Of a stretch of DNA of 64,000 nucleotides, positions 1-64,000 are shown piece after piece. The notes under the pieces were generated by a model. That model worked only from the letters and a program-made list of their open reading frames with translations. It was not told the DNA's origin and ran no database searches. Every line of letters starts with the position of its first letter. Positions within the stretch are counted from its first letter, which is position 1. A program made the position numbers and the translations under genes. The stretch covers positions 193,476 to 257,475 of the forward strand of contig MFGJ01000007.1 in NCBI GenBank assembly GCA_001778235.1. Direction: 5' to 3'. The DNA comes from Candidatus Falkowbacteria bacterium RIFOXYC2_FULL_36_12 (GTDB lineage: Bacteria > Patescibacteriota > Patescibacteriia > UBA11705).

Positions 1-627
1 TATCACCACAGGATAATCCTGATTGGAGTCAAGAGGAATCAATTCAATGCCAGGATAATAGGACATGAGTATTGCTACTTGGTCAAAATATTGCTCAACA
101 GGGAAACAAATCTGCGAATTATTTTCGATCGTAGTAAACTGAATTGCTTCATCCTTTATCAAGCGTTGAAGGTTGTCTTGACCTTGCTTGGAATTGATGA
201 CAACATTAACACATTTATTTTTGAGTAAATTTACAATTTCAAAATCCTTCAGCCAGAGAAAAGAGCTTTTCCAAGATTGAATTTGCTGATCAATCTTTTC
301 ACCTGTATTACCCATGAGCTCTGAATGAAGATATAAGCCAGAATATTTAAATTTTGAATCATCTATGTTTTTTGTTGACAAACTCTCCTCAACTTTACTG
401 GTAAATAAATTGGCAATTTCAGATTTTATTTTGGCTGAAGTTGTTTCACCAAAGGCCTCTTCTGGTGTCGGCCAATTCTGAAGATTGTCATAGGCAGACA
501 AATCAAATTTAGGTGGATTGGCAAGATTTTTACCCTGGAAAAAGTTGTAAGACCAAATAACAAAACCAGCTGATATTATAATCACCAAGATAATAAGTAC
601 ATATTTACCTGAAACTTTTTTTAACAT
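1..627 (-). CDS. Hypothetical membrane-anchored protein, 5' portion (ATG at 625-627); runs off the window edge
   Basis: Hand translation of the minus strand gives an uninterrupted 209-codon frame from ATG (MLKKVSGKYVLIILVIIISAGFVIW...) to position 1. It has an N-terminal TM helix and begins 1 nt after the stop of the upstream gene. It is not in the ORF track because it is truncated. Confidence 0.55.
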   Translation of the reverse strand, partial: MLKKVSGKYVLIILVIIISAGFVIWSYNFFQGKNLANPPKFDLSAYDNLQNWPTPEEAFGETTSAKIKSEIANLFTSKVEESLSTKNIDDSKFKYSGLYLHSELMGNTGEKIDQQIQSWKSSFLWLKDFEIVNLLKNKCVNVVINSKQGQDNLQRLIKDEAIQFTTIENNSQICFPVEQYFDQVAILMSYYPGIELIPLDSNQDYPVVI

Positions 628-628
628 A

Positions 629-1687
629 TTAATACTCCACTGGAGGAAAATGATCAGGGACTACTTCGATCCAAGTTGGTCCAGCATTAAAATTAATTTC
701 ATGATTGTCTACATCAAAAAAGCGGGTTCGGTTGTTGACAGAATCTCGTTGCCAGACCCCATCAATGGCGCGACCATCGAGGAAAATCGTTGCATTACCA
801 CTACCTATTGTTTCAGTAAAACGACGGCCATAATCATCAATTATTTTGCTTTCTGAATACATGATAACCAAATTTTTAGTTGAGAGTTGATTTCTATCTG
901 AATCTAAATATTTTAACCCAGCTTGAGATCGCAAATACGAATTGGTAGAAGAATCATAAGTCCAATCAACCTCATGAGATGGCTGGCCAAAATCAATCTT
1001 TATATTTAATACTTGCCCCCTGTCCTCAATACCGGCGTCAGCCTTAAATATCCAGCTGTCAAATTGGTCAAATTCATCCCAACCTTTCTCTGAAGTGGCT
1101 TGAGTAACAAGAGCCATTGAAGTCATGGAATTGTGTGGAGCAAAACGATAGATATCTCGCCAAAAATAACCACCATTAGAAAATTCATTTAAATCATAAA
1201 TATTGCGAGAAGGTATTAGGGTCAGAGCTTCATCTGATCCCCCGACATGAACATAAACGGCCTTAAATTCAGAGGCCCAATCAACAAAATATGGACGAGC
1301 TGAACGAATCGGACCGATTTCTTCAATCTGACTTGAACTATCAAATACAGCTACTAAACGAGTAATTGACCCCTCGGCAATAGCTTCATAAACCAAAGAT
1401 GCTTGGCTTAAACCTGATGGTGGGTTGGCATCTGTATGATTGTCAATCATGACAACTACTGGGAATGACTCGGATACTGTATCAGAAAGACATAAGCCAT
1501 CAAGCTTACGACGCGCCTGGCATTTATTTTCAATGTCAGTGTTATTTGGCGATTCAGCTACAACTTGATCGGTGTTGTTTGGCCATTTGAGCACAAGATA
1601 GATGCTGGCAACCATTATGACAAAAATAAAAATAATTAAAGGTAGTATACTTAAATTCCGTTTCCATGAAAAAGATAATTTTTCCAT
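629..1687 (-). CDS. DUF3048-family (YerB-like) secreted or membrane-anchored protein
   Basis: 352 aa with an N-terminal TM and a 'VVMIDNHTDANPPSGL' motif plus overall architecture resembling DUF3048 lipoproteins. Confidence 0.55.
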   Translation of the reverse strand: MEKLSFSWKRNLSILPLIIFIFVIMVASIYLVLKWPNNTDQVVAESPNNTDIENKCQARRKLDGLCLSDTVSESFPVVVMIDNHTDANPPSGLSQASLVYEAIAEGSITRLVAVFDSSSQIEEIGPIRSARPYFVDWASEFKAVYVHVGGSDEALTLIPSRNIYDLNEFSNGGYFWRDIYRFAPHNSMTSMALVTQATSEKGWDEFDQFDSWIFKADAGIEDRGQVLNIKIDFGQPSHEVDWTYDSSTNSYLRSQAGLKYLDSDRNQLSTKNLVIMYSESKIIDDYGRRFTETIGSGNATIFLDGRAIDGVWQRDSVNNRTRFFDVDNHEINFNAGPTWIEVVPDHFPPVEY

Positions 1688-1810
1688 AAATATTCTGAAA
1701 TAAATAATTAAAGTTAATTTACGATTTTTCTATTATGACTTTAGACAAAAAAAGAATACCGTCATAAAAACATTATACGGTACTCTTTGTATTTTATCAA
1801 AATCTGATAA

Positions 1811-2506
1811 TTATTCTGGTTTTTTCGCTTCTCCAGCTGGCTCTTCAGCTTTGTCTTCTGCTGACGATTCTCCTGATTCAGCCTTTTCTTCACCTTCAAC
1901 CTTTGGTAATTCTTCAGTTGGCTTTTCATCGACAAGAACTTCTTCAATAATAGCATTAACTGTAGCCACTGTGTCGTCTTTGTCGGCCATGATTTCAACA
2001 CCTTCAGGTACTTGCAAATCTTTGACATGAATAACAGCATCAAATGTTTTCAAAACACTTAAATCAACCTTAATCTCTGAAAGCAAATCTTTTGGTAAAC
2101 ACTTGATAGTAACTTCATCAATCGGAGTTGAAAGCATACCACCAAGAGCTTTGACCGCAGGTGCTTCACCAATAAATTCAAGTTCAACCACTGCTTCAAT
2201 CTTTTGACCACGCTTGATCTTGTAGAAATCAACATGATGAATCAAGGGTTTTACCGGGTTGTAAACTACATCTTTGATAAGCACCTCCATTGGGTCTTTC
2301 TCACCTTCGATAGTTAAATTAATAAGACTACTCTCACCTGCTTCACTGTAAAGCTTTTTCATGTCAGCTTCACGCATTTTAATGTAAAAATTTTGTTCTA
2401 ATTCTGGACCATAAACCACACCAGATACCATACCTTGTTCTGCTAAATCTTTTACATTTCTGCCCATCTCCAATCTCTTTTTGACTGAAAAATTGAATAC
2501 TTGCAT
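1811..2506 (-). CDS. rplY: 50S ribosomal protein L25 / general stress protein Ctc with acidic C-terminal tail
   Basis: MQVFNFSVKKRLEMGRNVKDL...VVYG...HHVDFYKI matches the L25/Ctc fold. The ORF-track N-terminus (1811..2569) is probably an over-extension; the internal Met at 2506 is the likely start. Confidence 0.8.
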   Translation of the reverse strand: MQVFNFSVKKRLEMGRNVKDLAEQGMVSGVVYGPELEQNFYIKMREADMKKLYSEAGESSLINLTIEGEKDPMEVLIKDVVYNPVKPLIHHVDFYKIKRGQKIEAVVELEFIGEAPAVKALGGMLSTPIDEVTIKCLPKDLLSEIKVDLSVLKTFDAVIHVKDLQVPEGVEIMADKDDTVATVNAIIEEVLVDEKPTEELPKVEGEEKAESGESSAEDKAEEPAGEAKKPE

Positions 2507-2570
2507 AAGTTTTTCATTGTTTAATTTATAAAGTAACAATATTATAGTAAATATGGATAAAAATGTCAAG

Positions 2571-2741
2571 CGAGAACAGCCCGCCTACGCTAAAGCTATG
2601 GCGGGTAAACGAGTACAGCGAGTAAAGCAAGTACAGCGAGTACAGCCCCGAATTGGATGCTGTGCATCACTTCATGGCAGGCGAGAAAAGTTTCGGAGTA
2701 GAGGTTTCCGCCAGCCCGTTGCCAGGCAACGGGCTGGCGAG
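2571..2741. repeat. R1 intergenic repeat: GC hairpin CCCGCC...GGCGGG (2580-2605), four tandem 9-mers CGAGTACAG/CAAGTACAG (2610-2645), and a second strong hairpin GCCAGCCCGT..ACGGGCTGGC (2710-2738)
   Basis: The same hairpin plus 9-mer tandem unit recurs at 12681-12724, 33284-33370 and 62402-62505. Confidence 0.8.
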
Positions 2742-2816
2742 ATTTATCAATATTGACAATATTAATTAAATATGATAATCTTATTTTTAGCCTTCTCACA
2801 GGAAAGGAACAAACCA

Positions 2817-3073
2817 TGAATCTACCTGAAATGATCAGATGTTTTCCAATTAGGCTTCTTTGGGGAAATAATAATAAGCTTAATCTTATCTATGAAAACG
2901 AAGATGCATGGTTCTGCACCTATAACTTGACAGGAAAAAATTCTATTCTGGATAAAATCAAGTTTATTGACGGAGGTCAGAGTGTGATACTCTTTAGATT
3001 CCTTCCCGAACCTGGTTGGATTTTGTCAGAGCTTAGAATCAGACGAGATTTCCATGCTCCAGGTACTTATTAA
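2817..3073 (+). CDS. Hypothetical small protein (85 aa from MNLPEM)
   Basis: ORF with an AGGAAAGGA Shine-Dalgarno 8 nt upstream of the ATG at 2817. The longer ORF-track start at 2753 lies within the R1 repeat. Confidence 0.4.
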
Positions 3074-3148
3074 AATTTTCAGTTGTATCATCAGCTGATT
3101 TTTTAATCTAAATAAAAACACTCAACATCAAATTTGCGAGTGTAATTT

Positions 3149-3469
3149 CTAAACTAAATTAAACAAAGTATTTTCATCGGTCTGAATTGTTTGATACAAA
3201 TCAAGAACATCATCAGTAGAAACAGGTTTACTCTGGGAAAATTTGACTACTTCTTCACTAGAAAGATCAGTAAGAAGGCCAAGAGAACTTATGCCATTTT
3301 GATTGGATGTAATCAGGACCAAAACTCGACTCTTGCATTTTCGGCATTGAACATATAATAAATGAGAATCTTGATTTTCATTTAAAACTTTTATCTGTGC
3401 TGGGAAATTCTGACTGTTGCAGACCGGACAGTTGGAGATTATTTTTAATTGATCAGAATTATTAAACAT
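3149..3469 (-). CDS. Hypothetical zinc-ribbon protein (CPxC...CxxC)
   Basis: 106 aa with two Cys pairs (CPVC, CRKC). A TTGACT-17-TACAAT promoter lies upstream on the minus strand. Confidence 0.45.
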   Translation of the reverse strand: MFNNSDQLKIISNCPVCNSQNFPAQIKVLNENQDSHLLYVQCRKCKSRVLVLITSNQNGISSLGLLTDLSSEEVVKFSQSKPVSTDDVLDLYQTIQTDENTLFNLV

Positions 3470-3633
3470 AAATAAATATTAAATATAATAATATTGTAAC
3501 CTTTGGGAGACTGAAAGTCAAAAAATTAATACTACCTAACGATTTTCTGTCGTAGTTGACAAAAAAACCTACAAATTTGCATTAGGTGACTGGTTAACGA
3601 AAAAAACAAGAATTAGCTAATTTAAAATTTAGC

Positions 3634-4731
3634 CTACTCGCTTACAATCACACTTTCAGCAAACCCAATCAGAATAAAACAAGCAATCATAAAACTACCA
3701 CCATAACTGGTAAAGGGCAAAGAAATTCCTGTAACTGGCAATAAACCCATATTCATACCAACATTGACTAAAAGATGAATAAAAAATAAACAGGCAATAC
3801 CTAGTAGCAAATACATACCAAAATCATCGCGAGCTTTTTTGGCTGATTGGATTAAACGATAAAATATTAGAACCCAAAGAGCCAACATCAAGCTAACGCC
3901 AAGTAAACCAAGCTCTTCGGCAACAACGGCAAAGACAAAATCTGTCTGACTTTCTGGGATAAATTTCAGCTGACTTTGGGAGCCGAACCCTAGTCCACGC
4001 CCCATTAGATTGCCAGAGCCGACCGCAATTATGGCCTGCGTGACATTATAACCACTGCCAAGTGGATCAAGTTCTGGATTGAGAAAAGTCAAAACACGAT
4101 TTTTCTGATAATCAGCAAAAGCAAAAGTCCAAAGCAGAAGAACTATCAAGGCTAACGACACCAGCATGGTTGCAACATAGCGAAGTCTGACTCCAGAGAT
4201 AATCATTAATAAAACCCAAATTCCGAACAAGACTGAAGCAGAACCAACATCAGGTTGCAATAAAACCAAAAAGACTAGGATCATTGTACCAACCAAACTT
4301 ACAACAATATGTTTTGCTTGATTAAACTGGTGAAATCTATTAGCAAAAAAACGAGCCAAGAATAACAGTAAGCCAATCTTGGCAATTTCAACAGGCTGAA
4401 ATCTCAAACCAATAAAATTGAACCAGCCGGTGGTGCCACGAACTGTGCTACCGAAAAATAAAACCAATATTAATAATATAATTGAGCCGAGATAGACATA
4501 TCGGCTATATAGACGGAAAGCTGAAAAATTTATTGCACTCAAAATCAAAATAAATATCAAACCTAACCCAAAATAGACCAATTGTTTCTTGAAATTGGTA
4601 AAATCTGGATTTTCACTACTTAGGCTGACGCTGTAAATGGCAGTTAAACCAATGACAACTAACAATACAACTGAACCAAAAAGAAGAAAATCAAATTTTC
4701 GAAATTTTGCGCGGAGACTACTTAAAAGCAT
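3634..4731 (-). CDS. rodA: SEDS-family peptidoglycan glycosyltransferase (RodA/FtsW-like)
   Basis: 365 aa polytopic membrane protein with a typical FtsW/RodA/SpoVE profile. It is the second SEDS paralogue in the window; the other lies in the dcw cluster. Confidence 0.8.
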   Translation of the reverse strand: MLLSSLRAKFRKFDFLLFGSVVLLVVIGLTAIYSVSLSSENPDFTNFKKQLVYFGLGLIFILILSAINFSAFRLYSRYVYLGSIILLILVLFFGSTVRGTTGWFNFIGLRFQPVEIAKIGLLLFLARFFANRFHQFNQAKHIVVSLVGTMILVFLVLLQPDVGSASVLFGIWVLLMIISGVRLRYVATMLVSLALIVLLLWTFAFADYQKNRVLTFLNPELDPLGSGYNVTQAIIAVGSGNLMGRGLGFGSQSQLKFIPESQTDFVFAVVAEELGLLGVSLMLALWVLIFYRLIQSAKKARDDFGMYLLLGIACLFFIHLLVNVGMNMGLLPVTGISLPFTSYGGSFMIACFILIGFAESVIVSE

Positions 4732-4784
4732 AAAAAATGAGTTACCTCATTTTTTATTATTAATGATATTTTAATTTTTGACAA

Positions 4785-5738
4785 CTAATTTTCAATTTCA
4801 GAATAAATTTGTTCTGCTTCAAAGCCTTTGAAACTATCAGGATTTAAAAAATCAACATCAGGATAAATTTCAATTTTTGATGGAGTGGAAATATTATTAA
4901 AAATACTCAAGGAAATATCGGTTTTTTCACCAGCATCAAGCTTGGCAACGGGATAGACGGTGGCATAGATCAAACGGCTACCCTGAAAAAGTAAAATCTT
5001 ATTGTAAACATCCCAGAAATTATACGCGCCTTTATTTTCAACTGAAAAATTCAGATTGCTAACATTGGCGACATCGGTTTGGCTGGCTGGGATAAATTTA
5101 CTGTCCTGAACTTCGAGCTGATATATTTTTTCCTTTAACTCTGGGTAGTGAGCTTGTTTTTTCCACTTGATACTATCCACCACCAAGGTTACTGGCTGGT
5201 TCGGTGTGATATTTTTGACACCAGTGGCCATGAGATAGTCTATCTGGGCCGGTAAAACAAAGGCAGTATAAACCTCTGTCACCTCACCATTTGATTCAAA
5301 GTGATATTGTATTTCAGGAATATACCAAGAAGTATTTATATTGCTTACTTCAGCAACAATGTTTGACTCGGTATCATTGGCTTTGATGCTAACGGCATAA
5401 TTCACAGTCAGCGGAGATGGCTTTGAGATTTCACTCAAATATTGGTAATTGAGACTTGGGCTGGTCAAAGCCTGATACATGGTATTTTTACTTGGGAGGT
5501 CCAGAAGGTAAAGATTCAAAATAGTATATAAAATAAAAATAGCTAAAATTAAATCAAACAGAGCTAGAACTAAGATAGTAAGTCGGCGGATGAGTAGTTT
5601 GTGAGCCACATACCAAAACCCGACTTTCATTTGATCAGCGGTTAATTCGCCACCTGTAGGGGTAAATTCAGCATGAGGTGGTTTGGGGATATTAGTTTCA
5701 ATTTTATTTGTATTTTGTGTTTGTTTTTGTCCGAACAT
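4785..5738 (-). CDS. Hypothetical bitopic membrane protein encoded next to the rodA-like gene
   Basis: 317 aa with one TM helix after an approximately 50 aa cytoplasmic N-terminus. No PBP SxxK motif was seen. Confidence 0.45.
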   Translation of the reverse strand: MFGQKQTQNTNKIETNIPKPPHAEFTPTGGELTADQMKVGFWYVAHKLLIRRLTILVLALFDLILAIFILYTILNLYLLDLPSKNTMYQALTSPSLNYQYLSEISKPSPLTVNYAVSIKANDTESNIVAEVSNINTSWYIPEIQYHFESNGEVTEVYTAFVLPAQIDYLMATGVKNITPNQPVTLVVDSIKWKKQAHYPELKEKIYQLEVQDSKFIPASQTDVANVSNLNFSVENKGAYNFWDVYNKILLFQGSRLIYATVYPVAKLDAGEKTDISLSIFNNISTPSKIEIYPDVDFLNPDSFKGFEAEQIYSEIEN

Positions 5739-5930
5739 AGTTTTTCAATTTAATAAATTATACCATAATTAATCTCAAGTGACAAAATCTTATAAACAGA
5801 ATCTAGGTAAGGATCACTTAACAAAACAGGTAAAGTTTGATATAATGAGGTTAATTATTGTTACAATTGAATTGATTTAAATTCAAAGTCCAAACTTGAT
5901 ACATATTATTAATTACTCAAAATAATAGTT

Positions 5931-8030
5931 ATGCCGAAAAAAGAAGTTAACAAAAAACCAAAAACTGATAAAAAAAACTCCCAAGCTTATGGTGCTGAAC
6001 AGATTACTGTACTTGAAGGACTAGATCCTGTCAGAAAAAGACCTGGAATGTATATTGGGAATACAGCTGGTGAAGGTTTGCATCATTTGATTTGGGAAGT
6101 GGTAAATAATTCAATTGATGAAGCCATGGCTGGCTACTGTACAGAAGTTGTGGTCAAAATTCTACCGGATAATGAGGTTGAAGTGATTGATAATGGTCGA
6201 GGTATTCCAGTTGAAATCCACAAAGCAACAAAAGTCTCTGCCCTAGAAACCGTAATGACAAAACTCCATGCTGGCGGAAAATTTGGTCAAGGTGGATACA
6301 AAGTTTCTGGTGGATTGCATGGTGTTGGTGTTTCCGTTGTTAATGCCTTGTCTACACTGACAATCGCAAAAGTCAAAAGAGATGGAAATGTCTATGAACA
6401 AGAATATAAAATCGGTAAACCTCAAAAAAAGGTAAAAGTTATTGGAAAAGTAACTATACCAAAAAAACTGGACCCTTTTTTTCCGGAAGAACTGTATAAG
6501 ATGGGAACTTCAATAAAATTTAAACCTGACAGTACAATATTTACTGAAACTGTGTTTGATTGGGATAAAATTTTGAATTATTTGAGACAACAAGCATATC
6601 TGACAAAGGGTGTTAAATTACTTGCCTTTGATCTTCGGGACAAAGATAAACCAAAAGATTTTGCTTTCTTTTTTGAAGGAGGAATAAGTTCCTATGCCAA
6701 ACATCTAAATCACCAAGATAAGCCAATTCATGAAAATATATTTTATGTTGACAAGACCCTTGATGAGGTAAATGTTGAGATCGCTTTCCGTTATATTGAT
6801 GAATATCATGAAACAGTTGTAGCTTTTACCAACAATATTACCAATCCTGAAGGAGGTAGCCATGTAGCTGGATTTAGGACTGCCTTGACACGAACCTTGA
6901 ATTCATACGCTAGAAAACACAATATATTAAAAGAAAAAGATGAAAATCTATCTGGTGATGATGTCAGAGAAGGGTTAACTGCGGTTATAAGTGTAAAAGT
7001 TAAAGATCCGCAATTTGAAGGTCAGACCAAGGCAAAATTGGGAAATGCAGAAGTCAAACCAGCGGTTGATCAGGTGCTGTCAGAATCTTTGGATATATTT
7101 CTTGAAGAGCATCCAAAAGACGCTGAAGCTTTTATTGGGAAATCATTGCTCGCGGCCCAGGCCAGAAAAGCTTCTCGAGCGGCGCGCGAGACCGTTCTTC
7201 GAAAAGGTGTTTTGGAAAGTTTATCACTTCCTGGAAAATTGGCTGACTGTTCTTCAAAAAATCCTGATGAATGTGAACTTTATATTGTTGAGGGAGACTC
7301 TGCTGGTGGTTCAGCGAAACAAGGACGAAGCAGAAATTTTCAGGCAATACTTCCCCTTCGAGGAAAAATTATCAACATTGAAAAAGCCCGCATTGACAAG
7401 ATGTTAGCTAACAATGAAGTAAAATCATTAATAATTGCTCTTGGAACTAACTTTGGCGAGCAAATGGAAATTGGAAAACTACGATATGGCAAAGTCATCA
7501 TCATGACCGATGCTGATGTTGATGGAGCGCACATCCGAACATTGCTTTTGACTTTGTTTTTCCGACATTTTTATCCTTTAATACAAAATGGTAATCTCTA
7601 TATTGCCCAACCACCATTATTCCAAGTGAAAAAAGGCAAAAATATTGAATATGTTTATTCAGAAGAAGAGCTGGAAATAACTTTAGAGAAGTTCAAAAAA
7701 TTAAAAGATGAACCAAAAGCCAAGAAAGAGCAGGAAGAAACCGAGCAAGCTGATGAAGAAATAAAAGAAGCTGATATTGAACAAGTAGAAATCCAAGACC
7801 AAGCATTAAAAGGAGTGTCTATTCAACGATACAAAGGTTTGGGAGAGATGAATCCGACTCAACTGTGGGATACAACCATGAATCCAGAAACCAGGGTTTT
7901 GAAACAGGTGACGGTTGCTGATGTGGATAAGGCTGACGAGGTCTTTGATATTCTAATGGGGGCAGAAGTTGCACCAAGAAAAAGATTTATACAAACTCAT
8001 GCCAAGTCTGTGAAGAATTTGGATGTTTAG
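5931..8030 (+). CDS. gyrB: DNA gyrase / topoisomerase IV subunit B
   Basis: 699 aa carrying the GHKL ATPase motifs (HHLIWEVVNNSIDEAMAGY), the Toprim domain and the C-terminal EGDSAGGS motif. Confidence 0.9.
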   Translation: MPKKEVNKKPKTDKKNSQAYGAEQITVLEGLDPVRKRPGMYIGNTAGEGLHHLIWEVVNNSIDEAMAGYCTEVVVKILPDNEVEVIDNGRGIPVEIHKATKVSALETVMTKLHAGGKFGQGGYKVSGGLHGVGVSVVNALSTLTIAKVKRDGNVYEQEYKIGKPQKKVKVIGKVTIPKKLDPFFPEELYKMGTSIKFKPDSTIFTETVFDWDKILNYLRQQAYLTKGVKLLAFDLRDKDKPKDFAFFFEGGISSYAKHLNHQDKPIHENIFYVDKTLDEVNVEIAFRYIDEYHETVVAFTNNITNPEGGSHVAGFRTALTRTLNSYARKHNILKEKDENLSGDDVREGLTAVISVKVKDPQFEGQTKAKLGNAEVKPAVDQVLSESLDIFLEEHPKDAEAFIGKSLLAAQARKASRAARETVLRKGVLESLSLPGKLADCSSKNPDECELYIVEGDSAGGSAKQGRSRNFQAILPLRGKIINIEKARIDKMLANNEVKSLIIALGTNFGEQMEIGKLRYGKVIIMTDADVDGAHIRTLLLTLFFRHFYPLIQNGNLYIAQPPLFQVKKGKNIEYVYSEEELEITLEKFKKLKDEPKAKKEQEETEQADEEIKEADIEQVEIQDQALKGVSIQRYKGLGEMNPTQLWDTTMNPETRVLKQVTVADVDKADEVFDILMGAEVAPRKRFIQTHAKSVKNLDV

Positions 8031-8087
8031 CTGGGAGTAACTAGTAATTAGAAACTAGGGACTAGGGTTAATAAGAAAAAATATATA

Positions 8088-8120
8088 AAAAAACAGCTGA
8101 AGTTAGTCAGTTGTTTTTTT
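8088..8120. terminator. Bidirectional rho-independent terminator (A-run, hairpin ACAGCUGA/UCAGUUGU, T-run)
   Basis: The hairpin is flanked by A6 and T7. An identical 30-nt copy lies at 8399-8430. Confidence 0.7.
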
Positions 8121-8398
8121 GGATAGTAAGATTGATGTTGCTAAAGCAAGTTTTTTTCAGATAAAGTGATTGATTACGCTCTGCGTGGTACTTTTTGATG
8201 GCAAAAAGTACCCAAAAACCATTGGGGGCTTTAATTGCTACTTATAAAAAACATTTCGTGCTTTGAACACGGCAAAAAGCCCCCAAACCCGAGGCTCACC
8301 ATGTTTGTGGGGATGAATAATAAAATTAATGATTGGTTTTGCTAAAGCATGCCCCAGACCTAGAGTTATCAAGCTTCATTCTTTTTACTTATAAATAA
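8121..8398. ncRNA. Candidate structured non-coding RNA or element bounded by two identical terminators
   Basis: This 278 bp segment has no ORF. It contains stems such as GGGGGCUUU...AAAGCCCCC and GUACUUUUUGAUGGCAAAAAGUAC. Its strand and identity are unknown. Confidence 0.3.
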
Positions 8399-8430
8399 AA
8401 AAACAGCTGAAGTTAGTCAGTTGTTTAAAT
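8399..8430. terminator. Second copy of the bidirectional terminator, serving the minus-strand gene ending at 8425
   Basis: On the minus strand the hairpin is followed by a U-run. Confidence 0.7.
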
Positions 8431-8859
8431 TCTTGTAAATCGTTGCCACCAAGGATTGTCCAATGTGTCAGTGATGAAAATATAACAAACATTACATTCG
8501 GCATTTGGAGTTGTTTTTTCCGAGAATAAAGGACTGGTTTGATGTGGCATGTATGCAGTTAGAACTCTGAATTCAGGGTCATTTGGATTTGTCCCGCCTT
8601 CAATCAGAAAGCAAACCGTCTCAACAAATTGTTCAAAGTCAAATTCTTCCTTTTCCCGTTTCAGTGGCTCGAAAAAAGCAACAACTGCTTTGCGCATCTG
8701 TAAATCTGTTTCAGATCGTCTGCGTGAGTCAAAACCATAACCAAAACTTTCTTCGCCAACAAACACTGACATAGTCTGCGTGGTGATGTAATTTTCACCT
8801 TTTGGGATCCGCCCTGTTACACGACCAATAGCACCAAAAAACAAAACAATCTCTTTCAT
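8425..8859 (-). CDS. Island gene C: hypothetical 144-aa protein (start MKEIVLFF)
   Basis: A GGAGG Shine-Dalgarno sits 7 nt upstream of the ATG at 8859, and the gene has its own TTGACT-17-TAAGAT promoter. Its GC content is visibly higher than the flanks. No recognisable family. Confidence 0.5.
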   Translation of the reverse strand: MKEIVLFFGAIGRVTGRIPKGENYITTQTMSVFVGEESFGYGFDSRRRSETDLQMRKAVVAFFEPLKREKEEFDFEQFVETVCFLIEGGTNPNDPEFRVLTAYMPHQTSPLFSEKTTPNAECNVCYIFITDTLDNPWWQRFTRI

Positions 8860-8980
8860 GCTGGCCTCCGTGGGGTGCTGGGGATGTAAGCATGTTACAA
8901 AAAAAGATTGAAGATTGAAGATCAAAGATCTGTTGATTATACTGAATCTTACAATAATTAATAGCCAAAGTCAATAAAAA

Positions 8981-9001
8981 ATTTACGAAATTTTCGTAAA
9001 T
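8981..9001. promoter_or_regulatory. Perfect palindrome ATTTACGAAA-T-TTTCGTAAAT just upstream of the gene C promoter; candidate operator
   Basis: A 10+10 inverted repeat lies 7 nt beyond the -35 element (plus-strand 8969-8974). Confidence 0.5.
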
Positions 9002-9007
9002 TTATTT

Positions 9008-9769
9008 TTATTCATCACACCAAAGGCTACCGTCAATCGAGACGCTTTGTAACTTATCATCTAACTTTAGGCCGAATCGCAATCCAAGAACTTTAAGCCC
9101 AGCGATAAAAGCGACAACCATTGAAGAGTCACCAGTCATATGTAAGGATATAAGTCTTTCCATGATTTCAATAAAGACCAAAAGTTGCTTCAACCTATTT
9201 TTGGCCCAGATTTCCATTCCTGCCAACTGCACCTCAATTGCAACATTATTAATGCTGTTACGAGTCAAAAACAGGTTAAAAGTAATTCTGTGATCTTTAT
9301 CGTAGAACACATCAATCTGCGCTGATTTGTACTGCGAAGAGAGCACCTGCCACCAAGTTTTCTCCTTATTATCATAAACTGCAATACTGCATTCTGATTT
9401 TTCATCTAGATCAATATCCTCTTTGATTTCCGGACGAGGTCTGACAATTCCGCCATAAGTAGTGTAATTGTAACTGACATCATATTTACTGACTTCAATC
9501 ATCTTACATAGCACATCTCCGATGGCAGTTAATGTCCACTGCTTAATCCTGTGTCGCAGTTCGCGAATAAAGCTCCTCAAAAAGTTATCCAACTCCGTGC
9601 TCATGGAATCAGTGATCTCTTGAATTGTGATGCGTTTTGAGTCAAGATGGACATCAATGATTATTTTGTTTTTAAACTTGAAGCCACCTGGATCAAATGT
9701 TCCTGGTACATGATTATCTTCAAACCCATAATCAATGATAAATGTCTTGTGTTTACAATCGAGATTCAT
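9008..9769 (-). CDS. Island gene B: hypothetical 253-aa protein (start MNLDCKHK)
   Basis: An AGGAGAA Shine-Dalgarno precedes the ATG at 9769. It contains GG-x11-DIDLD (YGGIVRPRPEIKEDIDLD), reminiscent of the minimal nucleotidyltransferase G[SG]...DxD motif. Confidence 0.5.
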   Translation of the reverse strand: MNLDCKHKTFIIDYGFEDNHVPGTFDPGGFKFKNKIIIDVHLDSKRITIQEITDSMSTELDNFLRSFIRELRHRIKQWTLTAIGDVLCKMIEVSKYDVSYNYTTYGGIVRPRPEIKEDIDLDEKSECSIAVYDNKEKTWWQVLSSQYKSAQIDVFYDKDHRITFNLFLTRNSINNVAIEVQLAGMEIWAKNRLKQLLVFIEIMERLISLHMTGDSSMVVAFIAGLKVLGLRFGLKLDDKLQSVSIDGSLWCDE

Positions 9770-9798
9770 GCTGGTTCTCCTGTCTGGGTGGTCAACTG

Positions 9799-10131
9799 CT
9801 ATTTCCACCAATCAGCATTAAACTTAACTGCATAGATATTATCTACATCATACAATTCATATTCAGGTTGACGATATTGACTTCGAAGCAACATTCTAAA
9901 ATATTGCCAAATACTTTCTACTGTTAATTTTCCTCGATGCTGGTGGCAAAAAGTCTGCATGCCCTCGGCTAAAAACAATATTTTTTTCATCGGTTCAATT
10001 TGAAGTGGAACAAAAGTGGAAATATAGACCTTGAAGCCTTTTCTAACTGCAATATTTGCCATATTTTGAGTTGATTTCTGATTACTGATTTGGATTATAA
10101 TGATATAATCATTTTTCTGCAGGTCTGGCAT
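9799..10131 (-). CDS. Island gene A: hypothetical 110-aa protein (start MPDLQKNDYIIIIQ)
   Basis: An AGGAGGGAAG Shine-Dalgarno precedes the ATG at 10131. It is the first gene of the A-B operon and resembles a small Rossmann-like (DsrE-like?) module. Confidence 0.45.
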   Translation of the reverse strand: MPDLQKNDYIIIIQISNQKSTQNMANIAVRKGFKVYISTFVPLQIEPMKKILFLAEGMQTFCHQHRGKLTVESIWQYFRMLLRSQYRQPEYELYDVDNIYAVKFNADWWK

Positions 10132-10220
10132 GACTTCCCTCCTGGTTATTGTCAAAGAATATAAAAGATTATCATTTTACACAAAAAGTGTCAATGTTTA
10201 TAATTTTCAATAAATCTCTT

Positions 10221-10285
10221 GCCAAAATATTAAATTGTGCTATAATAAGGGTGTTAATAGGCCTTGGGGCCTTTTTAAGATAGTT
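10221..10285 (+). promoter_or_regulatory. TTGCCA-16-TATAAT promoter followed within about 15 nt by a GGCCUUGGGGCC hairpin and U-run (possible leader or attenuator upstream of secE)
   Basis: The promoter and the stem-loop plus TTTTT were both read directly from the sequence. Confidence 0.4.
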
Positions 10286-10389
10286 TTAATTCTAAATTAA
10301 ACAAAAAAAACATTTCCACGAATAACAAATTTGCCACAAATCTACGGATATTTTTGTACATTTGTAAATATTTGTAATTCGTAACCAAT

Positions 10390-10587
10390 ATGGATTGGAA
10401 AAAAAATAAATTAGCAACCTATTTAATTGAATCAAAAAAAGAATTAAAAAAAGTTACTTGGCCGACAAAGAAAGAAACAACTAAATATACACTGATTGTT
10501 ATTGGTATTTCTTTGTTCATTGCGGTTTTCTTTGGAGCCCTAGATTTTGTTTTTTCAACCTTGGTTGGCTTGGTTATATCTTCTTAA
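10390..10587 (+). CDS. secE: Preprotein translocase subunit SecE
   Basis: 65 aa with a single C-terminal TM; it sits immediately upstream of nusG, the canonical synteny. Confidence 0.8.
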   Translation: MDWKKNKLATYLIESKKELKKVTWPTKKETTKYTLIVIGISLFIAVFFGALDFVFSTLVGLVISS

Positions 10588-10623
10588 AATGGAACTAAAT
10601 TTATATTTTATTAATATCTAAAT

Positions 10624-11169
10624 ATGCCAAAACAAGATACAAAAGTTGGTCGGCGCTGGTATGTAATCCATACTCAATCCGGTCATGAAGAATCAGTGGC
10701 AGAAAACTTGAAGCAAAGAATTGAGTCTATGGACATGGAAGATAAGATCTTCAGTGTGCTGATACCGACAGAGAAAAAAATCAGGATAAAAAATGGCAAG
10801 AGAAAAACCATTACTGAAAAAATCTTTCCTGGATATGTCTTTGTTGAAATGGTTGTAACCGATGATTCATGGTATGTTGTTCGCAACACACCAAATGTTA
10901 CTGGCTTTATTGGATCAGGCACGATCCCAACACCGATCTCTGAAGCTGAAATGAAAGAATTGCAGAAACGAATGGGTGTTGATGATCCAACAGTGTCTAT
11001 TGAGCTCACACCTGGAACTCCGGTAAAAATCACTGATGGTCCATTCAAAGACTATGAAGGACGAGTAGATGAAGTGGATGAAGAAAGAGGAAAAGTAAAA
11101 GTTGCGGTTTCAATGTTTGGACGAGAAACTCCAGTTGAACTTGATCCTTTGCAAGTAAAACAATTGTAA
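10624..11169 (+). CDS. nusG: Transcription termination/antitermination factor NusG
   Basis: RRWYVIHTQSGHE... NGN domain followed by a C-terminal KOW motif. Confidence 0.9.
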   Translation: MPKQDTKVGRRWYVIHTQSGHEESVAENLKQRIESMDMEDKIFSVLIPTEKKIRIKNGKRKTITEKIFPGYVFVEMVVTDDSWYVVRNTPNVTGFIGSGTIPTPISEAEMKELQKRMGVDDPTVSIELTPGTPVKITDGPFKDYEGRVDEVDEERGKVKVAVSMFGRETPVELDPLQVKQL

Positions 11170-11426
11170 TTACGAATATACTACTATTACAATTTTACGA
11201 ATATAAATTAAGTATTTGTTATAGTTGTAAATAGGAATAAATTTGTAATAAAAATTAGCAAGGAGAGGGGCTAAGAAATTTTCATTTTATTAATCAGTGA
11301 GCTTCTAAATATAATTACTAAACTACCTGCCTATCATAAAAGTTTTGGCAGGTGAGCAAAAAATTACAACCATTACAAAAGACAATCAATAGTAATATTG
11401 TAATTTCTAACAACAACAAGAAATAT

Positions 11427-11852
11427 ATGGCGAAAAAAATAGTAACACAAATCAAGTTGCAAATCCCAGCTGGCGCAGCAAACCCAGCTCCTCCAGTCGG
11501 TCCTGCTCTTGGTCAACATGGTTTGAATATCCAGGAATTTTGTACAAAATTTAATGAAGCAACAAAAGACAAAACTGGAGATGTTGTTCCAACAATTATT
11601 ACTGTTTATGAAGACCGAACTTTTAGTTTTGTGACTAAAACACCTCCAGCTGCAAACTTGATTTTGAAAGCTTTGAAATTGAAAAAAGGATCGGGAAAAC
11701 CATTGACTGAAAAAGTCGGCAAAATCACTCAAGCACAGCTTCGAGAAATTGCTGAAGTCAAACTACCTGACTTGAACACAAAGGATATTGATCAAGCTGC
11801 AAAGATAATCGCGGGTACAGCTCGACAAATGGGGATTGAGATAAAAGAATAA
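11427..11852 (+). CDS. rplK: 50S ribosomal protein L11
   Basis: [32 protein letters not shown] is the L11 signature. The ORF-track start at 11352 is an over-extension. Confidence 0.9.
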
Positions 11853-11967
11853 AAGTGAACAGTTTAGACTAAAATTTATTTATAAAATAATGTGGGAGTT
11901 AGAAAAACTAACGATTGTACCACGAACTAATATTGGACAAGTTTGAATTAGTAAACTGACTCAAAGA

Positions 11968-12681
11968 TTGAATTCAATGTTAGTAAAAACTATGCCACAT
12001 AGATCAAAAAGATATCAAGTTCTTGCAAAAGAAATTGATAAAAACAAAGTTTATTCACTAGAAGAAACTCTTGCCCTTGTACGAAAAACTTCAAATATTA
12101 AATTTGATGCTTCGGTTGAAATCCATATTAGATTGGGAATTGACCCGAAGAAGGGAGAACAACAAGTACGATCAACAGTAGTTTTGCCTCATGGTATTGG
12201 AAAATCTAAAACTATTTGCGTCTTTGCTGAAGGCGACAAAGCCAAAGAAGCTGAAAAAGCTGGGGCGGACTTAGTTGGTGGTGAAGAATTAATTGAAAAA
12301 ATTAAAAAAACTGGTAAATGCGATTTTGAATTAGCACTTGCAACTCCAGACATGATGCCAAAGCTAGCAATTATTGCTAAAACACTTGGACCAAAGGGTC
12401 TGATGCCTTCACCAAAAAATGAAACTATTACTCCGAATATTGGGAAAGCGGTTGAAGAAATGAAAAAAGGTAAAATTGCTTTCAAAAATGATGACACAGC
12501 CAATATCCACCAGGTAATCGGAAAAGTCTCATTTGATGATGTTCAGCTAACAGAAAATTTTAAGACTTTTATGGAAGCACTTGAAAAATCAAAACCTGAA
12601 ACATCAAAAGGTACTTTTATAAAATCTGTTTCCATGACAACAACTATGGGACCTGGAATAAAAGTTGATTATCAGAAATAA
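11968..12681 (+). CDS. rplA: 50S ribosomal protein L1 (the true start may be the internal Met at 11977 or 11992)
   Basis: Shows the L1 family profile and follows rplK. Confidence 0.85.
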   Translation: MNSMLVKTMPHRSKRYQVLAKEIDKNKVYSLEETLALVRKTSNIKFDASVEIHIRLGIDPKKGEQQVRSTVVLPHGIGKSKTICVFAEGDKAKEAEKAGADLVGGEELIEKIKKTGKCDFELALATPDMMPKLAIIAKTLGPKGLMPSPKNETITPNIGKAVEEMKKGKIAFKNDDTANIHQVIGKVSFDDVQLTENFKTFMEALEKSKPETSKGTFIKSVSMTTTMGPGIKVDYQK

Positions 12682-12790
12682 GCGAGAAAAGAATAAAGCA
12701 AGTACAGAATAAAGCGAGTACAGTTATTATTGATGATTGAACTGTGAAGAAATAAATACAGAAATTTAGATATTAAAAAACAAGTTGAAT

Positions 12791-13135
12791 TTATTCAGCT
12801 TGTTTTTGTGATTCGAAATCAACAACCAGATTGGCACTCATAAATTTTGTGGAAAGTTCTATCTTGGCTCGCCAGCAATCCTCAATCCTGGCCCACTCAT
12901 CATCGGTAATTTTTAACCCCTTCACGAAATTCCAATTACACCTTCTATGATCATTCACCGCCCTTTCTTCAATATCTACTATCTGAAAATTATCATCTTC
13001 GCCAACTCTGAAAATCTCAACAACTAAATCAATATCAGTCTCCTGACTCGGGATATTCACTTTTTTTGACTTAACCGGTGAAAAGACTAAATAAATGGTA
13101 CCAGGAATGCGAGTTAACAAAAATGCTTGCTTCAT
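12791..13135 (-). CDS. Hypothetical protein (114 aa)
   Basis: ORF only; no family recognised. Confidence 0.35.
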   Translation of the reverse strand: MKQAFLLTRIPGTIYLVFSPVKSKKVNIPSQETDIDLVVEIFRVGEDDNFQIVDIEERAVNDHRRCNWNFVKGLKITDDEWARIEDCWRAKIELSTKFMSANLVVDFESQKQAE

Positions 13136-13366
13136 CTTTTCGCCCTTTCCTCGTCTGTTGTGAATGTGTTATCTACTTTTATCATATATTCTTATAAATG
13201 TCAATGATATTTTATCTTCAATTTAGGCAAAAATTTAATCCACAGGTAATTTTTTTGTCAGCCTGTTGTCTATCTGCTAAAATGGATTTACATTGATAGT
13301 CCATAGTTACTAGTCGGCAGTTTTATTGGCTCAAGACTATTAACTCTGGAATAATACCTAACTTCT

Positions 13367-14197
13367 ATGACACAGTTTGATCAGTTGTACAAAGATGCGA
13401 TTCTGCGAATAATGAATGAGGGGTTCGAAGAATTGAATGAGAGGACAGGTCATAAAACTAGGATTATTCCTGGTCTGACTTTTGAATTGGACCAAGGCTT
13501 TCCCCTATTAACCCTAAGAAAAATACCGATTAAAATATTTGTAGCGGAGCAAATCTGGTATATTATGGGGAGTAAAAATCCTGATGATTTTGTCAGTAAA
13601 TTCACAAAAATCTGGGAAGATTTCACTGAAGAAGATGGAACAATCCCAGCAGCCTATGGACACCGCTGGCGAAGTGCTTTTGGGAGAGATCAACTTGGAT
13701 TATTAATTCAACATTTACAAGATTCTCCAGGATCAAGACATGGGGTGGTAATTACCTGGGATCCGAGAGAAGATGGACTGGGCAATCCAGAAACAAAAAA
13801 AAATGTTCCCTGCCCTTATACCTGGACAGCAAATATTATAGGAAATAAATTACATATACATTCAATAGTCAGAAGTAATGATATGATGCTCGGTTGTCCT
13901 CACGATGTAGCTGGATTTGCTTTACTTCAAGCAATCTTGGCGGCAAAACTCCATGTTCAACCTGGTAAATTAACTCATTCAATCAGTAATGCTCATATTT
14001 ATGATATTCACTATGAGCAAGCTTGGGCATTAGTTGAAAGAATAAACAGCCATCCTCCAATTTACTTTGAAGCTCAAGATAACTACTTTGACCGAGCAGA
14101 AAAAGGTGACGAAAGCTTGGTTGATGAAATAGTAAGTAAGATAGAAAGACAATATAAACCGTCTGAACCGATTAAGGGAATGAAGATAGTGTTGTGA
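13367..14197 (+). CDS. thyA: Thymidylate-synthase-family (ThyA-like) enzyme; Asp at the position of the dUMP-specifying Asn177
   Basis: It aligns without gaps to the E. coli ThyA core (FPLLT, YGHRWR, the PC nucleophile at Cys149, RS, ALL). LGLPFNIAS is replaced here by LGCPHDVAG. Confidence 0.85.
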   Translation: MTQFDQLYKDAILRIMNEGFEELNERTGHKTRIIPGLTFELDQGFPLLTLRKIPIKIFVAEQIWYIMGSKNPDDFVSKFTKIWEDFTEEDGTIPAAYGHRWRSAFGRDQLGLLIQHLQDSPGSRHGVVITWDPREDGLGNPETKKNVPCPYTWTANIIGNKLHIHSIVRSNDMMLGCPHDVAGFALLQAILAAKLHVQPGKLTHSISNAHIYDIHYEQAWALVERINSHPPIYFEAQDNYFDRAEKGDESLVDEIVSKIERQYKPSEPIKGMKIVL

Positions 14198-14284
14198 TAC
14201 AAATATACGAAAACTACAAATATTACAAATGCATAAAATGGTCTAGGTATTTGTAATTTCTGTAATATTCGTAAATTCGTAATT
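14198..14284. repeat. R3 inverted-repeat element (solo, MITE-like): forward arm ..ATACGAAAACTACAAATATTACAAATGCAT, spacer, reverse arm GTATTTGTAATTTCTGTAATATTCGTAAATTCGTAAT
   Basis: Its arms are near-identical to the repeats flanking the GxxExxY gene at 34996-35036 and 35428-35470. It ends 1 nt before the start of the DHFR gene. Confidence 0.7.
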
Positions 14285-14803
14285 ATGAAAACAAGAATTG
14301 TTATGGTCATGTCGGCTGATGGCGTGATTGCCAAAAGTTCAAATCACAACCCAACCGAATGGACATCAAAAGAGGATCAGGAATTGTATAAAAAAATAAC
14401 CAAAGAGGCTGGGGTTATGATTTTTGGGCAAAGCACATATGATGCCATTGGAATGCCTTTGCCCGGCAGATTGAATATTGTTCTAACCAGAGAAAATCGT
14501 CAAGACATTCCAGGGACATTGGAGCATAAACAAGGAGACTTGAAACTGATTTTGGAAGATTTGGCTAAACGGGGTTTCAAACTAGTGATAATTGGTGGAG
14601 GAACTATTGTTAATTCAAGATTCCTTGAGGCTGGTTTGGTTGATGAACTCCAGCTGACTATTGAACCAAAACTTTTTGGGGCTGGCCTACGACTGTTCGA
14701 TCAAATTGATGTCAATATTGATCTCGAGCTGATTGAAGTCGTAAAATTGAATGATAATACATTGAACCTGATTTATAAAATAAAAAAGACAAGTAATTTA
14801 TAA
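14285..14803 (+). CDS. folA: Dihydrofolate reductase family protein (RibD-C/DHFR fold)
   Basis: VMSADGVIA...IFGQSTYDAIG...RLNIVLTRE...IIGGGTIVNS..VDELQLTIEPKLFGAG matches the DHFR/RibD_C profile, and the gene is adjacent to thyA. Confidence 0.7.
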   Translation: MKTRIVMVMSADGVIAKSSNHNPTEWTSKEDQELYKKITKEAGVMIFGQSTYDAIGMPLPGRLNIVLTRENRQDIPGTLEHKQGDLKLILEDLAKRGFKLVIIGGGTIVNSRFLEAGLVDELQLTIEPKLFGAGLRLFDQIDVNIDLELIEVVKLNDNTLNLIYKIKKTSNL

Positions 14804-14910
14804 TTTTTCTTTGTGAAAATAACTGGTCAAGACTTCATTTATTTTTTATTAACAACGATTAATATTATTTTATAAATTTACAAAACTTAATTATAATCAA
14901 AAAATAATCT

Positions 14911-15561
14911 ATGCCGATTTTAACCAAGAAACAAATTGAAGAAAAAATCAGTCGGGGGGAAATTGTTTTTGAACCAGCCTTAGATGCTTTTCAAACACAA
15001 CCAGCATCAGTTGACTTGAGGATTGGTTGGAGTTTTTATATCCCCTACACCTGGAAATACTGTGAAAAAGGTAGGATTGCTGTGGTTGCTGACCACATGG
15101 ATTACTCAACAACTCATGAAAATTTCCAGTTGATAAAACTAAAACCCGGACAATATTTTGAAATTTTACCAGGAGAGATGGTAATTGCCTCAACACTGGA
15201 AAAAATCAACTTAAACGCCGGCAATCTATCGGGTGTCATCCATCCAAGAAGCTCGGCTTCAAGGAGAGGTCTAGCAATTGAAAGCGGAGTAGTCAACCCA
15301 AATTTCACCGGATATTTAACAATACCAATGGTAAATCAAAGTCATCATGTGATAAAAATTTATCCAGGTGAGAGGTTGTGTCAAATTTTATTTCACGAAT
15401 TGACAGCTGAAATTAACAAAGAAGAAAGTAAAACTCATGGACTGTCAGAAGATAAATACCAAAGCTCAACACCATATAATATGGACAGCAAACTTGATCC
15501 ACAGGAAGAAATTGATTTTCTAAAATCAGGTAATATTGATGGACTGAAAAAAAAACTTTAA
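14911..15561 (+). CDS. dcd: dCTP deaminase / dUTPase-superfamily protein
   Basis: ASVDLRIG, RSSASRRGL and GVVNPNFTG are motifs of the Dcd family. Confidence 0.75.
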   Translation: MPILTKKQIEEKISRGEIVFEPALDAFQTQPASVDLRIGWSFYIPYTWKYCEKGRIAVVADHMDYSTTHENFQLIKLKPGQYFEILPGEMVIASTLEKINLNAGNLSGVIHPRSSASRRGLAIESGVVNPNFTGYLTIPMVNQSHHVIKIYPGERLCQILFHELTAEINKEESKTHGLSEDKYQSSTPYNMDSKLDPQEEIDFLKSGNIDGLKKKL

Positions 15562-15569
15562 ATCTTGAC

Positions 15570-16124
15570 TTGCCTAAACAGAAAGATGATTTACCACAAT
15601 ATCCGCACCTGCCAATTGATAGAAAATTTAATTTTGTTGAACTTTATGACCAATGGATGACAGAAGCGAGAAAAGCATCAGAGGATCGTGTGGTTTGTTC
15701 TTGGTGGCCGACTGGTGCTGTATTGGTCAAAGATAATAAAATCATTGGACGAGGCTCAAATGGTGGTAGATTTGTCCCACTTTGTCCAAGGTATTTGAAT
15801 AATTGTCCAACTGGTACTGGCTATGAATACTGCACAGCAGAATGCCAGCAAACCTCTCACGCAGAAGTTTCAGCCATTAATGATGCAATAGCTCTTGGCA
15901 ATAGCCCAGAAAACGCTGATTTGTATTTGTTTGGACATTGGTGGGCTTGCGAGAGTTGTTGGGAACATATTATAAAACATAAGGTAAAGAATGTTTTCTT
16001 GGTCAGAAATGCTCACAAAATTTTTACCAGAGAAAAAAGAGTTCAGCTAATGGAAGAAATAAAAAACCGTTTAGAAAAAAAAGAGCTTCTACGACCAATG
16101 GACATATATTGGGATGTGAAATAA
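15570..16124 (+). CDS. dCMP deaminase (cytidine/deoxycytidylate deaminase zinc motif HAE...CxxC)
   Basis: The motifs TSHAEVSAINDA...WACESC are present. Confidence 0.75.
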   Translation: MPKQKDDLPQYPHLPIDRKFNFVELYDQWMTEARKASEDRVVCSWWPTGAVLVKDNKIIGRGSNGGRFVPLCPRYLNNCPTGTGYEYCTAECQQTSHAEVSAINDAIALGNSPENADLYLFGHWWACESCWEHIIKHKVKNVFLVRNAHKIFTREKRVQLMEEIKNRLEKKELLRPMDIYWDVK

Positions 16125-16157
16125 TAAAATTAATACTTTTTTTGAATTTTATAAACT

Positions 16158-16709
16158 ATGTCAAAAATAATTTTTGGATTTGTTGGGGAAATTGCCAGTG
16201 GAAAAGGCACGGCTTGTGAATATCTAATAAATAATTATCAAGCAGGATATTATAGATTTTCAACAATAATAAGGGATATTATAAAAAGATTGTATATTGC
16301 TGAAGACCGTGAACATCTACAAAAAATGTCTTCTGTATTACGGGAAAATTTTGGACAGGATATTTTTGCCAAAGTAATGGCTGAAGATGTAAATAATGAT
16401 AAACATACAATAATCTGCGTTGATGGTATTCGGCGTCAAGATGATATTATATATCTAAAGAAAATACCTGGGTTTATTTTGGTTAATATTTTCGCTGATT
16501 TAGAAACCCGTTATCAAAGAATTGTAAAAAGAAGTGAAAATCAGGATGACAAAGCAAAAACCTTTGAACAGTTCAAAAAAGACCATGAGAATGAAAATGA
16601 AGCCTTGATTGAGGAAACGGGCAAACAAGCAAGTGAGAAAATTGACAACAATGGGACAGAAGCTGAATTGGTTGAACAGATTGAAAAAATGGTTGAAAAA
16701 TATAAATAA
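16158..16709 (+). CDS. P-loop deoxynucleoside-monophosphate kinase, T4 gp1 (dNMP kinase)-like
   Basis: The GEIASGKGT P-loop and the CVDGIRRQDD segment resemble the T4 gp1 motifs 'SGVKRSGKDT' and 'PDTRQDHE'. Confidence 0.5.
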   Translation: MSKIIFGFVGEIASGKGTACEYLINNYQAGYYRFSTIIRDIIKRLYIAEDREHLQKMSSVLRENFGQDIFAKVMAEDVNNDKHTIICVDGIRRQDDIIYLKKIPGFILVNIFADLETRYQRIVKRSENQDDKAKTFEQFKKDHENENEALIEETGKQASEKIDNNGTEAELVEQIEKMVEKYK

Positions 16710-16738
16710 AAAAAGGCTCCAACATTGTGAAGCACAAA

Positions 16739-16984
16739 TTAATTTTTCAGTTTTACAACTTCGGTCCGACCTCCACCACTGGTGCCAGTGGGATTGAAGG
16801 AATATTTCATGACATTGGTTGTCTGATCATAGTAAAGAGCCGTGAGTTGGTTTTTCTTCCCCGCAAAACCGATGATGATAAAGCGATTATAAGGCTTTTG
16901 AATGATAAGTACAACAGAAAAATCAATAATAGCGCCACTGGTCAAGTTAATGTGGACAAAATCACCTTTTTGCGGTAAAACCAT
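16739..16984 (-). CDS. Hypothetical small protein (81 aa)
   Basis: An ORF filling the gap between convergent genes; weak support. Confidence 0.3.
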   Translation of the reverse strand: MVLPQKGDFVHINLTSGAIIDFSVVLIIQKPYNRFIIIGFAGKKNQLTALYYDQTTNVMKYSFNPTGTSGGGRTEVVKLKN

Positions 16985-17044
16985 TGCAGAGCCTCCCTTG
17001 TGGTGATGGGAATATCAACCTATTTATAATCATTTTTAAATAAA

Positions 17045-17896
17045 ATGTCAACTGTAGAACAAATAAAGGAACTGCTGTATTCAGCCAAAAGTGATGTATT
17101 CATGAAATCTGAATTTGAATATTTATATCGGGAAACAATTGATTTTATTATCAATAAATACCAAGAATTCAGTAAAACGATTGAAGATACAACTGCTCTA
17201 GAAAACATGTTGCCATGCCTGGCTTTTGATAATTTCAAAATTGAAAAGAAAACATCCTCCGAGCAACAACTAGAAAATTCAGTGTCTGATATTATCAGAA
17301 ATGAAAAAAGTGAAATGGCCGAGCTCACTCTAATAAAATATGCAAAAGATGAGGAGAATTTCTTAACTAAACTGATTTTGTTTCAACAGTCAAGTTTATC
17401 ATTTAATCAGATTGAAGAAAAAATAAAGTTAATGACTCTGGAGCAGAAAGAAAAGTTGATTAATCTTTATTTTGACACAACAAAGGACAAAAATGTCTTT
17501 AATTTTTTCCATTATAATTTTCAGATGACATGTACTATCCCAATACTAGAAAAAATAAAACCAATCTTAGCCAACAAACTGCTGGTACAAAAACTGGAAA
17601 TCTGTAATGGATATTACACCCCGCCTAAAATCCTACATTCTGGTTACCATGGCGACTATATTTTGATCATGAAAAAAGCCATAGATGCTTACAAAAAAAT
17701 GCTCCCGACTTTATCCACACAAGCTTTTTACATTGTACCTCTTGCATTTATGCAAAAAATATTATTTACTGTAAAAGTAGTTGATTCATCTTTAATACAA
17801 TTGCCTTTCAAACAACAACTATGGCAAAAAATAAAAGAGGTCAACCCAACTATCTATGAACAAATAAATAAATTAATAACCATAGGGGAGGAATAA
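17045..17896 (+). CDS. Hypothetical protein (283 aa) embedded in the dNTP-metabolism cluster
   Basis: No recognisable motifs; it is not ThyX (no RHR...S motif). It is translationally coupled to the MazG-like gene (stop 17896, next start 17899). Confidence 0.5.
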   Translation: MSTVEQIKELLYSAKSDVFMKSEFEYLYRETIDFIINKYQEFSKTIEDTTALENMLPCLAFDNFKIEKKTSSEQQLENSVSDIIRNEKSEMAELTLIKYAKDEENFLTKLILFQQSSLSFNQIEEKIKLMTLEQKEKLINLYFDTTKDKNVFNFFHYNFQMTCTIPILEKIKPILANKLLVQKLEICNGYYTPPKILHSGYHGDYILIMKKAIDAYKKMLPTLSTQAFYIVPLAFMQKILFTVKVVDSSLIQLPFKQQLWQKIKEVNPTIYEQINKLITIGEE

Positions 17897-17898
17897 CT

Positions 17899-18210
17899 AT
17901 GATACATAACAAATTAGTCAGGGATTTGATCCCTCAAATCATTGAAGATGACGGAGATGAGGCGGTGACAAGAGTCTTGGAAGATGATGAATATTATCAA
18001 GCCTTAAAAGACAAATTACTTGAAGAGGTCGAGGAATACTTAGAATCAGACGACCACGAAGAATTAGCGGATGTCTTGGAAGTAATCCGAGCGCTGGTAG
18101 ACTATCATTCAATGACATATGAAGACTTGGAAAATACCCGAAAAATGAAATTACAAGAACGGGGGGGATTTAGTGAAAGGATATTCTTGTCAGAGGTAAT
18201 TGAAAATTAA
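17899..18210 (+). CDS. MazG-like / phosphoribosyl-ATP pyrophosphohydrolase-like NTP pyrophosphatase
   Basis: 103 aa all-alpha protein with the EEVEEY...ELADVLEV acidic metal-binding pattern of MazG/HisE-like house-cleaning NTPases. Confidence 0.6.
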   Translation: MIHNKLVRDLIPQIIEDDGDEAVTRVLEDDEYYQALKDKLLEEVEEYLESDDHEELADVLEVIRALVDYHSMTYEDLENTRKMKLQERGGFSERIFLSEVIEN

Positions 18211-18246
18211 ACAGGAAGGCGATTTTGTCGCCTTCTTTTATACAAT

Positions 18247-19491
18247 ATGAGTAATGGGAAATTTATTGTCTGTGAGGGAGGGGAAGGTTCGGGAAAAACA
18301 ACTCAAATAAAAATGCTCGAACAAAAATTGACTGAAAGAGGCTACAGTGTTTTGTTAACTCGCGAACCTGGAGGAACAAACTGCAGTATTGCTGAAGAAA
18401 TCCGCGCTATTTTGAAAAACCCAAACAATAAAAATATGACGGCCGAGACTGAATTATTTTTGTTTCTAGCTTCCCGAGCTCAACATGTAAAAGAAATAAT
18501 AAAAACCGCACTTGAACAAGGAAAAATTGTATTATGCGATCGATTTGAGGCATCAACTTTTGCTTATCAACATTTTGCACGAGGACTTTTTGATCTTGAA
18601 GAAGTAATGAAAATAAACTCTTTTGCCACTGGCGGTCTGATGCCTGATTTAACGGTATTACTTGACATTGAACCAGAATTTGGATTGAAACGGATATCAG
18701 ATAACACTAACCGAGGAAATCTCCAGGACGATAGATTTGATAGCGAGCAAATTGAATTTCACCAAAAAGTCAGAAATGGGTTTCTAGAATTGGCCCAAAA
18801 GCTAGCTAATTGGCAGGTGGTGCAGGCAACTGATTCGGTTGAAAATGTTCATATTAATGTTTGGCGCCAAGTAGAAAAAATATTACCTCAAAATAATCAA
18901 AGAATTAATCTACTGACTAATCAGCGCAGTACTGATCGAGGAAAATTGGAAGTTATTTGTGGCAGTATGTTTTCAGGCAAGACAGAAGAATTGCTTCGAC
19001 GAATGAAACGAGGGCAGATCGCGAATCTGAAACAAAAACTTTTTAAACCTGACAAAGATACTCGATATTCAGCCAATGAAATAAAAACCCATGATGGTCT
19101 TGGAATGACTGCAATAAATATTCCAGCACATCAACCAGCCATGATCTTCAACCTCATTGAGCCTGAAACAGAAGTAATTGGTATTGATGAAGTTCAATTT
19201 TTCTCTCCAGAAATAGTCCAAGTCTGTAATCAGCTGGCGGATCAAGGGATTCGGGTTATCGTAGCTGGACTTGATCTTGATTTTGAAGCTAACCCATTTG
19301 GTCCGATTGCAGGGCTGATGGCAACGGCAGAACATGTAAGTAAAGTCAGGGCAGTCTGCGAACAGTGTGGGGAGGATGCCAATAGGAGTTTCCGAATAAG
19401 TCATTCGCAAGATACTTTTCAGCTGGGAGAAAAAGACAATTACAAAGCCCTCTGCCGATCCTGTTATGTCAAAGCAATAAATAAAAAGTAG
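18247..19491 (+). CDS. tmk: Fusion protein: thymidylate kinase (aa 1 to about 215) plus thymidine kinase (aa about 231-414)
   Basis: The N-terminus has CEGGEGSGKTTQ...REPGG (Tmk). The C-terminus has GSMFSGKTEELLRR, VIGIDEVQFF and the zinc ribbon CEQCG...CRSC (Tdk). Confidence 0.8.
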   Translation: MSNGKFIVCEGGEGSGKTTQIKMLEQKLTERGYSVLLTREPGGTNCSIAEEIRAILKNPNNKNMTAETELFLFLASRAQHVKEIIKTALEQGKIVLCDRFEASTFAYQHFARGLFDLEEVMKINSFATGGLMPDLTVLLDIEPEFGLKRISDNTNRGNLQDDRFDSEQIEFHQKVRNGFLELAQKLANWQVVQATDSVENVHINVWRQVEKILPQNNQRINLLTNQRSTDRGKLEVICGSMFSGKTEELLRRMKRGQIANLKQKLFKPDKDTRYSANEIKTHDGLGMTAINIPAHQPAMIFNLIEPETEVIGIDEVQFFSPEIVQVCNQLADQGIRVIVAGLDLDFEANPFGPIAGLMATAEHVSKVRAVCEQCGEDANRSFRISHSQDTFQLGEKDNYKALCRSCYVKAINKK

Positions 19492-19641
19492 AATTATTTC
19501 TACTTTTTTGGACTCAATAAATAGTCTAGAATTTGAGTGGCAAACAGATGCTTTTTCTGAATTTTATACCTTTGCAAAAAATAATAAAAATGGTACGATT
19601 ATTCTTGTAAACTGACTTAAATTTAGTTATTTTTGGTATTT

Positions 19642-21162
19642 ATGAAATATGAAATTATTATAGGACTTGAATTTCATGTCCAGCTGAAAACCAAGACAAA
19701 AATGTTCTGCAGTTGTGATAATGATGCAACGGGGAAAACTCCAAATACATTAGTTTGTCCAATATGTCTTGGGCACCCAGGGACACTGCCAGTTGTAAAT
19801 AATGAAGCAATAAAAATGGCGATTAAAGCAGCTCTTGCCCTAAATTGTGATATAAATTTGTACACCAAGTTTGATAGGAAAAATTATTTTTATCCTGACT
19901 TACCAAAAGGCTATCAGATTTCACAGTTTGATAAACCTCTAGCCAAAGAGGGATATTTTGATATAAATTATAAAGCTAAAGATGGTTTAGCAGGGAGACT
20001 GGACAAGGAAGATGAAATGAAAAGAATTAGAATTAACCGACTACATGTAGAAGAAGACGCAGCAAAATCAATCCATAGAAACAATGAGAGTTTAATTGAT
20101 TTTAATCGTGGTGGATCACCATTGATTGAAATAGTGACTGAAGCTGATCTGCGTTCGGCTCAAGAAGCAAAAACATTTGCACAAGAACTGCAAATCCTGG
20201 TTCGACAACTAGAACTCTCCGATGCTGACATGGAAAAAGGACAATTGAGGTGTGATGCTAATATTTCTCTAAGACCTGTTGGAGAAACTAAATTGTACCC
20301 AAAAACTGAAGTCAAAAATATAAATTCATTTAAATCTTTGGAAAAAGCTTTGGAGTTTGAAATAAATAGACAAAAAATTCTGTGGCAAGAAGGTAACCCA
20401 CCGAGAACACAAGAAACCCGAGGTTATATTGATAACACAGGAGAAACTGCCAGTCAGAGAACTAAAGAAGGCTTTGCAGATTATCGTTATTTTCCTGAAC
20501 CTGATATCCCACCGCTAACTTTCTTAACTGAAGAAATTGCTGAAGCAGAAAACGAGCTGTGTGAGCTCCCACAATTTAAACGACAAAGATTTATGGATGA
20601 ATATAGCTTCTCGCCTGAAGATGCAAACATCCTGACTCAAGATAAAAATATTGCCAATTTCCTTGAAGAGGTTGTGTCTGAACTCGAAGCTTGGGTCCAG
20701 GCAACGAAAGATCAGAGCGAGACATGGGAATTGGTCAAAGAAAAATTGATGAAATTAGCTGGCAATTGGATTATAAATAAACTGATACCAAAAGTGCAAG
20801 AAAACAATCTTGCATTTGATCAAATAAAGATATCAGCTGAAAATTTAGCTGAACTTTTAACAATAATTTTCAGAAACAAACTTAATAGTACGAATGCAAC
20901 AAAGATTTTTGATATTATGTGGCAAAAAGGCGGAGACCCAACACAAATTATCGAAGAATATGATATGGGTCAAACTGAAGATTCAGAACAAATTACCAAT
21001 TTAATCAGAGAGATAATTAATGTTTTTCCAGATCAAGTCGCTGACTACAAAGCAGGGAAAGAAAATATAATAAAATTTTTACTGGGACAAGTAATGAAAC
21101 AGTCTCAAGGTAAAGTCAATCCGAAAACTGCTGAAGAATTATTAAAAAAGAACTTAAAATAA
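19642..21162 (+). CDS. gatB: Asp-tRNA(Asn)/Glu-tRNA(Gln) amidotransferase subunit B
   Basis: MKYEIIIGLEFHVQL...CSCDN matches the GatB N-terminus. The track ORF begins at a TTG at 19633; the ATG at 19642 is more likely. Confidence 0.9.
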   Translation: MKYEIIIGLEFHVQLKTKTKMFCSCDNDATGKTPNTLVCPICLGHPGTLPVVNNEAIKMAIKAALALNCDINLYTKFDRKNYFYPDLPKGYQISQFDKPLAKEGYFDINYKAKDGLAGRLDKEDEMKRIRINRLHVEEDAAKSIHRNNESLIDFNRGGSPLIEIVTEADLRSAQEAKTFAQELQILVRQLELSDADMEKGQLRCDANISLRPVGETKLYPKTEVKNINSFKSLEKALEFEINRQKILWQEGNPPRTQETRGYIDNTGETASQRTKEGFADYRYFPEPDIPPLTFLTEEIAEAENELCELPQFKRQRFMDEYSFSPEDANILTQDKNIANFLEEVVSELEAWVQATKDQSETWELVKEKLMKLAGNWIINKLIPKVQENNLAFDQIKISAENLAELLTIIFRNKLNSTNATKIFDIMWQKGGDPTQIIEEYDMGQTEDSEQITNLIREIINVFPDQVADYKAGKENIIKFLLGQVMKQSQGKVNPKTAEELLKKNLK

Positions 21163-21234
21163 CTAAGGGCTGATGGTTGACAACGGACCAAATTTTTGTT
21201 AAACTTTTATTTCATTCACCTCAATTAATATATT

Positions 21235-23085
21235 ATGAAATTTCTGTTTAAAAAACTTTGGTGGTTTTTCTTGATTGTACTAATCTTGATAATTTGGATT
21301 TTGAATTTGATTTTCAGCCCAAAACCTGTGGAATATTCAACTGTAATGGTTGAAAAAGGAACAATTGTTCAAACTGTAGAAGCAACCGGATCTGTTTCAC
21401 CATCGGCTGAAATCGACCTACACTTCCCTGTTTCAGGCAGTCTGAAACAAAACAAAGTGAGAGTTGGCGACATTGTACTGGCTGGAGATGTTTTGGCTGA
21501 ACTGGATGCTCGATCACTTTATTTCACCTTGCTACAAGCACAAGCAAACCTAGAACAAGGTAGAGCTAACCTAGCTAAAATTATTGCTGGCGCCAGTCCT
21601 GAAGATGTTGACATTTCTATCTCATCAGCTGACAAAGCTGAAGTTGATTATAATAATGCAGTTGCAAATTATAATGCAGTCAAGTTTCAGGCTGAACAAG
21701 AATTAAAATCAGCGTCAACAACAAAAGACAAAGCATACCTTGACTATCAAACAGCGCTAACAAGTCAAACCGATACTAACACCAGTCAAAACCAAACTGT
21801 AATAAATCTTGAAAATACTGTATTAACAAGAATAAATATTTCATTGATTAATACTCAAATTGCATTAAACAAAACAAAAGAAATCCGAGAAGATGGTACT
21901 GCCCTAAACTATTTGGGGATATTAGATGTCCAAGCTAAAGCTGATGAGCATGATAGTTATTTGAGAAGTGTATCCAGTTTGTCTTTTGCAAAAATATTGT
22001 ACACCCAAGCCAAGGATAGCTCGAGCTCCGCAAACATTGACCTAGCAATGGCTGCGGCTAGAACCGCGTCAACTGATATACTGGACAATCTAAATGATAT
22101 GCATCGCACCTTGTATGCCAGTGTTGCCTCAAATGATTTCACCACCGCAGACATTGAAACTTATAAAACAGAAGTGGCAACCAAAATCGCAACTATTTCA
22201 GCTGATTTAACTTCACTAGAAACTGCAATACAAAATCTTTTATCTGGAAGAATTACTGAATCTTCATCAGGCAATACATATACTTCATCAGCTGAAGCAG
22301 CATTCAAAGCATATGAACTGGCAAGTACAAACTATGATCTTGCAGAGGCATCATACCAAAACAAATTAACTACAGCAGACAATCAAGTAAAAGTAGCCAA
22401 AGCATCTTGGAACATTGCTGTATCACAACTTGATTATAAAAAAGCTCCGGCCAGATCATTTGATATTCTTGCCTATAGCGCCCAAGTAAAACAACTCCAA
22501 GCAGCCTATGGCTTGGCTGAAAAAAACTGGCAAGATAGCTCAATAAAAAGTCCAATAAACGGGGTTGTAACAAAAATAAACTTTGAAATTGGAGAGCAGG
22601 TTTCACCAACAGAGACCGTAGTAACTATTGTTAGTCAGAATGATTACCTGATTGAAGTTGATATTTCAGAAACAGATATTACAAAATTAAACAATAATAA
22701 TGAGGTTGACATAACATTTGATTCCTACGGAGATGAAAATAAATTTACAGGGAAAGTGGTCTCTATTGATCCAGCTCAAACTGTAATACAGGATGTTATT
22801 TACTACCTGGTTAAAATAGAATACGAAGAAAGAGATTTTGAAATAAAACCTGGGATGACTGCCAATGTGACTATTCATACTGACCAAAGAGATGATGTTT
22901 TATATATTCCGAGAAGAGCAATTATTGAGAAAGATAATAAGAAAATTGTCAGAGTACTAGAACAAGGAAATATTCGCGAGGTTGAAGTTGAAACTGGCTT
23001 AAAAGCAGACGATGGTTTGATTGAAATAAAAAATGGTCTTGAACCAGGACTGGAAATAGTAACATTTATCAAAGAAACAACATAG
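21235..23085 (+). CDS. HlyD/MacA-family periplasmic adaptor with very long coiled-coil
   Basis: Has an N-terminal TM, a biotinyl/lipoyl-like beta hairpin (VSGSLKQNKVRVGDIV) and a C-terminal beta-barrel (INGVVTKINFEIGEQV). Confidence 0.7.
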   Translation: MKFLFKKLWWFFLIVLILIIWILNLIFSPKPVEYSTVMVEKGTIVQTVEATGSVSPSAEIDLHFPVSGSLKQNKVRVGDIVLAGDVLAELDARSLYFTLLQAQANLEQGRANLAKIIAGASPEDVDISISSADKAEVDYNNAVANYNAVKFQAEQELKSASTTKDKAYLDYQTALTSQTDTNTSQNQTVINLENTVLTRINISLINTQIALNKTKEIREDGTALNYLGILDVQAKADEHDSYLRSVSSLSFAKILYTQAKDSSSSANIDLAMAAARTASTDILDNLNDMHRTLYASVASNDFTTADIETYKTEVATKIATISADLTSLETAIQNLLSGRITESSSGNTYTSSAEAAFKAYELASTNYDLAEASYQNKLTTADNQVKVAKASWNIAVSQLDYKKAPARSFDILAYSAQVKQLQAAYGLAEKNWQDSSIKSPINGVVTKINFEIGEQVSPTETVVTIVSQNDYLIEVDISETDITKLNNNNEVDITFDSYGDENKFTGKVVSIDPAQTVIQDVIYYLVKIEYEERDFEIKPGMTANVTIHTDQRDDVLYIPRRAIIEKDNKKIVRVLEQGNIREVEVETGLKADDGLIEIKNGLEPGLEIVTFIKETT

Positions 23086-23133
23086 AAAAGATCGAGGCTT
23101 GTCCTCGAATCTTTCGTTAGATAAGAATAATTT

Positions 23134-23856
23134 ATGGCTGTATTAATAAAACTGGAAAATCTGAAAAAGCAGTATGAAAATGAAGAAATCATAACCAAAG
23201 TTTTGCATGGTATTTCTTTTGAAATTGATGAGGGTGAATTTGTAGCTATCATGGGACCATCTGGTTCAGGAAAATCAACGCTGATGCACATATTAGGCTT
23301 CTTGGACAAATTGAGCTCGGGTAAATATTTTTTCAAAGGAAAAGACACTTCAAATCTGACAGAAGATCAAATGGCAGGTTATAGAAATTTTGAAATCGGC
23401 TTTGTTTTTCAGGCTTTCAATCTACTGCCAAGAACTTCTGTTTTTGATAATGTTAAACTACCTCTAACTTATGCTAATAAAATTGAAAATATTGATGAAA
23501 AAGTGAATAAGGCGATTCAGGCTGTTGGTCTGTGGCATCGAAAAGATAATTTATCCAATCAACTGTCTGGTGGAGAGAAACAAAGAGTGGCGATTGCTCG
23601 AGCACTAGTGAATGATCCGTCTTTAATCTTCGCTGATGAACCAACAGGCAACCTTGATTCAAAAACTGGAGGTCAAGTAATGAAAATTTTACAGGATTTG
23701 AATAAACAGGGTAAAACAATCATTCTGGTAACACATGAACAATATACGGCTGAACACGCAAAAAGAATTTTCAAGATCAGAGACGGATTAATCGAAGCTG
23801 ATTTCACGGTTGAAAAACATAGAGAGATAAAAGACGGTGACGAGTTGATCAAGTAA
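23134..23856 (+). CDS. ABC transporter ATP-binding protein (MacB/LolD-like)
   Basis: Carries Walker [10 protein letters not shown], the [15 protein letters not shown] signature and Walker [12 protein letters not shown]. Confidence 0.85.
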
Positions 23857-23900
23857 TTTTTGAAAAATTGTTTAACGGTTATTTTCGTATATAAATATCT

Positions 23901-25136
23901 ATGGTTATTCGCGATACAATCAAAATGTCATTAAAAAATTTGCGTATAAACAAAATGCGCTCTTTTTTGACTATGCTTGGGATTATAATTGGTATCTCAT
24001 CGGTCATACTGATAACCTCGGTTGTAGCAGGAGCAGAAAGCTTGATTGTAAATCAGGTCCAAGGTATTGGATCAAATTTAATCGGAGTTCTTCCCGGGGC
24101 ATCAGAGCAAGATGGTCCACCGGCAGCAGTCTTTGGTATAGTTATCACTTCACTCAAGGATGATGATGTTGAAGAAATCAAGGAAAAACTCCCACATATT
24201 ATTGCTGGTTCTGCCTATTTGACGGCAACTGAAATTATTTCTGCAGAAAATGTACAGACTACTGTAACTGTATTTGGTGTGTCTCCAGATTATCCAAATA
24301 TCGCTGAAACCTCTACTCAAATTGGTAATTTTTTTGTTGAAGAAGATAAAGCCAGCGCCAACAGAGTAGTTGTTCTTGGTTCAGAAGTACTTGATAATTT
24401 ATTTCCAGGACAAGATGCCTTGGGGAAAAAAATTAAAATTAATAAAGACAATTATACTGTAGTTGGAGTGATGAAAAGCCAAGGAGTTGTCGGTTTCCAA
24501 AATGTTGATAATGCGGTATTTATTCCAATAACGACTGCACAAAAAAGATTGCTCGGGATAAACTATGTTGGATTCGCAAGATTTAAAGTTGATAAAGAAG
24601 AAAATATAGCTGAAACAGTTGATGGAATTAAAATAATTTTAAGAGAAAGACATAATATTGATAATCCGACAGGAGATGATTTTACCGTAGAAAACACAGC
24701 GGCAGCGCTTGAAGTCTTGGGTAGTATCACTGGTGCGCTCAATGCTTTTCTGGTTGCGATTGCTGGAATTTCTCTGATTGTTGGTGGCATTGGTATTATG
24801 AATATCATGCTGGCGGCTGTAACCGAAAGAATAAAAGAAATTGGATTACGAAAAGCTGTTGGAGCAACCAGTAGAAATATTATTACTCAATTTTTAATCG
24901 AAACAGTAGTAATAACTCTGACGGGAGCGGTGATTGGAATGCTGATAGGAATTTTCCTGGCTTTTATCATTTCGATAGTCATAAATAGTTTAGGCTATAA
25001 TTGGAACTTTGTAATTACTTTTACATCGATTGCTATGTCTTCTGTTTTTTCAATTGCGATTGCGATTGTCTTTGGAGTTTACCCAGCAAAAAAAGCTGCC
25101 TCATATAATCCAATTGAAGCTTTGCGCTATGAATAA
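23901..25136 (+). CDS. ABC transporter permease, FtsX/MacB family
   Basis: Has an N-terminal TM, a large extracytoplasmic MacB_PCD-like domain and a C-terminal three-TM FtsX domain. Confidence 0.8.
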   Translation: MVIRDTIKMSLKNLRINKMRSFLTMLGIIIGISSVILITSVVAGAESLIVNQVQGIGSNLIGVLPGASEQDGPPAAVFGIVITSLKDDDVEEIKEKLPHIIAGSAYLTATEIISAENVQTTVTVFGVSPDYPNIAETSTQIGNFFVEEDKASANRVVVLGSEVLDNLFPGQDALGKKIKINKDNYTVVGVMKSQGVVGFQNVDNAVFIPITTAQKRLLGINYVGFARFKVDKEENIAETVDGIKIILRERHNIDNPTGDDFTVENTAAALEVLGSITGALNAFLVAIAGISLIVGGIGIMNIMLAAVTERIKEIGLRKAVGATSRNIITQFLIETVVITLTGAVIGMLIGIFLAFIISIVINSLGYNWNFVITFTSIAMSSVFSIAIAIVFGVYPAKKAASYNPIEALRYE

Positions 25137-25141
25137 TCACT

Positions 25142-26389
25142 ATGAATTTAATAAATACAATTAAAACTGCTTGGCAAAGCTTGAAAAGAAATAAAAGCCG
25201 GACTTTTTTGACTGTTATTGGAATTGTAATTGGAATAACTGCGGTTATAACTGTTTTGTCTGCAGGACAAGCAATAAAAAGCTTAATAATTGGTGAGCTT
25301 GAATCATTTGGCTCTAACTATATTCAGGTTGAAGTGAAAACTCCATCAACAGAGCAGGCATCAACTGAAAATGCCTTTAGCATGGTTGGTGGGTCAGTAA
25401 TCACCAGCTTGAAAGAAAGTGATGCACAGGAAATTGCCAAACATCCAAACATTAGCATTTTTTATACTGGATTAATGGGACAAGAAATCGTCAGCTATCA
25501 AAATCAGCTGAAAAAAGTCTTTTTATTCGGAACAAATGAGGATTTTATTAATATTGATAGCGGAGAAATAAACCAGGGAAGATTTTTTGATGAAGATGAA
25601 AATTCTTCATTGGCCAAAGTTGCCGTACTTGGGAGTAAAGTAAAAAATGAGCTATTCGGCAACAATGATTCTCTTGGTAAATATATAAAAGTTGGCAAAG
25701 AAAAATTTCAGGTTGTCGGTGAAATGAAAGAAAGAGGAGCATCATTTACCTTTGACATGGATAATATGATTTTCCTGCCAGTAAAAACTTTGCAAAAGAA
25801 ACTTCTTGGCGTGGATTATGTAAGTTTTGTAATTGCTCAACTAGAAGATAATTCCACATCAGCGGAGACAGCAGAGGAAGTCACTCTAATAATGCGAGAC
25901 CAGCACGACATCACTGATCCGAATAAAGATGATTTCGCAGTCACAACCATGGAACAAGCAATGGAAATGCTCGACATTGTGATAAGTGGAGTGCAAATTT
26001 TGTTGATTGCGCTTGGATCGATTTCATTAGTTGTTGGCGGAGTTGGCATTATGAATATTATGTATGTGTCTGTAACAGAAAGAACTTTTGAAATTGGGCT
26101 ACGAAAGGCAGTCGGAGCAAAAAATAAAAATATTTTATGGCAATTTTTGTCTGAAGCTGTGATTATTACTTTTATTGGTGGAATAATTGGTATTGCTCTT
26201 GGTATTTTGTTGTCTGGATTGATATCTGTGGTTGCCCAATCACAAGGCTTTGATTGGAAATTTTCTGTTTCTGTCTCGGGAATTGTTTTAGCCAGCTTGA
26301 TGTCAATGATTGTTGGCTTGGTTTTTGGACTTTACCCTGCCAAGAGAGCGGCCGGGCTGAATCCGATTGACGCGCTACGACATGAATAA
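25142..26389 (+). CDS. ABC transporter permease, FtsX/MacB family (paralogue)
   Basis: Same architecture as the upstream permease, including a near-identical C-terminus (GLYPAKRAAGLNPIDALRHE versus GVYPAKKAASYNPIEALRYE). Confidence 0.8.
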   Translation: MNLINTIKTAWQSLKRNKSRTFLTVIGIVIGITAVITVLSAGQAIKSLIIGELESFGSNYIQVEVKTPSTEQASTENAFSMVGGSVITSLKESDAQEIAKHPNISIFYTGLMGQEIVSYQNQLKKVFLFGTNEDFINIDSGEINQGRFFDEDENSSLAKVAVLGSKVKNELFGNNDSLGKYIKVGKEKFQVVGEMKERGASFTFDMDNMIFLPVKTLQKKLLGVDYVSFVIAQLEDNSTSAETAEEVTLIMRDQHDITDPNKDDFAVTTMEQAMEMLDIVISGVQILLIALGSISLVVGGVGIMNIMYVSVTERTFEIGLRKAVGAKNKNILWQFLSEAVIITFIGGIIGIALGILLSGLISVVAQSQGFDWKFSVSVSGIVLASLMSMIVGLVFGLYPAKRAAGLNPIDALRHE

Positions 26390-26472
26390 TTAAATCTTAT
26401 TTTAATCTTCCAAGACTGGTCTTGGATTTTTTTATAAAAAAAATAAACGATGTGATAATCGTTTAGATTGAC

Positions 26473-27111
26473 TTATTCCAAAGTGACTTTCGGTAGTGAT
26501 TCAAGCACATAACCAAACAAGTTCAAATGTGCATTAAGATTGGTTTCAATATATACTTGCAATGATCTCAAAGGAATTGCCTCTGCACCAGTGCAAGCGA
26601 CTGAATTGAAATTACTTTGCACTGAACTTTCAGCTCGGCTAACTGCGGTGTAAAACAATTTCTGCAAAATCCATTCCGACTGTTTTACTGTTTGTGGTTT
26701 GTCTAGATTGGTCCAATTGAACTGTTCAGCCAGCAAACGAAGATGTTCATTGCTAACAACTGCAGTTGCCTGAAAACGCAGGATACAGTTATTCAAGGTT
26801 ACATAGTTATCAATGCTATATTCTACGGGGATGTTAATACATTGGTTGAAACAAAAAGTGCTTCCTCGACTAACCTGACCAAATTCATTAATGGTAAGGA
26901 CATCACTTTTATATTTATCACCGAATTCCAGATACAGGGAGCTAAACAAAATTGCACAAGTAGTGAGCAAAGAAACAAGTCTGAAAAGATATCGGAACTT
27001 GTAAAAATAATTTTCTGGATTTTTCCAAGTTACAATAAACATTACCCAGGAGGCCATACAAAGAACAAAAACAATGATTATCATATAACCAATCAACCCT
27101 GCTAAAGACAT
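26473..27111 (-). CDS. Hypothetical membrane-anchored Cys-containing protein, tandem paralogue 1
   Basis: Two N-terminal TM helices and a conserved STFC..CINxP motif. It has a 3' terminator hairpin TAAACGAT-n6-ATCGTTTA plus a T-run. Confidence 0.5.
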   Translation of the reverse strand: MSLAGLIGYMIIIVFVLCMASWVMFIVTWKNPENYFYKFRYLFRLVSLLTTCAILFSSLYLEFGDKYKSDVLTINEFGQVSRGSTFCFNQCINIPVEYSIDNYVTLNNCILRFQATAVVSNEHLRLLAEQFNWTNLDKPQTVKQSEWILQKLFYTAVSRAESSVQSNFNSVACTGAEAIPLRSLQVYIETNLNAHLNLFGYVLESLPKVTLE

Positions 27112-27227
27112 TGTTGACTCCGCTCGTGGTTGGGACTGCGATGATATTTGATTTTATCACTAAAAATATGTTTTGTCAATAATGTAAAATCTGTATAAAA
27201 AAATAAACGATGTAATAATCGTTTACC

Positions 27228-27890
27228 CTACTCCCAACTAATTTGAGGGAGAGACGAAAGTTCATAGCCAAACAAATTCAGACGAGCATTAAGATAATGT
27301 TGGACTAAAATAGGAATAGAATACAGCTCTAATTGTTCACAGCCAGTTTGAGTAAAGAGACTCTGCAACATCAATTCAGTATCATTAACGGAGAGATAGA
27401 ACTTGCCACGAAGAATGGTATAAGATTCTTCTACTGATTGAGGACTTGAACGATTGGTCAGCTGAAATTGCTCGGCGAGTTGCCTGATATTAGCTTCACT
27501 GACTTGGGCTGAAGCTGTGATTCTCAAGACACACCCATTCAGAGGAACATAATTGTCAAACTTATAAATCGTTGGGAGATTGATACAATCATTGTGACAA
27601 AATGTAGATCCAGTCCCTAATACAAGGTGTCCTGATGAATCTTGCTTCAAAACTGATGGGCCAAACTCAATGTACAGTGATGAAGTGAAAAGTGCCCCAC
27701 AAAAGACAAGGCAGATGATACGAAATAGATGTCTGTAGGGGGAAAGCTTATTTTTACGGGAAAGTGGTGAAACACCATCCAGATTATTTAGCTTCGTAGC
27801 TGACCAAGAAGTCACAACAATAAAACATGAAATTACCGCCAACATTGAAATAATGTACATATATACGCTAGGGATGATTGTCGTGTCCAT
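27228..27890 (-). CDS. Hypothetical membrane-anchored Cys-containing protein, tandem paralogue 2
   Basis: A paralogue of the gene at 26473..27111 with the same terminator hairpin copy at 27204-27230. Confidence 0.5.
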   Translation of the reverse strand: MDTTIIPSVYMYIISMLAVISCFIVVTSWSATKLNNLDGVSPLSRKNKLSPYRHLFRIICLVFCGALFTSSLYIEFGPSVLKQDSSGHLVLGTGSTFCHNDCINLPTIYKFDNYVPLNGCVLRITASAQVSEANIRQLAEQFQLTNRSSPQSVEESYTILRGKFYLSVNDTELMLQSLFTQTGCEQLELYSIPILVQHYLNARLNLFGYELSSLPQISWE

Positions 27891-28007
27891 TGGTGGTCCC
27901 TCCTGTTGGCGTAAGCGGACATATAATTATATAATTTATAATATAATTTGTCAATAGCAGGAAAAAATTGTATTAATGGTACTGGCTCTGCTAAATTGAA
28001 GACTTTA

Positions 28008-28931
28008 TTATGTGTTAGAAAGAAATGCAGAGACTAATTTGATCGCTTGCTTGGGTGAAGATATCCAATGGATATAATCATCCTTGCGATACCAAGTCAA
28101 TTGCCTTTTGGCATAATGCCGAGTATCTCTTTTTATCAACCGAATTGCTTCATTTAAATCATGGATTCCATTCAAAGAATCAACAATTTGACGATAACCA
28201 ATACCGGTCATGGCTGGAGAATCTGATTTGTAGCCTTTTTTTATTAAAAATTTAACTTCCTCAACCAAACCTTCGGTAATCATTTGATCAACCCTAGTAT
28301 CAATTTTTCTGTAAAGTTCTTCCCGATTCTTCTCAAGGCCAAGAACTAAAAAATCAAATTTAGGCTCAAGGTTGGATTTTTTTTCAATGGTTCCTGCTGT
28401 TCGTAGGAGTTCAAAGGCTCTCATCACTCGACGAGGATTGCTTGTATCAATTTTTTGCTCAATATCAGGATCTTGCTGAACAAGTTTTTTAACCATGTAT
28501 TCCAAGCCATGCTGTTGGTATTCAGATTCAATTTTTTGACGGAAGCTTTTGTTTGGTGCGCCAGGTAAAGCATAGCCATGGACCAAAGCAGAGGTATAGA
28601 GTCCTGTTCCACCGACGACAACTGGGTCGCTTTTTTCAATATCAATAATTTTTTTAACTTGTTTCAACCAATGATCCAGACTGAATGGTTTGTTTGGGTT
28701 GACAATATCAACCATAAATTCTTCCACACCATCAACAATATAATGCTTTTTAAAGCCTTTTCTTAGCCATTTGCCATTATCTTTATTAGTACCAATATTC
28801 ATGTTTTTGAAGACTTGCCTAGAATCAGCTGAAATCAAATAGCCACCAATATGTTTGGCGATCTTATGAGCTAAATTTGACTTGCCTGATCCGGTTGCTC
28901 CGACAACAACAATAATTTTTTTCTTTTGCAT
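28008..28931 (-). CDS. miaA: tRNA dimethylallyltransferase
   Basis: IIVVVGATGSGKS P-loop and MiaA profile. The internal Met at 28931 is the likely start. Confidence 0.85.
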   Translation of the reverse strand: MQKKKIIVVVGATGSGKSNLAHKIAKHIGGYLISADSRQVFKNMNIGTNKDNGKWLRKGFKKHYIVDGVEEFMVDIVNPNKPFSLDHWLKQVKKIIDIEKSDPVVVGGTGLYTSALVHGYALPGAPNKSFRQKIESEYQQHGLEYMVKKLVQQDPDIEQKIDTSNPRRVMRAFELLRTAGTIEKKSNLEPKFDFLVLGLEKNREELYRKIDTRVDQMITEGLVEEVKFLIKKGYKSDSPAMTGIGYRQIVDSLNGIHDLNEAIRLIKRDTRHYAKRQLTWYRKDDYIHWISSPKQAIKLVSAFLSNT

Positions 28932-29000
28932 ATTTTGACTTAAATTGCTATATTTAAGTAATAAACAATATAACACAATAAACTGGATTTATCAATAATT

Positions 29001-30275
29001 ATGAACTACCAACAATGTCTTCAATATTTAAACACTTTTAAAAGGTTCGGTGATAAACCGGGTCTTCATAGGATTAGAAAAATATTGTCTAAACTTGGCA
29101 ATCCAGAAAAAAACATTAAATGTGTACAAATAGCTGGTACCAATGGTAAGGGTTCAACCGCAGCCATGAGCGCGTCAATATTGCAATCAGCTGGCTACAA
29201 AGTAGGGCTTTATACCTCGCCGCATTTGTTTCAATATAATGAGAGAATTAAAATAAATAATCAAAATATTTCTAATGCTGATTTTTGCCGACAACTGGGA
29301 GTGATAAAAAAAGTGTTGAAGAAAAATCCAGAAATAAACCCTGCTTTATTTGAGATATTGACTGCAATTGCCTTTTTGCAGTTTAGAGACAAACAAATTG
29401 ATATCGCGGTGCTGGAAGTCGGATTGGGTGGTAGGCTTGATTCAACCAATGTAATAAAAGCAATTGTAGCTGTAATTACCAACATTGACCTTGAGCACAC
29501 GGAAATACTGGGCAAAACAAAAGAAAAAATTGCGACAGAAAAGGCAGGCATTATCAAGTCAAATTCAGTTGTAATAACAGGAGAAACAAATAAAAAACTA
29601 TTAAAAATATTTGGTCAAATTGCGAAAAAAAATAAATCAAAGTTTTCAATTTTCAAGAAAAATGAAATCAGTCTACAAAAATACTCGGCACATGGTCAAA
29701 TATTTAATTTTAAAAAATATAAAAATTTAGAAATTCCCTTAATGGGTCAGCATCAACTCCTGAATAGTTCTTTGGCTGTGATAGTGGCTGAATCTTTACA
29801 AAAAAAAGGTTTTGATAATATTGATGAAAAAAGCATAAGACAAGGATTGAAGAATGTTAGTTGGCCTTTGCGATTAGAAATTGTCCATCAAAACCCCAAA
29901 ATTTTAATTGATGTGGGCCATAATATTCATGGAATAAAAGCAATCAAACAATCAATTGATGAAATTTTTAAAAAATCAAACAAAATTTTAATTTTGGGTT
30001 GTTCATATGACAAACCATATAAGCAAATGGCAAAAACTTTGTCAGAGTTGTCAGATAAAATAATTTTAACAAAAGCAAAGTATCATGGAGAAGAAATCAA
30101 AGAGCTGGAAAAAGTGCTTGATAAATCAGGAAAAACGATTTATCTGACAAACAATGTAACCAAAGCTCTTCAGATTGCAAAAAAAATTGTTAAAAGAAAT
30201 ACCCTAATTATGATTTTGGGGGGATTATATCTGGGAGCTGAAGCCAGACAAAAAATTAAAACTATTTTTAGATAA
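29001..30275 (+). CDS. folC: Folylpolyglutamate synthase / dihydrofolate synthase (Mur ligase family)
   Basis: IAGTNGKGST P-loop and Mur-ligase central and C-terminal domains. Confidence 0.75.
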   Translation: MNYQQCLQYLNTFKRFGDKPGLHRIRKILSKLGNPEKNIKCVQIAGTNGKGSTAAMSASILQSAGYKVGLYTSPHLFQYNERIKINNQNISNADFCRQLGVIKKVLKKNPEINPALFEILTAIAFLQFRDKQIDIAVLEVGLGGRLDSTNVIKAIVAVITNIDLEHTEILGKTKEKIATEKAGIIKSNSVVITGETNKKLLKIFGQIAKKNKSKFSIFKKNEISLQKYSAHGQIFNFKKYKNLEIPLMGQHQLLNSSLAVIVAESLQKKGFDNIDEKSIRQGLKNVSWPLRLEIVHQNPKILIDVGHNIHGIKAIKQSIDEIFKKSNKILILGCSYDKPYKQMAKTLSELSDKIILTKAKYHGEEIKELEKVLDKSGKTIYLTNNVTKALQIAKKIVKRNTLIMILGGLYLGAEARQKIKTIFR

Positions 30276-30413
30276 AAAAATAAGTGGTTAAAAATTGATT
30301 GACTCAATTTGTCGACAAGGCTATGCCAACGACTTTGCCAATAAACTCCGGTCATGAGACTTCCCTTCCTGCTTGATCTTATTAGGAGGATTTTTATTTT
30401 AATTATGCCTCAA

Positions 30414-31694
30414 TTACAATTTTTCTCCATCAAGTATCCACATTTTCGGTGAAGTTATATTGACTTTAATAATTTGTCCGGACAAATCTTCGGAAGAGGT
30501 GAATCTGGTCCTTTTCATCTCACGACTGTTGCCTTCACAGTAGCCAGCCTGATATTTGTCAACTAAAACTTCTACAACTTGATTTAAATATTTTTGATTG
30601 ATCGCCAGGGTGAGTTCTTCCATCCGAGTTTGGATCATTTGCCAACGATGTTTTTTGGTTGCTTTGGGAACATCATCGACTAATTCAGAGGCTTTAGTCC
30701 CCAGTCGAGGAGAATATTGGGCGGTGTAACAAATATCAAAATTGATTTTTTGGTAGAAATCATAAGTTTTTTGGAAATCATCTTCTGTTTCCCCAGGAAA
30801 ACCAACAATAATGTCTGTACCAACGGCAATACTTGGCCTCGACATTCTAATCATGGCAATTATTTTTTCATAATCTTCCGAAGTATATTTTCGGTTCATT
30901 TTTTGTAAAATTGTATCAGAGCCTGACTGCAGTGCCAGATGAATAAAGTTTAACATTTTTGGCAAAGCTAAAGCCTGAACAACTTCCTGTGTCATATCTT
31001 TTGGATGAGCAGAAACAAAACTGATACGATCTAAACCACTAAGTTGATTTATCTGCCAAAGAAGACGAGCAAAATTATGTTCAAATGGATTATTTTTGGA
31101 AAAATTTTCAGCATCTTTGGGATCGTATGAATTGACATTTTGACCAAGGAGAATGATCTCTTTGCAACCATTTTTCGCTAAATTGCTTATTTCTTCCATG
31201 ACGGCAGAAACTGATCGGCTGTCTTCCCTACCTCGGACATAGGGAACAGCGCAATAAGAACAAAAATTATTACAGCCAGTCATGATTGGGACATAAGCTT
31301 GAAATTTGGAACTATATTTAGGTAAAACATCTAGATAGTTATCACCGACCATGTCTCTGGAATGTAAATAATTTTCCAATTCACATAAATTTTTTATATC
31401 AAAAACAAAATCAAATCTGGTAGAAAATTTCTCTTTATCTTTGGCTAGTAAACAACCTGTCAAAATAAATGTGATTTTTTTCTTTTCTCTGATCAATCTA
31501 AATTTTTTCAAATCACCCCAAATCCGATCAATGGCTGACTGACGGACCGAACAGGCATTGACTATGAGCAAAGAGGCTTGGTCAACAGCTTCAACTGACT
31601 CATAACCAAGATGATGTAAAACAGCTGAAACTCGTTCAGAATCCGACTTATTCATCTGACAACCAAAAGTAATTAGTTTATAGGTTTTATCCAT
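30414..31694 (-). CDS. miaB: tRNA methylthiotransferase (MiaB-like radical SAM with TRAM domain)
   Basis: Has an MTTase N-terminal domain (LITFGCQMN), a radical-SAM motif CSYCAVPYVRG and a C-terminal TRAM domain. Confidence 0.85.
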   Translation of the reverse strand: MDKTYKLITFGCQMNKSDSERVSAVLHHLGYESVEAVDQASLLIVNACSVRQSAIDRIWGDLKKFRLIREKKKITFILTGCLLAKDKEKFSTRFDFVFDIKNLCELENYLHSRDMVGDNYLDVLPKYSSKFQAYVPIMTGCNNFCSYCAVPYVRGREDSRSVSAVMEEISNLAKNGCKEIILLGQNVNSYDPKDAENFSKNNPFEHNFARLLWQINQLSGLDRISFVSAHPKDMTQEVVQALALPKMLNFIHLALQSGSDTILQKMNRKYTSEDYEKIIAMIRMSRPSIAVGTDIIVGFPGETEDDFQKTYDFYQKINFDICYTAQYSPRLGTKASELVDDVPKATKKHRWQMIQTRMEELTLAINQKYLNQVVEVLVDKYQAGYCEGNSREMKRTRFTSSEDLSGQIIKVNITSPKMWILDGEKL

Positions 31695-31817
31695 AGAATT
31701 AATCAAAAATTAACACAATTTTGACAATTTGGCAATACAGCTGAAACAGCCACTGACTTTCAACACTTTTGTAATGAATAAATATGTGATAAAATATAAT
31801 TAAATAGCTACCAAAAT

Positions 31818-32216
31818 ATGTTAGTATCTTTTTATCGTTTTATAGAAAACATAAAAACTAGCCCAGCCAGAAGGGATAAGATTATTGTAATTTCCAACAT
31901 ACTAGCTCTGATTATCAATTTGATAATCTGGGGGTTTTTGTATTGGAGTTTACGGGGAATAATCGGTGACAATCCTGAATCCTCTACCATTCCACTTCAT
32001 TACAATGTTTTTTTTGGGGTAGATAAATTCGGAAAATGGTATCAAGCATTCATTCTACCGCTACTTGGCCTGATAATTCTTTTGGTTAATTTTGTATTAG
32101 CGCAAATTTATTTTAGTAAAAAATCTTTACTAAGTTATTTCTTGACAATTTCTTGTGTTTTTATTCAAATTATTTTATTAGTATCCAGTTTTTTAATTAT
32201 ATTAATAAATTTATAA
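31818..32216 (+). CDS. Hypothetical polytopic membrane protein
   Basis: 132 aa with 3-4 TM helices. Confidence 0.4.
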   Translation: MLVSFYRFIENIKTSPARRDKIIVISNILALIINLIIWGFLYWSLRGIIGDNPESSTIPLHYNVFFGVDKFGKWYQAFILPLLGLIILLVNFVLAQIYFSKKSLLSYFLTISCVFIQIILLVSSFLIILINL

Positions 32217-32228
32217 TTATATTTTTTT

Positions 32229-33278
32229 ATGGAAACAGCAATTGTTTTTAAGCTTGGGATCCTAACTTCTATTTCTTTTTTGGTTGCCATGTGGGGGACT
32301 CCGATCCTGACTCATTTTTTATACAAATTCAAACTTGGCAAACAGATTAGAAGTGCAAATTCAGCTCCAATTTTTGCTAAGTTTCACAAAGGAAAAGAAG
32401 GTACACCAACTATGGGGGGAATATTGATCTGGGGAACAACTGCTTTCTTGACCATACTTTTCTACATCCTATCCCAAGCTTTTTCCTCTGATTTTTTTCA
32501 CAACCTTGATTTCTTGTCTCGAGAACAAACACTCTTACCACTTGGGGTCTTGCTACTCGCAGCTATAATTGGCATGATTGATGATATTTTGGGAATAAAA
32601 AAAATTGGTCCAAAGGGCGGTGGTATGAGTATTCTTTTTCGTCTAGGTCTGTATGCTGTGGTGGCAACAATTGCGGCCTTGTGGTTTTTCTTCAAATTGG
32701 ACTGGGATGTTTTCCATGTTCCTTTTCTTGGCAATTTCATGTTGGGTTGGTGGTACATACCTCTGTTTATTTTTGTGGTTGTTGGGACGGCTTTTTCAAT
32801 CAATGAAACTGATGGGCTCGATGGATTGGCTGGGGGCATTTTAATGATTGCTTTTGCTGCCATGGGAGCGATTTCTTTCACCCAGGGCAGATTTGATCTT
32901 GCAGCTTTTTGTGCAGTAATAATCGGAGCTTTGCTGGCATTTCTCTGGTTCAATATTAATCCAGCAAAATTTTTTATGGGGGATACTGGCGCCATGAGTT
33001 TGGGTGTAACTCTTGGAGTAATTGCCATGTATACCAATACTGCTATTTTATTAATTTTAATTTTATTAATCCCTGTAATAGAAACTTTTTCCGTTATAAT
33101 TCAGGTTTTATCAAAAAAAATTCGCAAGAAAAAAGTATTTCAGTCCGCACCGGTACACCATCACTTTCAAGCGCTTGGTTGGGCAGAAAGCCAGATTGTA
33201 ATGAGATTTTGGTTGATTGCAATTGTAGCTGGCGTGCTTGGTGTAATTTTATTTCTACTCGATAAAGGTTGGTACTAA
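32229..33278 (+). CDS. mraY: Phospho-N-acetylmuramoyl-pentapeptide transferase
   Basis: Polytopic membrane protein with a typical MraY profile (NAPIFAKFHKGKEGTPTMGG). Confidence 0.9.
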   Translation: METAIVFKLGILTSISFLVAMWGTPILTHFLYKFKLGKQIRSANSAPIFAKFHKGKEGTPTMGGILIWGTTAFLTILFYILSQAFSSDFFHNLDFLSREQTLLPLGVLLLAAIIGMIDDILGIKKIGPKGGGMSILFRLGLYAVVATIAALWFFFKLDWDVFHVPFLGNFMLGWWYIPLFIFVVVGTAFSINETDGLDGLAGGILMIAFAAMGAISFTQGRFDLAAFCAVIIGALLAFLWFNINPAKFFMGDTGAMSLGVTLGVIAMYTNTAILLILILLIPVIETFSVIIQVLSKKIRKKKVFQSAPVHHHFQALGWAESQIVMRFWLIAIVAGVLGVILFLLDKGWY

Positions 33279-33283
33279 AATTG

Positions 33284-33370
33284 CGAGAACAGCAAGTACA
33301 GCAAGTAAAGCGAGAACAGCCCGCCTACGCTAAAGCTATGGCGGGTAAACGAGAACAGCAAGTAAGGCAA
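33284..33370. repeat. R1 intergenic repeat copy (9-mer tandem plus CCCGCC..GGCGGG hairpin) inserted between mraY and murD
   Basis: Contains the hairpin CCCGCCTACGCTAAAGCTATGGCGGG, identical to the one at 2580-2605. Confidence 0.8.
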
Positions 33371-33403
33371 ATAAATTTGAAAATAAATTAATATTAATAA
33401 CTT

Positions 33404-33655
33404 ATGACTAGAAACCTTCTTTTAGATATAGTAGCGTTTGTTCTTGGTTTGTTTGCTTTAGTATATGGTTTGAAATTAACTACTAAAAAATATTTTGAGT
33501 CCGAGGTAAGAAATAATACAAAAATTCGAAATTATAGAAAGTACTTTTTTGGTGAAAAATTTTTTGATAAATACGGTCGACTTGCTTTGCCCTTGATACT
33601 TATTATTTCGGGTGTAATCATTATTTATTCTGTTGTAAAAAATTATTTGAGTTAA
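33404..33655 (+). CDS. Hypothetical small membrane protein (83 aa)
   Basis: Two TM helices; it sits between mraY and murD. Confidence 0.4.
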   Translation: MTRNLLLDIVAFVLGLFALVYGLKLTTKKYFESEVRNNTKIRNYRKYFFGEKFFDKYGRLALPLILIISGVIIIYSVVKNYLS

Positions 33656-33666
33656 AAAATAATTTT

Positions 33667-34992
33667 ATGAATTCATTTCCAAATTACAAAAATAAAAATA
33701 TTTTAATTCTTGGTCTTGGTCTGCTAGGTAGAGGGATCAAGGATACTATTTTTTTTGTAAAAAAAGGTGCGAATGTGACAGTGACTGACTTGAAAACAAA
33801 AGAACAACTCTCCACTGCTCTAAAGCAATTGAAACAATATAAAAACATCAAATTTGTTCTTGGAAAACACAGACATGAAGATATCGATAAAGCTGATCTG
33901 ATAATTCGTAATGCGGATGTGCCACTGAATTCAGAATTTCTTCAATATGCATTTAAAAAGAAAAAACTGGTTGAGATGGACGAATCAATGTTTGCGGAAT
34001 TTTGTCCTTGTCCAATAATTGGCATTACAGGAACTCGAGGTAAAACAACAACTGCGACCTTGATCTATGAATTTTTGAAAAAAACTGATAAAAAAGTTTA
34101 TCTAGCTGGGAATATAATGGGTCAAGCAACTTTGCCGCTTATGGATAAGGTAAAGAAAAATGATCTGGTGGTTTTGGAATTATCTAGCTGGCAACTTCAG
34201 GGCTTTGGATGGAAAAAAATCAGTCCGCAGGTTGCGGTTTTTACGAATATTTACCCTGATCATCTAAACCGCTACAAAGGAATGAGAGATTACATTGCTG
34301 ACAAACGAAATATTTACAAATGGCAACATAAAAATGATTATTTTATTGCGAATTCACGCGATAAAGTAACTAGCTCTGCGGTCAAATCGGCTAGAGCGAA
34401 AATCAAAATGTTCTCCAGCAGTCAGGTACCGAAATCTTGGGAGATAAAACTTTTCGGCGAGCATAATTTGGAAAATATTTCGGCAGCAATACAGGTAGCA
34501 AAGATTTTCAAAGTAAAAGACAAAGATATCCGAACTGTTTTGGCAAGATTTAAAGGAGTTGAACATCGATTGGAATTTGTAAAAAAAGTAAGTGGGATTG
34601 ATTTTATCAATGATACTACCAGTACAACGCCAATTGCAGGACAAATGGCGCTAGCCAGTTTGAACAAACCCATAATATTGATTGCTGGCGGAGCGACAAA
34701 ACAACTTGAATTAAAAAATTTTTCCAAAGATATTGCCCAAAAAGTAAAAGCCGTTGTTTTACTCAAAGGAACTGCGACCGATGAGCTGAAGAATGGGATT
34801 GTAAAATACAAAGGTGAAGATAAAATTCTTGGGGAATTTGATAATTTTGAGGAGGCAGTAAAAACTGCTTTTAAATACGCGGAAAAAGGTGATGTTGTTC
34901 TTCTCTCTCCGGGGTGTGCTAGTTTTGGTATGTTTACCAATGAATTTGATCGAGGGGAACAGTTTAAAAAAATTGTTAAGGATTTGAGATAA
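33667..34992 (+). CDS. murD: UDP-N-acetylmuramoylalanine--D-glutamate ligase
   Basis: Mur ligase with GITGTRGKTTT and a MurD-type Rossmann N-domain. Confidence 0.85.
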   Translation: MNSFPNYKNKNILILGLGLLGRGIKDTIFFVKKGANVTVTDLKTKEQLSTALKQLKQYKNIKFVLGKHRHEDIDKADLIIRNADVPLNSEFLQYAFKKKKLVEMDESMFAEFCPCPIIGITGTRGKTTTATLIYEFLKKTDKKVYLAGNIMGQATLPLMDKVKKNDLVVLELSSWQLQGFGWKKISPQVAVFTNIYPDHLNRYKGMRDYIADKRNIYKWQHKNDYFIANSRDKVTSSAVKSARAKIKMFSSSQVPKSWEIKLFGEHNLENISAAIQVAKIFKVKDKDIRTVLARFKGVEHRLEFVKKVSGIDFINDTTSTTPIAGQMALASLNKPIILIAGGATKQLELKNFSKDIAQKVKAVVLLKGTATDELKNGIVKYKGEDKILGEFDNFEEAVKTAFKYAEKGDVVLLSPGCASFGMFTNEFDRGEQFKKIVKDLR

Positions 34993-34995
34993 TGA

Positions 34996-35036
34996 TGCAA
35001 ATTTACGAATACTACAAATATTACAAATGCACATAA
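34996..35036. repeat. R3 repeat, forward arm (AAATTTACGAATACTACAAATATTACAAATGCAC) flanking the GxxExxY gene
   Basis: Its reverse complement is found at 35428-35470. Confidence 0.7.
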
Positions 35037-35042
35037 AGAGAC

Positions 35043-35423
35043 ATGAAAGATAAAGTTTTATATAAGGATTTAAGCTATATAGTAGGTGGCATTTTGTTCC
35101 AAGTATATAATTATCATGGTTTCGGACTTAGAGAAAAAATATATTGCCAATATATAAATAAGCTTTTAAGAGAGAATAAAATTAACTTTCAAGAACAATT
35201 TACAATTCCAGTAAAATACTATAATAGACATGAAGTAAAAAGATACGCTGATTTTCTGATTGATGATCAAATTATTTTAGAGTTAAAAACGGGAAAAAGA
35301 TTGTTTGGTAAAGATTTTGATCAAACTTTTGAATACTTAAAATTAACAAATAAAAAACTGGGGCTACTCGTGTTATTCTCACCAGAAAAAGTAATAATCC
35401 ATAGAGTCCTAAATAACCAGTAA
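35043..35423 (+). CDS. GxxExxY-family protein (PD-(D/E)XK nuclease-like), copy 1, inserted between murD and ftsW
   Basis: The motifs GxxExxY (GLREKIY), DFLIDD and ELK match the family. Confidence 0.7.
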   Translation: MKDKVLYKDLSYIVGGILFQVYNYHGFGLREKIYCQYINKLLRENKINFQEQFTIPVKYYNRHEVKRYADFLIDDQIILELKTGKRLFGKDFDQTFEYLKLTNKKLGLLVLFSPEKVIIHRVLNNQ

Positions 35424-35427
35424 ACAC

Positions 35428-35470
35428 CAGTCGTAGTATTTGTAATATTTGTAGTATTCGTAAATTTGTA
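35428..35470. repeat. R3 repeat, reverse arm (TAGTATTTGTAATATTTGTAGTATTCGTAAATTTGTAA), ending 7 nt before the ftsW ATG
   Basis: Inverted copy of 34996-35036. Confidence 0.7.
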
Positions 35471-35477
35471 ACCAAAG

Positions 35478-36623
35478 ATGAGATTAAAAAAAATAAGCAA
35501 AAGAACAACAGCTAAACAGGAAGAAGGTCACAAACCAGATATTATCTTGATTGCATCATTTGCAATCTTGCTTTTATTTGGACTCATAATGTTGACCTCG
35601 GCCAGTTCTTCAATTGGCTATGAAAAATTTGGAGATAGTTATTACTTCATAAAACATCAATTAATTTCAGGTTTACTGCCAGGAATAATTTTATTCTTTA
35701 TTTTTTCTAAAATATACTATAAACATTTACAAAAAATTGCTAATATTTTGCTCTTTGTCTCTATTTTGCTACTAATCAGTGTATTTATTCCAGGAATAGG
35801 AGCTGAATACGGTACAGCCAAGAGTTGGGTATCGGTTTTTGGACTTTCATTCCAACCAGCTGAATTTGTCAAACTAACCTTCCTACTCTACCTAGCAAAT
35901 TGGTTGTCGAAACGAGGTGAGACTGGAATTCGTGATTTTTATTTTGGGTTAATGCCGTTTTTCTTCTTGATTGGGGTAGTTTCACTGCTTATGGTACTTC
36001 AACCTGACCTCGGTACCTTGGCAATTATTATTTTCATGTGCATGGCAGTTTTCTTTGCTTCAGGAGCTAGATTGAAACATGTAATGGGTTTAATTGCTTT
36101 CGGCACTACTGGGATTTTACTTTTGATTAAAGTATCGCCTTATCGGGCGGCTAGATTGACAACTTTTCTTCATCCAGAATTGGACCCACTGGGAATCGGC
36201 TATCATATTAACCAAGCTTTCTTGGCAATAGGATCAGGGAAATTCTGGGGGCGAGGATTTGGCTATTCAAGACAGAAGTTTCAATATCTGCCTGAAGTTT
36301 CAGGTGATTCAATCTTTGCAGTGATTGCAGAAGAGCTGGGTTTTTTTATTAGCGCTTTATTTGTATTTTTGTTTGTATTTCTAATGATTCGCGGATTCAA
36401 AGTGGCGCAAAGAACTCCTGATAAATTTGGGCAGTTGGTTGCAACGGGTATTATTGCTTGGTTTATTTTTCAAGCCTTTTTCAATATCAGTTCAATGGTT
36501 GGTCTGATGCCAATGACTGGTGTTCCCCTTCCATTTGTCAGTGCAGGTGGAACTGCTCTGGCTGTGGGTATGGCGGCTATGGGAATTCTAGTAAATATTT
36601 CTAAACATACAAAGAATTCATAA
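35478..36623 (+). CDS. ftsW: Cell-division SEDS protein FtsW
   Basis: SEDS profile; it follows murD in the dcw order. Confidence 0.85.
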   Translation: MRLKKISKRTTAKQEEGHKPDIILIASFAILLLFGLIMLTSASSSIGYEKFGDSYYFIKHQLISGLLPGIILFFIFSKIYYKHLQKIANILLFVSILLLISVFIPGIGAEYGTAKSWVSVFGLSFQPAEFVKLTFLLYLANWLSKRGETGIRDFYFGLMPFFFLIGVVSLLMVLQPDLGTLAIIIFMCMAVFFASGARLKHVMGLIAFGTTGILLLIKVSPYRAARLTTFLHPELDPLGIGYHINQAFLAIGSGKFWGRGFGYSRQKFQYLPEVSGDSIFAVIAEELGFFISALFVFLFVFLMIRGFKVAQRTPDKFGQLVATGIIAWFIFQAFFNISSMVGLMPMTGVPLPFVSAGGTALAVGMAAMGILVNISKHTKNS

Positions 36624-36639
36624 TCTCATGTTTGTCATT

Positions 36640-36830
36640 CTAATTTTATACTGAAACAGTTTGACCGCGAACTACAAACAAGTTTAGGTGCATGGGAAGA
36701 AAGCTCAATGTAGGCGAAGTTCAGAGTGAGAAGTGAGAGGTGTTTGATTATACCCTGAAATCCATCTTCGTTAAAACTTCGATGGACAAGCAAGTTCAGG
36801 GTGACAATAGGAGAGAAACAAAAAAGAAAC
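36640..36830. repeat. R2 repeat region (nested hairpin units ...CCCTGAAATCCATCTTCGTTAAAACTTCGATGGACAAGCAAGTTCAGGGTGACAA...)
   Basis: The same unit recurs at 63455-63520 and 63825-63885. The related hairpin TTCAGGATGACAAG is at 37290-37320. Confidence 0.75.
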
Positions 36831-36853
36831 CAAGTTTTAGTTTCTAATATAAT

Positions 36854-37177
36854 TTATTTTGAGGAAGTTATTTCCTTATTTTTTCTGGGGAAAAAATGTT
36901 TAACTATCTGTGCTAGTCCGGAACCTACTAATGCTGAAATTATAAATATTGCGAGAAACATCAAAACACCAAATTTCTCATCAATAAAATTGACAGCTTC
37001 TGCTAAATCAAGACCTAATAAATTCATAAAGAAATAGAGTGGAAGAACCACTACTACAATTACTGTCATTTGCAATAAAAATTCTAACCACTCATTCTTT
37101 ATTTTAATATAATAATCAGTAAGATTCTCCATGAAGAAGTAAATGACTATCATTAAAATTAAAGCAACAAGTTCCAT
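36854..37177 (-). CDS. Hypothetical small membrane protein (107 aa from MELVALIL)
   Basis: An AGGAGGGAAGAG Shine-Dalgarno precedes the internal ATG at 37177. Two or three TM helices. Confidence 0.45.
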   Translation of the reverse strand: MELVALILMIVIYFFMENLTDYYIKIKNEWLEFLLQMTVIVVVVLPLYFFMNLLGLDLAEAVNFIDEKFGVLMFLAIFIISALVGSGLAQIVKHFFPRKNKEITSSK

Positions 37178-37267
37178 CTCTTCCCTCCTGTCTGTTGGCG
37201 TGGGAAAAAGCATTAAAATATAAAGTACAAACTGACAATTTATATTAACATAATTGTATTTTTTTGT

Positions 37268-37330
37268 CAACATCAAACCGCCCTCATCTTAGATCCTGAA
37301 CTAAATTCAGGATGACAAGATGAGGGCGGT
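37268..37330. terminator. Long perfect hairpin AAACCGCCCTCATCTT-[ATCCTGAA..TTCAGGAT]-AAGATGAGGGCGGTTT followed by TTTT; an R2-related element
   Basis: The 16-bp outer stem and the inner stem were both read directly. Confidence 0.6.
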
Positions 37331-37344
37331 TTTAAATATTATTT

Positions 37345-38538
37345 TTATTGCTTCAAGGCTGGAGCCATTTGGCGAAGTTTTTCAACAATTTGTTTGAGCG
37401 AAGTAACAAAAGTACTGACTTCCTGCTCTGAATTAAATCTGCCAAGTGACACTCGAATTGATCCATGAGTCCATTCAACTGGAATCCCCATAGCGGTCAA
37501 AACATAAGATGGTTCCAACGCACCTGAAGAGCAGGCAGAACCGGTAGAAATGGCAATGCCCTCCATGTCTAGCATCATAAGTATGCTCTCCCCTTCTGCT
37601 CCATAAAAACTGATATTTAATAAATTTGGGAGTTGCTTGTCTGGATTACCATTAAATCTAATATCTTTGACATCTTTTAATTCATGAATAATTTTTTCTT
37701 TTATTTTTTTGACTTTGGAAATTGTTTTTTCTTTTTCTGAATCAAGTATTTCAATTGCTTTGCCAAGACCGACAATACCAGGAACATTGGAAGTACCTGG
37801 TCGCAAATTAAATTCATGACTACCACCCTGCATTAATGGTTCAAGGCTAACGCCTTTTCTTATAAACAAAACACCAATACCCATTGGAGCATAAATCTTA
37901 TGACCAGAAAATGAGAGGAGATCACATTTTATTTTGGCAACATTTATCTCTAAATAATTCAAAGCTTGGACTGCATCAGTATGAAAAAAAATTGGGAGTT
38001 CTTTATTCTGTCGTTTTATTTTTTCTTTGGCAATGATTTCTCCGATTTCTTCAACAGGTTGGATTGAGCCGACTTCATTGTTGGCAGACATAATTGAAAC
38101 TAAAACAGTATTGGCTTTTATTTCCTTGCGTAATTGTTCCAGTTTTATAATGCCGTCATGATCAACTTCAATAAAACTAACTTCATGACCAAGTTTTTCA
38201 ATTTTTTTAAAAACCTGAAGAACAGATGGGTGCTCAATTTTTGAAGTAATAAAATGCAATTTTTTCTTTTTTATTTTGAATTTATTAAAAATTCCCCAAA
38301 TAGCTAAATTATTACTTTCAGTAGCGCATGAAGTAAAAACTATTTCCTGTGGATCATTGGCTCCAAGAAAACCAGAAATTTTTTCTCTGGCGCTTTCGAT
38401 TGCAGTTGAAGTTTCCTGACCAAAAGAATGAATTGACGACGGATTGCCATATTCATCAGAAAAAAATGGTAGCATCGCATCCACCACCCTGGAGTCAACC
38501 TTGGTTGTGGCTGCATTGTCAAAATATATTCGAGGCAT
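37345..38538 (-). CDS. iscS: Cysteine desulfurase (IscS/NifS class V aminotransferase)
   Basis: Starts MPRIYFDNAATT and has the PLP-lysine region SFSGHKIYAP and the active-site SSGSACSS. Confidence 0.9.
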   Translation of the reverse strand: MPRIYFDNAATTKVDSRVVDAMLPFFSDEYGNPSSIHSFGQETSTAIESAREKISGFLGANDPQEIVFTSCATESNNLAIWGIFNKFKIKKKKLHFITSKIEHPSVLQVFKKIEKLGHEVSFIEVDHDGIIKLEQLRKEIKANTVLVSIMSANNEVGSIQPVEEIGEIIAKEKIKRQNKELPIFFHTDAVQALNYLEINVAKIKCDLLSFSGHKIYAPMGIGVLFIRKGVSLEPLMQGGSHEFNLRPGTSNVPGIVGLGKAIEILDSEKEKTISKVKKIKEKIIHELKDVKDIRFNGNPDKQLPNLLNISFYGAEGESILMMLDMEGIAISTGSACSSGALEPSYVLTAMGIPVEWTHGSIRVSLGRFNSEQEVSTFVTSLKQIVEKLRQMAPALKQ

Positions 38539-38572
38539 ATTATTATTGAAGACTTAAGATTAAGGTTGGAAG

Positions 38573-38806
38573 TTATTCCTGTACGCTCACAACTTGTTTG
38601 ATTTCCGGAATTTTTTCAAGCAATCTTGCTTCAATGCCAGACTTCAATGTCAATTCTGACATTGGACAATGAGCACAATGCCCGGTTAATTTTACCTTAA
38701 CAATGCCTGATTTTTCATCAAGATCAACAAATTCAACATCGCCACCATCCATTTGAAGCATGGGACGAACCTCTTCTAATATTTTTTCTACTTTTTCTTT
38801 TAACAT
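38573..38806 (-). CDS. NifU-like (Nfu) Fe-S cluster assembly domain protein
   Basis: 77 aa with a GHCAHC motif. Confidence 0.7.
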   Translation of the reverse strand: MLKEKVEKILEEVRPMLQMDGGDVEFVDLDEKSGIVKVKLTGHCAHCPMSELTLKSGIEARLLEKIPEIKQVVSVQE

Positions 38807-38821
38807 ACTTTGTTAATATTA

Positions 38822-39184
38822 TTATTTTTTATAATTTTCAATTGCTTTTTTCAAAGCTTCTTCTGCAAGAATAGAACAATGGAATTTCGGGGCTGGGATA
38901 CCACCGAGAACATCAACGATATCCTGTTTGCTGATTTTCAAGGCATCATCTAAAGATTTTCCCTTGGCTAAATCAGTTAAAACAGAAGAGGTGGCAATAG
39001 CGGCGGCACAACCAAGTGTTTCAAACTTTATATCATCAATCTTATCATTATTAATCTTCAGATAAACTTTCATAATATCGCCACATTTCATATTCCCAAC
39101 TTCACCGACAGCATCAGCATCTTTTATGTCTCCCTGATTGTGAGGATTTTTGAAATGTTCTATGAGTTTTTCCGTGTATTGCAT
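38822..39184 (-). CDS. iscU: Fe-S cluster assembly scaffold IscU
   Basis: NPHNQGDI...GNMKCGDIM...CAAAIATS are the three conserved Cys motifs. Confidence 0.85.
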   Translation of the reverse strand: MQYTEKLIEHFKNPHNQGDIKDADAVGEVGNMKCGDIMKVYLKINNDKIDDIKFETLGCAAAIATSSVLTDLAKGKSLDDALKISKQDIVDVLGGIPAPKFHCSILAEEALKKAIENYKK

Positions 39185-39192
39185 ATTGTTAT

Positions 39193-39567
39193 TTAAATTA
39201 AATCTTTTAATGTTATTGAATTTAGAGTTGAGTCAATTTGTTCATAAAGCTTTTGCCAAACAGGATGGACTTTACAACAAGTAACATTGCATTCAGCGCA
39301 GTCAATTTTATAAAGTTCACCTTCAAGTGCTTGAACTATTTCAGCTACATTGACTTGATTTGCTGGTTTGGACAAAATATAACCACCTTGCACGCCTTTG
39401 AAACTGGTAATTAAATCGGCTTTTTTTAACATAGCAAAAATTCTCTCCAGGTATGCCAATGATATATTTTCTATTTTTGCAATCGAAGCCAAAGAAACTG
39501 GTTCATCTGAATCAGCTAAATGCATAATGGCCCGTAGACCATATTCTGCCTTAGTACTAAACTTCAT
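39193..39567 (-). CDS. iscR: Rrf2-family transcriptional regulator (IscR-like)
   Basis: MKFSTKAEYGLRAIMHLA helix-turn-helix, with Cys residues near the C-terminus. Confidence 0.7.
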   Translation of the reverse strand: MKFSTKAEYGLRAIMHLADSDEPVSLASIAKIENISLAYLERIFAMLKKADLITSFKGVQGGYILSKPANQVNVAEIVQALEGELYKIDCAECNVTCCKVHPVWQKLYEQIDSTLNSITLKDLI

Positions 39568-39569
39568 AT

Positions 39570-39662
39570 GTTACAAAATTACGAAAAATTACAAACATTA
39601 CAAAAGTTAGAATTAGTGAGTTACGAAACTACAAAAGATTACGAACATTACAAAAATTAGAA
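39570..39662. repeat. R3 repeat arms (TTACGAAA/ACTACAAAAG units, two copies) flanking GxxExxY copy 2
   Basis: The inverted partner is at 40047-40088. Confidence 0.65.
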
Positions 39663-40046
39663 TTAGATATTGTTTAGAATTCTATAAATATCTGCTTTTT
39701 CTGACCCAAAAAGAACCAGCAATCCCAATTTATACCCAGACAACTTCAAATATTCAGTTACCTGATCAAAATCTTTTTGGTATAATCTTTTACCTACTTT
39801 CACTTCTATAACGATTTTATCATCAATAATAAAGTCAAAATATCTGTTGCTTAATTTTTCACTATATAATGTTAAAGGAACTTTATATTGTTCTTCAAAT
39901 GAAATATTGTTTTGTTTTAATAGCTTCCCCAAACTTTGGCAATAAGTTTTTTCTCTGTATCCAGGACCATGATATTTAAAAACTTGAAAAACAATCCCAT
40001 TCAAAACATAACTTAGATCTTTATATATTAGCTTATCTACGCTCAT
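39663..40046 (-). CDS. GxxExxY-family protein (PD-(D/E)XK nuclease-like), copy 2 (start MSVDKLIYKDLSY)
   Basis: A paralogue of the gene at 35043..35423 (GYREKTY, DFIIDD, EVK). The ORF-track start at 40097 is an over-extension into the repeat. Confidence 0.65.
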   Translation of the reverse strand: MSVDKLIYKDLSYVLNGIVFQVFKYHGPGYREKTYCQSLGKLLKQNNISFEEQYKVPLTLYSEKLSNRYFDFIIDDKIVIEVKVGKRLYQKDFDQVTEYLKLSGYKLGLLVLFGSEKADIYRILNNI

Positions 40047-40088
40047 ATTTTCGTAATCTTTTGTAGTCTTTTGTAGTTTTGTAATCAC
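40047..40088. repeat. R3 repeat arm directly abutting the start of GxxExxY copy 2
   Basis: ATTTTCGTAATCTTTTGTAGTCTTTTGTAGTTTTGTAATCAC. Confidence 0.65.
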
Positions 40089-40155
40089 AATACCCAACTA
40101 AAAAAGTAGGTATTTATATAATACCTACTTTTTAATAAATCGTCAAGTATTAATC

Positions 40156-40989
40156 TTATTTCCAAACAACCAGGAAAGTTTTGTTTCCGCCAAGCATTTT
40201 CTGGGCTTTTTGCTCATCTGATAATGTATTATCATCGTAAGGACGAAAAACTTTATTATCAATTGTTGGTAAATCATAGATTGCGTCAATCAAGGTCTGA
40301 TATTTGTATTTGTAATTCTCCCCTTTTCTCGTACCAACATCATTGGTGATAAATTGATTGCGGTCATAACCTGTGATGACAAGCATATGATAAAGTGGGC
40401 CTGGAGCTGTAAAATTTGGATTGCCCAGTTCCCTACCGGCAAATGGGGCTATGATTAATTTACCTTCAGCAAGGTATTTTTTTATAGAATCAACTGAAAC
40501 ATTAACAATTATTTCTGTATTAAAACCAAAATATTCCCTGGCAATCTTCTCGACTTCATTTATATTGGTATCAGAATATAGTCCTAAATTGGTATTTTCC
40601 CATTCAACTAACTTTTTTATCTCTTCATCCATAATAGCTGGCGTCAAATCTGAATGAGTAAAAAATTTATCAGCATTAATTAATGAAGCTTCTTCACAAG
40701 CTTCCTGATACGGCAAATCCCAATTGGCATAGGGAGCTTGAGAGGCAAATGCCACTTTATTTTTTACAACGGCTGGGAATTCTAGCTCGGATTCTTCTGA
40801 TTTAAGATTTATTGTTTCTTCAACCAGAGGATCTTGATTACTAAAATTATCAATCTCTACTTGTGGCAAAATCAAGAGTTCTTCGGATTGATCAACTGCT
40901 GGATTATCTCCATCTACCTTGTCAGCTGGTAGCTGGAACAGACAACCTACTAACAAGAATGGAATTAATGCAATAAAAATAATTTTCAT
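40156..40989 (-). CDS. Lipoprotein with a putative papain-like (peptidase C39-like) domain
   Basis: Has a signal peptide and lipobox (LLVGC). An ASQAPYANWDLPYQEACEEAS segment resembles the Q...C active-site region of Peptidase_C39_2 proteins. Confidence 0.45.
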   Translation of the reverse strand: MKIIFIALIPFLLVGCLFQLPADKVDGDNPAVDQSEELLILPQVEIDNFSNQDPLVEETINLKSEESELEFPAVVKNKVAFASQAPYANWDLPYQEACEEASLINADKFFTHSDLTPAIMDEEIKKLVEWENTNLGLYSDTNINEVEKIAREYFGFNTEIIVNVSVDSIKKYLAEGKLIIAPFAGRELGNPNFTAPGPLYHMLVITGYDRNQFITNDVGTRKGENYKYKYQTLIDAIYDLPTIDNKVFRPYDDNTLSDEQKAQKMLGGNKTFLVVWK

Positions 40990-41154
40990 GTTTTTATGGT
41001 TAATTTAGTTTAATTTTACTATATCTTATTCATATTCACAAGTTGTCTTGACAAAGATCAATTATTTATGTACTATATAGCTACATATCAATAAATTAAC
41101 TTTTATTTTATCCCCTATTTTAGGGATAACCTTCAATATTAACCTGAAACTAAT

Positions 41155-41445
41155 ATGGCACATAAAGCAGCGGGCGGATCCACCTCGAATGGTCGCGATT
41201 CAGTGGCTAAAAGATTAGGCGTCAAGAAATATGCTGGACAAACTGTTATTGCTGGAAATATTATTGTCCGCCAAAGAGGAACAAAGCTCCATCCCGGCAA
41301 GAATACAAAAAGAGGAAATGATGACACTCTGTTTGCAACAAGTAACGGAGTCACAAAATATCTGACAAAAAAAGTAAGAAATTTCACTGGAAAATTGGTA
41401 AAAAGAACCTTTGTCAGCATTGAAACAGCAATTGCAAAAAAATAA
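41155..41445 (+). CDS. rpmA: 50S ribosomal protein L27
   Basis: [22 protein letters not shown]...[11 protein letters not shown]. Confidence 0.9.
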
Positions 41446-41492
41446 CTTCCAATAAATAAAAAGAGTCAGCAAGTTTAGCTGATTCTTTTGTT

Positions 41493-43331
41493 TTAGTTAA
41501 AACAATTTATAGTTTCAAACCAAATTTCACCCTCGCCACGATAATCTATTCGGCCTTGACCAGATTCAAACAGATTATTACATTCAATCGAAGCCAAGGC
41601 ATAATCAAAATCAGACCAATCAGCATTAGCACAATTGTAATCAACCCAAGGTCTTCCTCGCTGACACAATTCTTCAAAACTAATGTCAAAAACTAATCTT
41701 TCAAACTGGGATAAATTTCCGGAAGAACCATACCAGATATGAACAGTGTAACCAACTGGGCAAATAATTGTACATGATAACAAGTTATCCGACTGATTGC
41801 TCTGATCATCAATAGTAACATTTTCAAAATCTTCATCAGTCTGGCCATCACAATCATTATCAACATTATCAAAAATTTCTTGACTGGCAAGAACTTGTTC
41901 CTGTGTCAAGACCCAATGGAAATCTTGGCAAACTGATATTTCAGGCTGACATTGACCAATATTATTTGTTTCTTCTGACCCAGAATAACTTTGGATAACA
42001 TCATCAAAGCCACATTCTCTGTTGATTAAAGTGAAATCAAAACATTGTTCTTGACTGGACTCTTCAATCATAGACCCACCATACTGAAAACCTGATTCAA
42101 ATTCTGATTGGCTTAGATGAAAAATCTGTTGATAATCAAACCCCAGTCGCCAAAACGCACCTTCGTTTTCAAATGGATAAATATTTCCCGAGTTACCTGC
42201 AAGATATATTGTGCTAGAAGAATTTGACTTTAGTAACGATCCTGTCCTGAAATATAAAAATCCACCATCCTGACAACTCTGTTTTTCTCGGTTATAATTA
42301 AAAGTTGATACTGGCCAAAAATTAGAGGAATTCAGATTCCAGGATTCCAGTGTTGAAACAGAAGCAAATTCATAAGAAAAACAAATTAAATTATTTGAAT
42401 CAAGCCTTTCAAGCATCAAATACTTTTGACCATCAGTAATATACTCGCGGATTGGAAGCCAATCTATATCTTCGCCCCTTTCATAACAAGCAAACTCTTC
42501 CTGGCTAATATAAACAATTTTCTGCCAATCAAACTCGTGAGCGAGGAATACTTGTTCATTTTCAATCAACCGTAATCTCTGGGATTCCAACAAATAGATT
42601 TCTGATTGTCCATAAATCTGAACCAAGACATTGTCAGGATGCCATAAAGATTGCAGAGAATTCTGAAGAATAAATTCTGTAGGGTTGACCCAATTATCAT
42701 GGATAGTATGAGGTTGATTCCAACCTTCACTACTGTAACCTCGAACATAAATTGCTGGGTTTGTATTATCGAATCTTCCTAGTCTAATACCGAAATGCAG
42801 ATGATGCCAGTTAACGGTGGTTGTTGGACCATGCCAATATGATGCTACCTTGCCAACATACTGTCCTTTGTAAACAATTGAACCGACTGGAGCCAATCCT
42901 GATTGATTTTCATAATTATAATTGGTTGAACCTGATTGAAGATGGCCAAGAAGAACTGTAAATTCAGTGCCTGTTTCCAATTGACAAGCAATAACAAGAA
43001 CATAGCCACGATAGTTTGGACTGGCAGAACTATCTGAACCATAACCAGTAAAACTGATATTATCACTTATCATTACTTGACCTGTGCATGGTGAATAAAC
43101 AGCTGTACCAACAGGTGTTCTGGAAACTAAAGTATCTTCAGCTAAATGATAACCATTAAAAGCAGAATTAAAACCACCAAAACTGAAGCCCTGAATTTGC
43201 CACCAATTTGTTTTCAAGGGGAAACCGAGAGAATATGTGACTGGTAAATTGTTAGCTTTGGCTTCGGCAATACTCCAAAAAATTGTTATGAGAATAATGC
43301 TCCAAATAAATAAAAACCATCTAATTCTCAT
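41493..43331 (-). CDS. Secreted peptidase-M23-domain protein with a long Cys/Asp-rich C-terminal extension
   Basis: Signal peptide (MRIRWFLFIWSIILITIFWSIAEA). M23 motifs HLAED..., GTAVYSPCTGQV and HLHFGI. The C-terminus has DNDCDGQTDED metal-binding-like repeats. Confidence 0.6.
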   Translation of the reverse strand: MRIRWFLFIWSIILITIFWSIAEAKANNLPVTYSLGFPLKTNWWQIQGFSFGGFNSAFNGYHLAEDTLVSRTPVGTAVYSPCTGQVMISDNISFTGYGSDSSASPNYRGYVLVIACQLETGTEFTVLLGHLQSGSTNYNYENQSGLAPVGSIVYKGQYVGKVASYWHGPTTTVNWHHLHFGIRLGRFDNTNPAIYVRGYSSEGWNQPHTIHDNWVNPTEFILQNSLQSLWHPDNVLVQIYGQSEIYLLESQRLRLIENEQVFLAHEFDWQKIVYISQEEFACYERGEDIDWLPIREYITDGQKYLMLERLDSNNLICFSYEFASVSTLESWNLNSSNFWPVSTFNYNREKQSCQDGGFLYFRTGSLLKSNSSSTIYLAGNSGNIYPFENEGAFWRLGFDYQQIFHLSQSEFESGFQYGGSMIEESSQEQCFDFTLINRECGFDDVIQSYSGSEETNNIGQCQPEISVCQDFHWVLTQEQVLASQEIFDNVDNDCDGQTDEDFENVTIDDQSNQSDNLLSCTIICPVGYTVHIWYGSSGNLSQFERLVFDISFEELCQRGRPWVDYNCANADWSDFDYALASIECNNLFESGQGRIDYRGEGEIWFETINCFN

Positions 43332-43914
43332 TTCTACTCTCCACTGCAACGGGGTGATTGATGGAAAATGAATTAATAATCAGATTATAATTTTCTGAAA
43401 TTAACTTATTTAAATCCTGATCTGAAAATTGGGACGGTACGGATTTCAAGACAAACATTACTTCAAAGCCAGAAGAAAGATATACATAATTTGTTTGAGG
43501 AATTAATCCATCATCATTTTGTCGCAAAATAATTTTTTTGAACTTATAACAAAGTTCATAGTCAGAATAATGCCACATATTTCTATTTTCAACCCTGAAA
43601 TGAATGGTCATTTCCGGTAATTGTTGAGAAAAAGCCTGGTCTTCAATCCAATAATCCTCAAGCTGTAATTTTACCTGTAGGGCAATAAGTTCCTCTGAAT
43701 TTTCTTTCAATTTTATTACTTTGAATTGATTGTAATAATTAAAACTGAAAAATTCATTTCGATAAACACCAAGATTGGAATCCAAGGTTGAAATTGTTCT
43801 ATTCCTCATTTGCGTTTCAGCAGTGATTGAAGCATCACTATCATTTGGGTTATTGATTTTATCATCGTAGTCACAACTTACAATCAGCAATAACATAAAC
43901 CATAATTTTTTCAT
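43321..43914 (-). CDS. Hypothetical lipoprotein (start MKKLWFMLLLIVSC)
   Basis: Lipobox LIVSC; no family recognised. Confidence 0.4.
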   Translation of the reverse strand: MKKLWFMLLLIVSCDYDDKINNPNDSDASITAETQMRNRTISTLDSNLGVYRNEFFSFNYYNQFKVIKLKENSEELIALQVKLQLEDYWIEDQAFSQQLPEMTIHFRVENRNMWHYSDYELCYKFKKIILRQNDDGLIPQTNYVYLSSGFEVMFVLKSVPSQFSDQDLNKLISENYNLIINSFSINHPVAVESRNEN

Positions 43915-44132
43915 GATTGCACCCCTTTCCTTGGGTGTTGAGGGTTTGGTTGTAAGGAACAAACATCTGTTTTGATAATTTTATAATACTGCATAGAAAC
44001 CCAAGATTTAAGGAAAATGTTTTCCAATTTTGACAAAATTTTATAATAAAAAAAATTCCTGGAAGATAAGGAATAATTGAAGATAAATAATTGTTGGCAT
44101 GGACCGTCAAGAATTATTTAGTAAAGACACTT

Positions 44133-44335
44133 GACAAATAATAAAAAATAGTTTACGATAGTTTTGAATTGCTCGTCTATCAGGACGAGACAGTGACTTG
44201 AGGGTTCATAGGCGTTAGCCAGCAGAAATTCTGCTCGAGCACCTGGTGGGGTCCCCTCCTTTCCCCACTGGAAGAGCGCTTCCTCTTGTCACTTAGCCCG
44301 CCGATGCGTGCATCGGCGGGCTTTTCTTTTTAAAT
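44133..44335 (+). ncRNA. Candidate small structured RNA: TTGACA-17-TACGAT promoter, about 165-nt GC-rich multi-stem body closed by a 12-bp terminal helix, intrinsic terminator GCCCGCCGAUGCGUGCAUCGGCGGGC plus U-run
   Basis: There is no ORF. GC content is strikingly higher than the surroundings. The promoter and terminator are oriented on the plus strand, convergent with trpS. Confidence 0.4.
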
Positions 44336-44389
44336 AAAAAACACTCAATCATAAATGAAAAATCGAGTGAGTTTTTTTTATTTTATATT

Positions 44390-45379
44390 TTAACGATACA
44401 GGTGTTTCTCAACTTCAAATAATGTTGCTCGGGCATTTTCAATTGCAACTTTTGCCCCATTTTCAAGAATTGAATCAATATTTTTTTTATTTTTTACAAT
44501 TTCAGCTCGTTTTGCCTGGAAATCCTGAAGAAATCTTTTGACAATAGCAATAACCAGCTTTTTGAATTGGCCCATGACTTGCTGGCCTGATTTATGTTGA
44601 ACAATAATTTCGTCTATTTGTTTTTGTTCTGCCTCGGTGCTGTTCAAACCTTTGGCAATCAAGACTAAACTTTCAAGGCTTGGTGTCATTTGTTTGTCCA
44701 TGGCTGTTTGAGCTTTGTTTAATTTTTTTTCTGCTTCAGCCGGTGTATCGGTCAAAAAGATGGCGCCTTCAGGCAGACTTTTACTCATCTTGCTATCACC
44801 TTTTAATGACAAAATGCGAAGAGATTTAACTTGATGAACCTTTGGCAGAGTAAAAAAATTGCCATATTTTTTGTTAAATCTTTCAGCCAGCATTTTTGCA
44901 ACTTCCAAGTGCGCAACTTGATCTTCGCCGACCGGAATTTTTTTTGATTTTTGAATTAAGATATCAGAAGCCATTAAAACCGGATAAAAAAACAACAATG
45001 CGTTGGCTGATTCAGGTTTCTGGCCTTTTTTAATTTTATCTTTGATAGTCGGTACACGAAGCAATTCAGCAACGGTTGTTAGTCGAGCAAGATAAATACT
45101 AAGTGTCATGACTTCAGCCTTTATAGCTGACTGGACATAAATAGTAGTCTTTTCCGGATTAATACCAAGGGCGAGATAATCAGCGACTAATTCCTTGATA
45201 TATTTTTTTACCTCATGAGGCTCATAATCAGTAATCGCATGCAGGTCGGCAACAAAAAGAAAAGGCTTTTCACCTTTTTCCTGCAATTCTAAAAGTGGCT
45301 TGACTGCACCAAGATAATTGGCAATAGTCAAATTCCCTGTTGGCCGAACGCCGGTAAGAATGTTTACTTCGGTGGACAT
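44390..45379 (-). CDS. trpS: Tryptophanyl-tRNA synthetase
   Basis: Class I aaRS with TGVRPTGNLTIANYLG (HIGH-like) and KMSKS. Confidence 0.9.
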   Translation of the reverse strand: MSTEVNILTGVRPTGNLTIANYLGAVKPLLELQEKGEKPFLFVADLHAITDYEPHEVKKYIKELVADYLALGINPEKTTIYVQSAIKAEVMTLSIYLARLTTVAELLRVPTIKDKIKKGQKPESANALLFFYPVLMASDILIQKSKKIPVGEDQVAHLEVAKMLAERFNKKYGNFFTLPKVHQVKSLRILSLKGDSKMSKSLPEGAIFLTDTPAEAEKKLNKAQTAMDKQMTPSLESLVLIAKGLNSTEAEQKQIDEIIVQHKSGQQVMGQFKKLVIAIVKRFLQDFQAKRAEIVKNKKNIDSILENGAKVAIENARATLFEVEKHLYR

Positions 45380-45484
45380 AAGATAATAGTTGATAGATTA
45401 AAGATTAGAGTTGTAATACGAGTATATTACTATTCTTATTCTAGCATTAAATAGCCTTATTTTCAACAAAATCAAATGTGCCCT

Positions 45485-45512
45485 TGACAAATTGGCTTAA
45501 TTTTGATATAAT
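45485..45512 (+). promoter_or_regulatory. Consensus sigma70-type promoter TTGACA-16-TATAAT about 200 nt upstream of typA
   Basis: Read directly. A second TTGACA-n-TATATC promoter lies at about 45642-45672. Confidence 0.6.
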
Positions 45513-45714
45513 TTCAAGTTAGTATTGTTCATTCATATATTCGGCCAACAGCGCTGACTCACTTCCGGCTACCGCGAATCAGACGCAAATCTGCGTCAAA
45601 ACCTCAAAAAACAAGAAGCTGTCCTAACCGATGGCTTTTTCATTGACAAATTTTTAAATTTATTATATCATTGATTTTATGCGCTGAAGATTTTTAGCGA
45701 TTTTTACTAAATTT

Positions 45715-47502
45715 ATGGAAATTAGAAATATTGCGATTATTGCTCATGTGGATCATGGGAAAACAACACTGACTGATGCTATTATGCGACAAACAGGCAT
45801 GGTAAAAATGGATGATAAAGTCAGTATGGATAGCAATGCACTGGAGCAAGAACGAGGGATTACAATTTACTCAAAAAATACTTCTGTCTTTTATAAAGAC
45901 ACAAAAATAAATATCGTGGACACTCCTGGCCACGCTGATTTTGGTTCTGAAGTTGAACGAGTTTTGCGGTCAATTGATTCTGTGCTTCTGATTGTGGATG
46001 CTCAAGAAGGACCAATGCCACAGACAAAATTTGTGCTAAAAAAATCGCTTGATCTTGGGCTGAAGCCAATTGTTATTTTGAATAAAATAGATAAACCAGC
46101 GGCTGATCCTGTCAGATCTCATGAGCAAGTCTTGGAACTGTTTATGGATTTGGGAGCTAATGACGAGCAACTTGATTTTGTTACTCTCTATGCTGATGGA
46201 AAGGCTGGTATTGCCAAATGGAAAATGGAAGATGAAGGAAAAAATTTATTTCCAATTCTTGATGCTATCTTGCAATATGTGCCTCAAGCGCCAAGCGATA
46301 ATAAAGCTGATTTTAGAATGCAACCATTTAACCTGGCCTATGACAATTACTTAGGTAGATTGGCAATTGGAAGAATATATGAAGGAACTATAAAATCTGG
46401 CAGTAGAGTTGTAATAAAACAATCTACTGGTGAAACTAGAACTGGTAATATTACAAAAATTCAAACTTTCCAAGGTTTGGAAAAAGTGGAAGTTGACGAA
46501 GCTGTTGCCGGAGATATTGTAATGATTGCGGGTATTCCTGATATTTATATTGGAGAAACTATTTGTGCCAAAACAGATCAAACTCCATTGCCAGCAATTA
46601 CAATTGATGAACCAACTATTTCCATTAACTTTTTAGTAAATAATTCCCCATTTGCAGGACAAGATGGTAAATATGTAACTTCAAGACAAATCAAGGAACG
46701 ACTGGAAAAAGAATTGGAAGTCAATGTGGGACTAAAAGTTGATTTTTCTGCGATTGACCATTACAAAGTCTATGGACGAGGCGAAATGCATATTGCTGTA
46801 TTGCTAGAAAACATGAGACGCGAAGGGTTTGAACTGCAGGTGTCACAACCACAAGTTATTATAAAAGAAGAAAATGGTCAAAAACTGGAACCGTTTGAAG
46901 AAGTGACTATTGATATTCCGGGAGAATTTGCAGGCATTGTTATTGAAAAAATGGGTAAAAGAAAAGCGACTACAACTTTCATGGAAAATAAATCCGGACA
47001 AACAAGAATGATGTTCCACATACCTTCTCGTGGTTTGCTGGGTTATAGAGGTCAATTCATAATGGATACCAAAGGTGAAGGAATTCTGTGCTCTCAAATG
47101 ATCGGTTTCCGAGAATTTGTTGGGACAATTGAAAAAAGAAATGTTGGATCAATGATTTCTATGGCGACAGGTAAAGCTCTTGGTTTTTCTTTGGCAAATT
47201 TGCAAGAAAGAGGGACACTATATATTGGGCCACAGACTGAAGTCTATGAAGGTATGGTGATCGGCAATTCAGCCAAAGGTGAAGACCTAGCAGTGAATCC
47301 AATCAAAGGAAAACATCTGACAAATATGCGCTCGAGTGGAGCTGATGAAGCCCTGAACCTAACACCGCCAATAATTTTCACACTTGAAAGAGGTCTGGAA
47401 ATAATGGCTGAAGATGAATATATGGAAATCACTCCAAATAATTTACGAATTAGAAAAAAATATTTAACTGATCTTGAAAGGAAAAAACATCCAGTAAAAT
47501 AA
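45715..47502 (+). CDS. typA: Translational GTPase TypA/BipA
   Basis: [18 protein letters not shown]1 motif and EF-G-like domains. Confidence 0.9.
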
Positions 47503-47513
47503 AAATTTGCATA

Positions 47514-47540
47514 GAAAAAACGCCGTGAGGCGTTTTTTTG
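47514..47540. terminator. Bidirectional intrinsic terminator AAAAAACGCCGUGAGGCGUUUUUUU between typA and msrA
   Basis: A hairpin flanked by an A-run and a T-run. Confidence 0.75.
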
Positions 47541-47569
47541 TTAGAATTTTTCTGACTCCATGGTTCGGG

Positions 47570-48106
47570 TTATTCTAAACTATCTCCAAACTGGGCTTCA
47601 ACTTTGCGGATTTTTGGTGCGATATTGAGAATACAGTATGGTTTAGTAGTATTGTTTTTGTAATAATTCTGATGATAATCTTCAGCTGGATAAAACTTTA
47701 TCAACCGCCTAACTTCAGTAACAATTTTTATTTCATCTTTTAGTTGTTTTGCCTCAATAAAATTTTCAGCTTGTTGTCTCTGATCATCTTCAGTCCAGAA
47801 AATTATTGAGTGATATTGGGGACCGGCATCGTGGCCTTGTTTGTCCATGGAAGTTGGGTCATGCATAGCAAAAAAGATTTCAAACAAATCTTTCAACTCT
47901 AAAATTTCTGGATTGTATTCAATTTTCACAACTTCAATATGACCGGTTTGGCCGGAGCTGACTTGCTGATAAGTCGGATTATCAATTTCACCGCCAGCAT
48001 AGCCAGGAGCAACAGACTCAACACCTTTTATCATTTGAAAAACTGCTTCAGTGCACCAGAAGCAACCTCCGCCAAGTATAATTGTTTTATTTTTCATAGG
48101 GTACAA
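47570..48106 (-). CDS. msrA: Peptide methionine sulfoxide reductase MsrA
   Basis: The GGGCFWC active site. Confidence 0.9.
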   Translation of the reverse strand: MYPMKNKTIILGGGCFWCTEAVFQMIKGVESVAPGYAGGEIDNPTYQQVSSGQTGHIEVVKIEYNPEILELKDLFEIFFAMHDPTSMDKQGHDAGPQYHSIIFWTEDDQRQQAENFIEAKQLKDEIKIVTEVRRLIKFYPAEDYHQNYYKNNTTKPYCILNIAPKIRKVEAQFGDSLE

Positions 48107-48452
48107 ATTTTATGGATAAGGAATTGACGCAATGACGAGTATTTTTTTCAGTGTAATGTTCATTTGTAAAAACATGCCCAAGATGAGCACCACAGTTAGC
48201 GCATTGAATTTCTGTTCTTTGTCCATCTGGGTCAGGCAGATGTTTGACTGCTCCCAAGATTTCCGCATCAAAGCTAGGCCAGCCACAATTGGTCTGGAAT
48301 TTGTGTTCGGATTTATATAGTTCAGCATTGCAACGACGACAGATGTATTTGCCTGTTTGGAAATGTTGATAATATTCACCAGAAAAAGCTGGTTCAGTGG
48401 CTTTGTTTTCTATAATGTTGGCTTCTTCGGGGGTGAGAGGGTTGTATTTCAT
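48087..48452 (-). CDS. msrB: Peptide methionine sulfoxide reductase MsrB
   Basis: Zn-binding CxxC pairs and the RCNAELY...GWPSF...HLGHVF motifs. It overlaps msrA by 20 nt. Confidence 0.9.
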   Translation of the reverse strand: MKYNPLTPEEANIIENKATEPAFSGEYYQHFQTGKYICRRCNAELYKSEHKFQTNCGWPSFDAEILGAVKHLPDPDGQRTEIQCANCGAHLGHVFTNEHYTEKNTRHCVNSLSIKFVPYEK

Positions 48453-48609
48453 ATAGTTAAATCATTATATATAATTGTAGCATGATTTAATAAAAACATT
48501 ATCTTTTCCCTAGTTCTAGCCAGTCATGTTGACAAATATCCTGATACATGATATCATATAGGTAGATAGAAGGTGCCAATCTCCCAACAGAACTCGAAAG
48601 GAGTTCCTC

Positions 48610-49281
48610 ATGGACATCAAGAAGCGCTTCGTTCTTTTCATCATGGTCTTCGCTGTCATGTCGCTGGCGGTCGCCTGCGACACGCCCAGCGGAGATCAGA
48701 ACAACGACACGGTCGCGGGCGCCGACAACGGCACCGTGCCCCCTGACACGGGCAAGACCGACAGCGGTCAGCCCGTGGATTCCAGCCCGCCCGATGACTC
48801 GGGTGGGGAGCTGTGCTCGGGAGAAGAGGAGCTCTACAGCTACGAGATCTGGGATGACCACGCTGGAGACAGGGGTCTCGGAGGGTTCGTCATGCTCGAC
48901 TACTGCGTCTCGCAGGAGCTGTACGAGCTCCTGACCGTGACGCTACCCGGAATCTGGGTTCAGACCGATCCCCCGCTCGACAGAATGGGTCGCGAGTGGG
49001 AGCCGTTCGAGCTCACGGTGAAGCCAGTCGAAGCTGACTTCGAACTGCGGGCCCAGGCTACCTGCCCGAACGCGGACTTCTACCTCGAAGGAGGTGATTT
49101 CAGTCTGTGTATTGAGGATGATATGAGCCTCAACCTCTGCACGGACAGGCAGGCTTGCCAAGGTGTTTTCAACGGCTATGTCGAAGCCGATACAGTACAG
49201 TTTTTCAAGTCAACTGAAATCTCTCTGACTTATGAATTTTGTACAAGTACATGTAACACTCGTTCATACAAGAAGCTGTAA
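48610..49281 (+). CDS. High-GC foreign lipoprotein (acidic, 8 Cys), hypothetical
   Basis: The signal and lipobox (LAVAC) are read directly. GC content jumps sharply at about 48595 and falls at about 49240. It has its own TTGACA-17-TATCAT promoter and an AAAGGAG Shine-Dalgarno, and a terminator at 49289-49325. Confidence 0.6.
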   Translation: MDIKKRFVLFIMVFAVMSLAVACDTPSGDQNNDTVAGADNGTVPPDTGKTDSGQPVDSSPPDDSGGELCSGEEELYSYEIWDDHAGDRGLGGFVMLDYCVSQELYELLTVTLPGIWVQTDPPLDRMGREWEPFELTVKPVEADFELRAQATCPNADFYLEGGDFSLCIEDDMSLNLCTDRQACQGVFNGYVEADTVQFFKSTEISLTYEFCTSTCNTRSYKKL

Positions 49282-49288
49282 ATATTAA

Positions 49289-49325
49289 AGTGTAATACTA
49301 AATTGTGTTATACTTTTTTTGTTTT
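49289..49325 (+). terminator. Intrinsic terminator (GUGUAAUAC/GUGUUAUAC stem with G-U pairs plus U-run)
   Basis: Read directly from the sequence. Confidence 0.5.
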
Positions 49326-49498
49326 GAAGATATATTACTTGTTTTGCCTGTTGGCTGTGCGAACAAGCGGACGAGGCGAACTAATCGTCCAGTGAATTGC
49401 TCCACAATTCTGGTATGCCGATAGCTAAATCATTAATTAAACTATTATACAACAAAAGCTGAATTTACAACTTTTGTTTTTTTATCTATAATTAAACT

Positions 49499-49936
49499 AT
49501 GCGAAATTTATTATCAAACGAATCAGATTCAAAAAAACTGCAAAGAGCATGGGACTTAGATCAGAAGGCTTTGTTTTTGGCAGACAAAGATATCCAAAAA
49601 AAACTTTGGTCAGAAGCTATAAATATCTGCAAAAAATTACTAAAAAAATATGGGAACAATTTTCCAGATAATTTACAAATAATATACAAAATATTTTTAA
49701 TTTATCTACATCAGAAAAAAATTTTACTCGCAAAAAGATATATTGATAAAGCCTGGAATTTAGATAAAAATAATCCCATAACACTATTTAACTACGGCAA
49801 TTTTTATAGGGCGATAAATAAACCCAAATTGGCAATAAAATATTACGAATCAGCATCAAAGAAAAGTAGTACTAAAATCTTTGGAGAAGAATTAAAAAAA
49901 TATCTAACTTTTATAAATAAAAACAAAAAAGGATAA
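49499..49936 (+). CDS. TPR-repeat protein, apparently leaderless (TTTACA-16-TATAAT ends 6 nt before the ATG)
   Basis: TPR-like helical repeats (AWNLDKNNPITLFNYGNFYRAINKPKLAIKYYE). Confidence 0.5.
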   Translation: MRNLLSNESDSKKLQRAWDLDQKALFLADKDIQKKLWSEAINICKKLLKKYGNNFPDNLQIIYKIFLIYLHQKKILLAKRYIDKAWNLDKNNPITLFNYGNFYRAINKPKLAIKYYESASKKSSTKIFGEELKKYLTFINKNKKG

Positions 49937-50144
49937 CACAACTTTGTATTATCCTTATCTTTTATGACATTTATTACAACTGCTTGTCGGATCCAGTAAA
50001 ATAACCCCTATTTGTACAATCTTCAAACCAAAGGTGATATTGGAAGACTTGGATAAGTTGAAATTACTTAATGAACAAGGTAACAACAATGTTGCATCAG
50101 ACAAGACTTTGTAGTGTTTCTTTTTTTCCTGGATTTGGCTCGCT

Positions 50145-51404
50145 TCATTGCGTTCCCCTTTCCTCTTGTCTAAGGGTGTGCCAGAAAATTGTTTTATACA
50201 TAAACTTCAGAACTTCACAGTAAGGATCTTTATTATCATCCATCAGTTGATATCTATCAATACATCCTCCGCAACATAACCAACCAAAATCACAAAGCCT
50301 ACAATCATCTTGCTTTTGATAATTAAATCTATTTACTGTATCAAATCTATTTTTTATCTCCGAGAGAGGTAGATGACCCACCTCCCCGAGTTTCATTTGA
50401 TGATTATCTACAAAATTTGTGCAAGGATAAATACCAGAAGGAGCAAGACAACAATTATTAATAGCAGCATTACAAGTATGCATCATATGTGGCTCTAACA
50501 CTGTCTGTTTAATTCTGTAAAATTCATTGAAAAATGCTTCTGGGACTTTTCCTTCACACCACAAATCTAGACACTTGCTAAAAACAGAAATCAATTCATC
50601 TTCTAATAAAACATATTTTTCCCAAAAATCACTAGCTCGCCCCCCTCTTTCCAGAAAAACAAAGTGTAGACCCAATAGATTATGCCTTAAACACCAATCT
50701 ATCATATCTTCAACTTCTTTAACATTATACCTTGTCAAAACCATACTTATCCTACATTCAATTCCACAATTCAACATTTCAATTATTTTCCTTTGAACAG
50801 CCGAACTGGCAACCCCTCTTAACATATAATTGACATCATCCTTCAACGAATCAAGTGATACCTGCAAGCTAACCTTATTATTTGCTAAAAATAGTAGTTG
50901 TTCATTGCTAAGGTTAACGAGACCATTCGTTAAAATCCCGAAATTCACTATTCCTCGTATTTTTGATTTTTCAATTATGTCTTGAACTACCCCCCACTCT
51001 AATAGTGGTTCTCCACCAGTAATTGTTATTGACTTAGTATCTTCTTTTGATAATTCGTCTAAAAACCAATCAATATTTTTTGGTGAAACAACTGGATAAT
51101 CAGAATTAGTACAACTATATCGACAATAACTACATTTTAGATTACATTTATTGCTTACATGGATTGATGCTCCTCTTATTGGAGTAGCATATTCGACTTC
51201 ACCATAAAGTGTATCCTGAACATCCTCTAAATAATCCAATATCTCTTCTATGGTTACATTTTCTTTTTTTGCTAAATTTGCTAAATCACTTTCGCGCTCT
51301 TGCCAAATTCTCAAACCTTGTTTATTTGTAAAGTACCAGACTCTTCTGATCGGATCTATAATAGCAACATCATCTTCTCTGAATAAATAAGTTAAATTCA
51401 CCAT
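50145..51404 (-). CDS. Radical SAM / SPASM-domain peptide-modifying enzyme with an N-terminal PqqD-like RRE
   Basis: The N-terminal 80 aa (YFTNKQGLRIWQ...EEILDYLEDV) resemble RRE/PqqD. The radical-SAM core has CNLKCSYC. The C-terminal Cys-rich SPASM is CNAAINNCC...C...CRLCDFGWLCCGGC. A strong Shine-Dalgarno AGAGGAGAAAAG is present. Confidence 0.8.
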   Translation of the reverse strand: MVNLTYLFREDDVAIIDPIRRVWYFTNKQGLRIWQERESDLANLAKKENVTIEEILDYLEDVQDTLYGEVEYATPIRGASIHVSNKCNLKCSYCRYSCTNSDYPVVSPKNIDWFLDELSKEDTKSITITGGEPLLEWGVVQDIIEKSKIRGIVNFGILTNGLVNLSNEQLLFLANNKVSLQVSLDSLKDDVNYMLRGVASSAVQRKIIEMLNCGIECRISMVLTRYNVKEVEDMIDWCLRHNLLGLHFVFLERGGRASDFWEKYVLLEDELISVFSKCLDLWCEGKVPEAFFNEFYRIKQTVLEPHMMHTCNAAINNCCLAPSGIYPCTNFVDNHQMKLGEVGHLPLSEIKNRFDTVNRFNYQKQDDCRLCDFGWLCCGGCIDRYQLMDDNKDPYCEVLKFMYKTIFWHTLRQEERGTQ

Positions 51405-51435
51405 CTTTTCTCCTCTTTTGCGGATTGGATGAATA

Positions 51436-52194
51436 TTATATAATATCTTTCAAGTACTGCATAAACGATTTTTTCTGTTGATGGGCATATTTTATCATAT
51501 ATAATAAATTCATAAATGATGCTAAACTTGACTCGGGTAGATAACAAATTTCTCTATCACCTATTTTTGTGAATCCTTTTTTATTTTTTTGTGGTGATAA
51601 TATTCCATACAATATTTCATTTTGTTGTTCAAATATTATTTCGTATATACATATATATTCTATACTGTTTTTTCTCAACCATTTAGATGCGTCAACAATT
51701 ATTTCATTCACAATTCTATTTATCTTTTTTGGCAGATAATTTTTGTCTAATTGGCACAGATGTTCCGATTCTGTCATTATTTTTTGGACTTTTTTTATTG
51801 GTGCTAATTTTTTCGGTCTAATTAATACCTGTAAACCATTTTTAAGGTATTTATTCATTTTCATTTCCAATTTATCAATATCATAATCTCCTACAATATC
51901 ACATCTAACAACAATAGGATATTCAACAAATGGAACTATTACCCACTCCAAAATTTCTATCTGTTTTTCATCAGACAAAATTTTGGCAATGTATTTTGAT
52001 ATTTTTCTATACTTCGTGTATATTTCTGTCATAAAAAAAGATACGAAAAGTATCCCATAAATTAAATAAACGAATTTTGATATTAATAGAAAGCTTGAGC
52101 ATATCTTCAATATTATATTATCTATTTGGGTATTTTTTGTCAAATGAAACTCCAACAGACTACGCTGATGGTATCTAACATTATTACCAGCCAA
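51436..52194 (-). CDS. Hypothetical protein co-transcribed upstream of the rSAM gene (start may be the internal Met at 52032)
   Basis: Its stop lies 31 nt before the rSAM start. A TTGACA-17-TAATAT promoter lies inside the 5' part of the ORF-track frame, suggesting the shorter version (about 198 aa from MTEIYTKYRK). Confidence 0.45.
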   Translation of the reverse strand: MAGNNVRYHQRSLLEFHLTKNTQIDNIILKICSSFLLISKFVYLIYGILFVSFFMTEIYTKYRKISKYIAKILSDEKQIEILEWVIVPFVEYPIVVRCDIVGDYDIDKLEMKMNKYLKNGLQVLIRPKKLAPIKKVQKIMTESEHLCQLDKNYLPKKINRIVNEIIVDASKWLRKNSIEYICIYEIIFEQQNEILYGILSPQKNKKGFTKIGDREICYLPESSLASFMNLLYMIKYAHQQKKSFMQYLKDII

Positions 52195-52222
52195 GCACCT
52201 CTTTTGGCATCTTGAAGCTTAA

Positions 52223-52414
52223 TTAATCTATTACGAATACCAACACGAAGCCAAAAGGATATAATATACCTTCCAGCTTACGCTGGTGGTTTTGCAAAGG
52301 CATACAGACAAAACAACCAATGAGAAGAGCGCTCCTTGATGAATTATTTAAACAATAGTAGGGAAATTTTATGTCCCTACTTTTTTGACTGCATAATTTT
52401 TCTATATTCTTCAA
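52223..52414 (-). CDS. Possible small Cys-rich peptide (63 aa, TTG start), candidate rSAM substrate; weak
   Basis: MKNIEKLCSQ...YYCLNN...IGCFVCMPLQ contains 4 Cys. No Shine-Dalgarno, a TTG start, and it overlaps the 3' end of the upstream gene. Confidence 0.2.
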   Translation of the reverse strand: MKNIEKLCSQKSRDIKFPYYCLNNSSRSALLIGCFVCMPLQNHQRKLEGILYPFGFVLVFVID

Positions 52415-52844
52415 ATGGGATTAAACCATATTTACTTCTTCGTTTATCTAGATTTTTTTGGTCAATAATTGGTCTGGGGACAACAATACCGAAGTCATCT
52501 TGATAAAATTGTGTACCAAATTTTTGTTTTTTCCCTTGGTTTATTAAAACACGATCAGTCAACATGGCTATTAAATTCTTTGGGGAATTATTTTCCGCCA
52601 TCAATTTCAAACATTTTTCTTGGAAAGAAACATCATGGTCAGCGTGTTGTGCGATTAGCCAGGTCGCTGTCTCGCCTTCAACGCCTACCAGTTTACGGAT
52701 AGGCCAGCCGTATTTAACTATAATCTTCTTTAATTTTTCTGTATTTTCTTTGTCAACAGCTATATCCCATTTTTTGCTCTGCCTCATTTTCTGATCTTTT
52801 GTTTGCATCCGCAGTAATTGTTTTCGGAGTTGTTGGTTCTGCAT
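52377..52844 (-). CDS. Hypothetical protein (155 aa), first gene of the rSAM operon, near-leaderless (TTGACT-16-TATAAT ends 8 nt before the ATG)
   Basis: Promoter at 52853-52880 on the minus strand. No family recognised. Confidence 0.5.
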   Translation of the reverse strand: MQNQQLRKQLLRMQTKDQKMRQSKKWDIAVDKENTEKLKKIIVKYGWPIRKLVGVEGETATWLIAQHADHDVSFQEKCLKLMAENNSPKNLIAMLTDRVLINQGKKQKFGTQFYQDDFGIVVPRPIIDQKNLDKRRSKYGLIPFEEYRKIMQSKK

Positions 52845-53021
52845 ATAATAGTATTATATACAAAAAGGTGTAATAGTCAAAAATTCTTTTTTTATAAATG
52901 ACTCTGCAAAAAACTTTTTTAAGGATGTAATGAATTAAATTCTCTGATGAATTTCATTCATAATGCTCAATCGAAAGAACGCATTCATAATGCGTTCTTT
53001 TTTATATAGAAACTTATTTTT

Positions 53022-56000
53022 TTACGGTTTTATTAAGATTCGTCCAGCAAAGCGGGTCCAAGGCTCTGGGGCTGTTCTTGAACATTCACCTTCATAACAT
53101 CCATCGGTGACCCAGGTAGATTTCTGATGGCCACATGATCCATTGCACCAACCCCAGCTGTCTTTAACCTGAACCTGCGGAATAAATTGGCAGGCTTGTT
53201 CGGTGGCATTCCAGCAATTTGAGATGACGCTACCACTACAGACCCGGTCACCCTGTCCCTCGCAGGTGTATCGATGTTCAAATTTGAAAAATTCTTGAGG
53301 ACTGCAGGCATCGGTTGTATCACCAAAAACATCATATTGAGTACCAAGACATGAAGTGCCGACAGGACAATCTGTTGTTTCGCGACAAGCATAATCTGGA
53401 ATATATTTTCCAGCATTATCAATTTTACAACGCTGGAGCAATTCACCGGCTAATTGCTGGCAAACTGGTTTGTGATTTTTCAATTTACCTTCATCCAAGC
53501 CAACGACTGTGCTACCATCATTCCAATCAACCAGAACTGAAGTTATTGGCATTTGATTGGAGTTGGCCCAAGCATAGAATGTCATCTGGGCAGAATAATC
53601 CTCGCCTGAATAACGAATATCGCCTCGAGATTGAGTACCAATACTGATGGTATTAATATCAGCGGCTGAAGTTTCATTGCCAGTAATCGGATCAGAATTA
53701 CCGGTAAAGACAACTCCGGCAACAATTGGAGGCTGATGTGAATTGGTTAAGGCAAAATCACCAGCGACTGGCATAGAACCAGCAAGATTCACATATTTAT
53801 CATTTTGATATATCCATCGATTATAAACATTGGCAAATAAATTGTTGATGAAGACACTATAGCCTGATGACTTGGTAACATTGTCGCAATTGGCTGTTTC
53901 TCCACCTTCACAACTGATTGGCTTACCGGCTGTATGGGCATTGTTGCCTAAGCCAGCGAAAAATGGTGTACCACCTGGATTTTCAGCTAGATCAGTGCCA
54001 TCATCATTGGTTGAGTCAAATGGGACATAGACAGGATCACCTTCATCTGTACTAACAGCAGAACCATAGGCACTACCAAATGGGTTTAAGGCAGTAGTTG
54101 GAGACAAGCCGTATTCAAGAGATCTGGTAGTCGCGTCCCACAATTTATCATGGGTTGCTCCAGACTCTAGTACAAGGTTATCCCCAGTCTTTAAATATTT
54201 ATAGAAATTGTCAGTATAAGCTTTGTTACTACCAAGAGCATCTTCTTCTACAACCTGAATAACATCCTGACAATATTCACCTTTTAATAAATCAAGGGTA
54301 AAATCCTGCCAACCAATACTGTTGGAATCATCGCAGATAGAAGCCCAGACACCTTTGAACTGATCATTTTCATCAAACAGCACTCTAACACCGAAATAAT
54401 TATCCTCACCCCAACAATGACTGTTTATCTGCCGAGCACTTTGAGCTAATGTATTATAGTTACAATAACCAACTTGGCTCTGGTCTGACTGACAGTACCA
54501 AATAGTTTCTCCCTCAACTTGTTGGTTGGCATTATTGTTGCAAGGGAATTGAGCTGGGTTTAGGTCATAATCTGTAGCTGGATTACACTGAACATTGGAA
54601 CAGTAGTTACCATAATAACTGTCCTTAATACATTTTCCATTGCCACAATCATTATCTTCGGTACAGCCTTGTGATGACCAATTTACACCATGCAAGACAC
54701 CTGCTGGAATAGGCTTAAAAACATCTTCTGCATCACCAAGAACTTCATTGGTAATCAAATCTTTATTTTCTACTCCTCCATCCTTGACAAACATGAGATA
54801 TTTATCATCATCAAATTCACCAAGTTTCTTGCCACTGCCACCATATTGATAGAGGGTGTCACTCTCAAGGAATCGGCTGGAGACAAAATCTTTTTCAGAC
54901 CAAGTAATCTGCCAATAAGTCCATTGACGATATTTGTCTTGATCACGAGTGAAATTGTAAGTCGAGAGATTGCCTGTGACCAAAGTATTTGGAGCTGAAC
55001 CACTTGGATTAATAGACCGAGCTGATTTTTTGAAGAAATTGTAACCTTGAAAGTCTTGGCTGTGACTTTTTTCATACCAGGTTGTAGCTGATTCACCTTC
55101 GCACCAATCTTCGTCTTGACCTTCATTGCAAGCAAAAGAAAAGCCTATTAAATCTTGTTTATAAAGAGGTTCACCACTATAACCAGTGAAATATTCGCGA
55201 TAATCATTGCCACCTGAAGGGATATAATAACGATAATCATCAAAAATCCTGGCTCGATAGGAAATCGGATCTTCGTACGGTGTATCATCTGTTTCTAATC
55301 CGGCTGCACCGAGACAGTATAAACGACCACCATCATTTTCAAAAGCATTTGGATCATAACCAGCTTCATCATACTGGGCATATAGATCCTGAAGACCGGA
55401 CAATGAATCAACAGGATACCAGGACAAACAAGCGGTGTCGCCCTGCCCACTAAGTTTGAGACTGCCATCTCGTTCAAGACAATATCCCTGCATGCCAAGA
55501 TATTTTACCCGATCAATATCCTTCTTCATACACATACCGAGCTGTCCACTGTCACTGCAGTCATATGATTCGCACATTGTACTTCGATCAATAGCATTTC
55601 TGGTAATGTTGTCATCCTCTGTAATCAGACCAGCGCAAGCACATTGCCTATCTGGAATATCCTGACAAAAGCCGACTTTGTCAGTTTCAATATATTGGCT
55701 GATTGAATTTGGAAAATATTTGTCTATATATCCGCCACCAAAACTAACCTTGGTATAAGCACAACCGCAGGCAAAATTTTCATCGCCTTCGCAGGTCAGA
55801 ACATTTTCATAGGCTTGGGCAGTTTGATTGCCTAACTTTTTAACACTGGCATTGAATGGAGAGTCTGCCTGCGGATAAGCTCGGCATTCAGCAGAACTGG
55901 CGCTGATAATATCAGCGGTAGCAACTCCTTCAACGCAAACATCACCAAGACAGCGACGGCCAGCTCCGCAGGCGTCATCTGAAGTACATGTTTGACTAGT

Positions 56001-59000
56001 AAGATGAACCAGACGATAGTCTTTTGGTAGAGCATTGTCACGAGCATTTATATTGTAGGAATTATAAAATTGTAGTGGATATCTATTTGAAATAGAATAA
56101 CCACTGTAATCAAGCTGTCCCCATGAAACTCCCTGCGTTCGGCGGACTTGAGTATAATTGGTTGCATTTAATAATTGATTGGTTGTAAGGAGTGAATCTG
56201 ATGGACCCTCACTGACAAAATGACTACATTGACCAGTATTCTCTGCCTCACCAATAGCATCACAAAGGCCAAGTCCCTGACAGACGAATTTCGAAGTGTT
56301 GGTAACTGGATCAAAAACAGTTTGTCCGCTCTTGCAGTCATACCATTCTGCACATTCGCGATCACGGACAACTTTTATTATACGATTTGAATCCTGAAAA
56401 ATATTAGCTTCATTGGCAGCGTAACACAAGACAGACTCATAAGTACATTGATTAACTCCGACTGGGCCAGCACTGGCACTCGGGGTTGTCCCGAGCAGTG
56501 CGAAAACGCTATTTGTAATTGCAGTTCTTTCTACGGAATTAGTGTCTGGTTGGTTAAAAATAGCTCTGACCTCTGGGCAATAATTTGTGTGCAGAGAGCA
56601 ATCAATATTTAAATTTTCTAGTAGTAATTTCAAACCTTGGAGTGCCTGATCAGTGGAATTGGCAAGAGGAGAAACACCTCGACCACCATCAGCAGAACTG
56701 GCTTCATAGGTTGAAGCAGAATTAAACAAAAGCTGATTAAATCCTTGGGCATTTTTGACAGAAGTGTCATTGAATAATAGACAGCCATCTTTTTCACTAA
56801 CAGTAGAGCAAGACTGGATGTCTTCATTGTTTAAATAATAATAAGCTGAACCTTTGGTTGAGCCACCTTCAACATCAACTGGATCAAGAAAAGCAGTACA
56901 TGAATCATATTTACTCTTGCATTGACCAACCCAGCCATCATAGGTGGCAGTACTTGAATGCAATAAATGACCCGTGCCATCAGCGTAATAATCAAAAGTT
57001 CCAGACGGACAAGAATCTTCAGTGCCTGTGACGAACCAACCTTCATTGCCGTCAGAACCTACCTTGTATTCACAAGTGCGTTCACCCGGCTCCTTGAAAT
57101 AATAAGTGTTGTTGTCAGAAGTAGTAAATTCATCACAGCGATTATCTCTGCCGAGGCATAAGTATTTATCAAGATTATCAAAATCTAATTTGAAAAAGTT
57201 AGTAGCCCAATTATCAGACTCTATTTGATTGTTCTGATCATAATTTGGGACGCCGAGCATGGTACAACCAATACCAAATACTTTACACCTAACATCATCA
57301 GATAGGACTAAGTACATCAAATTGTCTTGATCGGTTGTAAAGGCTCCATTGTCATTATCATAAGATTGACTAAATGGGTTAGTCGAATTTTGGGTATCAA
57401 TAACTGCTTGACAGCCAACTGCTGACTGACGGCAAATATTGCGAAAACCTCGAAGTGTCTGACTGCCGGCAACACTACTTTCAAATTCACGACAACCAAG
57501 CTGGGCTTGTGGCAAATATTGTTTGGACAAGGTCTGATCGCAAGCTGTCGGAGTTGACCAACTATTAGTAATCAAATAATGTGTATCGCTAAGTCTCTTG
57601 ACTTCAATACTATCAAAATAAATCGTGCCACTATTTGATTGGATATTTATTTCATTAACCGCTTCGGTTGGAACAAATATGGCTGTATCATAATGTAAAA
57701 ATTGTGTCTGATCAGCCGGAGTTGACTGGATTTCCACCCTTGACTCAAGGCTTGAGCTACCAAGATTAATATCAGCTCGGGCAGTTGAACCAGGGCTCTC
57801 TGCCCAGAAGGAAACAATATATGATTCACCTGGAATAAGGGAGTTTGATAATCTACGACCGGAGGTTTGGCCAGAAGTGAGCTTCAATGATTTTCCGCCA
57901 TTGATTGAAGACCGTTGACTGATTTCTCCTCCAGTCCAGATTGTACTGGCATCAAAAGTGTCATTTAACAATTGGTCAACATCATTGGCTGTATTACCGC
58001 GGTATTCACGACAGCCAGCATTTGATTTATCACATGACTTGCTAAAATCAGGGTTAGCCCAGAAAACACACTCATTGTCAGCTCGCCATTCACCACCTCG
58101 ACTAGTGCATTGGATCTCTGCATCATATTTAAGTGTTCGGCGGTATGGATGACAATTTTGGCTACATAAAACTAAATTATCTAAAATATAATATGAAACA
58201 TTGCCATTTTTATCATAAAGTTCACGGCATTCAGGAAAATTTATTGGGTCAAAAGTTGACGGACTACATTCACGAGTTATAGGCGACTTCTGGACGACTT
58301 TTGGTACAGAATTATTCATCTCAAACTGATGTGCCTGGAGTTGATAACCAGAAACATCGGTTCCGACCCAAGTATAATAAGTGCCACAACTTGTATCGGT
58401 TTCAGGATTGTCTGATTTTTTGCAAAGTCTAAGATCAGAATAATATTCAGTTCCTTCACCACCTGCATCTAAATCATCTAAATTGGTAAATTCTTCACAA
58501 CTGACTTGATTAGCTGAACAGCTTTCAGCAGTTGATGGCATGAAATATAATGGGAACTGGGTTGAAACAAAATTTGTAGAGGCCTGGGAATAAGTCGCAT
58601 ACCCAACACACTGTGAAGGACAGAGATCTTCTGGTGAAGCAACAGCGGTAACGCTGGTGCCACCATCGGTTGGATTGAAGAGCTGACAGCCAACTTCTTC
58701 AGCGGCACAAAGCTCGGCAAAGTCAGAACATTTTTCTGAATTATTACTTGTTTTATCAAGAATATCTGAAACATTAACTGGGGTATACCAAGTTGTTTCA
58801 CCTTGTCTTATCCCACGACTAAAGGCTGGATCAGTATATAAAGCTGAATCATAACAGCCATAATAATCAGGAGCAATTTTGATAAAATCCAAACCAATAG
58901 TCCCATAATCACTGTAATCATAAACTTCAAATGGACTGACTGCTTCTGAAATTTGGACTTCATCAATGACTGAACTCTCAATGCCTGAAAAACGCATTCC

Positions 59001-61481
59001 AAGATAAGCAACATCTGGAGCTAGACGAACAATCTTGTTGATTCTCTGCCAACCGCCACCCAAATCCTCAATTTGAGTGGTATAAATATAAGAATCATTT
59101 AATGGATTTAAATTTTCTGTGGTTGAAGTAAAGGTAACATCAAAAGTTCCACCCATTCTCCGCATAGAGTAGTTTAACCTAGCAACTGTTGGAATGAGTT
59201 CAACAACTTGACTACCAGAAACAACGGCAGAAAATAAATAATAACGAGAGTATTTCAATGGAGTAATTTGTAAATCTTGAGTGAGATACAATTGACCTGA
59301 AGCTCCAAGTGATACAGAATTTGAACTTTGATAACCTGTATCTGTAACAATAAAATTATCAGCTTCAGAATTGTTCCACCCAGTAATCATATCAGCGGTT
59401 GTATCATTGGCCTCACCAACAAAAAGATCAAAATTACTATTTGGAACCAAGTTAGCACCAAAACGATTGCTAGTATTTATTACCCTAGTACAACCTTCAT
59501 CATTTGGTGAACAACTTTCAGTTTCAATCTGACTGTTCAAGTGGACAATTGAACTACCTGTTTTGTAATAATCTGCGGGATAGTTTTCAGCCCAAACCCG
59601 ATCTGTGGCAGTAGAAGAAGTCAACCAGCTACTATACCCTAGACAACCAACTGAATTAGCATCACAGCTACCAAAATCTACTGTATTTAATAAATAATTA
59701 AATTTTTTACCGTCACGCTGGGTCAGAGTAGTACAAGAATCAGCGACTGCAGGACAAATATCGCCAGTAAATTTCCAAACATTTTCTTCAGCGGCACAAT
59801 AAGCATAATGGCAATTGCCCTCCTCATCAGTGGCAACACAACTTTTTACATCAGCACAATATTCAGCTCGATCTGTAGTATTTGAGGCAAGTAGAGTTGG
59901 TCCGCTGGCAACAGCATCACAACGAGCTTTGGGATATTTGAGAACCCAATCAGGGTCAACTAAATAACGATAAGGATCACAACTGGTAACTGCGGCAGGA
60001 GCATTGAAACAGCCAAGCATAAAACTCAATGTCTTGGCAGGATCGCCATTGGCGGAAACTGCTTGAGCTGCGAGCTCCCAACCAATTGGAATAATTCTGG
60101 CTTTTCGCAATTTTACAAGATTGTAATAACAATAACCATTTAAGTAACAATCATCATCTAAATTGTCTGAATTTTGTGGGCTGATAAAGGCTAAATTGGG
60201 AATTAATTGTTGATTTAGCGCTTCTTGAACGGTTAACGGAGTACCATAATTTGCAGTGCGGACAGCATCAGCAAAATCTTCGGTTATAACACAATTATTT
60301 GGACCTCGATTGATTGTACCAGGATCACAAGTGGTAAACTCTGTGAGCTGGTCAATTTCTCGGGAAGAAGTTTTAAACCCAATTTTTTTTAAGCGAGAAA
60401 TCTGATTCTCGGCTACAGTTTTGTAATCAAAAACACCTTGTGATGGATTGTAAGAATTGGAGACATAGCCTTGGGATATACGGTCAAACAAAGCATTGAC
60501 AAATCGTTGAGAAACAAATGAATTCAAAAAGGTTGAACCAATTGCTTCTGGAATTGATTCAATAACATTCCAAGCTTTTTCTTCTTCAGATGCAGGAGCG
60601 TCTAGGGTTTTCGAAATTTGACTTGATAATAATTCTTTTGAAACATCTGGCGGATTTTGGATGGTTGTTCCTGTAATATCGGTTTTGGGTTTGAAACTTC
60701 CCTCGCCTTCAAGTCGTTCTTCTTTGGCTACCTGCTCTTGTTCTCTCTGGGCAGATTCAGCTAAATCATAAGTATATAAATAAGTACCAATATCACTTTG
60801 TTTTGGTTCAAAACCTTTGACAACTTGTTCTATTGCCACAAAAGAAGCAACTGACGGATTGTCAACATATTTACTCTGTAATTCATCGGCAAAAGCGCTC
60901 CAGCGATCCTTTACTTTGTTCCAAGAACAACGACGATTTTGGACTTGAGCATCAAATGGGTTGCGTTTGGTATTGACCTCAAGAGAACGAATTACTCTAA
61001 GTTTTACATCCAAACTTGGTTCGCAGATGTCAAACTTGTCAGCCCATGGTTGAGCTGTACTCAATTCACTCAAAACATCGGTCAAAACAGCTTCACGAAC
61101 ACGGTCAACATAAGTGCTCCAAGTATCAAGTTGCCAAACAGGTTGTTGACCCCACTCGCCTGTTTCAAGCCAATTAACACTCTGCTCGGCCAAATCCTGC
61201 GCAACTGTAACGGCTAAATTTTTTAAATTTATGGCGGCTGTACGGATCAGAACTTTTTCAATCTTATCTCCAATCGTCTCTTCAAGCTTATTTGTTTTTT
61301 CCGTTATTATACGGTCAGTCTCAATGGCAATATCAACTGAAGTACCTGCAGGGTCAATTACCGGCAATTCAGCAAAGGCAGTTTTGGGTGGAACTATTAT
61401 ATTGGCAAAAATCAGAAAAACAATAACAACCAATAATGTAAATAAAGGTTTAATGTAGCGACAATTTTGAACTTTTTTCAT
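53022..61481 (-). CDS. Giant secreted or surface protein (2819 aa), Cys/Gly/Asn/Ser/Thr-rich with an N-terminal signal anchor
   Basis: An uninterrupted 8.46 kb ORF. N-terminus MKKVQNCRYIKPLFTLLVVIVFLIFANIIVPP. It holds more than 100 Cys, including a recurring module C-T-[SE]-D-[DN]-x-C-G-x-G-[RK]-C. Confidence 0.8.
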   Translation of the reverse strand: MKKVQNCRYIKPLFTLLVVIVFLIFANIIVPPKTAFAELPVIDPAGTSVDIAIETDRIITEKTNKLEETIGDKIEKVLIRTAAINLKNLAVTVAQDLAEQSVNWLETGEWGQQPVWQLDTWSTYVDRVREAVLTDVLSELSTAQPWADKFDICEPSLDVKLRVIRSLEVNTKRNPFDAQVQNRRCSWNKVKDRWSAFADELQSKYVDNPSVASFVAIEQVVKGFEPKQSDIGTYLYTYDLAESAQREQEQVAKEERLEGEGSFKPKTDITGTTIQNPPDVSKELLSSQISKTLDAPASEEEKAWNVIESIPEAIGSTFLNSFVSQRFVNALFDRISQGYVSNSYNPSQGVFDYKTVAENQISRLKKIGFKTSSREIDQLTEFTTCDPGTINRGPNNCVITEDFADAVRTANYGTPLTVQEALNQQLIPNLAFISPQNSDNLDDDCYLNGYCYYNLVKLRKARIIPIGWELAAQAVSANGDPAKTLSFMLGCFNAPAAVTSCDPYRYLVDPDWVLKYPKARCDAVASGPTLLASNTTDRAEYCADVKSCVATDEEGNCHYAYCAAEENVWKFTGDICPAVADSCTTLTQRDGKKFNYLLNTVDFGSCDANSVGCLGYSSWLTSSTATDRVWAENYPADYYKTGSSIVHLNSQIETESCSPNDEGCTRVINTSNRFGANLVPNSNFDLFVGEANDTTADMITGWNNSEADNFIVTDTGYQSSNSVSLGASGQLYLTQDLQITPLKYSRYYLFSAVVSGSQVVELIPTVARLNYSMRRMGGTFDVTFTSTTENLNPLNDSYIYTTQIEDLGGGWQRINKIVRLAPDVAYLGMRFSGIESSVIDEVQISEAVSPFEVYDYSDYGTIGLDFIKIAPDYYGCYDSALYTDPAFSRGIRQGETTWYTPVNVSDILDKTSNNSEKCSDFAELCAAEEVGCQLFNPTDGGTSVTAVASPEDLCPSQCVGYATYSQASTNFVSTQFPLYFMPSTAESCSANQVSCEEFTNLDDLDAGGEGTEYYSDLRLCKKSDNPETDTSCGTYYTWVGTDVSGYQLQAHQFEMNNSVPKVVQKSPITRECSPSTFDPINFPECRELYDKNGNVSYYILDNLVLCSQNCHPYRRTLKYDAEIQCTSRGGEWRADNECVFWANPDFSKSCDKSNAGCREYRGNTANDVDQLLNDTFDASTIWTGGEISQRSSINGGKSLKLTSGQTSGRRLSNSLIPGESYIVSFWAESPGSTARADINLGSSSLESRVEIQSTPADQTQFLHYDTAIFVPTEAVNEINIQSNSGTIYFDSIEVKRLSDTHYLITNSWSTPTACDQTLSKQYLPQAQLGCREFESSVAGSQTLRGFRNICRQSAVGCQAVIDTQNSTNPFSQSYDNDNGAFTTDQDNLMYLVLSDDVRCKVFGIGCTMLGVPNYDQNNQIESDNWATNFFKLDFDNLDKYLCLGRDNRCDEFTTSDNNTYYFKEPGERTCEYKVGSDGNEGWFVTGTEDSCPSGTFDYYADGTGHLLHSSTATYDGWVGQCKSKYDSCTAFLDPVDVEGGSTKGSAYYYLNNEDIQSCSTVSEKDGCLLFNDTSVKNAQGFNQLLFNSASTYEASSADGGRGVSPLANSTDQALQGLKLLLENLNIDCSLHTNYCPEVRAIFNQPDTNSVERTAITNSVFALLGTTPSASAGPVGVNQCTYESVLCYAANEANIFQDSNRIIKVVRDRECAEWYDCKSGQTVFDPVTNTSKFVCQGLGLCDAIGEAENTGQCSHFVSEGPSDSLLTTNQLLNATNYTQVRRTQGVSWGQLDYSGYSISNRYPLQFYNSYNINARDNALPKDYRLVHLTSQTCTSDDACGAGRRCLGDVCVEGVATADIISASSAECRAYPQADSPFNASVKKLGNQTAQAYENVLTCEGDENFACGCAYTKVSFGGGYIDKYFPNSISQYIETDKVGFCQDIPDRQCACAGLITEDDNITRNAIDRSTMCESYDCSDSGQLGMCMKKDIDRVKYLGMQGYCLERDGSLKLSGQGDTACLSWYPVDSLSGLQDLYAQYDEAGYDPNAFENDGGRLYCLGAAGLETDDTPYEDPISYRARIFDDYRYYIPSGGNDYREYFTGYSGEPLYKQDLIGFSFACNEGQDEDWCEGESATTWYEKSHSQDFQGYNFFKKSARSINPSGSAPNTLVTGNLSTYNFTRDQDKYRQWTYWQITWSEKDFVSSRFLESDTLYQYGGSGKKLGEFDDDKYLMFVKDGGVENKDLITNEVLGDAEDVFKPIPAGVLHGVNWSSQGCTEDNDCGNGKCIKDSYYGNYCSNVQCNPATDYDLNPAQFPCNNNANQQVEGETIWYCQSDQSQVGYCNYNTLAQSARQINSHCWGEDNYFGVRVLFDENDQFKGVWASICDDSNSIGWQDFTLDLLKGEYCQDVIQVVEEDALGSNKAYTDNFYKYLKTGDNLVLESGATHDKLWDATTRSLEYGLSPTTALNPFGSAYGSAVSTDEGDPVYVPFDSTNDDGTDLAENPGGTPFFAGLGNNAHTAGKPISCEGGETANCDNVTKSSGYSVFINNLFANVYNRWIYQNDKYVNLAGSMPVAGDFALTNSHQPPIVAGVVFTGNSDPITGNETSAADINTISIGTQSRGDIRYSGEDYSAQMTFYAWANSNQMPITSVLVDWNDGSTVVGLDEGKLKNHKPVCQQLAGELLQRCKIDNAGKYIPDYACRETTDCPVGTSCLGTQYDVFGDTTDACSPQEFFKFEHRYTCEGQGDRVCSGSVISNCWNATEQACQFIPQVQVKDSWGWCNGSCGHQKSTWVTDGCYEGECSRTAPEPWTRFAGRILIKP

Positions 61482-61498
61482 ATTTAAATATTGGCTAG

Positions 61499-62332
61499 TT
61501 AATTTGAAGTTACTTCTTTATTGGCTTCTTCCCATGCTTGCTTAAAAAACGAAAGTAATTCTTCATCGCTAAGGGAGCTGACAATATTTTCAGGTACACC
61601 ATTTTCAATCAAAATAATTCGAAGCTCGGCGGGAGTATAATCTTCTGCTTTGGTTTTGGTTTCAATGCTTACCGGAGTTTTCAGGGGTTGATCACCAATG
61701 GTATCTCGGTAAAATTTCAAAAGCTCATCATCGGAAAAAGCCACAATGTCTGCTTCTGAAAACTTACCAGACAACCGCAATAAATCTCTTAATTCTTCCG
61801 GGGTAGGAAGGTCTGTAGCGATGGGACTCACAGTTGAACTATCTTCGGTGTCACTAGTGACAAAACTATTAAAACAGGTTTTTCCTGTCGGACAATTTGG
61901 GTCAGTGCCATTATCAATCTCCTGTTTATCATTCAAATCATCACTGTCAGAATCAGCCAAATATGGACTGGTAATATAAATATTTAATTCTTCATAATCA
62001 TTGACGCCATCTTCATCAGTATCTTTACTCCTCAAATCTTCTTCTTCTGATGATAAAACCGGTTCAATAGACTTGGCATTTTCAGCATCAACTCGTTCCT
62101 GCCCACCAGGGACAGGAACAGCAAAAAAACTTTTGGCACCAAAACCAACCACAAGCAATAAAACAAGCACCAATCCAGCTAAAATACCAGACAAAACTTT
62201 CTGTCGTTTGGTTAAGGTTCCAGAGGGTAATTCTTCAATAATCGGCGGTTTATTTTCCAATAAACCTAAAGGTTCCTCTTTGTAATCATCAAAAGAGGAT
62301 CTGCCCGGATTTTGTAAGCGATCTTGTCCCAT
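61499..62332 (-). CDS. Bitopic membrane protein with thrombospondin-type-3-like Ca-binding Asp-rich repeats
   Basis: One TM (ILAGLVLVLLLVVGFG), then DTDEDGVNDYEE and DSDSDDLNDKQEIDNGTDPNCP. It lies 17 nt upstream of the giant gene. Confidence 0.6.
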   Translation of the reverse strand: MGQDRLQNPGRSSFDDYKEEPLGLLENKPPIIEELPSGTLTKRQKVLSGILAGLVLVLLLVVGFGAKSFFAVPVPGGQERVDAENAKSIEPVLSSEEEDLRSKDTDEDGVNDYEELNIYITSPYLADSDSDDLNDKQEIDNGTDPNCPTGKTCFNSFVTSDTEDSSTVSPIATDLPTPEELRDLLRLSGKFSEADIVAFSDDELLKFYRDTIGDQPLKTPVSIETKTKAEDYTPAELRIILIENGVPENIVSSLSDEELLSFFKQAWEEANKEVTSN

Positions 62333-62401
62333 GTTATGCCATTATTTTTTATAATTATACCACAAAACCAAGGCTTGATGAAAAGAGTTTATGCACATGA
62401 A

Positions 62402-62505
62402 AAGCGAGACAGCGAGTACAGCCCGCCTACGCTAAAGCTATGGCGGGTAAACGAGAACAGCCCGCCTTCGCTAGGTGTAGCTATGGCGGGTAAACGAGTA
62501 AAGTA
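62402..62505. repeat. R1 intergenic repeat copy with two CCCGCC...GGCGGG hairpins
   Basis: Hairpins at 62421-62447 and 62460-62490. Confidence 0.8.
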
Positions 62506-62570
62506 ATAAATAAAAAATTTTACAAAAAAAATAACCCTTGGAATAAGGTTGTTAGTTTAGGGAAAAATTT

Positions 62571-63401
62571 TTAGACTACTTTTGATAAGTTAACCCAGTC
62601 ATCAAGAGAAAGCTGTTGGGCCCTAGTAGTGGGGTCAATATTGGCCTTTGTTAAAATAGCTTCTGCCTGTGAATTTGTAATATGCAAGCCATTAGCCAAA
62701 TTATTTTTTAATTGTTTTCGCTTGGCAGCGAAGCTGATTCGAATAATCTGGAAAAATTTTTTAACATCAATTTCAGGGAATTTATTTTTGATTGTCAGCT
62801 TGACAATTGAGCTGTCAACTTCTGGCGCGGGAATAAAACATTTTCGAGAAACTGTTGATACAATTTCAATATCAGAATAAAACTGGGCGGAAATCGCTAA
62901 CTTGCTCATTTCACCAGGAATTGAAACCAATCTTTCAGCAACTTCTTTTTGCACCATTAAAACCATTTCCGTTGGCGGATATTTGAATTCTAGGAATTTT
63001 CGAAGTATCTTCGAAGTAATATTGTATGGGATATTGGCAACAATCTTGTATGGCTGATGATCAAAAAAATCTTCAATATCAACTGGTTTTAATTCAAGTG
63101 CGTCTTGATTTACAATCATCAACTTTGAATAATTTTTATTTTTTCTAAATTCCTGTTTCAAAACATAGTTCAGTGTTCGATCAAGTTCAACTGACACAAC
63201 TTTTTTTGCTGTCTCCAAAAGTTGCTCGGTTAAAATGCCAAGACCCGGTCCGATTTCGAGGACATTGTCAGATGTTTTCAGATCTGCGGATAATACAATT
63301 TTTTGTAAAATATTTTTGTCTACCAAAAAATTCTGGCCAGCGGATCGGCGAGGAATAATCTGATATTTTTTCATTAAAGCTTTTATATTCATACTATTCA
63401 T
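62571..63401 (-). CDS. rsmA: 16S rRNA (adenine1518/1519-N6)-dimethyltransferase KsgA/RsmA
   Basis: RSAGQNFLVD...VLEIGPGLGILT SAM-binding motifs. Confidence 0.85.
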   Translation of the reverse strand: MNSMNIKALMKKYQIIPRRSAGQNFLVDKNILQKIVLSADLKTSDNVLEIGPGLGILTEQLLETAKKVVSVELDRTLNYVLKQEFRKNKNYSKLMIVNQDALELKPVDIEDFFDHQPYKIVANIPYNITSKILRKFLEFKYPPTEMVLMVQKEVAERLVSIPGEMSKLAISAQFYSDIEIVSTVSRKCFIPAPEVDSSIVKLTIKNKFPEIDVKKFFQIIRISFAAKRKQLKNNLANGLHITNSQAEAILTKANIDPTTRAQQLSLDDWVNLSKVV

Positions 63402-63439
63402 TTCATAATTATCATGAGAACATCTAATTATGTGAACAA

Positions 63440-64000
63440 TTATAATGAATTATACCCTGAAATCCATCTTCGTTAAAACTTCCGACTACGCTCTTTTGGG
63501 AGCTTCGACGGACAAGTCGATGGACAAGTAAATTCAGAGCCTGCCCTGAATTTAGTTCAGGGGTGACAAATGGGAGATGCTGAAAACAGTCCCCAGAGAT
63601 CCTGAAACAAGTTCAGGATGACGAGTGTAGTGTTCAGTATGACGAGTGTAGTGTTCAGGATAACGAGTGTAGTGTTCAGGATGACGAGTGTAGGGTTCAG
63701 GATGACGAGTGGTGTGTTGTCCTGTCACTCTGAACTCCTGCCTGTCGGCAGACAGGTGTTTCAGAGTCTCCTGAATTGACCATGTAGGAAGGAGGGAAAG
63801 AATTTAAATTTTGAATAGTTATACCCTGAAATCCATCTTCGTTAAAACTTCGATGGACAAGCAAATTCAGGGTGACAAGTGAGAGGGCGAAGAATTATAC
63901 CCTGAAACCACGCACTATAAACAAGTTTAAGTGCAAGACAAGCAAGTTCAGAGCCTGCCCTGAATTTAGTTCAGGGGTGACAAAATCTAATTATTCACCG
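63440..64000. repeat. Dense R2 repeat cluster including a 21-bp tandem array (GACGAGTGTAGTGTTCAGGAT, about 5 copies, 63617-63725) and several CCCTGAA...TTCAGGG nested-hairpin units
   Basis: Read directly. The repeats are contiguous with no unique spacers, so this is not a CRISPR array. Confidence 0.8.

Follow-up and report, generated by a model that had tools for sequence, protein, structure and literature searches.

We propose that a thymidylate synthase (TS)-fold gene of Candidatus Falkowbacteria encodes a folate-dependent dCMP C5-methyltransferase, and that its product is deaminated to thymidylate. That is, the pathway of phage Xp12 would have become fixed in a cellular lineage. The evidence leans toward this reading without settling it: no biochemical data bear on the question, and both the substrate and the order of the steps are inferred. 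The gene lies in the window, i.e., the whole 64,000-nucleotide stretch of DNA that was analyzed, whose source lineage belongs to the Candidate Phyla Radiation (CPR), or Patescibacteria.

All cells are generally taken to form dTMP from dUMP, using ThyA or ThyX. To our knowledge, a 5-methyl-dCMP route to thymidylate has not been seen outside phages such as Xp12. A search of the literature on CPR or Patescibacteria combined with TS and dCMP or N177 turned up no description of a dCMP-type TS.

Fold and catalytic residues

The open reading frame was confirmed; it begins with ATG and encodes 276 residues, and a protein 100% identical to it is found in Ca. Falkowbacteria RIFOXYD2_FULL_35_9 (P0001). 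Profile and fold both place the protein in the thymidylate synthase superfamily (PF00303 fold). The Pfam Thymidylat_synt model matches residues 7–238 (E = 2.4e-48; 165 bits against a cut-off of 24.3), and the AlphaFold model (AF2; pLDDT 87) has a TM score of ~0.8 to the E. coli and L. casei TSs over the full length. The top 50 structural matches to the model are all TSs, with no hydroxymethylase among them.

The sequence shares the intact catalytic machinery of the fold: the Cys149 nucleophile, Glu61, Tyr97, the phosphate-binding arginines, and His210 and Tyr212 for the 3′-OH. The E. coli ThyA residues sought were C146, Glu58, Tyr94, Arg21/126/166, Ser167, Asp169, His207, and Tyr209, and all have counterparts. 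Conservation among 201 relatives is high, as follows. C149, E61, Y97, R26, R124, R169, S170, D172, H210, and Y212 are each kept in 188–201 of them, and Asp172 (E. coli 169) is Asp in all 201. The retained Ser170 and Arg124, the deoxyribose-specificity residues, fit the rule of PMC5175136. In 172 of the 201 the chain ends in L, V, or I, most of the remainder being truncated alignments. A pseudogene or inactive enzyme is ruled out, as the catalytic residues are conserved and the key codons vary only synonymously.

Members of the clade span many Patescibacteria lineages. The protein is 35–37% identical to the TSs of phages Xp12, Mallos, and PaMx74 (E = 1e-45 to 1e-48), 27% identical to E. coli ThyA (1e-29), and 25% identical to T4 gp42 (1e-12), the weakest of the three references. 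In a neighbor-joining tree, the bipartition joining the CPR clade with the Xp12 group, here called the D-type supergroup, appears in 178 of 200 bootstraps; within it, the CPR clade is a distinct branch (187/200). The closest non-CPR relatives (42–44% identity) lie on phage contigs, a placement judged by genomic context. One of these contigs, L086, also carries homologous deaminase and Dcd-like genes, the latter lacking the catalytic Glu. Natural fusions join Asp177-type TSs to a dCMP deaminase (P0135) and to a PRA-PH pyrophosphohydrolase (P0180).

The pyrimidine pocket

Asp180 is found where E. coli ThyA has Asn177. In HMMER alignments to solved ThyA structures, 'RSNDMMLGCPHDVAGFALL' and 'RSADIFLGVPFNIASYALL' pair without gaps, and D180 stands opposite the canonical Asn. 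When E. coli ThyA is aligned by MAFFT, D180 pairs with N177 and C149 with C146; the E. coli sequence used agrees with PMC13326640 at all 12 positions given there. The Asp of T4 gp42 'FRND', numbered D179 in the literature, falls in the same column. The first-pass annotation had claimed that this ThyA homologue carries Asp in place of the dUMP-specifying Asn and that the equivalent residue of T4 dCMP hydroxymethylase is Asp. Both claims held, and no shift of the alignment was found.

The Asp codon directly follows CAC (His179). Position 177 is Asp in all 201 clade members (56–100% identity), which excludes chance or sequencing error. Across 80 species-level genomes the codon is GAT in 56 and GAC in 24; this synonymous variation indicates that the residue is under purifying selection. 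The choice between dUMP and dCMP depends mainly on Asn177, and Asp switches the preference (literature summarized in PMC8670742 and PMC13326640).

The substitution does not stand alone. The motif around the catalytic Cys, KNVPCP, has Asn146 where E. coli has Leu143 and Pro150 where it has His147; the Xp12 TS carries an identical KNVPCP. K, N, and C of the motif are present in 201 of 201 relatives and P in 200. Thus three canonical ThyA features, Asn177, His147, and Leu143, are absent, and Asp180, Pro150, and Asn146 are found instead. The changes fixed throughout the clade, relative to E. coli ThyA, are Asn177 to Asp, His147 to Pro, Leu143 to Asn, Gln165 to Val/Ile, Trp83 to Phe, Arg127 to His/Gln, and Asp205 to Asn.

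These positions vary together. Among 138 cluster representatives, 121 combine Asp177 with a residue other than His147, 14 combine Asn177 with His147, and only 3 are mixed; His147 accompanies Asn177 in 14 of the 15 Asn-type representatives. Similarly, N143 occurs with D177 in 110 representatives and L143 with N177 in 14. In phage metagenomes, positions 177 and 147 best separate cytosine-modifying from canonical TS homologues (PMC8670742). The 12 residues within 6 Å of the pyrimidine C5 (list from PMC13326640) are identical to those of the Xp12 TS at 10 positions, T4 gp42 at 8, and E. coli ThyA at 6.

Gene neighborhood and proposed pathway

Features of the cluster are collected in Table 1; neighbor counts refer to 80 related loci, ±10 kb each.

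Table 1. The TS-fold gene, its diagnostic elements, and the neighboring genes in the window.
Feature	Position	Strand	Basis
Predicted dCMP C5-methyltransferase, TS fold, Asp177-type (cytosine-type) active site	13367..14197	+	PF00303, alignments, AlphaFold model
K145-N146-V147-P148-C149-P150 motif with catalytic Cys149	13799..13816	+	Alignment
GAT codon, Asp180 = E. coli ThyA Asn177 (pyrimidine-specificity residue)	13904..13906	+	Alignments
C-terminal tail KGMKIVL, hydrophobic last residue	14174..14194	+	Resembles reductive TS (E. coli ...IKAPVAI)
Dihydrofolate reductase (DHFR), T. maritima type, 172 aa	14285..14803	+	PF01872, PF00186
dCTP-deaminase/dUTPase-fold (Dcd-like) protein	14911..15561	+	TIGR02274, 105 bits
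dCMP-deaminase-family zinc enzyme, Cys-rich insert	15570..16124	+	PF00383, MafB19-deam
Small P-loop nucleotide kinase, kin of phage dNMP kinases	16158..16709	+	AAA_17
Thymidylate kinase–thymidine kinase fusion (Tmk-TK), 414 aa	18247..19491	+	PF02223 + PF00265

The gene downstream of the TS encodes a real DHFR homologue, matching T. maritima DHFR (1cz3) over its full length (residues 5–169; E = 1.2e-27) and the Xp12 DHFR at 27% identity (E = 4e-7). DHFR adjoins the TS gene in 54 of the 80 loci, and CPR folA genes work as DHFRs in E. coli (PMC11974145).

The Dcd-like protein lacks the deaminase catalytic Glu, having Pro139 instead (codon 15325–15327), as seen in its alignment to 4xjc and 2qxx ('ITLELxN' versus 'LTIPMVN'). 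All CPR neighbors whose alignment covers the motif also have Pro at this position, as does the L086 homologue. The 'IDPG' motif of the window copy is altered too, with Asn129 in place of Asp. The role of the protein is inferred; pyrophosphatase activity on (d)NTPs is more likely than deamination.

The zinc deaminase is the most conserved neighbor of the TS gene, being found adjacent to it, in either orientation, in 71 of 80 loci. Its catalytic motifs, H97-A-E99 and C127-x-x-C130, are kept in 72 sequences. It matches the S. mutans dCMP deaminase 2hvv (6e-9) and the deaminase beside the D-type TS on L086 (28% identity; E = 4e-11), and it resembles an ordinary ComEB or S. mutans-type dCMP deaminase; specificity for 5-methyl-dC nucleotides is only proposed. 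Orthology with the deaminases of Xp12, PaMx74, or Mallos is rejected, since BLASTP gave no match to them at E < 1.

The P-loop kinase matches phrog_139, 'deoxynucleoside monophosphate kinase' (1e-16), and SSO1041/AdkA-like proteins (5e-9). In the Tmk-TK fusion, PF02223 covers residues 10–202 (3e-50) and PF00265 residues 232–407 (1e-54). Its presence marks the cluster as a thymidine-nucleotide module, and the thymidine kinase indicates that salvage exists.

Between these genes, a 283-aa ORF (17045–17896) has no family match and is kept in only 1 of 80 loci. Assignment of a 103-aa ORF (17899–18210; also 1/80) as MazG/PRA-PH is unsupported: nothing significant was found in Pfam, NCBIfam, or PDB, and the only matches are phrog_535, of unknown function, and a weak local BLASTP match to the Xp12 pyrophosphohydrolase. 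A scan of 12600–19600 for promoters and terminators found no excess over the shuffled expectation. A prophage or island origin of the cluster is rejected, as it adjoins secE-nusG-rplK-rplA and the linkage recurs in 20–34 of the 80 loci, in different lineages.

The pathway we envisage is as follows. The TS-fold enzyme would use dCMP, not dUMP, with 5,10-methylene-tetrahydrofolate to yield 5-methyl-dCMP and dihydrofolate. Asp180 is predicted to hydrogen-bond the cytosine N3 and 4-amino group, as in T4 dCMP hydroxymethylase and the N229D and N177D TS mutants. The group transferred would be methyl and not hydroxymethyl, given a co-encoded DHFR and a pocket of the Xp12-methylase kind. To summarize, methyl transfer is favored by Asn at 143, as in Xp12, by the retained Asp169, by the hydrophobic TS-like C-terminus, and by the adjacent DHFR, an arrangement also seen in Xp12, PaMx74, and Mallos. 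The DHFR would regenerate tetrahydrofolate from the dihydrofolate of the reductive methyl transfer. The neighboring deaminase may then act on the 5-methyl-dC nucleotide, as mono- or triphosphate, to give a thymidine nucleotide, with the Tmk-TK fusion and the dNMP kinase phosphorylating the products. The Dcd-like protein would most likely act as a pyrophosphatase on dCTP, giving dCMP, and/or on dUTP, giving dUMP.

There is precedent in phages. The Xp12 TS and five of seven other Asp177 TS homologues gave 5mdC in E. coli, and in phage metaviromes the deaminase and TS co-localize in 70% of cytosine-modified versus 6% of unmodified contigs (bioRxiv 10.1101/2024.12.05.627091). The deaminase route to dTMP has direct precedent in Xp12-like phages (same preprint; Kuo et al. 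1982 as cited in PMC8543423). The CPR module looks like an Xp12-type thymidylate pathway fixed in cells because it is chromosomal and inherited across many Patescibacteria lineages and its nearest relatives are phage-borne.

Other claims of the first-pass annotation fared as follows. That a DHFR follows the gene held, and that a dCMP deaminase is adjacent held at the family level. The suggestion that the enzyme may methylate dCMP to 5-methyl-dCMP is supported by every computational test run, none of them biochemical. The suggested non-canonical deaminase route to dTMP is supported by the phage precedent, its step order being inferred.

Several caveats apply to the dCMP-methylase reading. The dCMP deaminase, dUTPase-fold protein, DHFR, and Tmk of the neighborhood also fit the canonical order, dCMP/dUTP to dUMP to dTMP, and context alone leaves the order unfixed. 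The validated Xp12 enzyme shares just ~35% of its residues with the CPR protein. Finally, the lack of detectable similarity between the CPR and Xp12-group deaminases counts against it.

If the clade does consist of dCMP methylases, a large part of the CPR would make dTMP by a phage-derived pathway, and CPR 'thyA' annotations would name the wrong substrate, as would the metabolic reconstructions that depend on them. Why minimal CPR genomes retain folA, which is puzzling, would be simply explained by dihydrofolate recycling for the TS-fold enzyme. A pool of 5-methyl-dC nucleotides would be present in the cells and would affect DNA modification, restriction, and phage–host interplay. Biotechnology would also gain a large family of natural dCMP methylases and associated deaminases; 5mC-selective deaminases are now in use for methylome sequencing.

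Rival readings and known systems

The rival that survives best, though we consider it unlikely, is a genuine dUMP-methylating TS (EC 2.1.1.45) in which other pocket changes offset the Asp and the deaminase and dUTPase-fold protein supply dUMP. In its favor are the complete TS fold, the full catalytic set, the TS-like C-terminus, and a cluster containing the usual dUMP-making enzymes together with DHFR and Tmk. Databases and CPR papers call the gene thyA, and the NCBIfam ThyA equivalog TIGR03284 is narrowly passed (109.9 against a cut-off of 108.35). Engineered N-to-D TS mutants retain some dUMP activity. Against it, the preference-switching Asp at 177 (PMC8670742, PMC13326640) is invariant and accompanied by loss of His147, and the clade joins enzymes shown to make 5mdC, not the Asn-type enzymes. 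Moreover, the other seven matching NCBIfam ThyA models (six NF-series and TIGR03283) score far under their cut-offs, e.g., 136 versus 327 bits.

A dCMP hydroxymethylase with T4 gp42-like chemistry, making 5-hydroxymethyl-dCMP, is very unlikely. Asp177 is common to T4 gp42 and MilA, and the first-shell matches to gp42 include Asn at 168. However, hydroxymethylases such as these have an acidic residue at position 143 (PMC13326640); the protein has Asn there, neither Asp nor Glu, and none of 123 Asp177-type representatives is acidic at this position. The adjacent DHFR would be superfluous, sequence similarity to gp42 is the weakest among the three references, and the top structural matches are TSs only.

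The first-pass annotation had also offered a modified-cytosine pool as an alternative. In its DNA-incorporation version, 5-methyl-dCMP would mainly be phosphorylated into bacterial DNA as pool-derived 5-methylcytosine, the deaminase only skimming enough for dT, as in Xp12. The parts list is that of the 5mC phages (Asp-type TS, deaminase, DHFR, phrog_139 dNMP kinase, and perhaps a dCTP pyrophosphatase), and the phage deaminase mSCD-B5 acts at the triphosphate level (bioRxiv 10.1101/2024.12.05.627091). Nevertheless, we rate this version as very unlikely. The kinase is present in only 19 of 80 loci and the Dcd-like gene in 38, the window copy of the latter having lost its motif Asp. Globally 5mC-substituted CPR DNA is unreported in the literature searched, despite many sequenced genomes, and the thymidylate and thymidine kinases that end the cluster point to dT nucleotides as the product.

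A bolder reading, to which we likewise give little credence, is that members of ABY1 and Paceibacteria (Parcubacteria) make 5-methyl-dC nucleotides with a domesticated phage module and put 5-methyl-dCTP into the chromosome, with cytosine partly or fully replaced. If true, pool-level base substitution would have its first cellular example here. In a milder version, there would be no dUMP-dependent TS at all, neither thyX nor an Asn-type thyA, and all de novo dT would be made via 5-methyl-dC.

Two further activities are dismissed: 5-hydroxy-dCMP synthases (RB69 gp48/DLP3 gp80 type) require Asn at 169 (PMC13326640), where Asp172 is found, and MilA/BcmA CMP hydroxymethylases require Ala at Ser167 and Lys at Arg126′, where Ser170 and Arg124 are kept.

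We return to the dCMP-methylase reading and its place among known systems. With canonical ThyA of E. coli and L. casei, the CPR protein shares the fold, the catalytic Cys, Glu, and Tyr, the phosphate-binding Arg, the folate-contacting Asp169, the C-terminal tail, and the coupling to DHFR. The engineered dCMP methylases L. casei N229D and E. coli N177D also have Asp at the specificity position of a reductive TS scaffold, and N229D with dCMP (1njc) is among both the sequence and the structural matches. These are single-residue laboratory mutants, whereas in the CPR clade, a natural lineage, several pocket residues have changed together. T4 gp42 and MilA share the TS fold, the catalytic Cys, and the Asp177 position for cytosine substrates, but differ in the acidic residue at 143 (Asp in gp42) and in transferring hydroxymethyl without folate oxidation. 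The C-terminus of gp42, ...KDYVGKYA, is unlike the CPR tail, and MilA has Ala and Lys in place of Ser170 and Arg124.

Among deaminases, the 5mC-selective phage enzymes of the mSCD-B5 type are dCMP_cyt_deam_1/MafB19-like and encoded in cis with an Asp177 TS, as is the CPR deaminase. The latter, whose 5mC specificity is only proposed, is nearer the S. mutans-type and L086 deaminases than those of Xp12 and PaMx74; 5mC selectivity is polyphyletic among deaminases (preprint bioRxiv 10.1101/2024.12.05.627091).

The Xp12 TS (deoxycytidylate methyltransferase; QNN97214.1) and those of PaMx74 and Mallos likewise have Asp177, Pro147, and Asn143. Xp12 and CPR enzymes have in common a WDPxEDGLG insert (WDPxEDGLG...KNVPCP), a TS-like hydrophobic C-terminus, and membership in the D-type supergroup. 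At positions 126/127, 176, and 205, the Xp12 enzyme has Arg-Arg, Tyr, and His, and the CPR clade Arg-His/Gln, His, and Asn. The three phages encode a pyrophosphohydrolase, TS, dCMP deaminase, and DHFR, of which the CPR cluster shares the TS–deaminase–DHFR trio; the Xp12 pyrophosphohydrolase is of the MazG/HAD type, and the CPR cluster has a Dcd-fold protein instead. Finally, the Xp12 module belongs to a virus and underlies complete replacement of C by 5mC, whereas the CPR module is chromosomal, lies beside ribosomal-protein genes, and is conserved across a bacterial radiation.

The active site of the enzyme

A protein with 100% identity to the ThyA homologue is found in Candidatus Falkowbacteria bacterium RIFOXYD2_FULL_35_9 (Patescibacteria/CPR). 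The AlphaFold model of the homologue (pLDDT 87) matches the TS of E. coli and of L. casei at a TM of ~0.8, the 50 best PDB structural matches are all thymidylate synthases, and the C-terminus is hydrophobic and TS-like (...IKGMKIVL). In HMMER alignments, 'VPCP...RSNDMMLGCPHDVAGFALL' pairs with 'PPCH...RSADIFLGVPFNIASYALL' of solved ThyA structures, and the active-site surroundings are free of gaps. Because the codon is GAT, residue 180 is an Asp at the position of E. coli Asn177. Thus, the claim of the first-pass annotation that Asp replaces the dUMP-specifying Asn held, and the objection that a shifted alignment leaves an Asn in the pocket was not borne out. Numbering follows an E. coli ThyA sequence that agrees with the list in PMC13326640 at W80, Y94, A142, L143, C146, H147, Q165, S167, C168, D169, G173, and N177. 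Besides Asp177, the enzyme has Pro147, Asn143, Asp169, Ser167, and Arg126.

Several published rules bear on these residues. Changing Asn177 to Asp turns TS preference from dUMP to dCMP, and the two positions that best tell cytosine-modified phage contigs from unmodified ones are 177 and 147 (PMC8670742). At position 143, a bulky hydrophobic residue accompanies a methyl product and an acidic residue a hydroxymethyl product, as in T4 gp42 and MilA, and 5-hydroxy-dCMP synthases are marked by Asn in place of Asp169 (PMC13326640). Deoxyribose substrates go with Ser167 and Arg126′, where MilA has Ala and Lys (PMC5175136). The validated methylase of phage Xp12 shares Asn143 with the window enzyme; when expressed in E. 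coli, Xp12 TS yielded 5mdC, and so did five of seven further Asp177 homologues (bioRxiv 10.1101/2024.12.05.627091). All the published rules that could be applied predict dCMP as the substrate and methyl as the group transferred, a prediction made from sequence alone, as there is no enzymology for any clade member. The earlier proposals are supported to that extent: dCMP rather than dUMP by the residue rules and phylogeny, with dUMP use not excluded without biochemistry; and methyl rather than hydroxymethyl transfer, likewise without biochemistry, by the non-acidic position 143, the retained Asp169, and the adjoining DHFR.

Relatives in Patescibacteria and phages

With a threshold of E<=1e-5, 2176 homologues came out of a word-indexed search; the top 120 (66-100% identity) carry Patescibacteria names or no name, and nothing else. 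A genome scan gave 80 loci, with species representatives labelled Falkow-, Kuenen-, Magasanik-, Uhr-, Moran-, Nomura-, Portnoy-, and Harrisonbacteria, and Paceibacteria. Over 201 clade sequences (56-100% identity), Asn177 is Asp, Leu143 is Asn, Trp83 is Phe, and Arg127 is His or Gln in 201/201 each; His147 is Pro in 200/201 and Asp205 is Asn in 199/201. The catalytic Cys and the equivalents of Glu58, Tyr94, Arg166, Ser167, Asp169, His207, and Tyr209 are kept. For the Asp177-equivalent codon, 56 genomes use GAT and 24 use GAC, and therefore selection acts on the amino acid, not the nucleotide. The Asp177-type pocket is a fixed trait of a large Patescibacteria clade.

Many loci with CPR-type synteny and 57-81% identical TS (L002, L005-L007, L012, L013, L033, L060, and others) carry the label 'uncultured Gammaproteobacteria' or else 'Candidatus Saccharibacteria' (binchicken MAGs), and two are given as Ktedonobacterales and Chloroflexota. 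The labels may be placeholder or wrong taxonomy, or may reflect occasional transfer beyond Patescibacteria.

When 1.84 billion cluster representatives were searched exhaustively with HMMER, 12,756 matched. Residue pairings were counted in the 138 of the top 150 that had the catalytic Cys and positions 147 and 177 aligned: 121 pair non-His147 with Asp177, 14 pair His147 with Asn177, and 3 are mixed. At position 143, Asn goes with Asp177 in 110 representatives and Leu with Asn177 in 14. Two proteins, P0247 and P0249, have Asp177 inside an otherwise canonical pocket (Trp83, Arg127; His147 in P0247); judged by residues only, they may be natural analogues of the N177D laboratory mutant.

The top matches in a phage collection (33-38% identity) all belong to one family, which includes Xanthomonas phage Xp12 and Pseudomonas phage PaMx74. 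Identity to the TS of Mallos, Xp12, and PaMx74 is 35-37% (E 1e-45 to 1e-48; 10/12 first-shell residues shared with Xp12), versus 27% for E. coli ThyA (E 1e-29; 6/12) and 25% for T4 gp42 (E 1e-12; 8/12). Xp12 TS and the window enzyme both have a segment, WDPxEDGLG...KNVPCP, which in the alignment is inserted with respect to E. coli ThyA. By neighbour joining, the CPR clade is its own branch (187/200 bootstraps) and joins the Xp12 group in an Asp-type supergroup apart from Asn-type enzymes (178/200). The closest relatives outside CPR, at 42-44% identity, are on contigs bearing phage-type genes, among them a terminase on the phage contig L086 and HNH endonucleases; the two nearest Asn-type representatives are phage-borne too, with no deaminase adjoining. 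By sequence, the window enzyme has an intact TS catalytic apparatus and a cytosine-type, Xp12-like pocket.

Asp177-type TS domains also occur in natural fusions: P0135 (433 aa) has a dCMP deaminase at its N-terminus, P0180 (424 aa) carries a PRA-PH/MazG-like pyrophosphohydrolase, P0148 an HNH endonuclease, and P0123 a 190-aa domain without family assignment. Among fusions inspected, DHFR-TS occurs only with Asn-type TS (P0241).

The gene neighbourhood

Coordinates of the TS gene, its neighbours, and one distant ORF
Feature	Coordinates	Strand	Remarks
Thymidylate-synthase-fold enzyme	13367-14197	+	276 aa; ATG start; Pfam Thymidylat_synt over nearly full length, E 2.4e-48
Asp180 codon, GAT	13904-13906	+	at place of E. 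coli Asn177
DHFR	14285-14803	+	T. maritima DHFR 1cz3, E 1.2e-27
Dcd/dUTPase-fold (Dcd-like) protein	14911-15561	+	TIGR02274, 105 vs 92.8 bits; NCBIfam name would be dCTP deaminase
Asn129 codon of Dcd-like protein	15295-15297	+	replaces Asp of dUTPase-like 'IDxxYxG'
Pro139 codon of Dcd-like protein	15325-15327	+	at catalytic-glutamate position
dCMP-deaminase-family protein	15570-16124	+	TTG start; HAE and CxxC intact
Small kinase like phage dNMP kinases	16158-16709	+	phrog_139, 1e-16
ORF without family assignment	17045-17896	+	between kinase and Tmk-TK fusion
Acidic helical ORF without family assignment	17899-18210	+	103 aa; phrog_535 (function unknown) the only match
Thymidylate kinase-thymidine kinase (Tmk-TK) fusion	18247-19491	+	one 414-aa ORF; residues 10-202 thymidylate kinase, 232-407 thymidine kinase
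Very large ORF	53022-61481	-	2819 aa; hydrophobic segment at N-terminus

Upstream of the TS gene are secE, nusG, rplK, and rplA. Within ±10 kb of TS at the 80 related loci, a dCMP deaminase is found at 71, adjoining even where gene order and orientation are altered, DHFR at 54, the Dcd-like protein at 38, L11 (rplK) at 34, NusG at 32, L1 (rplA) at 20, and the kinase at 19. It follows from these recurrent neighbours that the module is chromosomal and vertically maintained; a prophage origin was rejected on the same recurrence. The two ORFs without family assignment are conserved in the closest relative (L017) only, and the 103-aa ORF has a weak local likeness to the N-terminus of the Xp12 pyrophosphohydrolase. 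The thymidine kinase domain makes thymidine salvage available.

The window deaminase has a Cys-rich insert (C..R...C....G..Y..C) ahead of the HAE motif and a conserved 'GHxWxCxxCW' where 'PCxxC' is usual. The deaminase beside the Asp-type TS of L086 (10831-11292), a homologue of the CPR deaminase at 28% identity, has both features, and L086 also encodes a homologue of the Dcd-like protein. The latter lacks the Dcd catalytic glutamate ('TLE' becomes 'TIP'), reading 'LTIPMVN' where Dcd and DCD-DUT enzymes of known structure have 'ITLELxN'; every CPR neighbour with the motif aligned has Pro at this position, as has the phage homologue. The 'IDxxYxG' Asp is kept in most copies, the window copy having Asn. 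From sequence alone, the Dcd-like protein likely acts as a pyrophosphatase on dUTP and/or dCTP rather than as a deaminase. More speculatively, it could provide dCMP from dCTP, or simply serve as the cell's dUTPase.

A putative route to thymidylate and its phage precedent

In the proposed pathway, the window TS would convert CH2-THF and dCMP to 5-methyl-dCMP and DHF, DHFR would regenerate THF (CPR folA genes are functional DHFRs; PMC11974145), the deaminase would turn a 5-methyl-dC nucleotide into a dT nucleotide, and Tmk and kinases would take the product onward. The first-pass suggestion that the adjoining deaminase could give a non-canonical dTMP route is supported by phage precedent but remains an inference.

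The gene neighbourhood is equally consistent with the strongest rival, a canonical TS using dUMP that the deaminase and a dUTPase supply; this reading remains possible and can be excluded only by biochemistry. We give it low weight because it accounts neither for the phylogeny nor for specificity residues that are invariant and co-vary. That the bacterium builds 5-methyl-dCTP into its own DNA is not excluded, but the patchy occurrence of the kinase and Dcd-like genes speaks against it, as does the cluster's ending in thymidine-centred genes. Hydroxymethylase chemistry is unlikely, given the non-acidic position 143, the adjoining DHFR, and gp42 being the least similar of the three references.

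If the methylase reading is correct, it touches on CPR folA, which a 2025 paper reads as supplying folate as a 'public good' to THF-auxotrophic hosts (PMC11974145). With folA tightly linked at 54/80 loci to a TS-like gene inferred to produce DHF, the cell's own needs would offer a simpler explanation for its retention.

CPR metabolism papers treat the window-type gene as ordinary thyA, and searches across 8 million full texts turned up none that links Patescibacteria and thymidylate synthase with dCMP or N177. Asp177-type TS homologues, the Xp12 dCMP methylase, and a 5-methyl-dC route to dT are already known, in phages only. Phages Xp12, PaMx74, and Mallos have consecutive genes for pyrophosphohydrolase, TS, dCMP deaminase, and DHFR. 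In phage metaviromes, deaminase-TS linkage is found in 70% of cytosine-modified versus 6% of unmodified contigs, and one TS-linked phage deaminase turns 5mdCTP into dTTP (bioRxiv 10.1101/2024.12.05.627091); in line with Kuo et al. 1982, the preprint's authors propose a derivation of dT from 5-methyl-dC nucleotides in these phages. By a modest margin, and without enzymology for any clade member, we lean towards classing the module as this phage pathway, fixed as an apparently housekeeping function in a bacterial radiation.

Follow-up and report, generated by a model that had tools for sequence, protein, structure and literature searches.

On balance, we favour the view that a chromosomal operon of CPR bacteria makes thymidine nucleotides via a 'cytosine-first' route, in which dCMP would be converted to 5-methyl-dCMP and only then to dTMP, with the DNA itself remaining mostly canonical. 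No description of such a route in CPR was found in the literature. The residues, the homologies, the gene order and the exchange with ThyX are observed, while the substrates and products of the CPR proteins are inferred from residues and from phage homologues of only 33-38% identity. The initial annotation, which had described a phage-like deoxynucleotide metabolism supercluster, is partly supported: it was right in substance, for reasons that it had not noticed. It would have been wrong if all members were ordinary housekeeping orthologues with canonical specificity residues, and they are not, because the ThyA homologue (Asn177 to Asp, His147 to Pro) and the Dcd-like protein (Glu138 to Pro, Asp128 to Asn) are both non-canonical.

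Gene content and chromosomal setting

The thymidylate and dNMP metabolism cluster is present on the plus strand of the window, i.e. the whole 64-kb stretch of DNA that was analysed, and its limits, 13367 and 19491, coincide exactly with the start codon of the ThyA homologue and the stop codon of the Tmk-Tdk fusion, respectively. Nine consecutive same-strand genes had been counted; the shared strand holds, but there are eight solid genes. The 335-bp gap at 16710-17044 contains either an 83-aa plus-strand ORF without matches or, on the opposite strand, an 81-aa hypothetical ORF (16739-16984, NCBI annotation A2533_02910), for which no family matches were found. The latter occupies the spot where relatives carry dut, and a canonical dut is located there in the relative L024; no dut remnant was detected in this position of the present genome. 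A terminator-like hairpin is found on the minus strand (16733-16716). R3 and R1 repeats had been named as borders of the cluster, which was not confirmed: the 3' border has no repeat, and on the 5' side there is just a weak tandem of 9 nt (12682-12725), with a minus-strand ORF between it and the cluster. The sole robust repeat is a palindromic intergenic element without strand assignment inside the cluster, in the thyA/DHFR gap (14198-14284). Its two arms (14195-14238 and 14247-14282) recur with 89-94% identity elsewhere in the window (34993-35036 and 35436-35471), on either side of a PD-(D/E)XK gene.

The cluster is chromosomal in Candidatus Falkowbacteria (CPR/Patescibacteria), a tiny groundwater bacterium, and is flanked by nusG-rplK-rplA and gatB. 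The housekeeping position secE-nusG-rplK-rplA ... gatB is conserved and shared by many CPR genomes. Relatives of the ThyA homologue occur in at least 487 species genomes, and the form with Asp at position 177, hereafter ThyA(Asp), is syntenic across CPR together with DHFR, the Dcd-like protein and a distinct dCMP-deaminase lineage. Linkage was counted in the genomes of 57 other species in which the flank measures 3 kb or more. The clustering is not due to chance, because the Dcd-like gene (52/57), the dCMP deaminase (51/57) and DHFR (48/57) recur no more than 3 kb away from the ThyA homologue; Tmk (23/57) and the kinase (21/57) are found within this distance in fewer loci. Sister genomes carry a dCMP-deaminase::ThyX fusion in the same slot, which replaces ThyA(Asp), DHFR, the Dcd-like protein and the deaminase, in the order rplA ... 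kinase-dut-ThyX-like-MazG-tmk-gatB. The Dcd-like gene follows the distribution of ThyA(Asp) and is missing from the ThyX-type locus.

The ThyA homologue and its phage relatives

The ThyA-family enzyme (13367-14197, plus strand; PF00303, 165 bits) possesses Asp at the position of E. coli Asn177 and Pro at that of His147, as well as Phe83 and His127; Cys146, Arg21, Arg166, Ser167, Asp169 and Tyr94 are kept. Canonical thymidylate synthases have Asn at 177 and His at 147. Asp177 was found in 120/120 protein homologues and in 80/80 fetched genomic loci, Pro147 in 120/120 and 79/80, respectively. These two positions are the top discriminators of cytosine-modifying homologues, and the exchange N177D turns thymidylate synthase into a dCMP methylase (PMC8670742), while Arg166 and Ser167 are deoxyribose markers (PMC5175136). 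The model TIGR03284 is barely reached (109.9 vs 108.35), and the ThyA homologue scores far below threshold with the other thymidylate-synthase equivalog models, which have high cut-offs. Its C-terminal tail is of the TS type (..KIVL), which is missing from T4 gp42. Hydroxymethylases release tetrahydrofolate and do not require DHFR (PMC5175136). Hence, release of dihydrofolate, i.e. methylation rather than hydroxymethylation, is indicated because the TS-type tail is present and DHFR is linked in 48/57 genomes. We predict from these residues that the ThyA homologue is a dCMP C5-methyltransferase (5-methyl-dCMP synthase).

Identity amounts to 33-36% with ThyA(Asp) of Pamexvirus, Bradleyvirinae and Rhodobacter phages, 27% with E. 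coli ThyA and 25%, the lowest value, with T4 gp42. These nearest phage relatives, including the genus of Xp12 (Pamexvirus), all have Asp177 and are all encoded in MazG-ThyA-deaminase-DHFR modules, which were found in approximately 40 viral contigs. The motifs AAYGYRWR.HFGRDQL, WDP.EDGLG..NVPCP and HIYD.HY are common to the CPR and phage enzymes. In the DNA of Xp12-type phages 5-methylcytosine replaces cytosine (PMC9206674). Five of the seven deaminase-linked ThyA(Asp) enzymes, plus the Xp12 enzyme, made 5mdC in an in vivo assay, and a linked phage deaminase converts 5mdCTP to dTTP (bioRxiv 10.1101/2024.12.05.627091).

A comparison with phage modification clusters, which the initial annotation had suggested, places the closest phage ThyA relatives in the Xp12/Pamexvirus-type module, but the locus itself is not phage-derived. 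Both versions share the ThyA subfamily (Asp177, Phe83, signature motifs, TS-type C-terminus) and the linkage to a zinc deaminase, a DHFR-family gene and an NTP-pyrophosphatase-type gene. In contrast to the phage module, the CPR version belongs to a cellular chromosome and is conserved vertically, its pyrophosphatase slot is taken by a Dcd/dUTPase-fold protein (Glu138 to Pro) instead of MazG, and its deaminase belongs to a different lineage. Furthermore, its genes stand among tmk, tdk, dut and gatB, ThyX takes their place in sister genomes, and the end product is probably dTMP and not 5mC DNA.

The other members of the cluster

The dihydrofolate reductase family protein (RibD_C / DHFR_1; 14285-14803, plus strand; PF01872 67 bits, PF00186 54 bits) shows weak similarity to its counterpart in the phage modules (E 1e-5 to 2e-6). 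It is followed by the Dcd/dUTPase-fold protein (14911-15561, plus strand; PF22769 93 bits; TIGR02274 105 bits, cut-off 92.8), in which the catalytic Glu138 is replaced by Pro, as in 69/72 relatives. The family keeps the dUTPase-type Asp128 in 71/72 cases, the exceptions being this genome, which has Asn, and its nearest relative L024; in PDB alignments 'LTIPMVN' stands opposite 'ITLELFN' and 'VVNPNF' opposite 'WVDPGF'. The motifs RSS..R and G.(V/I)D..Y.G are retained. The Dcd-like protein is neither a simple dUTPase nor a simple dCTP deaminase, because Glu138 is exchanged for Pro and a canonical dut co-occurs with it, at most 5 kb from ThyA(Asp), in 15/80 loci. As a counterpoint to a pyrophosphatase role, the protein of this genome lacks the Asp expected for hydrolysis.

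The zinc deaminase of the dCMP-deaminase family (15570-16124, plus strand; PF00383 48.5 bits; HAE and CxxC motifs) represents a separate, CPR-specific lineage with the signature GH.W.C..CW, which comprises 68/69 of the ThyA(Asp)-linked CPR deaminases. Its identity with the deaminase part of the ThyX fusion is only 24%, and BLAST gave no match between the CPR deaminase and those of the phage modules. It is predicted to act as a 5-methyl-dC nucleotide deaminase yielding a thymidine nucleotide. The sole linked phage deaminase that has been characterised acts on triphosphates and not on 5mdCMP, which is a counterpoint here.

The small P-loop nucleotide kinase (16158-16709, plus strand; AAA_17/AAA_18; PRK08356 60 bits) had been compared to T4 gp1. 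It carries the RRQDD segment and matches phrog_139 'dNMP kinase' at the profile level only (1e-16); pairwise comparisons showed no similarity to T4 gp1 or to proteins of T4-like phages. The best PDB match is Sulfolobus SSO1041. The kinase is also present in the ThyX-type operon and absent from most ThyA(Asp) loci. Moreover, it matches the N-terminal kinase-like domain of the anti-phage dCTP deaminase (NF041025) with 7e-9, and the neighbouring deaminase weakly matches the C-terminal deaminase domain (0.0086). Unlike that defence protein, the CPR kinase and deaminase are two genes in reverse order in a housekeeping context, and their scores are far under the 400-bit cut-off.

The 283-aa protein (17045-17896, plus strand), proposed as a candidate new component, turned out to be a degenerate ThyX (Thy1) homologue that is confined to a small Falkowbacteria-related clade and does not belong to the conserved module. 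A profile search gave 139 matches, and 10/10 tested were PF02511 proteins; hhalign against a ThyX alignment yielded a probability of 99.8% (E 7e-28), and Foldseek matched the AF2 model (pLDDT 92.8) to ThyX structures with probability 1.0. It shares the fold of ThyX, a family that includes long tandem-domain and deaminase-fused forms, and its homologous counterpart is the C-terminal Thy1 repeat of the long ThyX proteins. Unlike ThyX, it has the RHR motif replaced and the Arg-containing C-terminal loop LRS..GH.SYRRIA deleted. It is predicted to be non-catalytic as a thymidylate synthase.

The 103-aa protein (17899-18210, plus strand) begins 2 nt after the stop codon of the 283-aa gene. Its designation as a MazG-like NTP pyrophosphatase is borne out by family membership, since 151 homologues are named nucleoside triphosphate pyrophosphohydrolase or MazG superfamily by their sources, some of them with PF01503, PF12643 or PF03819; however, Pfam and NCBIfam models detect no MazG domain in the protein itself. 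EEVEE and EELAD motifs are readable. It is probably a house-cleaning NTP pyrophosphatase of an ordinary MazG-superfamily family, which is common in Bacillales and Streptomyces (approximately 50% identity). Hence, neither this gene nor the kinase, without gp1 similarity and also found with ThyX, makes a good phage hallmark. The last gene encodes the thymidylate kinase - thymidine kinase fusion (18247-19491, plus strand; PF02223 171 bits, PF00265 185 bits), with TIGR00041 covering residues 1-203 (194 bits) and NF003296 residues 227-411 (235 bits). The relatives L004 and L008 have two separate genes instead, whereas L006, L007 and L024 share the fusion.

The proposed pathway and alternative readings

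In the proposed pathway, ThyA(Asp) would use methylene-tetrahydrofolate to convert dCMP into 5-methyl-dCMP and dihydrofolate, from which the adjacent DHFR would regenerate tetrahydrofolate. The co-evolved deaminase would then turn a 5-methyl-dC nucleotide into a thymidine nucleotide, and dTMP would be phosphorylated by Tmk, here fused to the salvage enzyme Tdk. In most CPR, where Asp and Tyr are kept, the Dcd-fold protein would most likely serve as a pyrophosphatase on dCTP and/or 5-methyl-dCTP, thereby taking over the role of MazG in the phage module; in the present genome (Asp to Asn) its function may be limited to nucleotide binding. The kinase and the MazG-family protein would be accessory members, and the 283-aa protein a catalytically dead ThyX relic. 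Thymidylate is the assumed end product because the ThyX fusion fills the same slot in sister genomes and Tmk is located within 3 kb in 23/57 loci. Like the canonical bacterial pathway (Dcd or dCMP deaminase, Dut, ThyA(Asn177), FolA, Tmk), the proposed one draws on these protein families and on the folate cycle and ends with the Tmk step. However, the CPR ThyA has Asp instead of Asn, the Dcd homologue lacks the catalytic Glu, and the order of methylation and deamination is predicted to be reversed, which would bypass dUMP.

The same enzymes could also deliver their product into DNA, which we consider unlikely but worth serious attention. The Dcd-like protein would remove dCTP, 5-methyl-dCMP would be phosphorylated to 5-methyl-dCTP, possibly by the neighbouring kinase, genomic cytosine would be partly or wholly 5-methylcytosine, incorporated during replication, and the deaminase would divert part of the pool to dTTP. 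Such a reading is consistent with the four-gene logic (NTP pyrophosphatase, ThyA(Asp), deaminase, DHFR), which mirrors the phage module with 5mC for C (PMC9206674), with the close linkage of a kinase matching a phage dNMP-kinase profile, with the 5mdCTP pool implied by the phage deaminase activity (bioRxiv 10.1101/2024.12.05.627091) and with the Dcd-like gene tracking ThyA(Asp). Nevertheless, close relatives have ThyX in the slot, with MazG-family proteins 79% and ThyX-like proteins 41-44% identical to the present ones, and exchanging one dTMP route for another is a simpler change than altering the chemistry of the DNA. The kinase accompanies ThyX too, and the presumed dCTP-removing enzyme of this genome lacks the catalytic Asp. 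We also found no literature report of fully methylated CPR DNA, which is weak evidence.

An ordinary thymidylate operon, in which ThyA(Asp177) still methylates dUMP supplied by dCMP deaminase and a Dcd-fold dUTPase, appears distinctly improbable. The set of dCMP deaminase, DHFR, dUTPase-fold protein and Tmk also suits the canonical dUMP pathway, where each gene has a role; the public annotation names are thymidylate synthase and dCTP deaminase, TIGR03284 is just reached, and the housekeeping context and the exchange with the deaminase::ThyX fusion fit as well. But Asp177 and Pro147 show practically no variation across hundreds of species, the N177D exchange redirects the enzyme to dCMP (PMC8670742), other equivalog scores are far too low, the nearest phage relatives belong to a group shown to make 5mdC (bioRxiv 10.1101/2024.12.05.627091), and a dUTPase of the Dcd fold would be redundant with the canonical dut present near ThyA(Asp) in 15/80 loci.

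There is very little to recommend a T4 gp42-like hydroxymethylase, which would lead via 5-hydroxymethyl-dCMP to 5-hydroxymethyl-dUMP or to modified DNA. The T4 system (gp56 dCTPase, gp42, gp1) likewise combines a pyrophosphatase, a C5-modifying ThyA homologue with Asp (Asp179 of gp42 corresponds to Asp177) and a kinase, and some linked phage deaminases are also active on 5hmdC (bioRxiv 10.1101/2024.12.05.627091). However, the tail closing the folate site and the linked DHFR, which such enzymes do not need (PMC5175136), point to a methylase, and no glycosyl- or other transferase genes were found near the cluster. A phage-derived island or prophage remnant with a DNA-hypermodification module, as initially framed, is hardly credible: two IMG/VR contigs with phage genes hold a CPR-type ThyA(Asp) copy (55% identity), but other phage enzymes are at most 40% identical, the rplA/gatB position recurs in many CPR lineages, and the window has uniform GC content and housekeeping genes throughout, with no phage structural, integrase or replication genes.

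Thymidine synthesis via 5-methyl-deoxycytidine nucleotides has so far been described in phages only. With the cytosine-first reading of the CPR operon, this route is probably used by a large group of bacteria.

Gene cluster and the substrate residues of its ThyA homologue

The window was assigned to Candidatus Falkowbacteria bacterium RIFOXYD2_FULL_35_9 at 100% identity. Its thymidylate and dNMP gene cluster extends exactly over 13367-19491, with the start codon of a ThyA homologue at one end and the stop codon of a Tmk-Tdk fusion at the other, and comprises eight solid genes (Pfam/NCBIfam), all on the + strand. They encode the ThyA homologue (13367-14197; PF00303, 165 bits), a DHFR-like protein (RibD_C and DHFR_1), a Dcd-family protein (14911-15561), a dCMP-deaminase-family protein (15570-16124), a small P-loop kinase (16158-16709), a 283-aa protein (17045-17896), a 103-aa protein (17899-18210), whose start lies 2 nt past the stop of the 283-aa gene, and the Tmk-Tdk fusion (18247-19491). 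The 335-bp gap between the kinase and 283-aa genes contains either an unsupported 83-aa + strand ORF or the NCBI-annotated 81-aa ORF on the opposite strand (16739-16984, -), which has its own terminator-like hairpin, and nothing else. The closest relative, locus L024, has a canonical dut gene at this slot, hence the window genome is without a locus-linked dut; tblastn with the Dut proteins of two relatives found no dut pseudogene in the gap (16710-17044). The Dcd-like protein of the window genome is also without the catalytic Asp of dUTPases.

Promoter and terminator scans yielded background level only, and the border repeats reported in the initial annotation were not found at the cluster edges. 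A palindromic AT-rich element (14198-14284) occupies the thyA-DHFR spacer. Its arms recur, 89-94% identical, at 34993-35036 and 35436-35471, on both sides of a 126-aa PD-(D/E)XK (PDDEXK_3) gene inserted in the mur/ftsW cluster, which suggests a small mobile or hairpin-forming element. An intergenic repeat family (2565-2646, 12682-12725, 33274-33373 and 62407-62506) consists of a 9-nt tandem unit (GCGAGTACA-like) that adjoins a conserved 69-nt element containing a GC-rich hairpin, another is a 21-nt tandem array of ~6 copies near the window end (63590-63739), and an ORF of 2819 aa (53022-61481, -) is by far the largest in the window.

Residues of the ThyA homologue were called from a MAFFT alignment of the window protein and its 120 best homologues with E. 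coli ThyA and gp42, the dCMP hydroxymethylase of phage T4. The position of E. coli Asn177 is occupied by Asp throughout, namely in the window protein, all 120 homologues and all 80 fetched loci from relatives, and the gp42 counterpart (Asp179) is likewise Asp; PDB alignments place LGCPHDVAGF of the window protein opposite LGVPFNIASY. We refer to these enzymes as ThyA(Asp). Three further positions differ from E. coli ThyA in the window protein and all 120 homologues: His147 is exchanged for Pro, Trp83 for Phe and Arg127 for either His or Gln. Cys146, Arg21, Arg166, Ser167 and Asp169 are invariant in the family from Patescibacteria (CPR), in which Tyr94, Glu58 and a C-terminus resembling thymidylate synthase (TS) are retained as well; the window protein ends with ..KIVL, aligned with E. 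coli ..PVAI, a tail absent from gp42. With the exchange N177D, thymidylate synthase becomes a dCMP methylase; cytosine-modifying homologues are best told apart by positions 177 and 147 (PMC8670742). Arg and Ser at 166/167 are markers of deoxyribose substrates (PMC5175136). From the TS-type tail and the DHFR partner, we predict that the homologue performs reductive methylation with release of dihydrofolate.

Among 50,697 phage records, the best ThyA matches (33-38% identity) belong to siphophages of Rhodobacter, Roseobacter, Achromobacter, Xanthomonas (Bradleyvirinae) and Pseudomonas (Pamexvirus). At the three phage loci inspected, the gene lies within a module of MazG-like NTP-PPase, ThyA, dCMP deaminase and DHFR; Asp177 is present in phages RcSimone-Hastad, phiH2 and Mallos (3/3). 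The window protein is 33-36% identical to the three phage ThyA(Asp), 27% to E. coli ThyA and 25% to gp42. Moreover, the CPR and the three phage enzymes share AAYGYRWR.HFGRDQL, WDP.EDGLG..NVPCP, Phe83, HIYD.HY and the C-terminal tail, motifs which are missing from E. coli ThyA. The four-gene module occurs in ~40 IMG/VR contigs and also in Xp12 (Pamexvirus), in whose DNA 5mC replaces all C (PMC9206674). This Xp12-type module has MazG in the slot where the CPR version has the Dcd-fold protein. In a 2024 preprint, which frames the ThyA(Asp)-deaminase system as viral, five of seven deaminase-linked ThyA(Asp) plus that of Xp12 gave 5mdC in vivo, and the linked deaminase mSCD-B5 converted 5mdCTP to dTTP; formation of 5-methyl-dCMP from dCMP has been demonstrated for phage homologues only (bioRxiv 10.1101/2024.12.05.627091). 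A literature search on Patescibacteria/CPR with dCMP methylation, 5-methylcytosine, unusual ThyA or Dcd found nothing relevant. Only two viral contigs carry a CPR-type ThyA(Asp), with 55-56% identity (L089 and L090; IMG/VR 3300031521_000456 and 3300025858_000007). In view of their further genes (RNA ligase, polynucleotide kinase, exonuclease and a weak match to terminase), both appear to be phages equipped with a host-type enzyme, and their hosts are perhaps CPR.

Conserved neighbourhood and the ThyX cassette

A ThyA(Asp) relative is encoded by at least 487 CPR species genomes, as one scan across species-representative genomes revealed, and it is the sole thymidylate-synthase gene seen at the locus. 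The 80 loci were fetched with up to 10 kb of flank each and are labelled CPR/Patescibacteria or, in many cases, only with generic automatic names. Neighbours were counted within 3 kb of the ThyA homologue at the 57 loci where both flanks span at least 3 kb: the Dcd-like gene is present at 52 of these, dCMP deaminase at 51, DHFR at 48, Tmk at 23, the kinase at 21 and a canonical Dut at 11.

Sister genomes, reached via the 283-aa protein, have a differently built gene set in the same slot. Locus L002 (GCA_964413735.1) encodes a 635-aa dCMP-deaminase::ThyX fusion (7079-8986) with a long ThyX and an intact RHR motif, followed by the kinase, Dut, the 283-aa homologue, the 103-aa homologue, Tmk and gatB. 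Since both occupy the same slot, the set ThyA(Asp)+DHFR+Dcd-like+deaminase and the fusion deaminase::ThyX can replace one another as cassettes, which argues that thymidylate is the output of both. The L002 fusion would channel dCMP to dTMP within one polypeptide. Gene fusion seems frequent in CPR versions of the operon: the representative-protein search retrieved a 741-aa Tmk::ThyX fusion (P0137), and other CPR loci have ~400-aa ORFs with matches to Dut as well as to the Dcd-like protein, Tmk fused to Dut, and the kinase fused to Tmk (L031 4304-5509, L053 9283-10482, L019 13611-14825 and L026 15087-16391).

Dcd-like protein, deaminase and accessory genes

The Dcd-like protein passes the NCBIfam cut-off for dCTP deaminase, and its public name agrees. 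The catalytic Glu of dCTP deaminases and bifunctional Dcd-Dut enzymes (E. coli Glu138) is absent; it is Pro in the window protein, and among 72 CPR relatives Pro in 69 and Ser in 3. The RSS..R phosphate motif and a dUTPase-type G.(V/I)D..Y.G motif are retained in 71 of the 72. With these motifs kept and Glu138 exchanged for Pro, the family looks like a non-deaminating pyrophosphatase. A function as plain dUTPase is argued against by the 15 of 80 loci at which the Dcd-like gene stands alongside a canonical Dut, located within 5 kb of ThyA(Asp). dUTPase motif 3, G-x-(I/V)-D-x-x-Y-x-G with the catalytic Asp, was not found in the window protein and L024, where Asn replaces the Asp (VVNPNF, with Asn and Phe, in the window protein and VVNPHY in L024), and the function of the window copy may be restricted to nucleotide binding. 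Several sibling MAG assemblies have accessions for the identical protein. Its 90%-identity cluster includes gene calls from ENA with lengths of 543-709 aa, which may have arisen by read-through or fusion across neighbouring genes.

The deaminase has HAE and CxxC motifs; the lineage into which it falls is specific for ThyA(Asp) loci (68/69) and has an invariant GH.W.C..CW. Its identity to the deaminase domain of the ThyX fusion is 24%, and BLAST gave zero matches to the deaminases of the phage modules.

The 283-aa protein, initially proposed as a candidate new component, turned out to be a ThyX homologue. Only three close homologues exist among 5.8 billion proteins, pairwise BLAST against the ThyX part of the L002 fusion gave nothing significant, ThyX was not among the matches of the family profile to PDB sequences, and an AF2 model from four sequences (pLDDT 50) was unusable. 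Its identity came only from an HMM search of 1.8 billion representatives (139 matches; 10 of 10 tested are ThyX proteins), from hhalign of the family against ThyX (probability 99.8%, E 7e-28) and from a deeper alignment. The AF2 model from the latter (pLDDT 92.8) has only ThyX among its top Foldseek matches, a result not independent of the homology result because that alignment included true ThyX sequences. RHR is replaced by an aligned 'LAN/ANK', and the Arg-bearing LRS..GH.SYRRIA segment is deleted in 8 of 8 members. Hence, the protein is predicted to be an inactive ThyX remnant confined to a small clade. The initial MazG-like call for the 103-aa protein is supported: EEVEE and EELAD fit the acidic EExxE ... 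ExxD motifs, and the protein belongs to a house-cleaning family of the MazG superfamily that is widespread in Firmicutes and Actinobacteria. The protein itself has no match in Pfam and NCBIfam; homologues are annotated as MazG superfamily, some with PF01503, PF12643 or PF03819.

The relationship of the kinase to T4 gp1 dNMP kinase did not hold, since gp1 (1DEK) is absent from the PDB matches at E <= 1 and tblastn against the 50,697 phage records returned Paenibacillus phage Tripp alone (3e-4). The kinase resembles archaeal and CPR UPF0200/PRK08356 kinases and also the kinase domain of the anti-phage dCTP deaminase; the match to the phrog_139 'dNMP kinase' profile (1e-16) reflects remote relatedness only.

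Proposed route, alternatives and significance

The most likely reading, which we favour with some reserve and for which we infer all substrates, is a cytosine-first route from dCMP via 5-methyl-dCMP to a thymidine nucleotide. ThyA(Asp) would methylate dCMP, the dihydrofolate formed would be recycled, and the 5-methyl-dC nucleotide would be deaminated to the thymidine nucleotide; the Dcd-fold protein would either supply dCMP or remove 5-methyl-dCTP.

Xp12 provides the precedent for incorporation of 5mC into DNA, the cassette exchange points to thymidylate as product, and we regard incorporation as not very likely. The version in which module-bearing CPR would build in 5-methyl-dCTP at replication, so that a large part or all of the genomic C would be 5mC, with the Dcd-fold protein as dCTP clearer, is unlikely. 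The window and 84 CPR loci contain no C5 DNA methyltransferase motifs; all are housekeeping regions, and the scan is hence uninformative on full methylation. A canonical dUMP pathway would have to operate in spite of Asp177, and we consider it improbable: Asn177 and His147, the dUMP-recognizing residues of canonical ThyA (EC 2.1.1.45), are replaced by Asp and Pro, and the window protein scores far below the thresholds of thymidylate-synthase equivalog models with high cut-offs (NF0024xx, NF010393, TIGR03283). Hydroxymethylation shares the Asp with gp42 and is highly improbable, since the C-terminal tail is present in place of the open folate site of the T4-type enzyme and DHFR is linked. Hydroxymethylases free tetrahydrofolate and need no DHFR (PMC5175136). 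A phage island with the cluster as foreign module, the initial interpretation, is hardly conceivable, because the 64-kb window is housekeeping throughout, its GC content of 0.32-0.41 has no break at the cluster, and the cluster position, between nusG-rplK-rplA and gatB, is conserved across CPR. The remaining genes encode L25, FtsW, GyrB, MiaA, Mur ligases, MraY, MiaB, BipA, MsrA, KsgA, a class-V aminotransferase and a class-I aminoacyl-tRNA synthetase; no phage structural, integration or replication genes were found across the window. The cluster is not a prophage.

To our knowledge, thymidylate synthesis from dUMP is regarded as universal in cells, and pre-replicative base substitution is so far known in phages only. 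The enzyme of the CPR locus carries the residue by which mutants and phage enzymes are shifted to dCMP as substrate, and its gene stands in fixed synteny with those of a deaminase, DHFR and a Dcd-fold protein predicted to be unable to deaminate. If the cytosine-first route is true, a major bacterial radiation makes dTMP without dUMP, via 5-methyl-dC nucleotides, and metabolic reconstructions and the annotations 'thyA', 'dcd' and 'dCMP deaminase' would change in thousands of genomes. It would offer a cellular source of 5mC-nucleotide enzymes, a type of enzyme that methylation sequencing already employs; it would plausibly connect the CPR pathway with the Xp12-type phage module in evolution, and it would raise the testable question whether CPR DNA receives 5mC at replication. 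Should 5-methyl-dCTP indeed be incorporated, the module-bearing CPR would be the first cellular organisms with pre-replicative base substitution.

Follow-up and report, generated by a model that had tools for sequence, protein, structure and literature searches.

In REPIN-RAYT systems an enzyme gene is flanked by an inverted, hairpin-forming repeat, which is also dispersed in the genome in gene-less form, and there are no target-site duplications. Homing endonucleases are either free-standing or borne by inteins and introns, I-Ssp6803I being an example with a PD-(D/E)XK fold, and they normally need no inverted repeats; to our knowledge, inverted arrays of short units are not a feature of homing genes. 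Rickettsia palindromic elements (RPE) are found at intergenic junctions and also occur in frame inside protein-coding genes, where they are translated. Neither RPEs nor MITEs (Correia/NEMIS, ERIC) carry an ORF, and MITEs are accompanied by target-site duplications and a cognate transposase.

Another group consists of the intervening sequences (IVS) of 23S and 16S rRNA genes. The IVS in the 23S rRNA gene of Coxiella is a selfish element of 428 nt with an inverted-repeat stem that RNase III cleaves. Its ORF of 14 kDa belongs to PF05635, and 3–4 GACAGAT heptamers in tandem stand immediately upstream of the ATG (PMC4990558). A survey of rRNA insertions in CPR bacteria reported 22 PF05635 ORFs and no PDDEXK_3 (PMC11270868).

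GxxExxY proteins are a large family of unknown function, and the literature searched is silent on its genomic anatomy: in the full texts covered (many subscription papers lie outside this scope), neither the arrays around the genes nor GxxExxY insertions in frame are described. The locus described here, together with its relatives in other genomes, points to the hairpin-bounded GxxExxY cassette as an undescribed class of selfish DNA that is related to rRNA intervening sequences.

A GxxExxY cassette between murD and ftsW

The window, which is the whole 64-kb stretch of Candidatus Falkowbacteria DNA that was analysed, contains a GxxExxY ORF that separates murD from ftsW. The preliminary description of this DNA had read the locus in this way, and HMM matches and coordinates bear it out. 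The features, in window positions, are as follows.

33667-34992, + strand: murD, the upstream host gene (Pfam Mur_ligase_M/C, MurD-like_N)
34998-35028: left arm, CAAATTTACGAATACTACAAATATTACAAAT, with three TACRAAT-type units at 9-nt spacing
35043-35423, + strand: GxxExxY PD-(D/E)XK nuclease-like ORF of 126 aa (PF13366, TIGR04256)
35438-35468: right arm, perfect reverse complement of the left arm
35478-36623, + strand: ftsW, the downstream host gene (PF01098, E=5e-96)

The cassette spans 34998-35468 (471 bp), and it fits tightly between its host genes, as the left arm starts 5 nt past the murD stop codon and the ftsW ATG lies 9 nt beyond the end of the right arm. Its arms of 31 nt are fully complementary (100%; 31 of 31) with 409 nt in between, and a scan of the whole window for inverted repeats up to 1.5 kb apart gave none that is longer or better. 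The flanks had been drawn before at 34996-35036 and 35428-35470; they are indeed inverted copies, but these limits are slightly too wide and were trimmed to the arms listed above. The 30-mer given for them, with at most 3 mismatches allowed, is found 3 times in the window and not once in 100 shuffles. Base composition also sets the cassette ORFs of the window apart, with a GC content of 26–27% versus 34–37% in the neighbouring genes; for the first ORF the values are 26% versus 35–37%.

In the transcript, the arms are predicted to form the closing stem of the cassette (31–37 bp) in both the MFE and the centroid folds (z=-4.9). A promoter and terminator scan of the cassette gave no signal above shuffles. 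Rfam covariance models had no match in the window at gathering thresholds, arms and solo hairpins included, and none at E up to 5 in 34900-35560. An RNase III motif was not found within the 64-kb window, which is uninformative as to a role of the stem in RNA.

Second cassette and gene-less hairpins in the window

A second GxxExxY paralogue had been noted at 39663-40046 with related inverted arrays, and both the paralogy and the inverted repeats were recovered. In addition, three hairpins stand in the window without a gene.

39663-40046, - strand: second GxxExxY paralogue; read from its ATG at 40046 it encodes 127 aa, and it shares 59% identity with the first
40047-40084: upstream arm of the second cassette, which abuts the ATG and reads TTACAAAACTACAAAAGACTACAAAAGATTACGAAAAT on the strand of the gene
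39570-39666: downstream arms of the second cassette, where a four-unit array of 47 nt stands twice in tandem (copies 87% alike)
14198-14281: gene-less hairpin with units as in the cassette, arms of 38 nt, 79% complementary
10318-10382: gene-less hairpin with CACGAAT / AACAAAT / CACAAAT / CTACGGAT units
11166-11260: weaker, degenerate gene-less hairpin, 3' of a nusG-like gene (z=-3.1)

The second cassette has inverted repeats of 25 nt (88%) and 21 nt (95%), and several paralogues with different arms are present in this one genome. The hairpin at 14198-14281 fills the spacer from a stop codon to the next ATG (14286), and its left arm differs from that of the first cassette by 2 mismatches in 30, while the hairpin at 10318-10382 ends 8 nt ahead of a secE-like ATG. 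For the three solo hairpins, the z-scores of RNA and DNA folds range from -3.1 to -3.8. Solo arm pairs without a gene were part of the preliminary description and all three are hairpins, the one at 11166-11260 being weaker; the term “MITE-like” given to them holds as an analogy and not as membership, because target-site duplications are lacking and the ORF is not among the known transposases.

Empty junctions in relatives

In order to compare, we used the three closest available relatives (L091, L092 and L093), the MurD proteins of which are 65–68% identical to that of the window. Their gene order is the same as in the window (radical-SAM, 132-aa ORF, mraY, murD, ftsW, iscS, nifU, rrf2). In two syntenic Falkowbacteria relatives with MurD 65–66% identical to that of the window, the cassette is absent: murD and ftsW are separated by a gap of 7 nt in L092 and overlap by 4 nt in L093. 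The same junction in L091 is occupied by an unrelated spacer of 330 nt, which is GC-richer and without units. Relative to these genomes, the cassette is an insertion, and the junctions of L092 and L093 show the presence/absence polymorphism among related genomes that the preliminary description had asked for.

Occupied and empty alleles of this site are present at genus level only. Within the Rifle population, all ten contigs have both cassettes in identical form (100%), so that polymorphism is not visible there, and no active movement was observed. The former picture of GxxExxY genes riding in mobile cassettes bounded by inverted repeats is supported in its anatomy and in the insertion, with the mobility inferred and with one correction, namely that the arms are arrays of ~8-nt units and not ordinary terminal inverted repeats.

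The GxxExxY protein is a predicted nuclease

The ORF of the first cassette matches TIGR04256 with 85.5 bits (cut-off 35; E=3.4e-24) and PF13366 (PDDEXK_3) with 84.2 bits (cut-off 22; E=1.1e-23), and the second paralogue scores 85.7 and 87.0 bits, respectively. In the first ORF, the residues G28, E31 and Y34 of the GxxExxY motif and the triad D70, E80 and K82 of PD-(D/E)XK enzymes are intact. Across 82 sequences, E31, Y34, E80, K82, Q94, Y98 and R121 are conserved at 98–100% and lie outside the pattern by which the sequences were fetched, which indicates that the enzyme is under selection. The AF2 model (pLDDT 90.1) shows a minimal PD-(D/E)XK alpha/beta fold, for which Foldseek returned Cas4 SSO0001 (E=2.5e-5), LHK-Exo, lambda exonuclease and MGME1 at the top, and tRNA-splicing endonuclease and Hjc lower down. 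By homology and by this model, the product is predicted to be a nuclease-like PD-(D/E)XK protein.

An HMM search of 1.84 billion representatives yielded 22,716 clusters (50% identity) at E up to 1e-3. Among the best 150 representatives, 87 are stand-alone proteins, 39 consist of two domains in tandem, and in 24 the domain is embedded in a larger protein. The tandem proteins, which can be regarded as single-chain pseudo-dimers, are consistent with a dimeric enzyme. The second paralogue also has a weak match with the PHROG “homing endonuclease” family (E=6e-5).

A role in anti-phage defence was considered separately and finds no support in PADLOC: its defence HMMs had no match for copy 1, and for copy 2 only one at E=0.009 (DRT-associated PDDEXK).

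Anatomy of GxxExxY cassettes across the family

We surveyed 80 loci (81 genes) of GxxExxY relatives, with one genome per species. These 81 genes belong to one subfamily, defined by a sequence pattern, and they come from many CPR lineages, Bacteroidota, Planctomycetota, one Pacearchaeota (DPANN) archaeon and MAGs labelled Gammaproteobacteria and Bdellovibrionales. A flanking inverted repeat with a score of at least 12 was found in 81.5% of genes (66 of 81) versus 0.4% of shifted controls (2 of 567), and one with a score of at least 14 in 67% (54 of 81) versus no control, so that the association between GxxExxY genes and the repeats, proposed before from the window, extends to other genomes.

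The consensus of the arm unit is TACRAAT, with a period of 7–9 (mode 8) and a median of four units per side of the gene. TACGAA upstream and TTCGTA downstream are each enriched about 50-fold around the surveyed genes. Polarity is fixed: close hairpins in the window and the other loci comprise 14 distinct F->R (16 counted, with L017 twice) versus 0 R->F, and at gene-sized spacing there are 41 F..R versus 5 R..F arrangements. The ORF is co-oriented with both neighbours in 91% of cassettes (73 of 80). Median gaps to the neighbours are 66 nt upstream and 49 nt downstream, which means that the arms fill the whole spacer. Generally, most surveyed family members share this anatomy of about four units per arm, fixed polarity, sense orientation and no target-site duplication, and those that share it belong to CPR bacteria, Bacteroidota, Planctomycetota and a DPANN archaeon.

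Complex layouts were also seen in the survey, such as F-gene-F-R, FFR-gene-FFR, or a whole hairpin that is repeated directly on either side of the gene.

More distant, plasmid-borne GxxExxY members of cultured bacteria follow the same principle with other units. For example, the arm units in Bernardetia are CACAGAGA / TCTCTGTG, and a GxxExxY gene of Treponema has an inverted repeat of 12 nt. Carriers in culture include Bernardetia sp. Wsw4-3y2 and Treponema saccharophilum. In 100 kb around the single cassette of a cultured Bernardetia replicon, there are no gene-less arrays of its unit, indicating that proliferation is not universal. Among the metagenome matches listed for an 18-mer arm core, most arise by chance, none is from the organism of the window, and about 7 of 8 true arrays in the same set are without a gene. 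In viral contigs, a pattern of three TACGAA yielded 120 loci with 0 GxxExxY genes and only 3 hairpins; arrays alone are thus not diagnostic.

Arms and proteins vary together. Protein clades match the unit types ACGAAA, GCGAAT, ACAGAT and CTCTAAT, and the identity of proteins is 50% for pairs with the same unit versus 43.5% for pairs with different units, a difference reached by 0 of 2000 permutations. The genomic contexts are diverse: the immediate neighbours are mostly unrelated housekeeping genes, and 92 of 151 are singletons. Some junctions recur, including LemA/HtpX (7 loci, with two different protein clades and arm types), the junction of the small and large subunits of NiFe-hydrogenase (4 loci), gmd/epimerase, and a site upstream of recA.

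A classical transposon with terminal inverted repeats, or a MITE, would owe its movement to a DDE-type transposase with its gene at another place, and would carry the GxxExxY gene as a passenger. Inverted repeats that bound an ORF, the existence of gene-less copies and the transposases present in some host genomes could be read in this way. However, the direct-repeat lengths at 44 inverted-repeat boundaries equal those of the mismatched-pair control, and the target-site duplications that the preliminary description had brought up do not appear above it. In the window, neither the cassette ORF nor its neighbours contain a transposase domain, PF13366 being the sole ORF of the cassette, and no transposase adjoins a cassette in the surveyed loci. 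Moreover, the arms are tandem unit arrays that co-vary with the GxxExxY clade, and across phyla it is this ORF family with which they are associated. Between the arrays of the fetched loci, no ORF family but GxxExxY was found. We therefore regard a classical transposon as highly improbable.

In-frame copies inside conserved proteins

The embedded GxxExxY copies (24 of the best 150 representatives) are in-frame insertions in conserved proteins. In RecG, four representatives have the insertion at one site between DEQHRFG and MTATPIPR, and in GatB, two representatives have it at one site inside the catalytic domain. In LepA the insertion precedes DTPGH, and in a P-type ATPase it follows DKTGTLT; further hosts are asparagine synthase (AsnB), a transketolase-like protein, DHFR and glycosyltransferases. 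Such copies have no start Met or stop codon, and they share a YDTAR tail. Their flank peptides are T-Q-I-D-A-D on the left and Q-R-x-S-A on the right, which are reverse-complement translations of each other (CGCAGATTGACGCTG, CAGCGTCAATCTGCG), indicating that the inverted arms are kept and translated. Back-translation compatibility of the arms was significant in 1–4 of 15 in-frame proteins, a comparison with too little power. Invasion of essential genes in frame is a behaviour typical of selfish DNA.

These copies also bear on the possibility that nothing here is mobile, with the hairpins as operon punctuation (REP-like stabiliser or processing sites) and GxxExxY as an ordinary host nuclease. 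The conserved catalytic residues, the LemA/HtpX junction occupied in 7 taxa and the position of hairpins exactly between stop and start codons would suit a resident function of this kind. But in-frame insertions in essential proteins do not, nor do the nearest syntenic relatives without the cassette, its low GC content, the unrelated host contexts, the two protein clades and arm types at one junction, or the several paralogues with different arms in one genome. Taken together, we hold a resident host function to be improbable, and, like the classical-transposon reading, it is poorly supported.

Relationship with rRNA intervening sequences

PF05635 genes were searched with a consensus validated as PF05635 (E=1e-34), and then with real proteins. 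The loci comprise fourteen from viral collections and three from genomes, as follows.

Flavobacterium: PF05635 gene in a cobalamin operon
Anabaena: PF05635 gene between cas2 and cas1
Anaerolineae: PF05635 gene between hsdS and hsdR

Inverted arrays far above controls flank the PF05635 genes in 15 of 17 loci (13 of 15 distinct), with a period of strictly 7 and very different unit sequences. The ACAGAT unit of the Coxiella IVS is also present in the arms of two GxxExxY cassettes (L071, L083), and CPR loci with GxxExxY cassettes also contain PF05635 genes with arrays. As these genes for four-helix bundles have the same kind of arms and no nuclease, the arms may serve a role apart from that of the ORF product. 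One PF05635 locus (L346) has TACGAAT units in opposite polarity.

The cassette resembles an IVS in its size (~0.43–0.47 kb), with one ORF of ~120 aa and inverted-repeat arms that close a long stem, and in the tandem heptamer units directly 5' of the ATG of the ORF. ORF-less hairpin versions exist in both, and the distribution is sporadic, as horizontal spread predicts (PMC4990558; PMC11270868). Two differences stand against this: the cassette sits at an mRNA operon junction, whereas an IVS sits in rRNA helix 25 or 45, and its cargo is a PD-(D/E)XK nuclease instead of the four-helix bundle (PF05635 “S23p”) of the IVS in Coxiella and Leptospira and of CPR rRNA insertions.

This resemblance gives weight to a reading at the RNA level, in which the arms would form a dsRNA stem of ~35 bp in the murD-ftsW transcript, RNase III would excise the ORF loop and separate the cistrons, and the ORF would be cargo spread by other means. 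It is in keeping with the anatomy of the Coxiella element (PMC4990558), with the shared ACAGAT unit, with the arrays of the PF05635 loci, with the predicted closing stem in both folds and with the sense orientation of 91% of cassettes; a promoter or terminator of the cassette's own was not found. On the other side, arm mismatches show no sense-strand bias towards G:U (119 G:T/T:G versus 101 A:C/C:A), and the fixed F->R polarity of the arms would not be required for a stem. Cleavage without ligation would destroy the in-frame RecG, GatB and LepA copies, which argues against an obligatory cleavage of the arms in RNA. We consider an RNA-level element, the main rival, rather unlikely, and it is not fully exclusive of homing-like copying, with which it is partly compatible.

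Comparison with other selfish elements and proposed mechanism

We place the cassette among hairpin-bounded selfish elements, alongside IVS, REPIN-RAYT, RPE and homing genes. It lacks what defines each of them as a named family. Like a REPIN-RAYT system, it places a nuclease gene between inverted repeats that also occur gene-less, without target-site duplication. However, its enzyme is of the PD-(D/E)XK type, whereas RAYT is an HUH Y1 transposase, its arms are arrays of 7–9-nt units, whereas REP is a single palindrome, and a genome may hold several cassette paralogues. As with homing genes, a small gene for a nuclease occupies a conserved site in some taxa and is missing from that site in others, target-site duplications are lacking, and insertions adjoin conserved motifs (RecG motifs II/III, DKTGTLT of the ATPase, DTPGH of LepA), but the cassette has no intron or intein framework. 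Palindromic cassettes at intergenic junctions are reminiscent of RPE and MITEs, and the in-frame translated GxxExxY copies recall RPE in particular; unlike these elements, the cassette has an ORF, and it has no target-site duplication.

On balance, we lean towards a promoterless selfish cassette that is expressed by read-through, encodes a dimeric nuclease that cuts cognate arrays or empty sites, is copied by repair, and is accompanied by gene-less hairpins as derivatives or landing pads, and we hold this whole reading with little more than even confidence. In the window, the ORF would be expressed by read-through from murD. The nuclease, acting as a dimer, would make its cut in or close to a cognate array, or in a copy of the occupied site that has no cassette yet, and recombinational repair would then copy the cassette in a homing-like manner. 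The gene-less hairpins may be ORF-less derivatives or landing pads. The arms may pair with each other at the RNA level too, like those of rRNA IVS, and this may limit harm to the host operon.

Within this mechanism, the nuclease probably drives the homing-like copying of the cassette, which would explain the lack of duplications, the reuse of junctions across taxa and the often perfect arms. Part of the junction reuse could be due to vertical inheritance. Because a homing nuclease needs no inverted repeats, homing alone leaves the role of the arms unexplained.

A wider grouping can be put forward tentatively, and we think it doubtful as a whole. GxxExxY cassettes, PF05635 cassettes (including rRNA IVS), gene-less unit-array hairpins and possibly the cyanobacterial heptamer “STRR” repeats might be one superfamily of inverted arrays of 7–9-nt units, mobilised by the GxxExxY nuclease in cis and perhaps in trans, and invading operon junctions, rRNA helices and in-frame loops of essential proteins in Bacteria and DPANN archaea.

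If the cassette reading is true, the anatomy, the empty sites and the in-frame invasions point to a nuclease that acts on unit arrays or on empty sites. The family would then be linked to the origin and spread of rRNA IVS and of their “S23p” ORFs, a puzzle about 30 years old. Such cassettes would also break up conserved operons and, in metagenome-assembled genomes from CPR and elsewhere, cause inflated or fused gene calls.

GxxExxY domains within other proteins and in tandem

Some representatives from the profile search carry the GxxExxY domain in frame within another protein, namely RecG (P0285, P0326, P0358, P0387), GatB (P0343, P0340) and LepA (P0290), and eight further proteins have such an insertion (P0388, P0317, P0312, P0389, P0329, P0347, P0356, P0311). 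The hosts are conserved or essential proteins, and the insertion sites adjoin conserved motifs. These inserts have neither start nor stop codon and share a YDTAR tail. Their arm peptides are translated, reading TQIDAD... on one flank and ...QRxSA on the other, which are reverse-complement translations of one another.

Among the top 150 representatives, P0247, P0248 and 37 others are two-domain tandem GxxExxY proteins of about 260–275 aa. The motifs are intact in both halves, and these proteins look like single-chain pseudo-dimers.

Occupied junctions

The junction between LemA and HtpX (peptidase M48) holds a GxxExxY cassette in 7 different genomes (L015, L016, L021, L034, L059, L065, L090). 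At least two protein clades and at least two arm types are found among these cassettes, and the HtpX ATG lies 0–5 nt past the end of the right arm.

In the closest relative (L091; MurD 68% identical), murD and ftsW are separated by an unrelated spacer of 330 nt (5345–5674), which is GC-richer and contains neither TACRAAT units nor a GxxExxY gene. Insertions seem to recur between murD and ftsW.

Arm layouts and other inverted repeats

Two features of the window concern the arms and their unit:
39570–39666, downstream arm of the second cassette, a tandem duplication of two 47-nt copies (87% alike)
8973–9009, minimal hairpin of one unit, AATAAAAAATTTACGAAA / TTTCGTAAATTTATTTTT, with the TACGAA core of the cassette arms

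Multi-arm layouts (FFR-gene-FFR, F-gene-F-R; F and R, array orientations) recur in L033, L037, L059, L062 and L081.

The window also contains a 38-nt inverted repeat (49288–49325 / 49919–49956; 82% complementary) with units unrelated to TACRAAT, bracketing a TPR-like ORF of 145 aa (49499–49936). Terminator-like palindromes with about 300–400 nt spacing form a pair at each of two places, 8091–8120 / 8397–8426 and 63526–63553 / 63944–63971 (AAACAGCTGAAGTTAGTCAGTTGTTTTTTT and AAGTAAATTCAGAGCCTGCCCTGAATTT), and these repeated hairpins frame short stretches.

PF05635 genes and their arrays

Inverted tandem arrays almost always flank the four-helix-bundle genes (PF05635, "23S rRNA IVS protein") at these loci:
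L334, 6001–6375
L335, 6001–6351
L336, 1636–1989
L337–L350
L063, 1364–1750
L033, 889–1236

The period is strictly 7, and unit sequences differ widely; in L346 the TACGAAT unit is used, with opposite polarity. The genes are located within unrelated operons, including a cas2/cas1 gap, an hsdS/hsdR gap and a cobalamin operon. The cassettes of L339 and L340 are near-identical, differing solely in the number of CTCATTA units in the downstream arrays. This matches the variation reported between Coxiella strains, where heptamer number is 2 or 3, and suggests slippage dynamics in the arms.

Follow-up and report, generated by a model that had tools for sequence, protein, structure and literature searches.

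Organization of the locus

The DNA analyzed here (the window, 64 kb in all) comes from a near-clonal Candidatus Falkowbacteria population represented by the RIFOXY* genomes. An open reading frame of 223 codons plus a stop codon is found at positions 48610–49281 on the plus strand, and a short island of GC-rich DNA covers most of it. The putative product is an acidic, Cys-rich lipoprotein. GenBank carries it as hypothetical proteins OGF31603.1, OGF34627.1 and OGF31851.1, and the aa sequence is identical in three Candidatus Falkowbacteria RIFOXY-series genomes and one ENA assembly, the annotators' choice of start codon aside. The island adjoins a divergent msrB gene. The region is a mosaic in GC content, with values of 0.37–0.42 for msrAB, 0.62 for the island, 0.26 for a TPR gene, 0.34 for a radical SAM gene and 0.26 for an unknown open reading frame.

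A 120 aa open reading frame lies antisense to the first (48499–48861, minus strand). Its codon position 1 is position 3 of the sense frame and a search for homologs was empty, so that it is a shadow of the GC-rich sense frame and not a gene, and the earlier note was right to call it a GC artefact.

Base composition and borders of the island

A two-change-point maximum-likelihood fit places the core of the island at 48645–49189 (545 bp, no strand assigned), with a GC content of 0.622. The mean for the 64-kb window is 0.359 (sd 0.041 over 500-bp windows), and beyond the island the 500-bp values peak at 0.454. A comparable rise is seen neither in the rest of the window nor in contigs from relatives. 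On a finer scale, intergenic DNA before 48560 has a GC content of 0.17–0.27. A 5′ shoulder at 48560–48649 (plus strand), which covers the 5′ UTR and the first 13 codons, is at about 0.45, and positions 48650–49189 range from 0.57 to 0.80. The value then falls to 0.30–0.40 in the final 92 nt of the open reading frame and to 0.17 directly 3′ of it. The earlier note had described about 650 bp of high-GC DNA with a drop near the stop codon. A sharp island is indeed present, but its length is approximately 545–630 bp and the drop is situated 92 nt ahead of the stop codon.

Codons 1–193 have GC1, GC2 and GC3 values of 0.63, 0.41 and 0.78, respectively, and codons 194–223 a GC3 of 0.33. The 27 native open reading frames of the window show a GC3 of 0.28 ± 0.03, approximately 17 sd below the island. 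In blocks of 15 codons, GC3 stays at 0.67–0.93 up to about codon 180 and is 0.33–0.47 thereafter. This pattern along the open reading frame shows the anomaly to be one of codon usage and not a by-product of amino acid composition. The composition of the island is foreign and unameliorated, in agreement with the earlier note. As GC3 is already 0.80 at codon 1, the foreign DNA probably starts directly 3′ of the −10 box described below.

The 3′ border is found inside the open reading frame. Codon usage and amino acid composition switch together at approximately position 49189. The segment that follows (49189–49281, plus strand), which encodes residues 194–223 and the stop codon, has a GC content of 0.33 and a GC3 of 0.33. 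Since the last 30 codons, the stop codon and the hairpin terminator are all in native AT-rich DNA, the 223 aa open reading frame appears to be a fusion of foreign and native sequence. In DNA of the local native composition, 30 codons free of stops are expected by chance with a probability of about 0.08, and past the border the other two frames end after 8 and 12 codons. The border is most simply explained by a foreign gene that was cut short on insertion and would read through native DNA to the first stop codon. Partial replacement of an earlier native gene is a possible, if less simple, reading of the same border. The border inside the open reading frame had not been remarked upon in the earlier note, nor had the lineage-specific variable region or the excess of self-complementarity that are described below.

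Expression signals

A sigma-70-like promoter is predicted at 48529–48557 on the plus strand (TTGACA, a 17 nt spacer and TATCAT, with an extended −10 TG), matching the consensus at 11 of 12 positions. The site, recognized by its consensus match alone, is in AT-rich, native-type intergenic DNA common to the divergent msrB gene. A Shine-Dalgarno sequence, AAGGAG, is present at 48598–48603, 6 nt 5′ of the ATG. It sits in the loop and 3′ arm of a perfect 6-bp hairpin (GAACTC-GAAAG-GAGTTC, 48590–48606, plus strand), which is seen in the sequence itself and in both the MFE and centroid folds. A regulatory role for this hairpin may be inferred from the predicted fold.

An intrinsic terminator is predicted at 49287–49326 on the plus strand. 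It consists of a 12-bp A/U-rich hairpin (49287–49298 paired with 49305–49316) followed by TTTTGTTTTG. The hairpin at 49287–49316 with its T-run gives a z of −4.15, and none of 200 shuffled sequences was as stable. The consensus scan missed this terminator because the hairpin has just two G-C pairs. The next gene displays a similar 3′ hairpin at 49925–49951, and this likeness argues for a terminator of host type. The gene's own Shine-Dalgarno sequence and an AT-rich, host-type promoter and terminator had all been proposed from inspection of the DNA, and predicted signals of all three kinds are present at these positions.

The predicted lipoprotein

The signal peptide and lipobox are encoded at 48610–48678 on the plus strand and are assigned by a PROSITE-type rule (MDIKKRFVLFIMVFAVMSLAVA, followed by C23). 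The N-terminal sequence MDIKKRF carries two Lys and one Arg within its first 7 residues, and the stretch VFAVMS that follows is free of Asp, Glu, Arg and Lys, as a PS51257-type rule demands. The lipobox L-A-V-A-C conforms to [LIVMFWSTAG]2-[LIVMFYSTAGCQ]-[AGS]-C with the Cys, here Cys23, between positions 15 and 35. Only two open reading frames of the window (80 aa or longer) pass the PROSITE PS51257-type rule, this one included, and the LAVAC lipobox of the earlier note is confirmed. As in bacterial lipoproteins that are substrates of Lgt and LspA, a positive n-region and a hydrophobic h-region precede a lipobox ending in Cys, although Ala at −3 and Leu at −4 differ from the typical lipobox.

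An acidic linker of 45 aa (residues 24–68; 48679–48813, plus strand) follows the lipobox Cys. It is rich in Asp, Gly, Pro, Ser and Thr and is predicted to be disordered. The segment that encodes it has both the highest GC content and the densest hairpins of the island. The sole polymorphism, a C/A difference at 48739, is also found here and is non-synonymous (Pro44/Thr44). Residues 69–193 (48814–49188, plus strand) constitute the part of a Cys-rich acidic domain that has foreign composition, with 6 Cys and 26 Asp plus Glu against 6 Lys plus Arg. The tail of native composition, residues 194–223, is basic, rich in Lys, Phe, Thr and Ser, and contributes 2 Cys. The count of eight Cys given earlier is thus correct for the residues after the lipobox, but the total including Cys23 is nine. 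The acidic character also reported is evident over the whole protein, which has 40 Asp plus Glu against 14 Lys plus Arg and a computed pI of about 4.

A flexible linker followed by a globular domain is the usual layout of surface lipoproteins in single-membrane bacteria, and this layout is predicted here. The mature domain, unlike that of known lipoproteins, falls in no known family. AlphaFold2 run without an alignment gave no confident fold, its pLDDT of 37 (full protein) and 34 (mature domain) being too low for a fold search. There is no internal repeat in the protein and no paralog in the window. With the population near-clonal and one non-synonymous SNP present, there is no sign of selection on the protein.

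Searches for homologs

A word-indexed search of 5.8 billion clusters returned the protein itself only. An exhaustive phmmer search of 1.84 billion representatives returned the protein itself and one spurious match (P0005). The latter is a fish Ig-repeat protein with a score inflated by its repeats, and it was set aside (pairwise BLASTP E = 0.6). The five alternative reading frames, searched as a concatenated sequence, yielded no homolog. No match to the island was found by blastn and tblastn against plasmids or tblastn against phages, or in IMG/VR and JGI metagenome contigs, and sequence searches of Pfam, NCBIfam, PHROGs, PADLOC and the PDB gave nothing for the protein. The protein search proposed earlier as a way to the donor lineage, carried through these 5.8 billion clusters and 1.84 billion representatives, thus yielded no donor. 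With no homolog in six frames, the donor cannot be named and phylogenetic incongruence cannot be demonstrated.

Relatives and the variable region

BipA identity to the closest relatives is 88% (a CG10-series Falkowbacteria genome and an ENA contig) or 84%. In these, the gene order is conserved upstream of and through bipA, but all similarity ends at the bipA stop codon and the island gene is absent. The island is within a lineage-specific variable region that starts at the bipA stop codon. The best matches to the neighboring MsrB are 60–70% identical and come from Dehalococcoidia and Verrucomicrobiota (GTDB genomes, JGI metagenomes). With MsrB as anchor, no empty pre-insertion site was found in any relative among the GTDB genomes and JGI metagenomes. 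Matches of just 60–70% identity leave no such site recoverable, and the insertion borders and the fusion model consequently derive from composition alone. There is no tRNA in the window, and no mobility domain or integrase in the neighboring genes. Flanking direct and inverted repeats are no better than expected by chance, and a 15-nt direct repeat at 48453/49421 is not significant.

Probable capture of a foreign gene fragment

Two signs by which gene transfer is recognized are found together at this locus: the base composition and codon usage of the island deviate from those of the resident genome, and the gene is absent from close relatives whose BipA sequences are 84–88% identical. [quoted passage not shown] The recent capture of a truncated foreign orphan gene as a predicted surface lipoprotein is the probable explanation of the locus. 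A coding fragment from an organism of about 60–65% GC would have been inserted recently into one Falkowbacteria (CPR) population, at a hotspot of gene flux just 3′ of bipA-msrAB. The foreign piece, at approximately 48560–49189, would have brought with it the Shine-Dalgarno sequence, the lipobox signal peptide, the acidic disordered linker and most of the Cys-rich domain. Truncated at its 3′ end, it would continue in frame through 30 codons of native AT-rich DNA up to the first stop codon, and its expression would depend on a promoter and a hairpin terminator of native type.

The predicted product would be exported by the Sec pathway. Modification of Cys23 with diacylglyceryl would be followed by signal peptidase II cleavage, and the lipid anchor would then hold the protein on the outer face of the cell membrane. 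There, the 45-residue acidic tether would display a globular domain of approximately 155 residues, whose 8 Cys could form up to four disulfides. The sequence suggests that the protein probably acts at the cell surface, where it would bind a ligand, a cation or a partner cell.

In the amelioration framework of Lawrence and Ochman, acquired orphan (ORFan) genes and genomic islets are recognized by atypical composition. The island resembles acquired ORFan genes in its atypical GC content and GC3, its absence from the closest relatives, its lack of detectable homologs and its place in a variable region adjoining conserved genes. It differs in several respects. Bacterial orphans are usually AT-richer than their host, whereas the island is much GC-richer. 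It consists of a single gene fragment where multi-gene islands hold several, it lacks the mobility genes, tRNA and flanking repeats of acquired islets, and its 3′ border lies inside the open reading frame and appears to produce a foreign/native fusion. Taken alone it is an orphan gene, specific to the strain and with no assigned function. The event is an ordinary horizontal gene capture, but an unusually clean case. It offers a well-delimited natural example in a reduced CPR genome, in which a truncated foreign fragment would be fused in frame and furnished with native expression signals. Further islands of the same signature elsewhere in the genome, if these have homologs, could lead to the donor and perhaps to a cohabiting organism.

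The main rival to a captured lipoprotein gene is that the DNA is a young passenger, not yet functional, and that the lipoprotein is either not made or of no use. This is less probable, but has some weight. The composition is unameliorated, the gene is limited to one near-clonal population and the only polymorphism changes an amino acid. The 3′ end appears to be an accidental read-through into native DNA, and the Shine-Dalgarno sequence is partly sequestered in a hairpin. On the other hand, the foreign piece is placed precisely behind a near-consensus promoter and ahead of a terminator. The island is also present in every contig of the population at this locus, with no island-free variant among the 22–23 contigs for each flanking gene.

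A more specific form of the capture model can be entertained, although it is improbable as it stands. The island may be a fresh trace of DNA from a high-GC partner or host of the episymbiotic Falkowbacteria, captured behind a native promoter as a surface lipoprotein, with its GC-rich, hairpin-rich sequence itself maintained, for example for mRNA stability or regulation. If true, this uncultured CPR lineage could be linked through the sequence of the island to its physical partner.

Coding sequence and folding

GC islands in AT-rich genomes are often structured RNAs, and a GC-island screen by Klein, Misulovin and Eddy in 2002 reportedly revealed structured RNA genes in genomes of this kind. The island is similar to such genes in being discrete, in having a promoter and a terminator of its own and in its unusually stable predicted folding. 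That it is a GC-rich structured non-coding RNA gene, with a fortuitous long open reading frame, nevertheless has only a slight probability.

The principal argument for an RNA gene, beside the promoter and terminator and a protein without homologs, is the folding. The predicted MFE of the island core, 48652–49188, is −245 kcal/mol. Dinucleotide shuffles gave a z of −3.78 for the plus strand and −3.95 for the minus strand; shuffles of codon order gave −3.65 and shuffles of codon position −3.51. When protein sequence and codon usage were both kept (synonymous shuffle), z was −3.64 and none of 150 sequences was as stable. Forty-four coding segments of 537 nt, from loci of 57–68% GC, served as high-GC controls (mean z = −0.24, sd 0.86, minimum −2.81), and the island core is beyond all 44. 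The excess is thus seen with four kinds of shuffle (z of about −3.6 to −3.9). It peaks at 48640–48880 and is absent in the native tail.

Two possible causes of the excess were considered and rejected: no long inverted duplication was found, and there is no surplus of perfect 7–8 bp inverted repeats. A z of −8.1 for the whole transcript was set aside as inflated by compositional heterogeneity, and the homogeneous core was retested under the stricter nulls given above.

The evidence for coding is of another kind. The island shows strong three-base periodicity, evenly over its entire length (chi-square = 54, p = 2e-12). The GC1, GC2 and GC3 of genes track genomic GC (the Muto-Osawa relation), and the pattern observed here is that expected of a genome of approximately 60–65% GC; it is the known relation of GC3 to genomic GC that gives this value for the putative donor. 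The periodicity, the Shine-Dalgarno sequence and the lipobox signal peptide together indicate a genuine coding gene that would have evolved at about 60–65% genomic GC. GC-rich RNA genes, in contrast, are not marked by codon periodicity, nor by a Shine-Dalgarno sequence, an ATG and a rule-conforming signal peptide at the 5′ end. A search of Rfam gave only noise for 48000–50000 (E about 2–10, with a limit of E ≤ 10), no family being recognized, and the whole window was empty at gathering thresholds. The excess of structure is also symmetric between the strands, which looks like a property of the DNA and not of one transcript. The coding evidence outweighs the folding argument.

The folding excess (synonymous z = −3.6) is at the same time a feature that the captured-gene model leaves unexplained.

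Weaker alternatives

A long-resident native gene, with its GC content raised or kept high locally, for example by selection on nucleic acid structure or by a biased mutational process such as a diversity-generating retroelement, is very improbable. It would accommodate a self-complementarity that is unusual even when protein sequence and codon usage are controlled for, and would need no donor, of which none was found. Against it, no relative has an ortholog, amino acid composition and codon choice switch jointly at 49189, neither a template repeat nor a reverse transcriptase is nearby, and nowhere else in the window or in the contigs of relatives does GC rise in this way.

Still more doubtful is the proposal that the protein is a substrate of the neighboring radical SAM/SPASM maturase, with Cys-to-Asp/Glu thioethers formed before export as in ranthipeptides or by QhpC. 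The gene for a SPASM-type maturase (50145–51404, minus strand) is situated 864 nt downstream, its best NCBIfam matches being DynA and PapB, and C-x3-[D/E] motifs are found at 4 of the 8 Cys after the lipobox Cys. This motif excess is marginal (shuffle P = 0.047), and the NCBIfam scores are about 93 bits against cut-offs of 340–450. The maturase gene is native in composition and on the opposite strand with the TPR gene in between, and a 223 aa protein with a Sec/lipobox signal is unlike a short leader-plus-core peptide. Composition, strand, intervening gene and the long exported protein thus make the link a weak lead only.

Occurrence in independent assemblies

An assembly chimera had been raised in the earlier note as an alternative to acquisition. 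Exact-protein look-ups with the open reading frame and both flanking genes gave at least 28 loci, further similar places being listed; 28 were examined. They derive from many samples and were assembled as IDBA scaffolds or with SPAdes, MEGAHIT or Logan. All 28 align colinearly to the window with 99.9+% identity, and both borders of the island are spanned at this identity by at least 12 distinct contigs, which derive from different samples and assemblers. Each contig of the population that extends to the locus contains the island, and neither an island-free nor an alternative junction was found in the 22–23 contigs examined for each flanking gene. Several assemblies are broken inside the island at 48627–48837, and one scaffold has an N-gap at 48973–49176. 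In the broken assemblies the two contigs of a sample meet to within a few bases and agree with the window as far as they extend, and none runs into other DNA. The breaks fit poor coverage of the GC-richest, hairpin-rich stretch combined with the SNP at 48739.

High-GC reads of another organism joined into a Falkowbacteria contig, by chimeric assembly or contamination, could produce very sharp compositional borders, breaks and a gap, but this explanation is rejected as the least credible of all because both junctions recur in independent assemblies from four pipelines and many samples, and the open reading frame is moreover in frame over both borders with its Shine-Dalgarno sequence and start codon correctly placed behind the promoter. 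The island is a genuine segment, approximately 550 bases of foreign GC-rich coding DNA in the AT-rich genome of a groundwater Falkowbacteria. A sharp GC island in a metagenome-assembled genome is not necessarily a chimera, and such islands can themselves produce recurrent contig breaks. At this locus, the folding excess of the island plausibly accounts for them.

Apparently lineage-specific region downstream of bipA

The gene order common to the Falkowbacteria contig and its nearest relatives (compared loci L033–L037, BipA 84–88% identical) stops exactly at the stop codon of bipA. The DNA beyond it (window positions 47503–53000) is a compositional mosaic and appears to be lineage-specific. In one of these relatives, L036, bipA is followed at a distance of a few kb by a gene for an rve-family integrase (transposase).

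The msrA-msrB pair (47570–48452, minus strand) has a native-like GC3, but a search of GTDB genomes and JGI metagenomes with MsrB yielded no close relative; the best matches, from Dehalococcoidia, SAR202 and Verrucomicrobiota, are 60–70% identical. Composition and sequence distance together thus suggest an older transfer of the pair.

Island gene and its surroundings

Contig ends or a scaffold gap within the GC-rich island recur across independent assemblies (positions 48627–48837 and 48973–49176; compared contigs L085–L091 and L094–L098), and in four samples the two contigs meet end to end, with offsets of −6 to +13 nt. Apparently, assembly at low coverage was defeated by the GC-rich, hairpin-rich stretch together with the single nucleotide polymorphism at 48739.

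The entire promoter-gene-terminator unit of the island gene is flanked by copies of a 15-nt direct repeat, ATAGYTAAATCATTA (48453–48467 and 49421–49435, 14/15 identical). In these AT-rich surroundings the repeat is not above chance (blastn-short E = 1.8–3.5). Between the terminator of the island gene and the next promoter lies an 85-nt patch (49340–49425) with approximately 50% GC, where the surrounding intergenic DNA has 17–20%. The predicted fold of the patch is branched with a z of only −1.4, and Rfam gives no match to it. The patch may be a leftover of the foreign DNA of the island, or a small RNA.

Maturase-like gene and large open reading frames

A radical SAM/SPASM peptide-maturase-like gene is found at 50145–51404 (minus strand). 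Its best NCBIfam matches are DynA and PapB, with scores far under the cut-offs of these families, and no obvious precursor gene is present at the locus. The locus is an orphan maturase locus. The open reading frame upstream of it (51436–52194, minus strand) encodes an unknown protein without a match to any family. This reading frame and that of a small TPR protein (49499–49936, plus strand) both display a GC content of approximately 0.26, clearly under the window mean of 0.36, a compositional deviation opposite in direction to that of the island.

A giant open reading frame of 2819 aa occupies 53022–61481 (minus strand, GC 0.40–0.44); its sole family match is a weak one, to a carbohydrate-binding module. 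After it comes an open reading frame with a bacterial TSP3 repeat, and the two probably encode large surface proteins.
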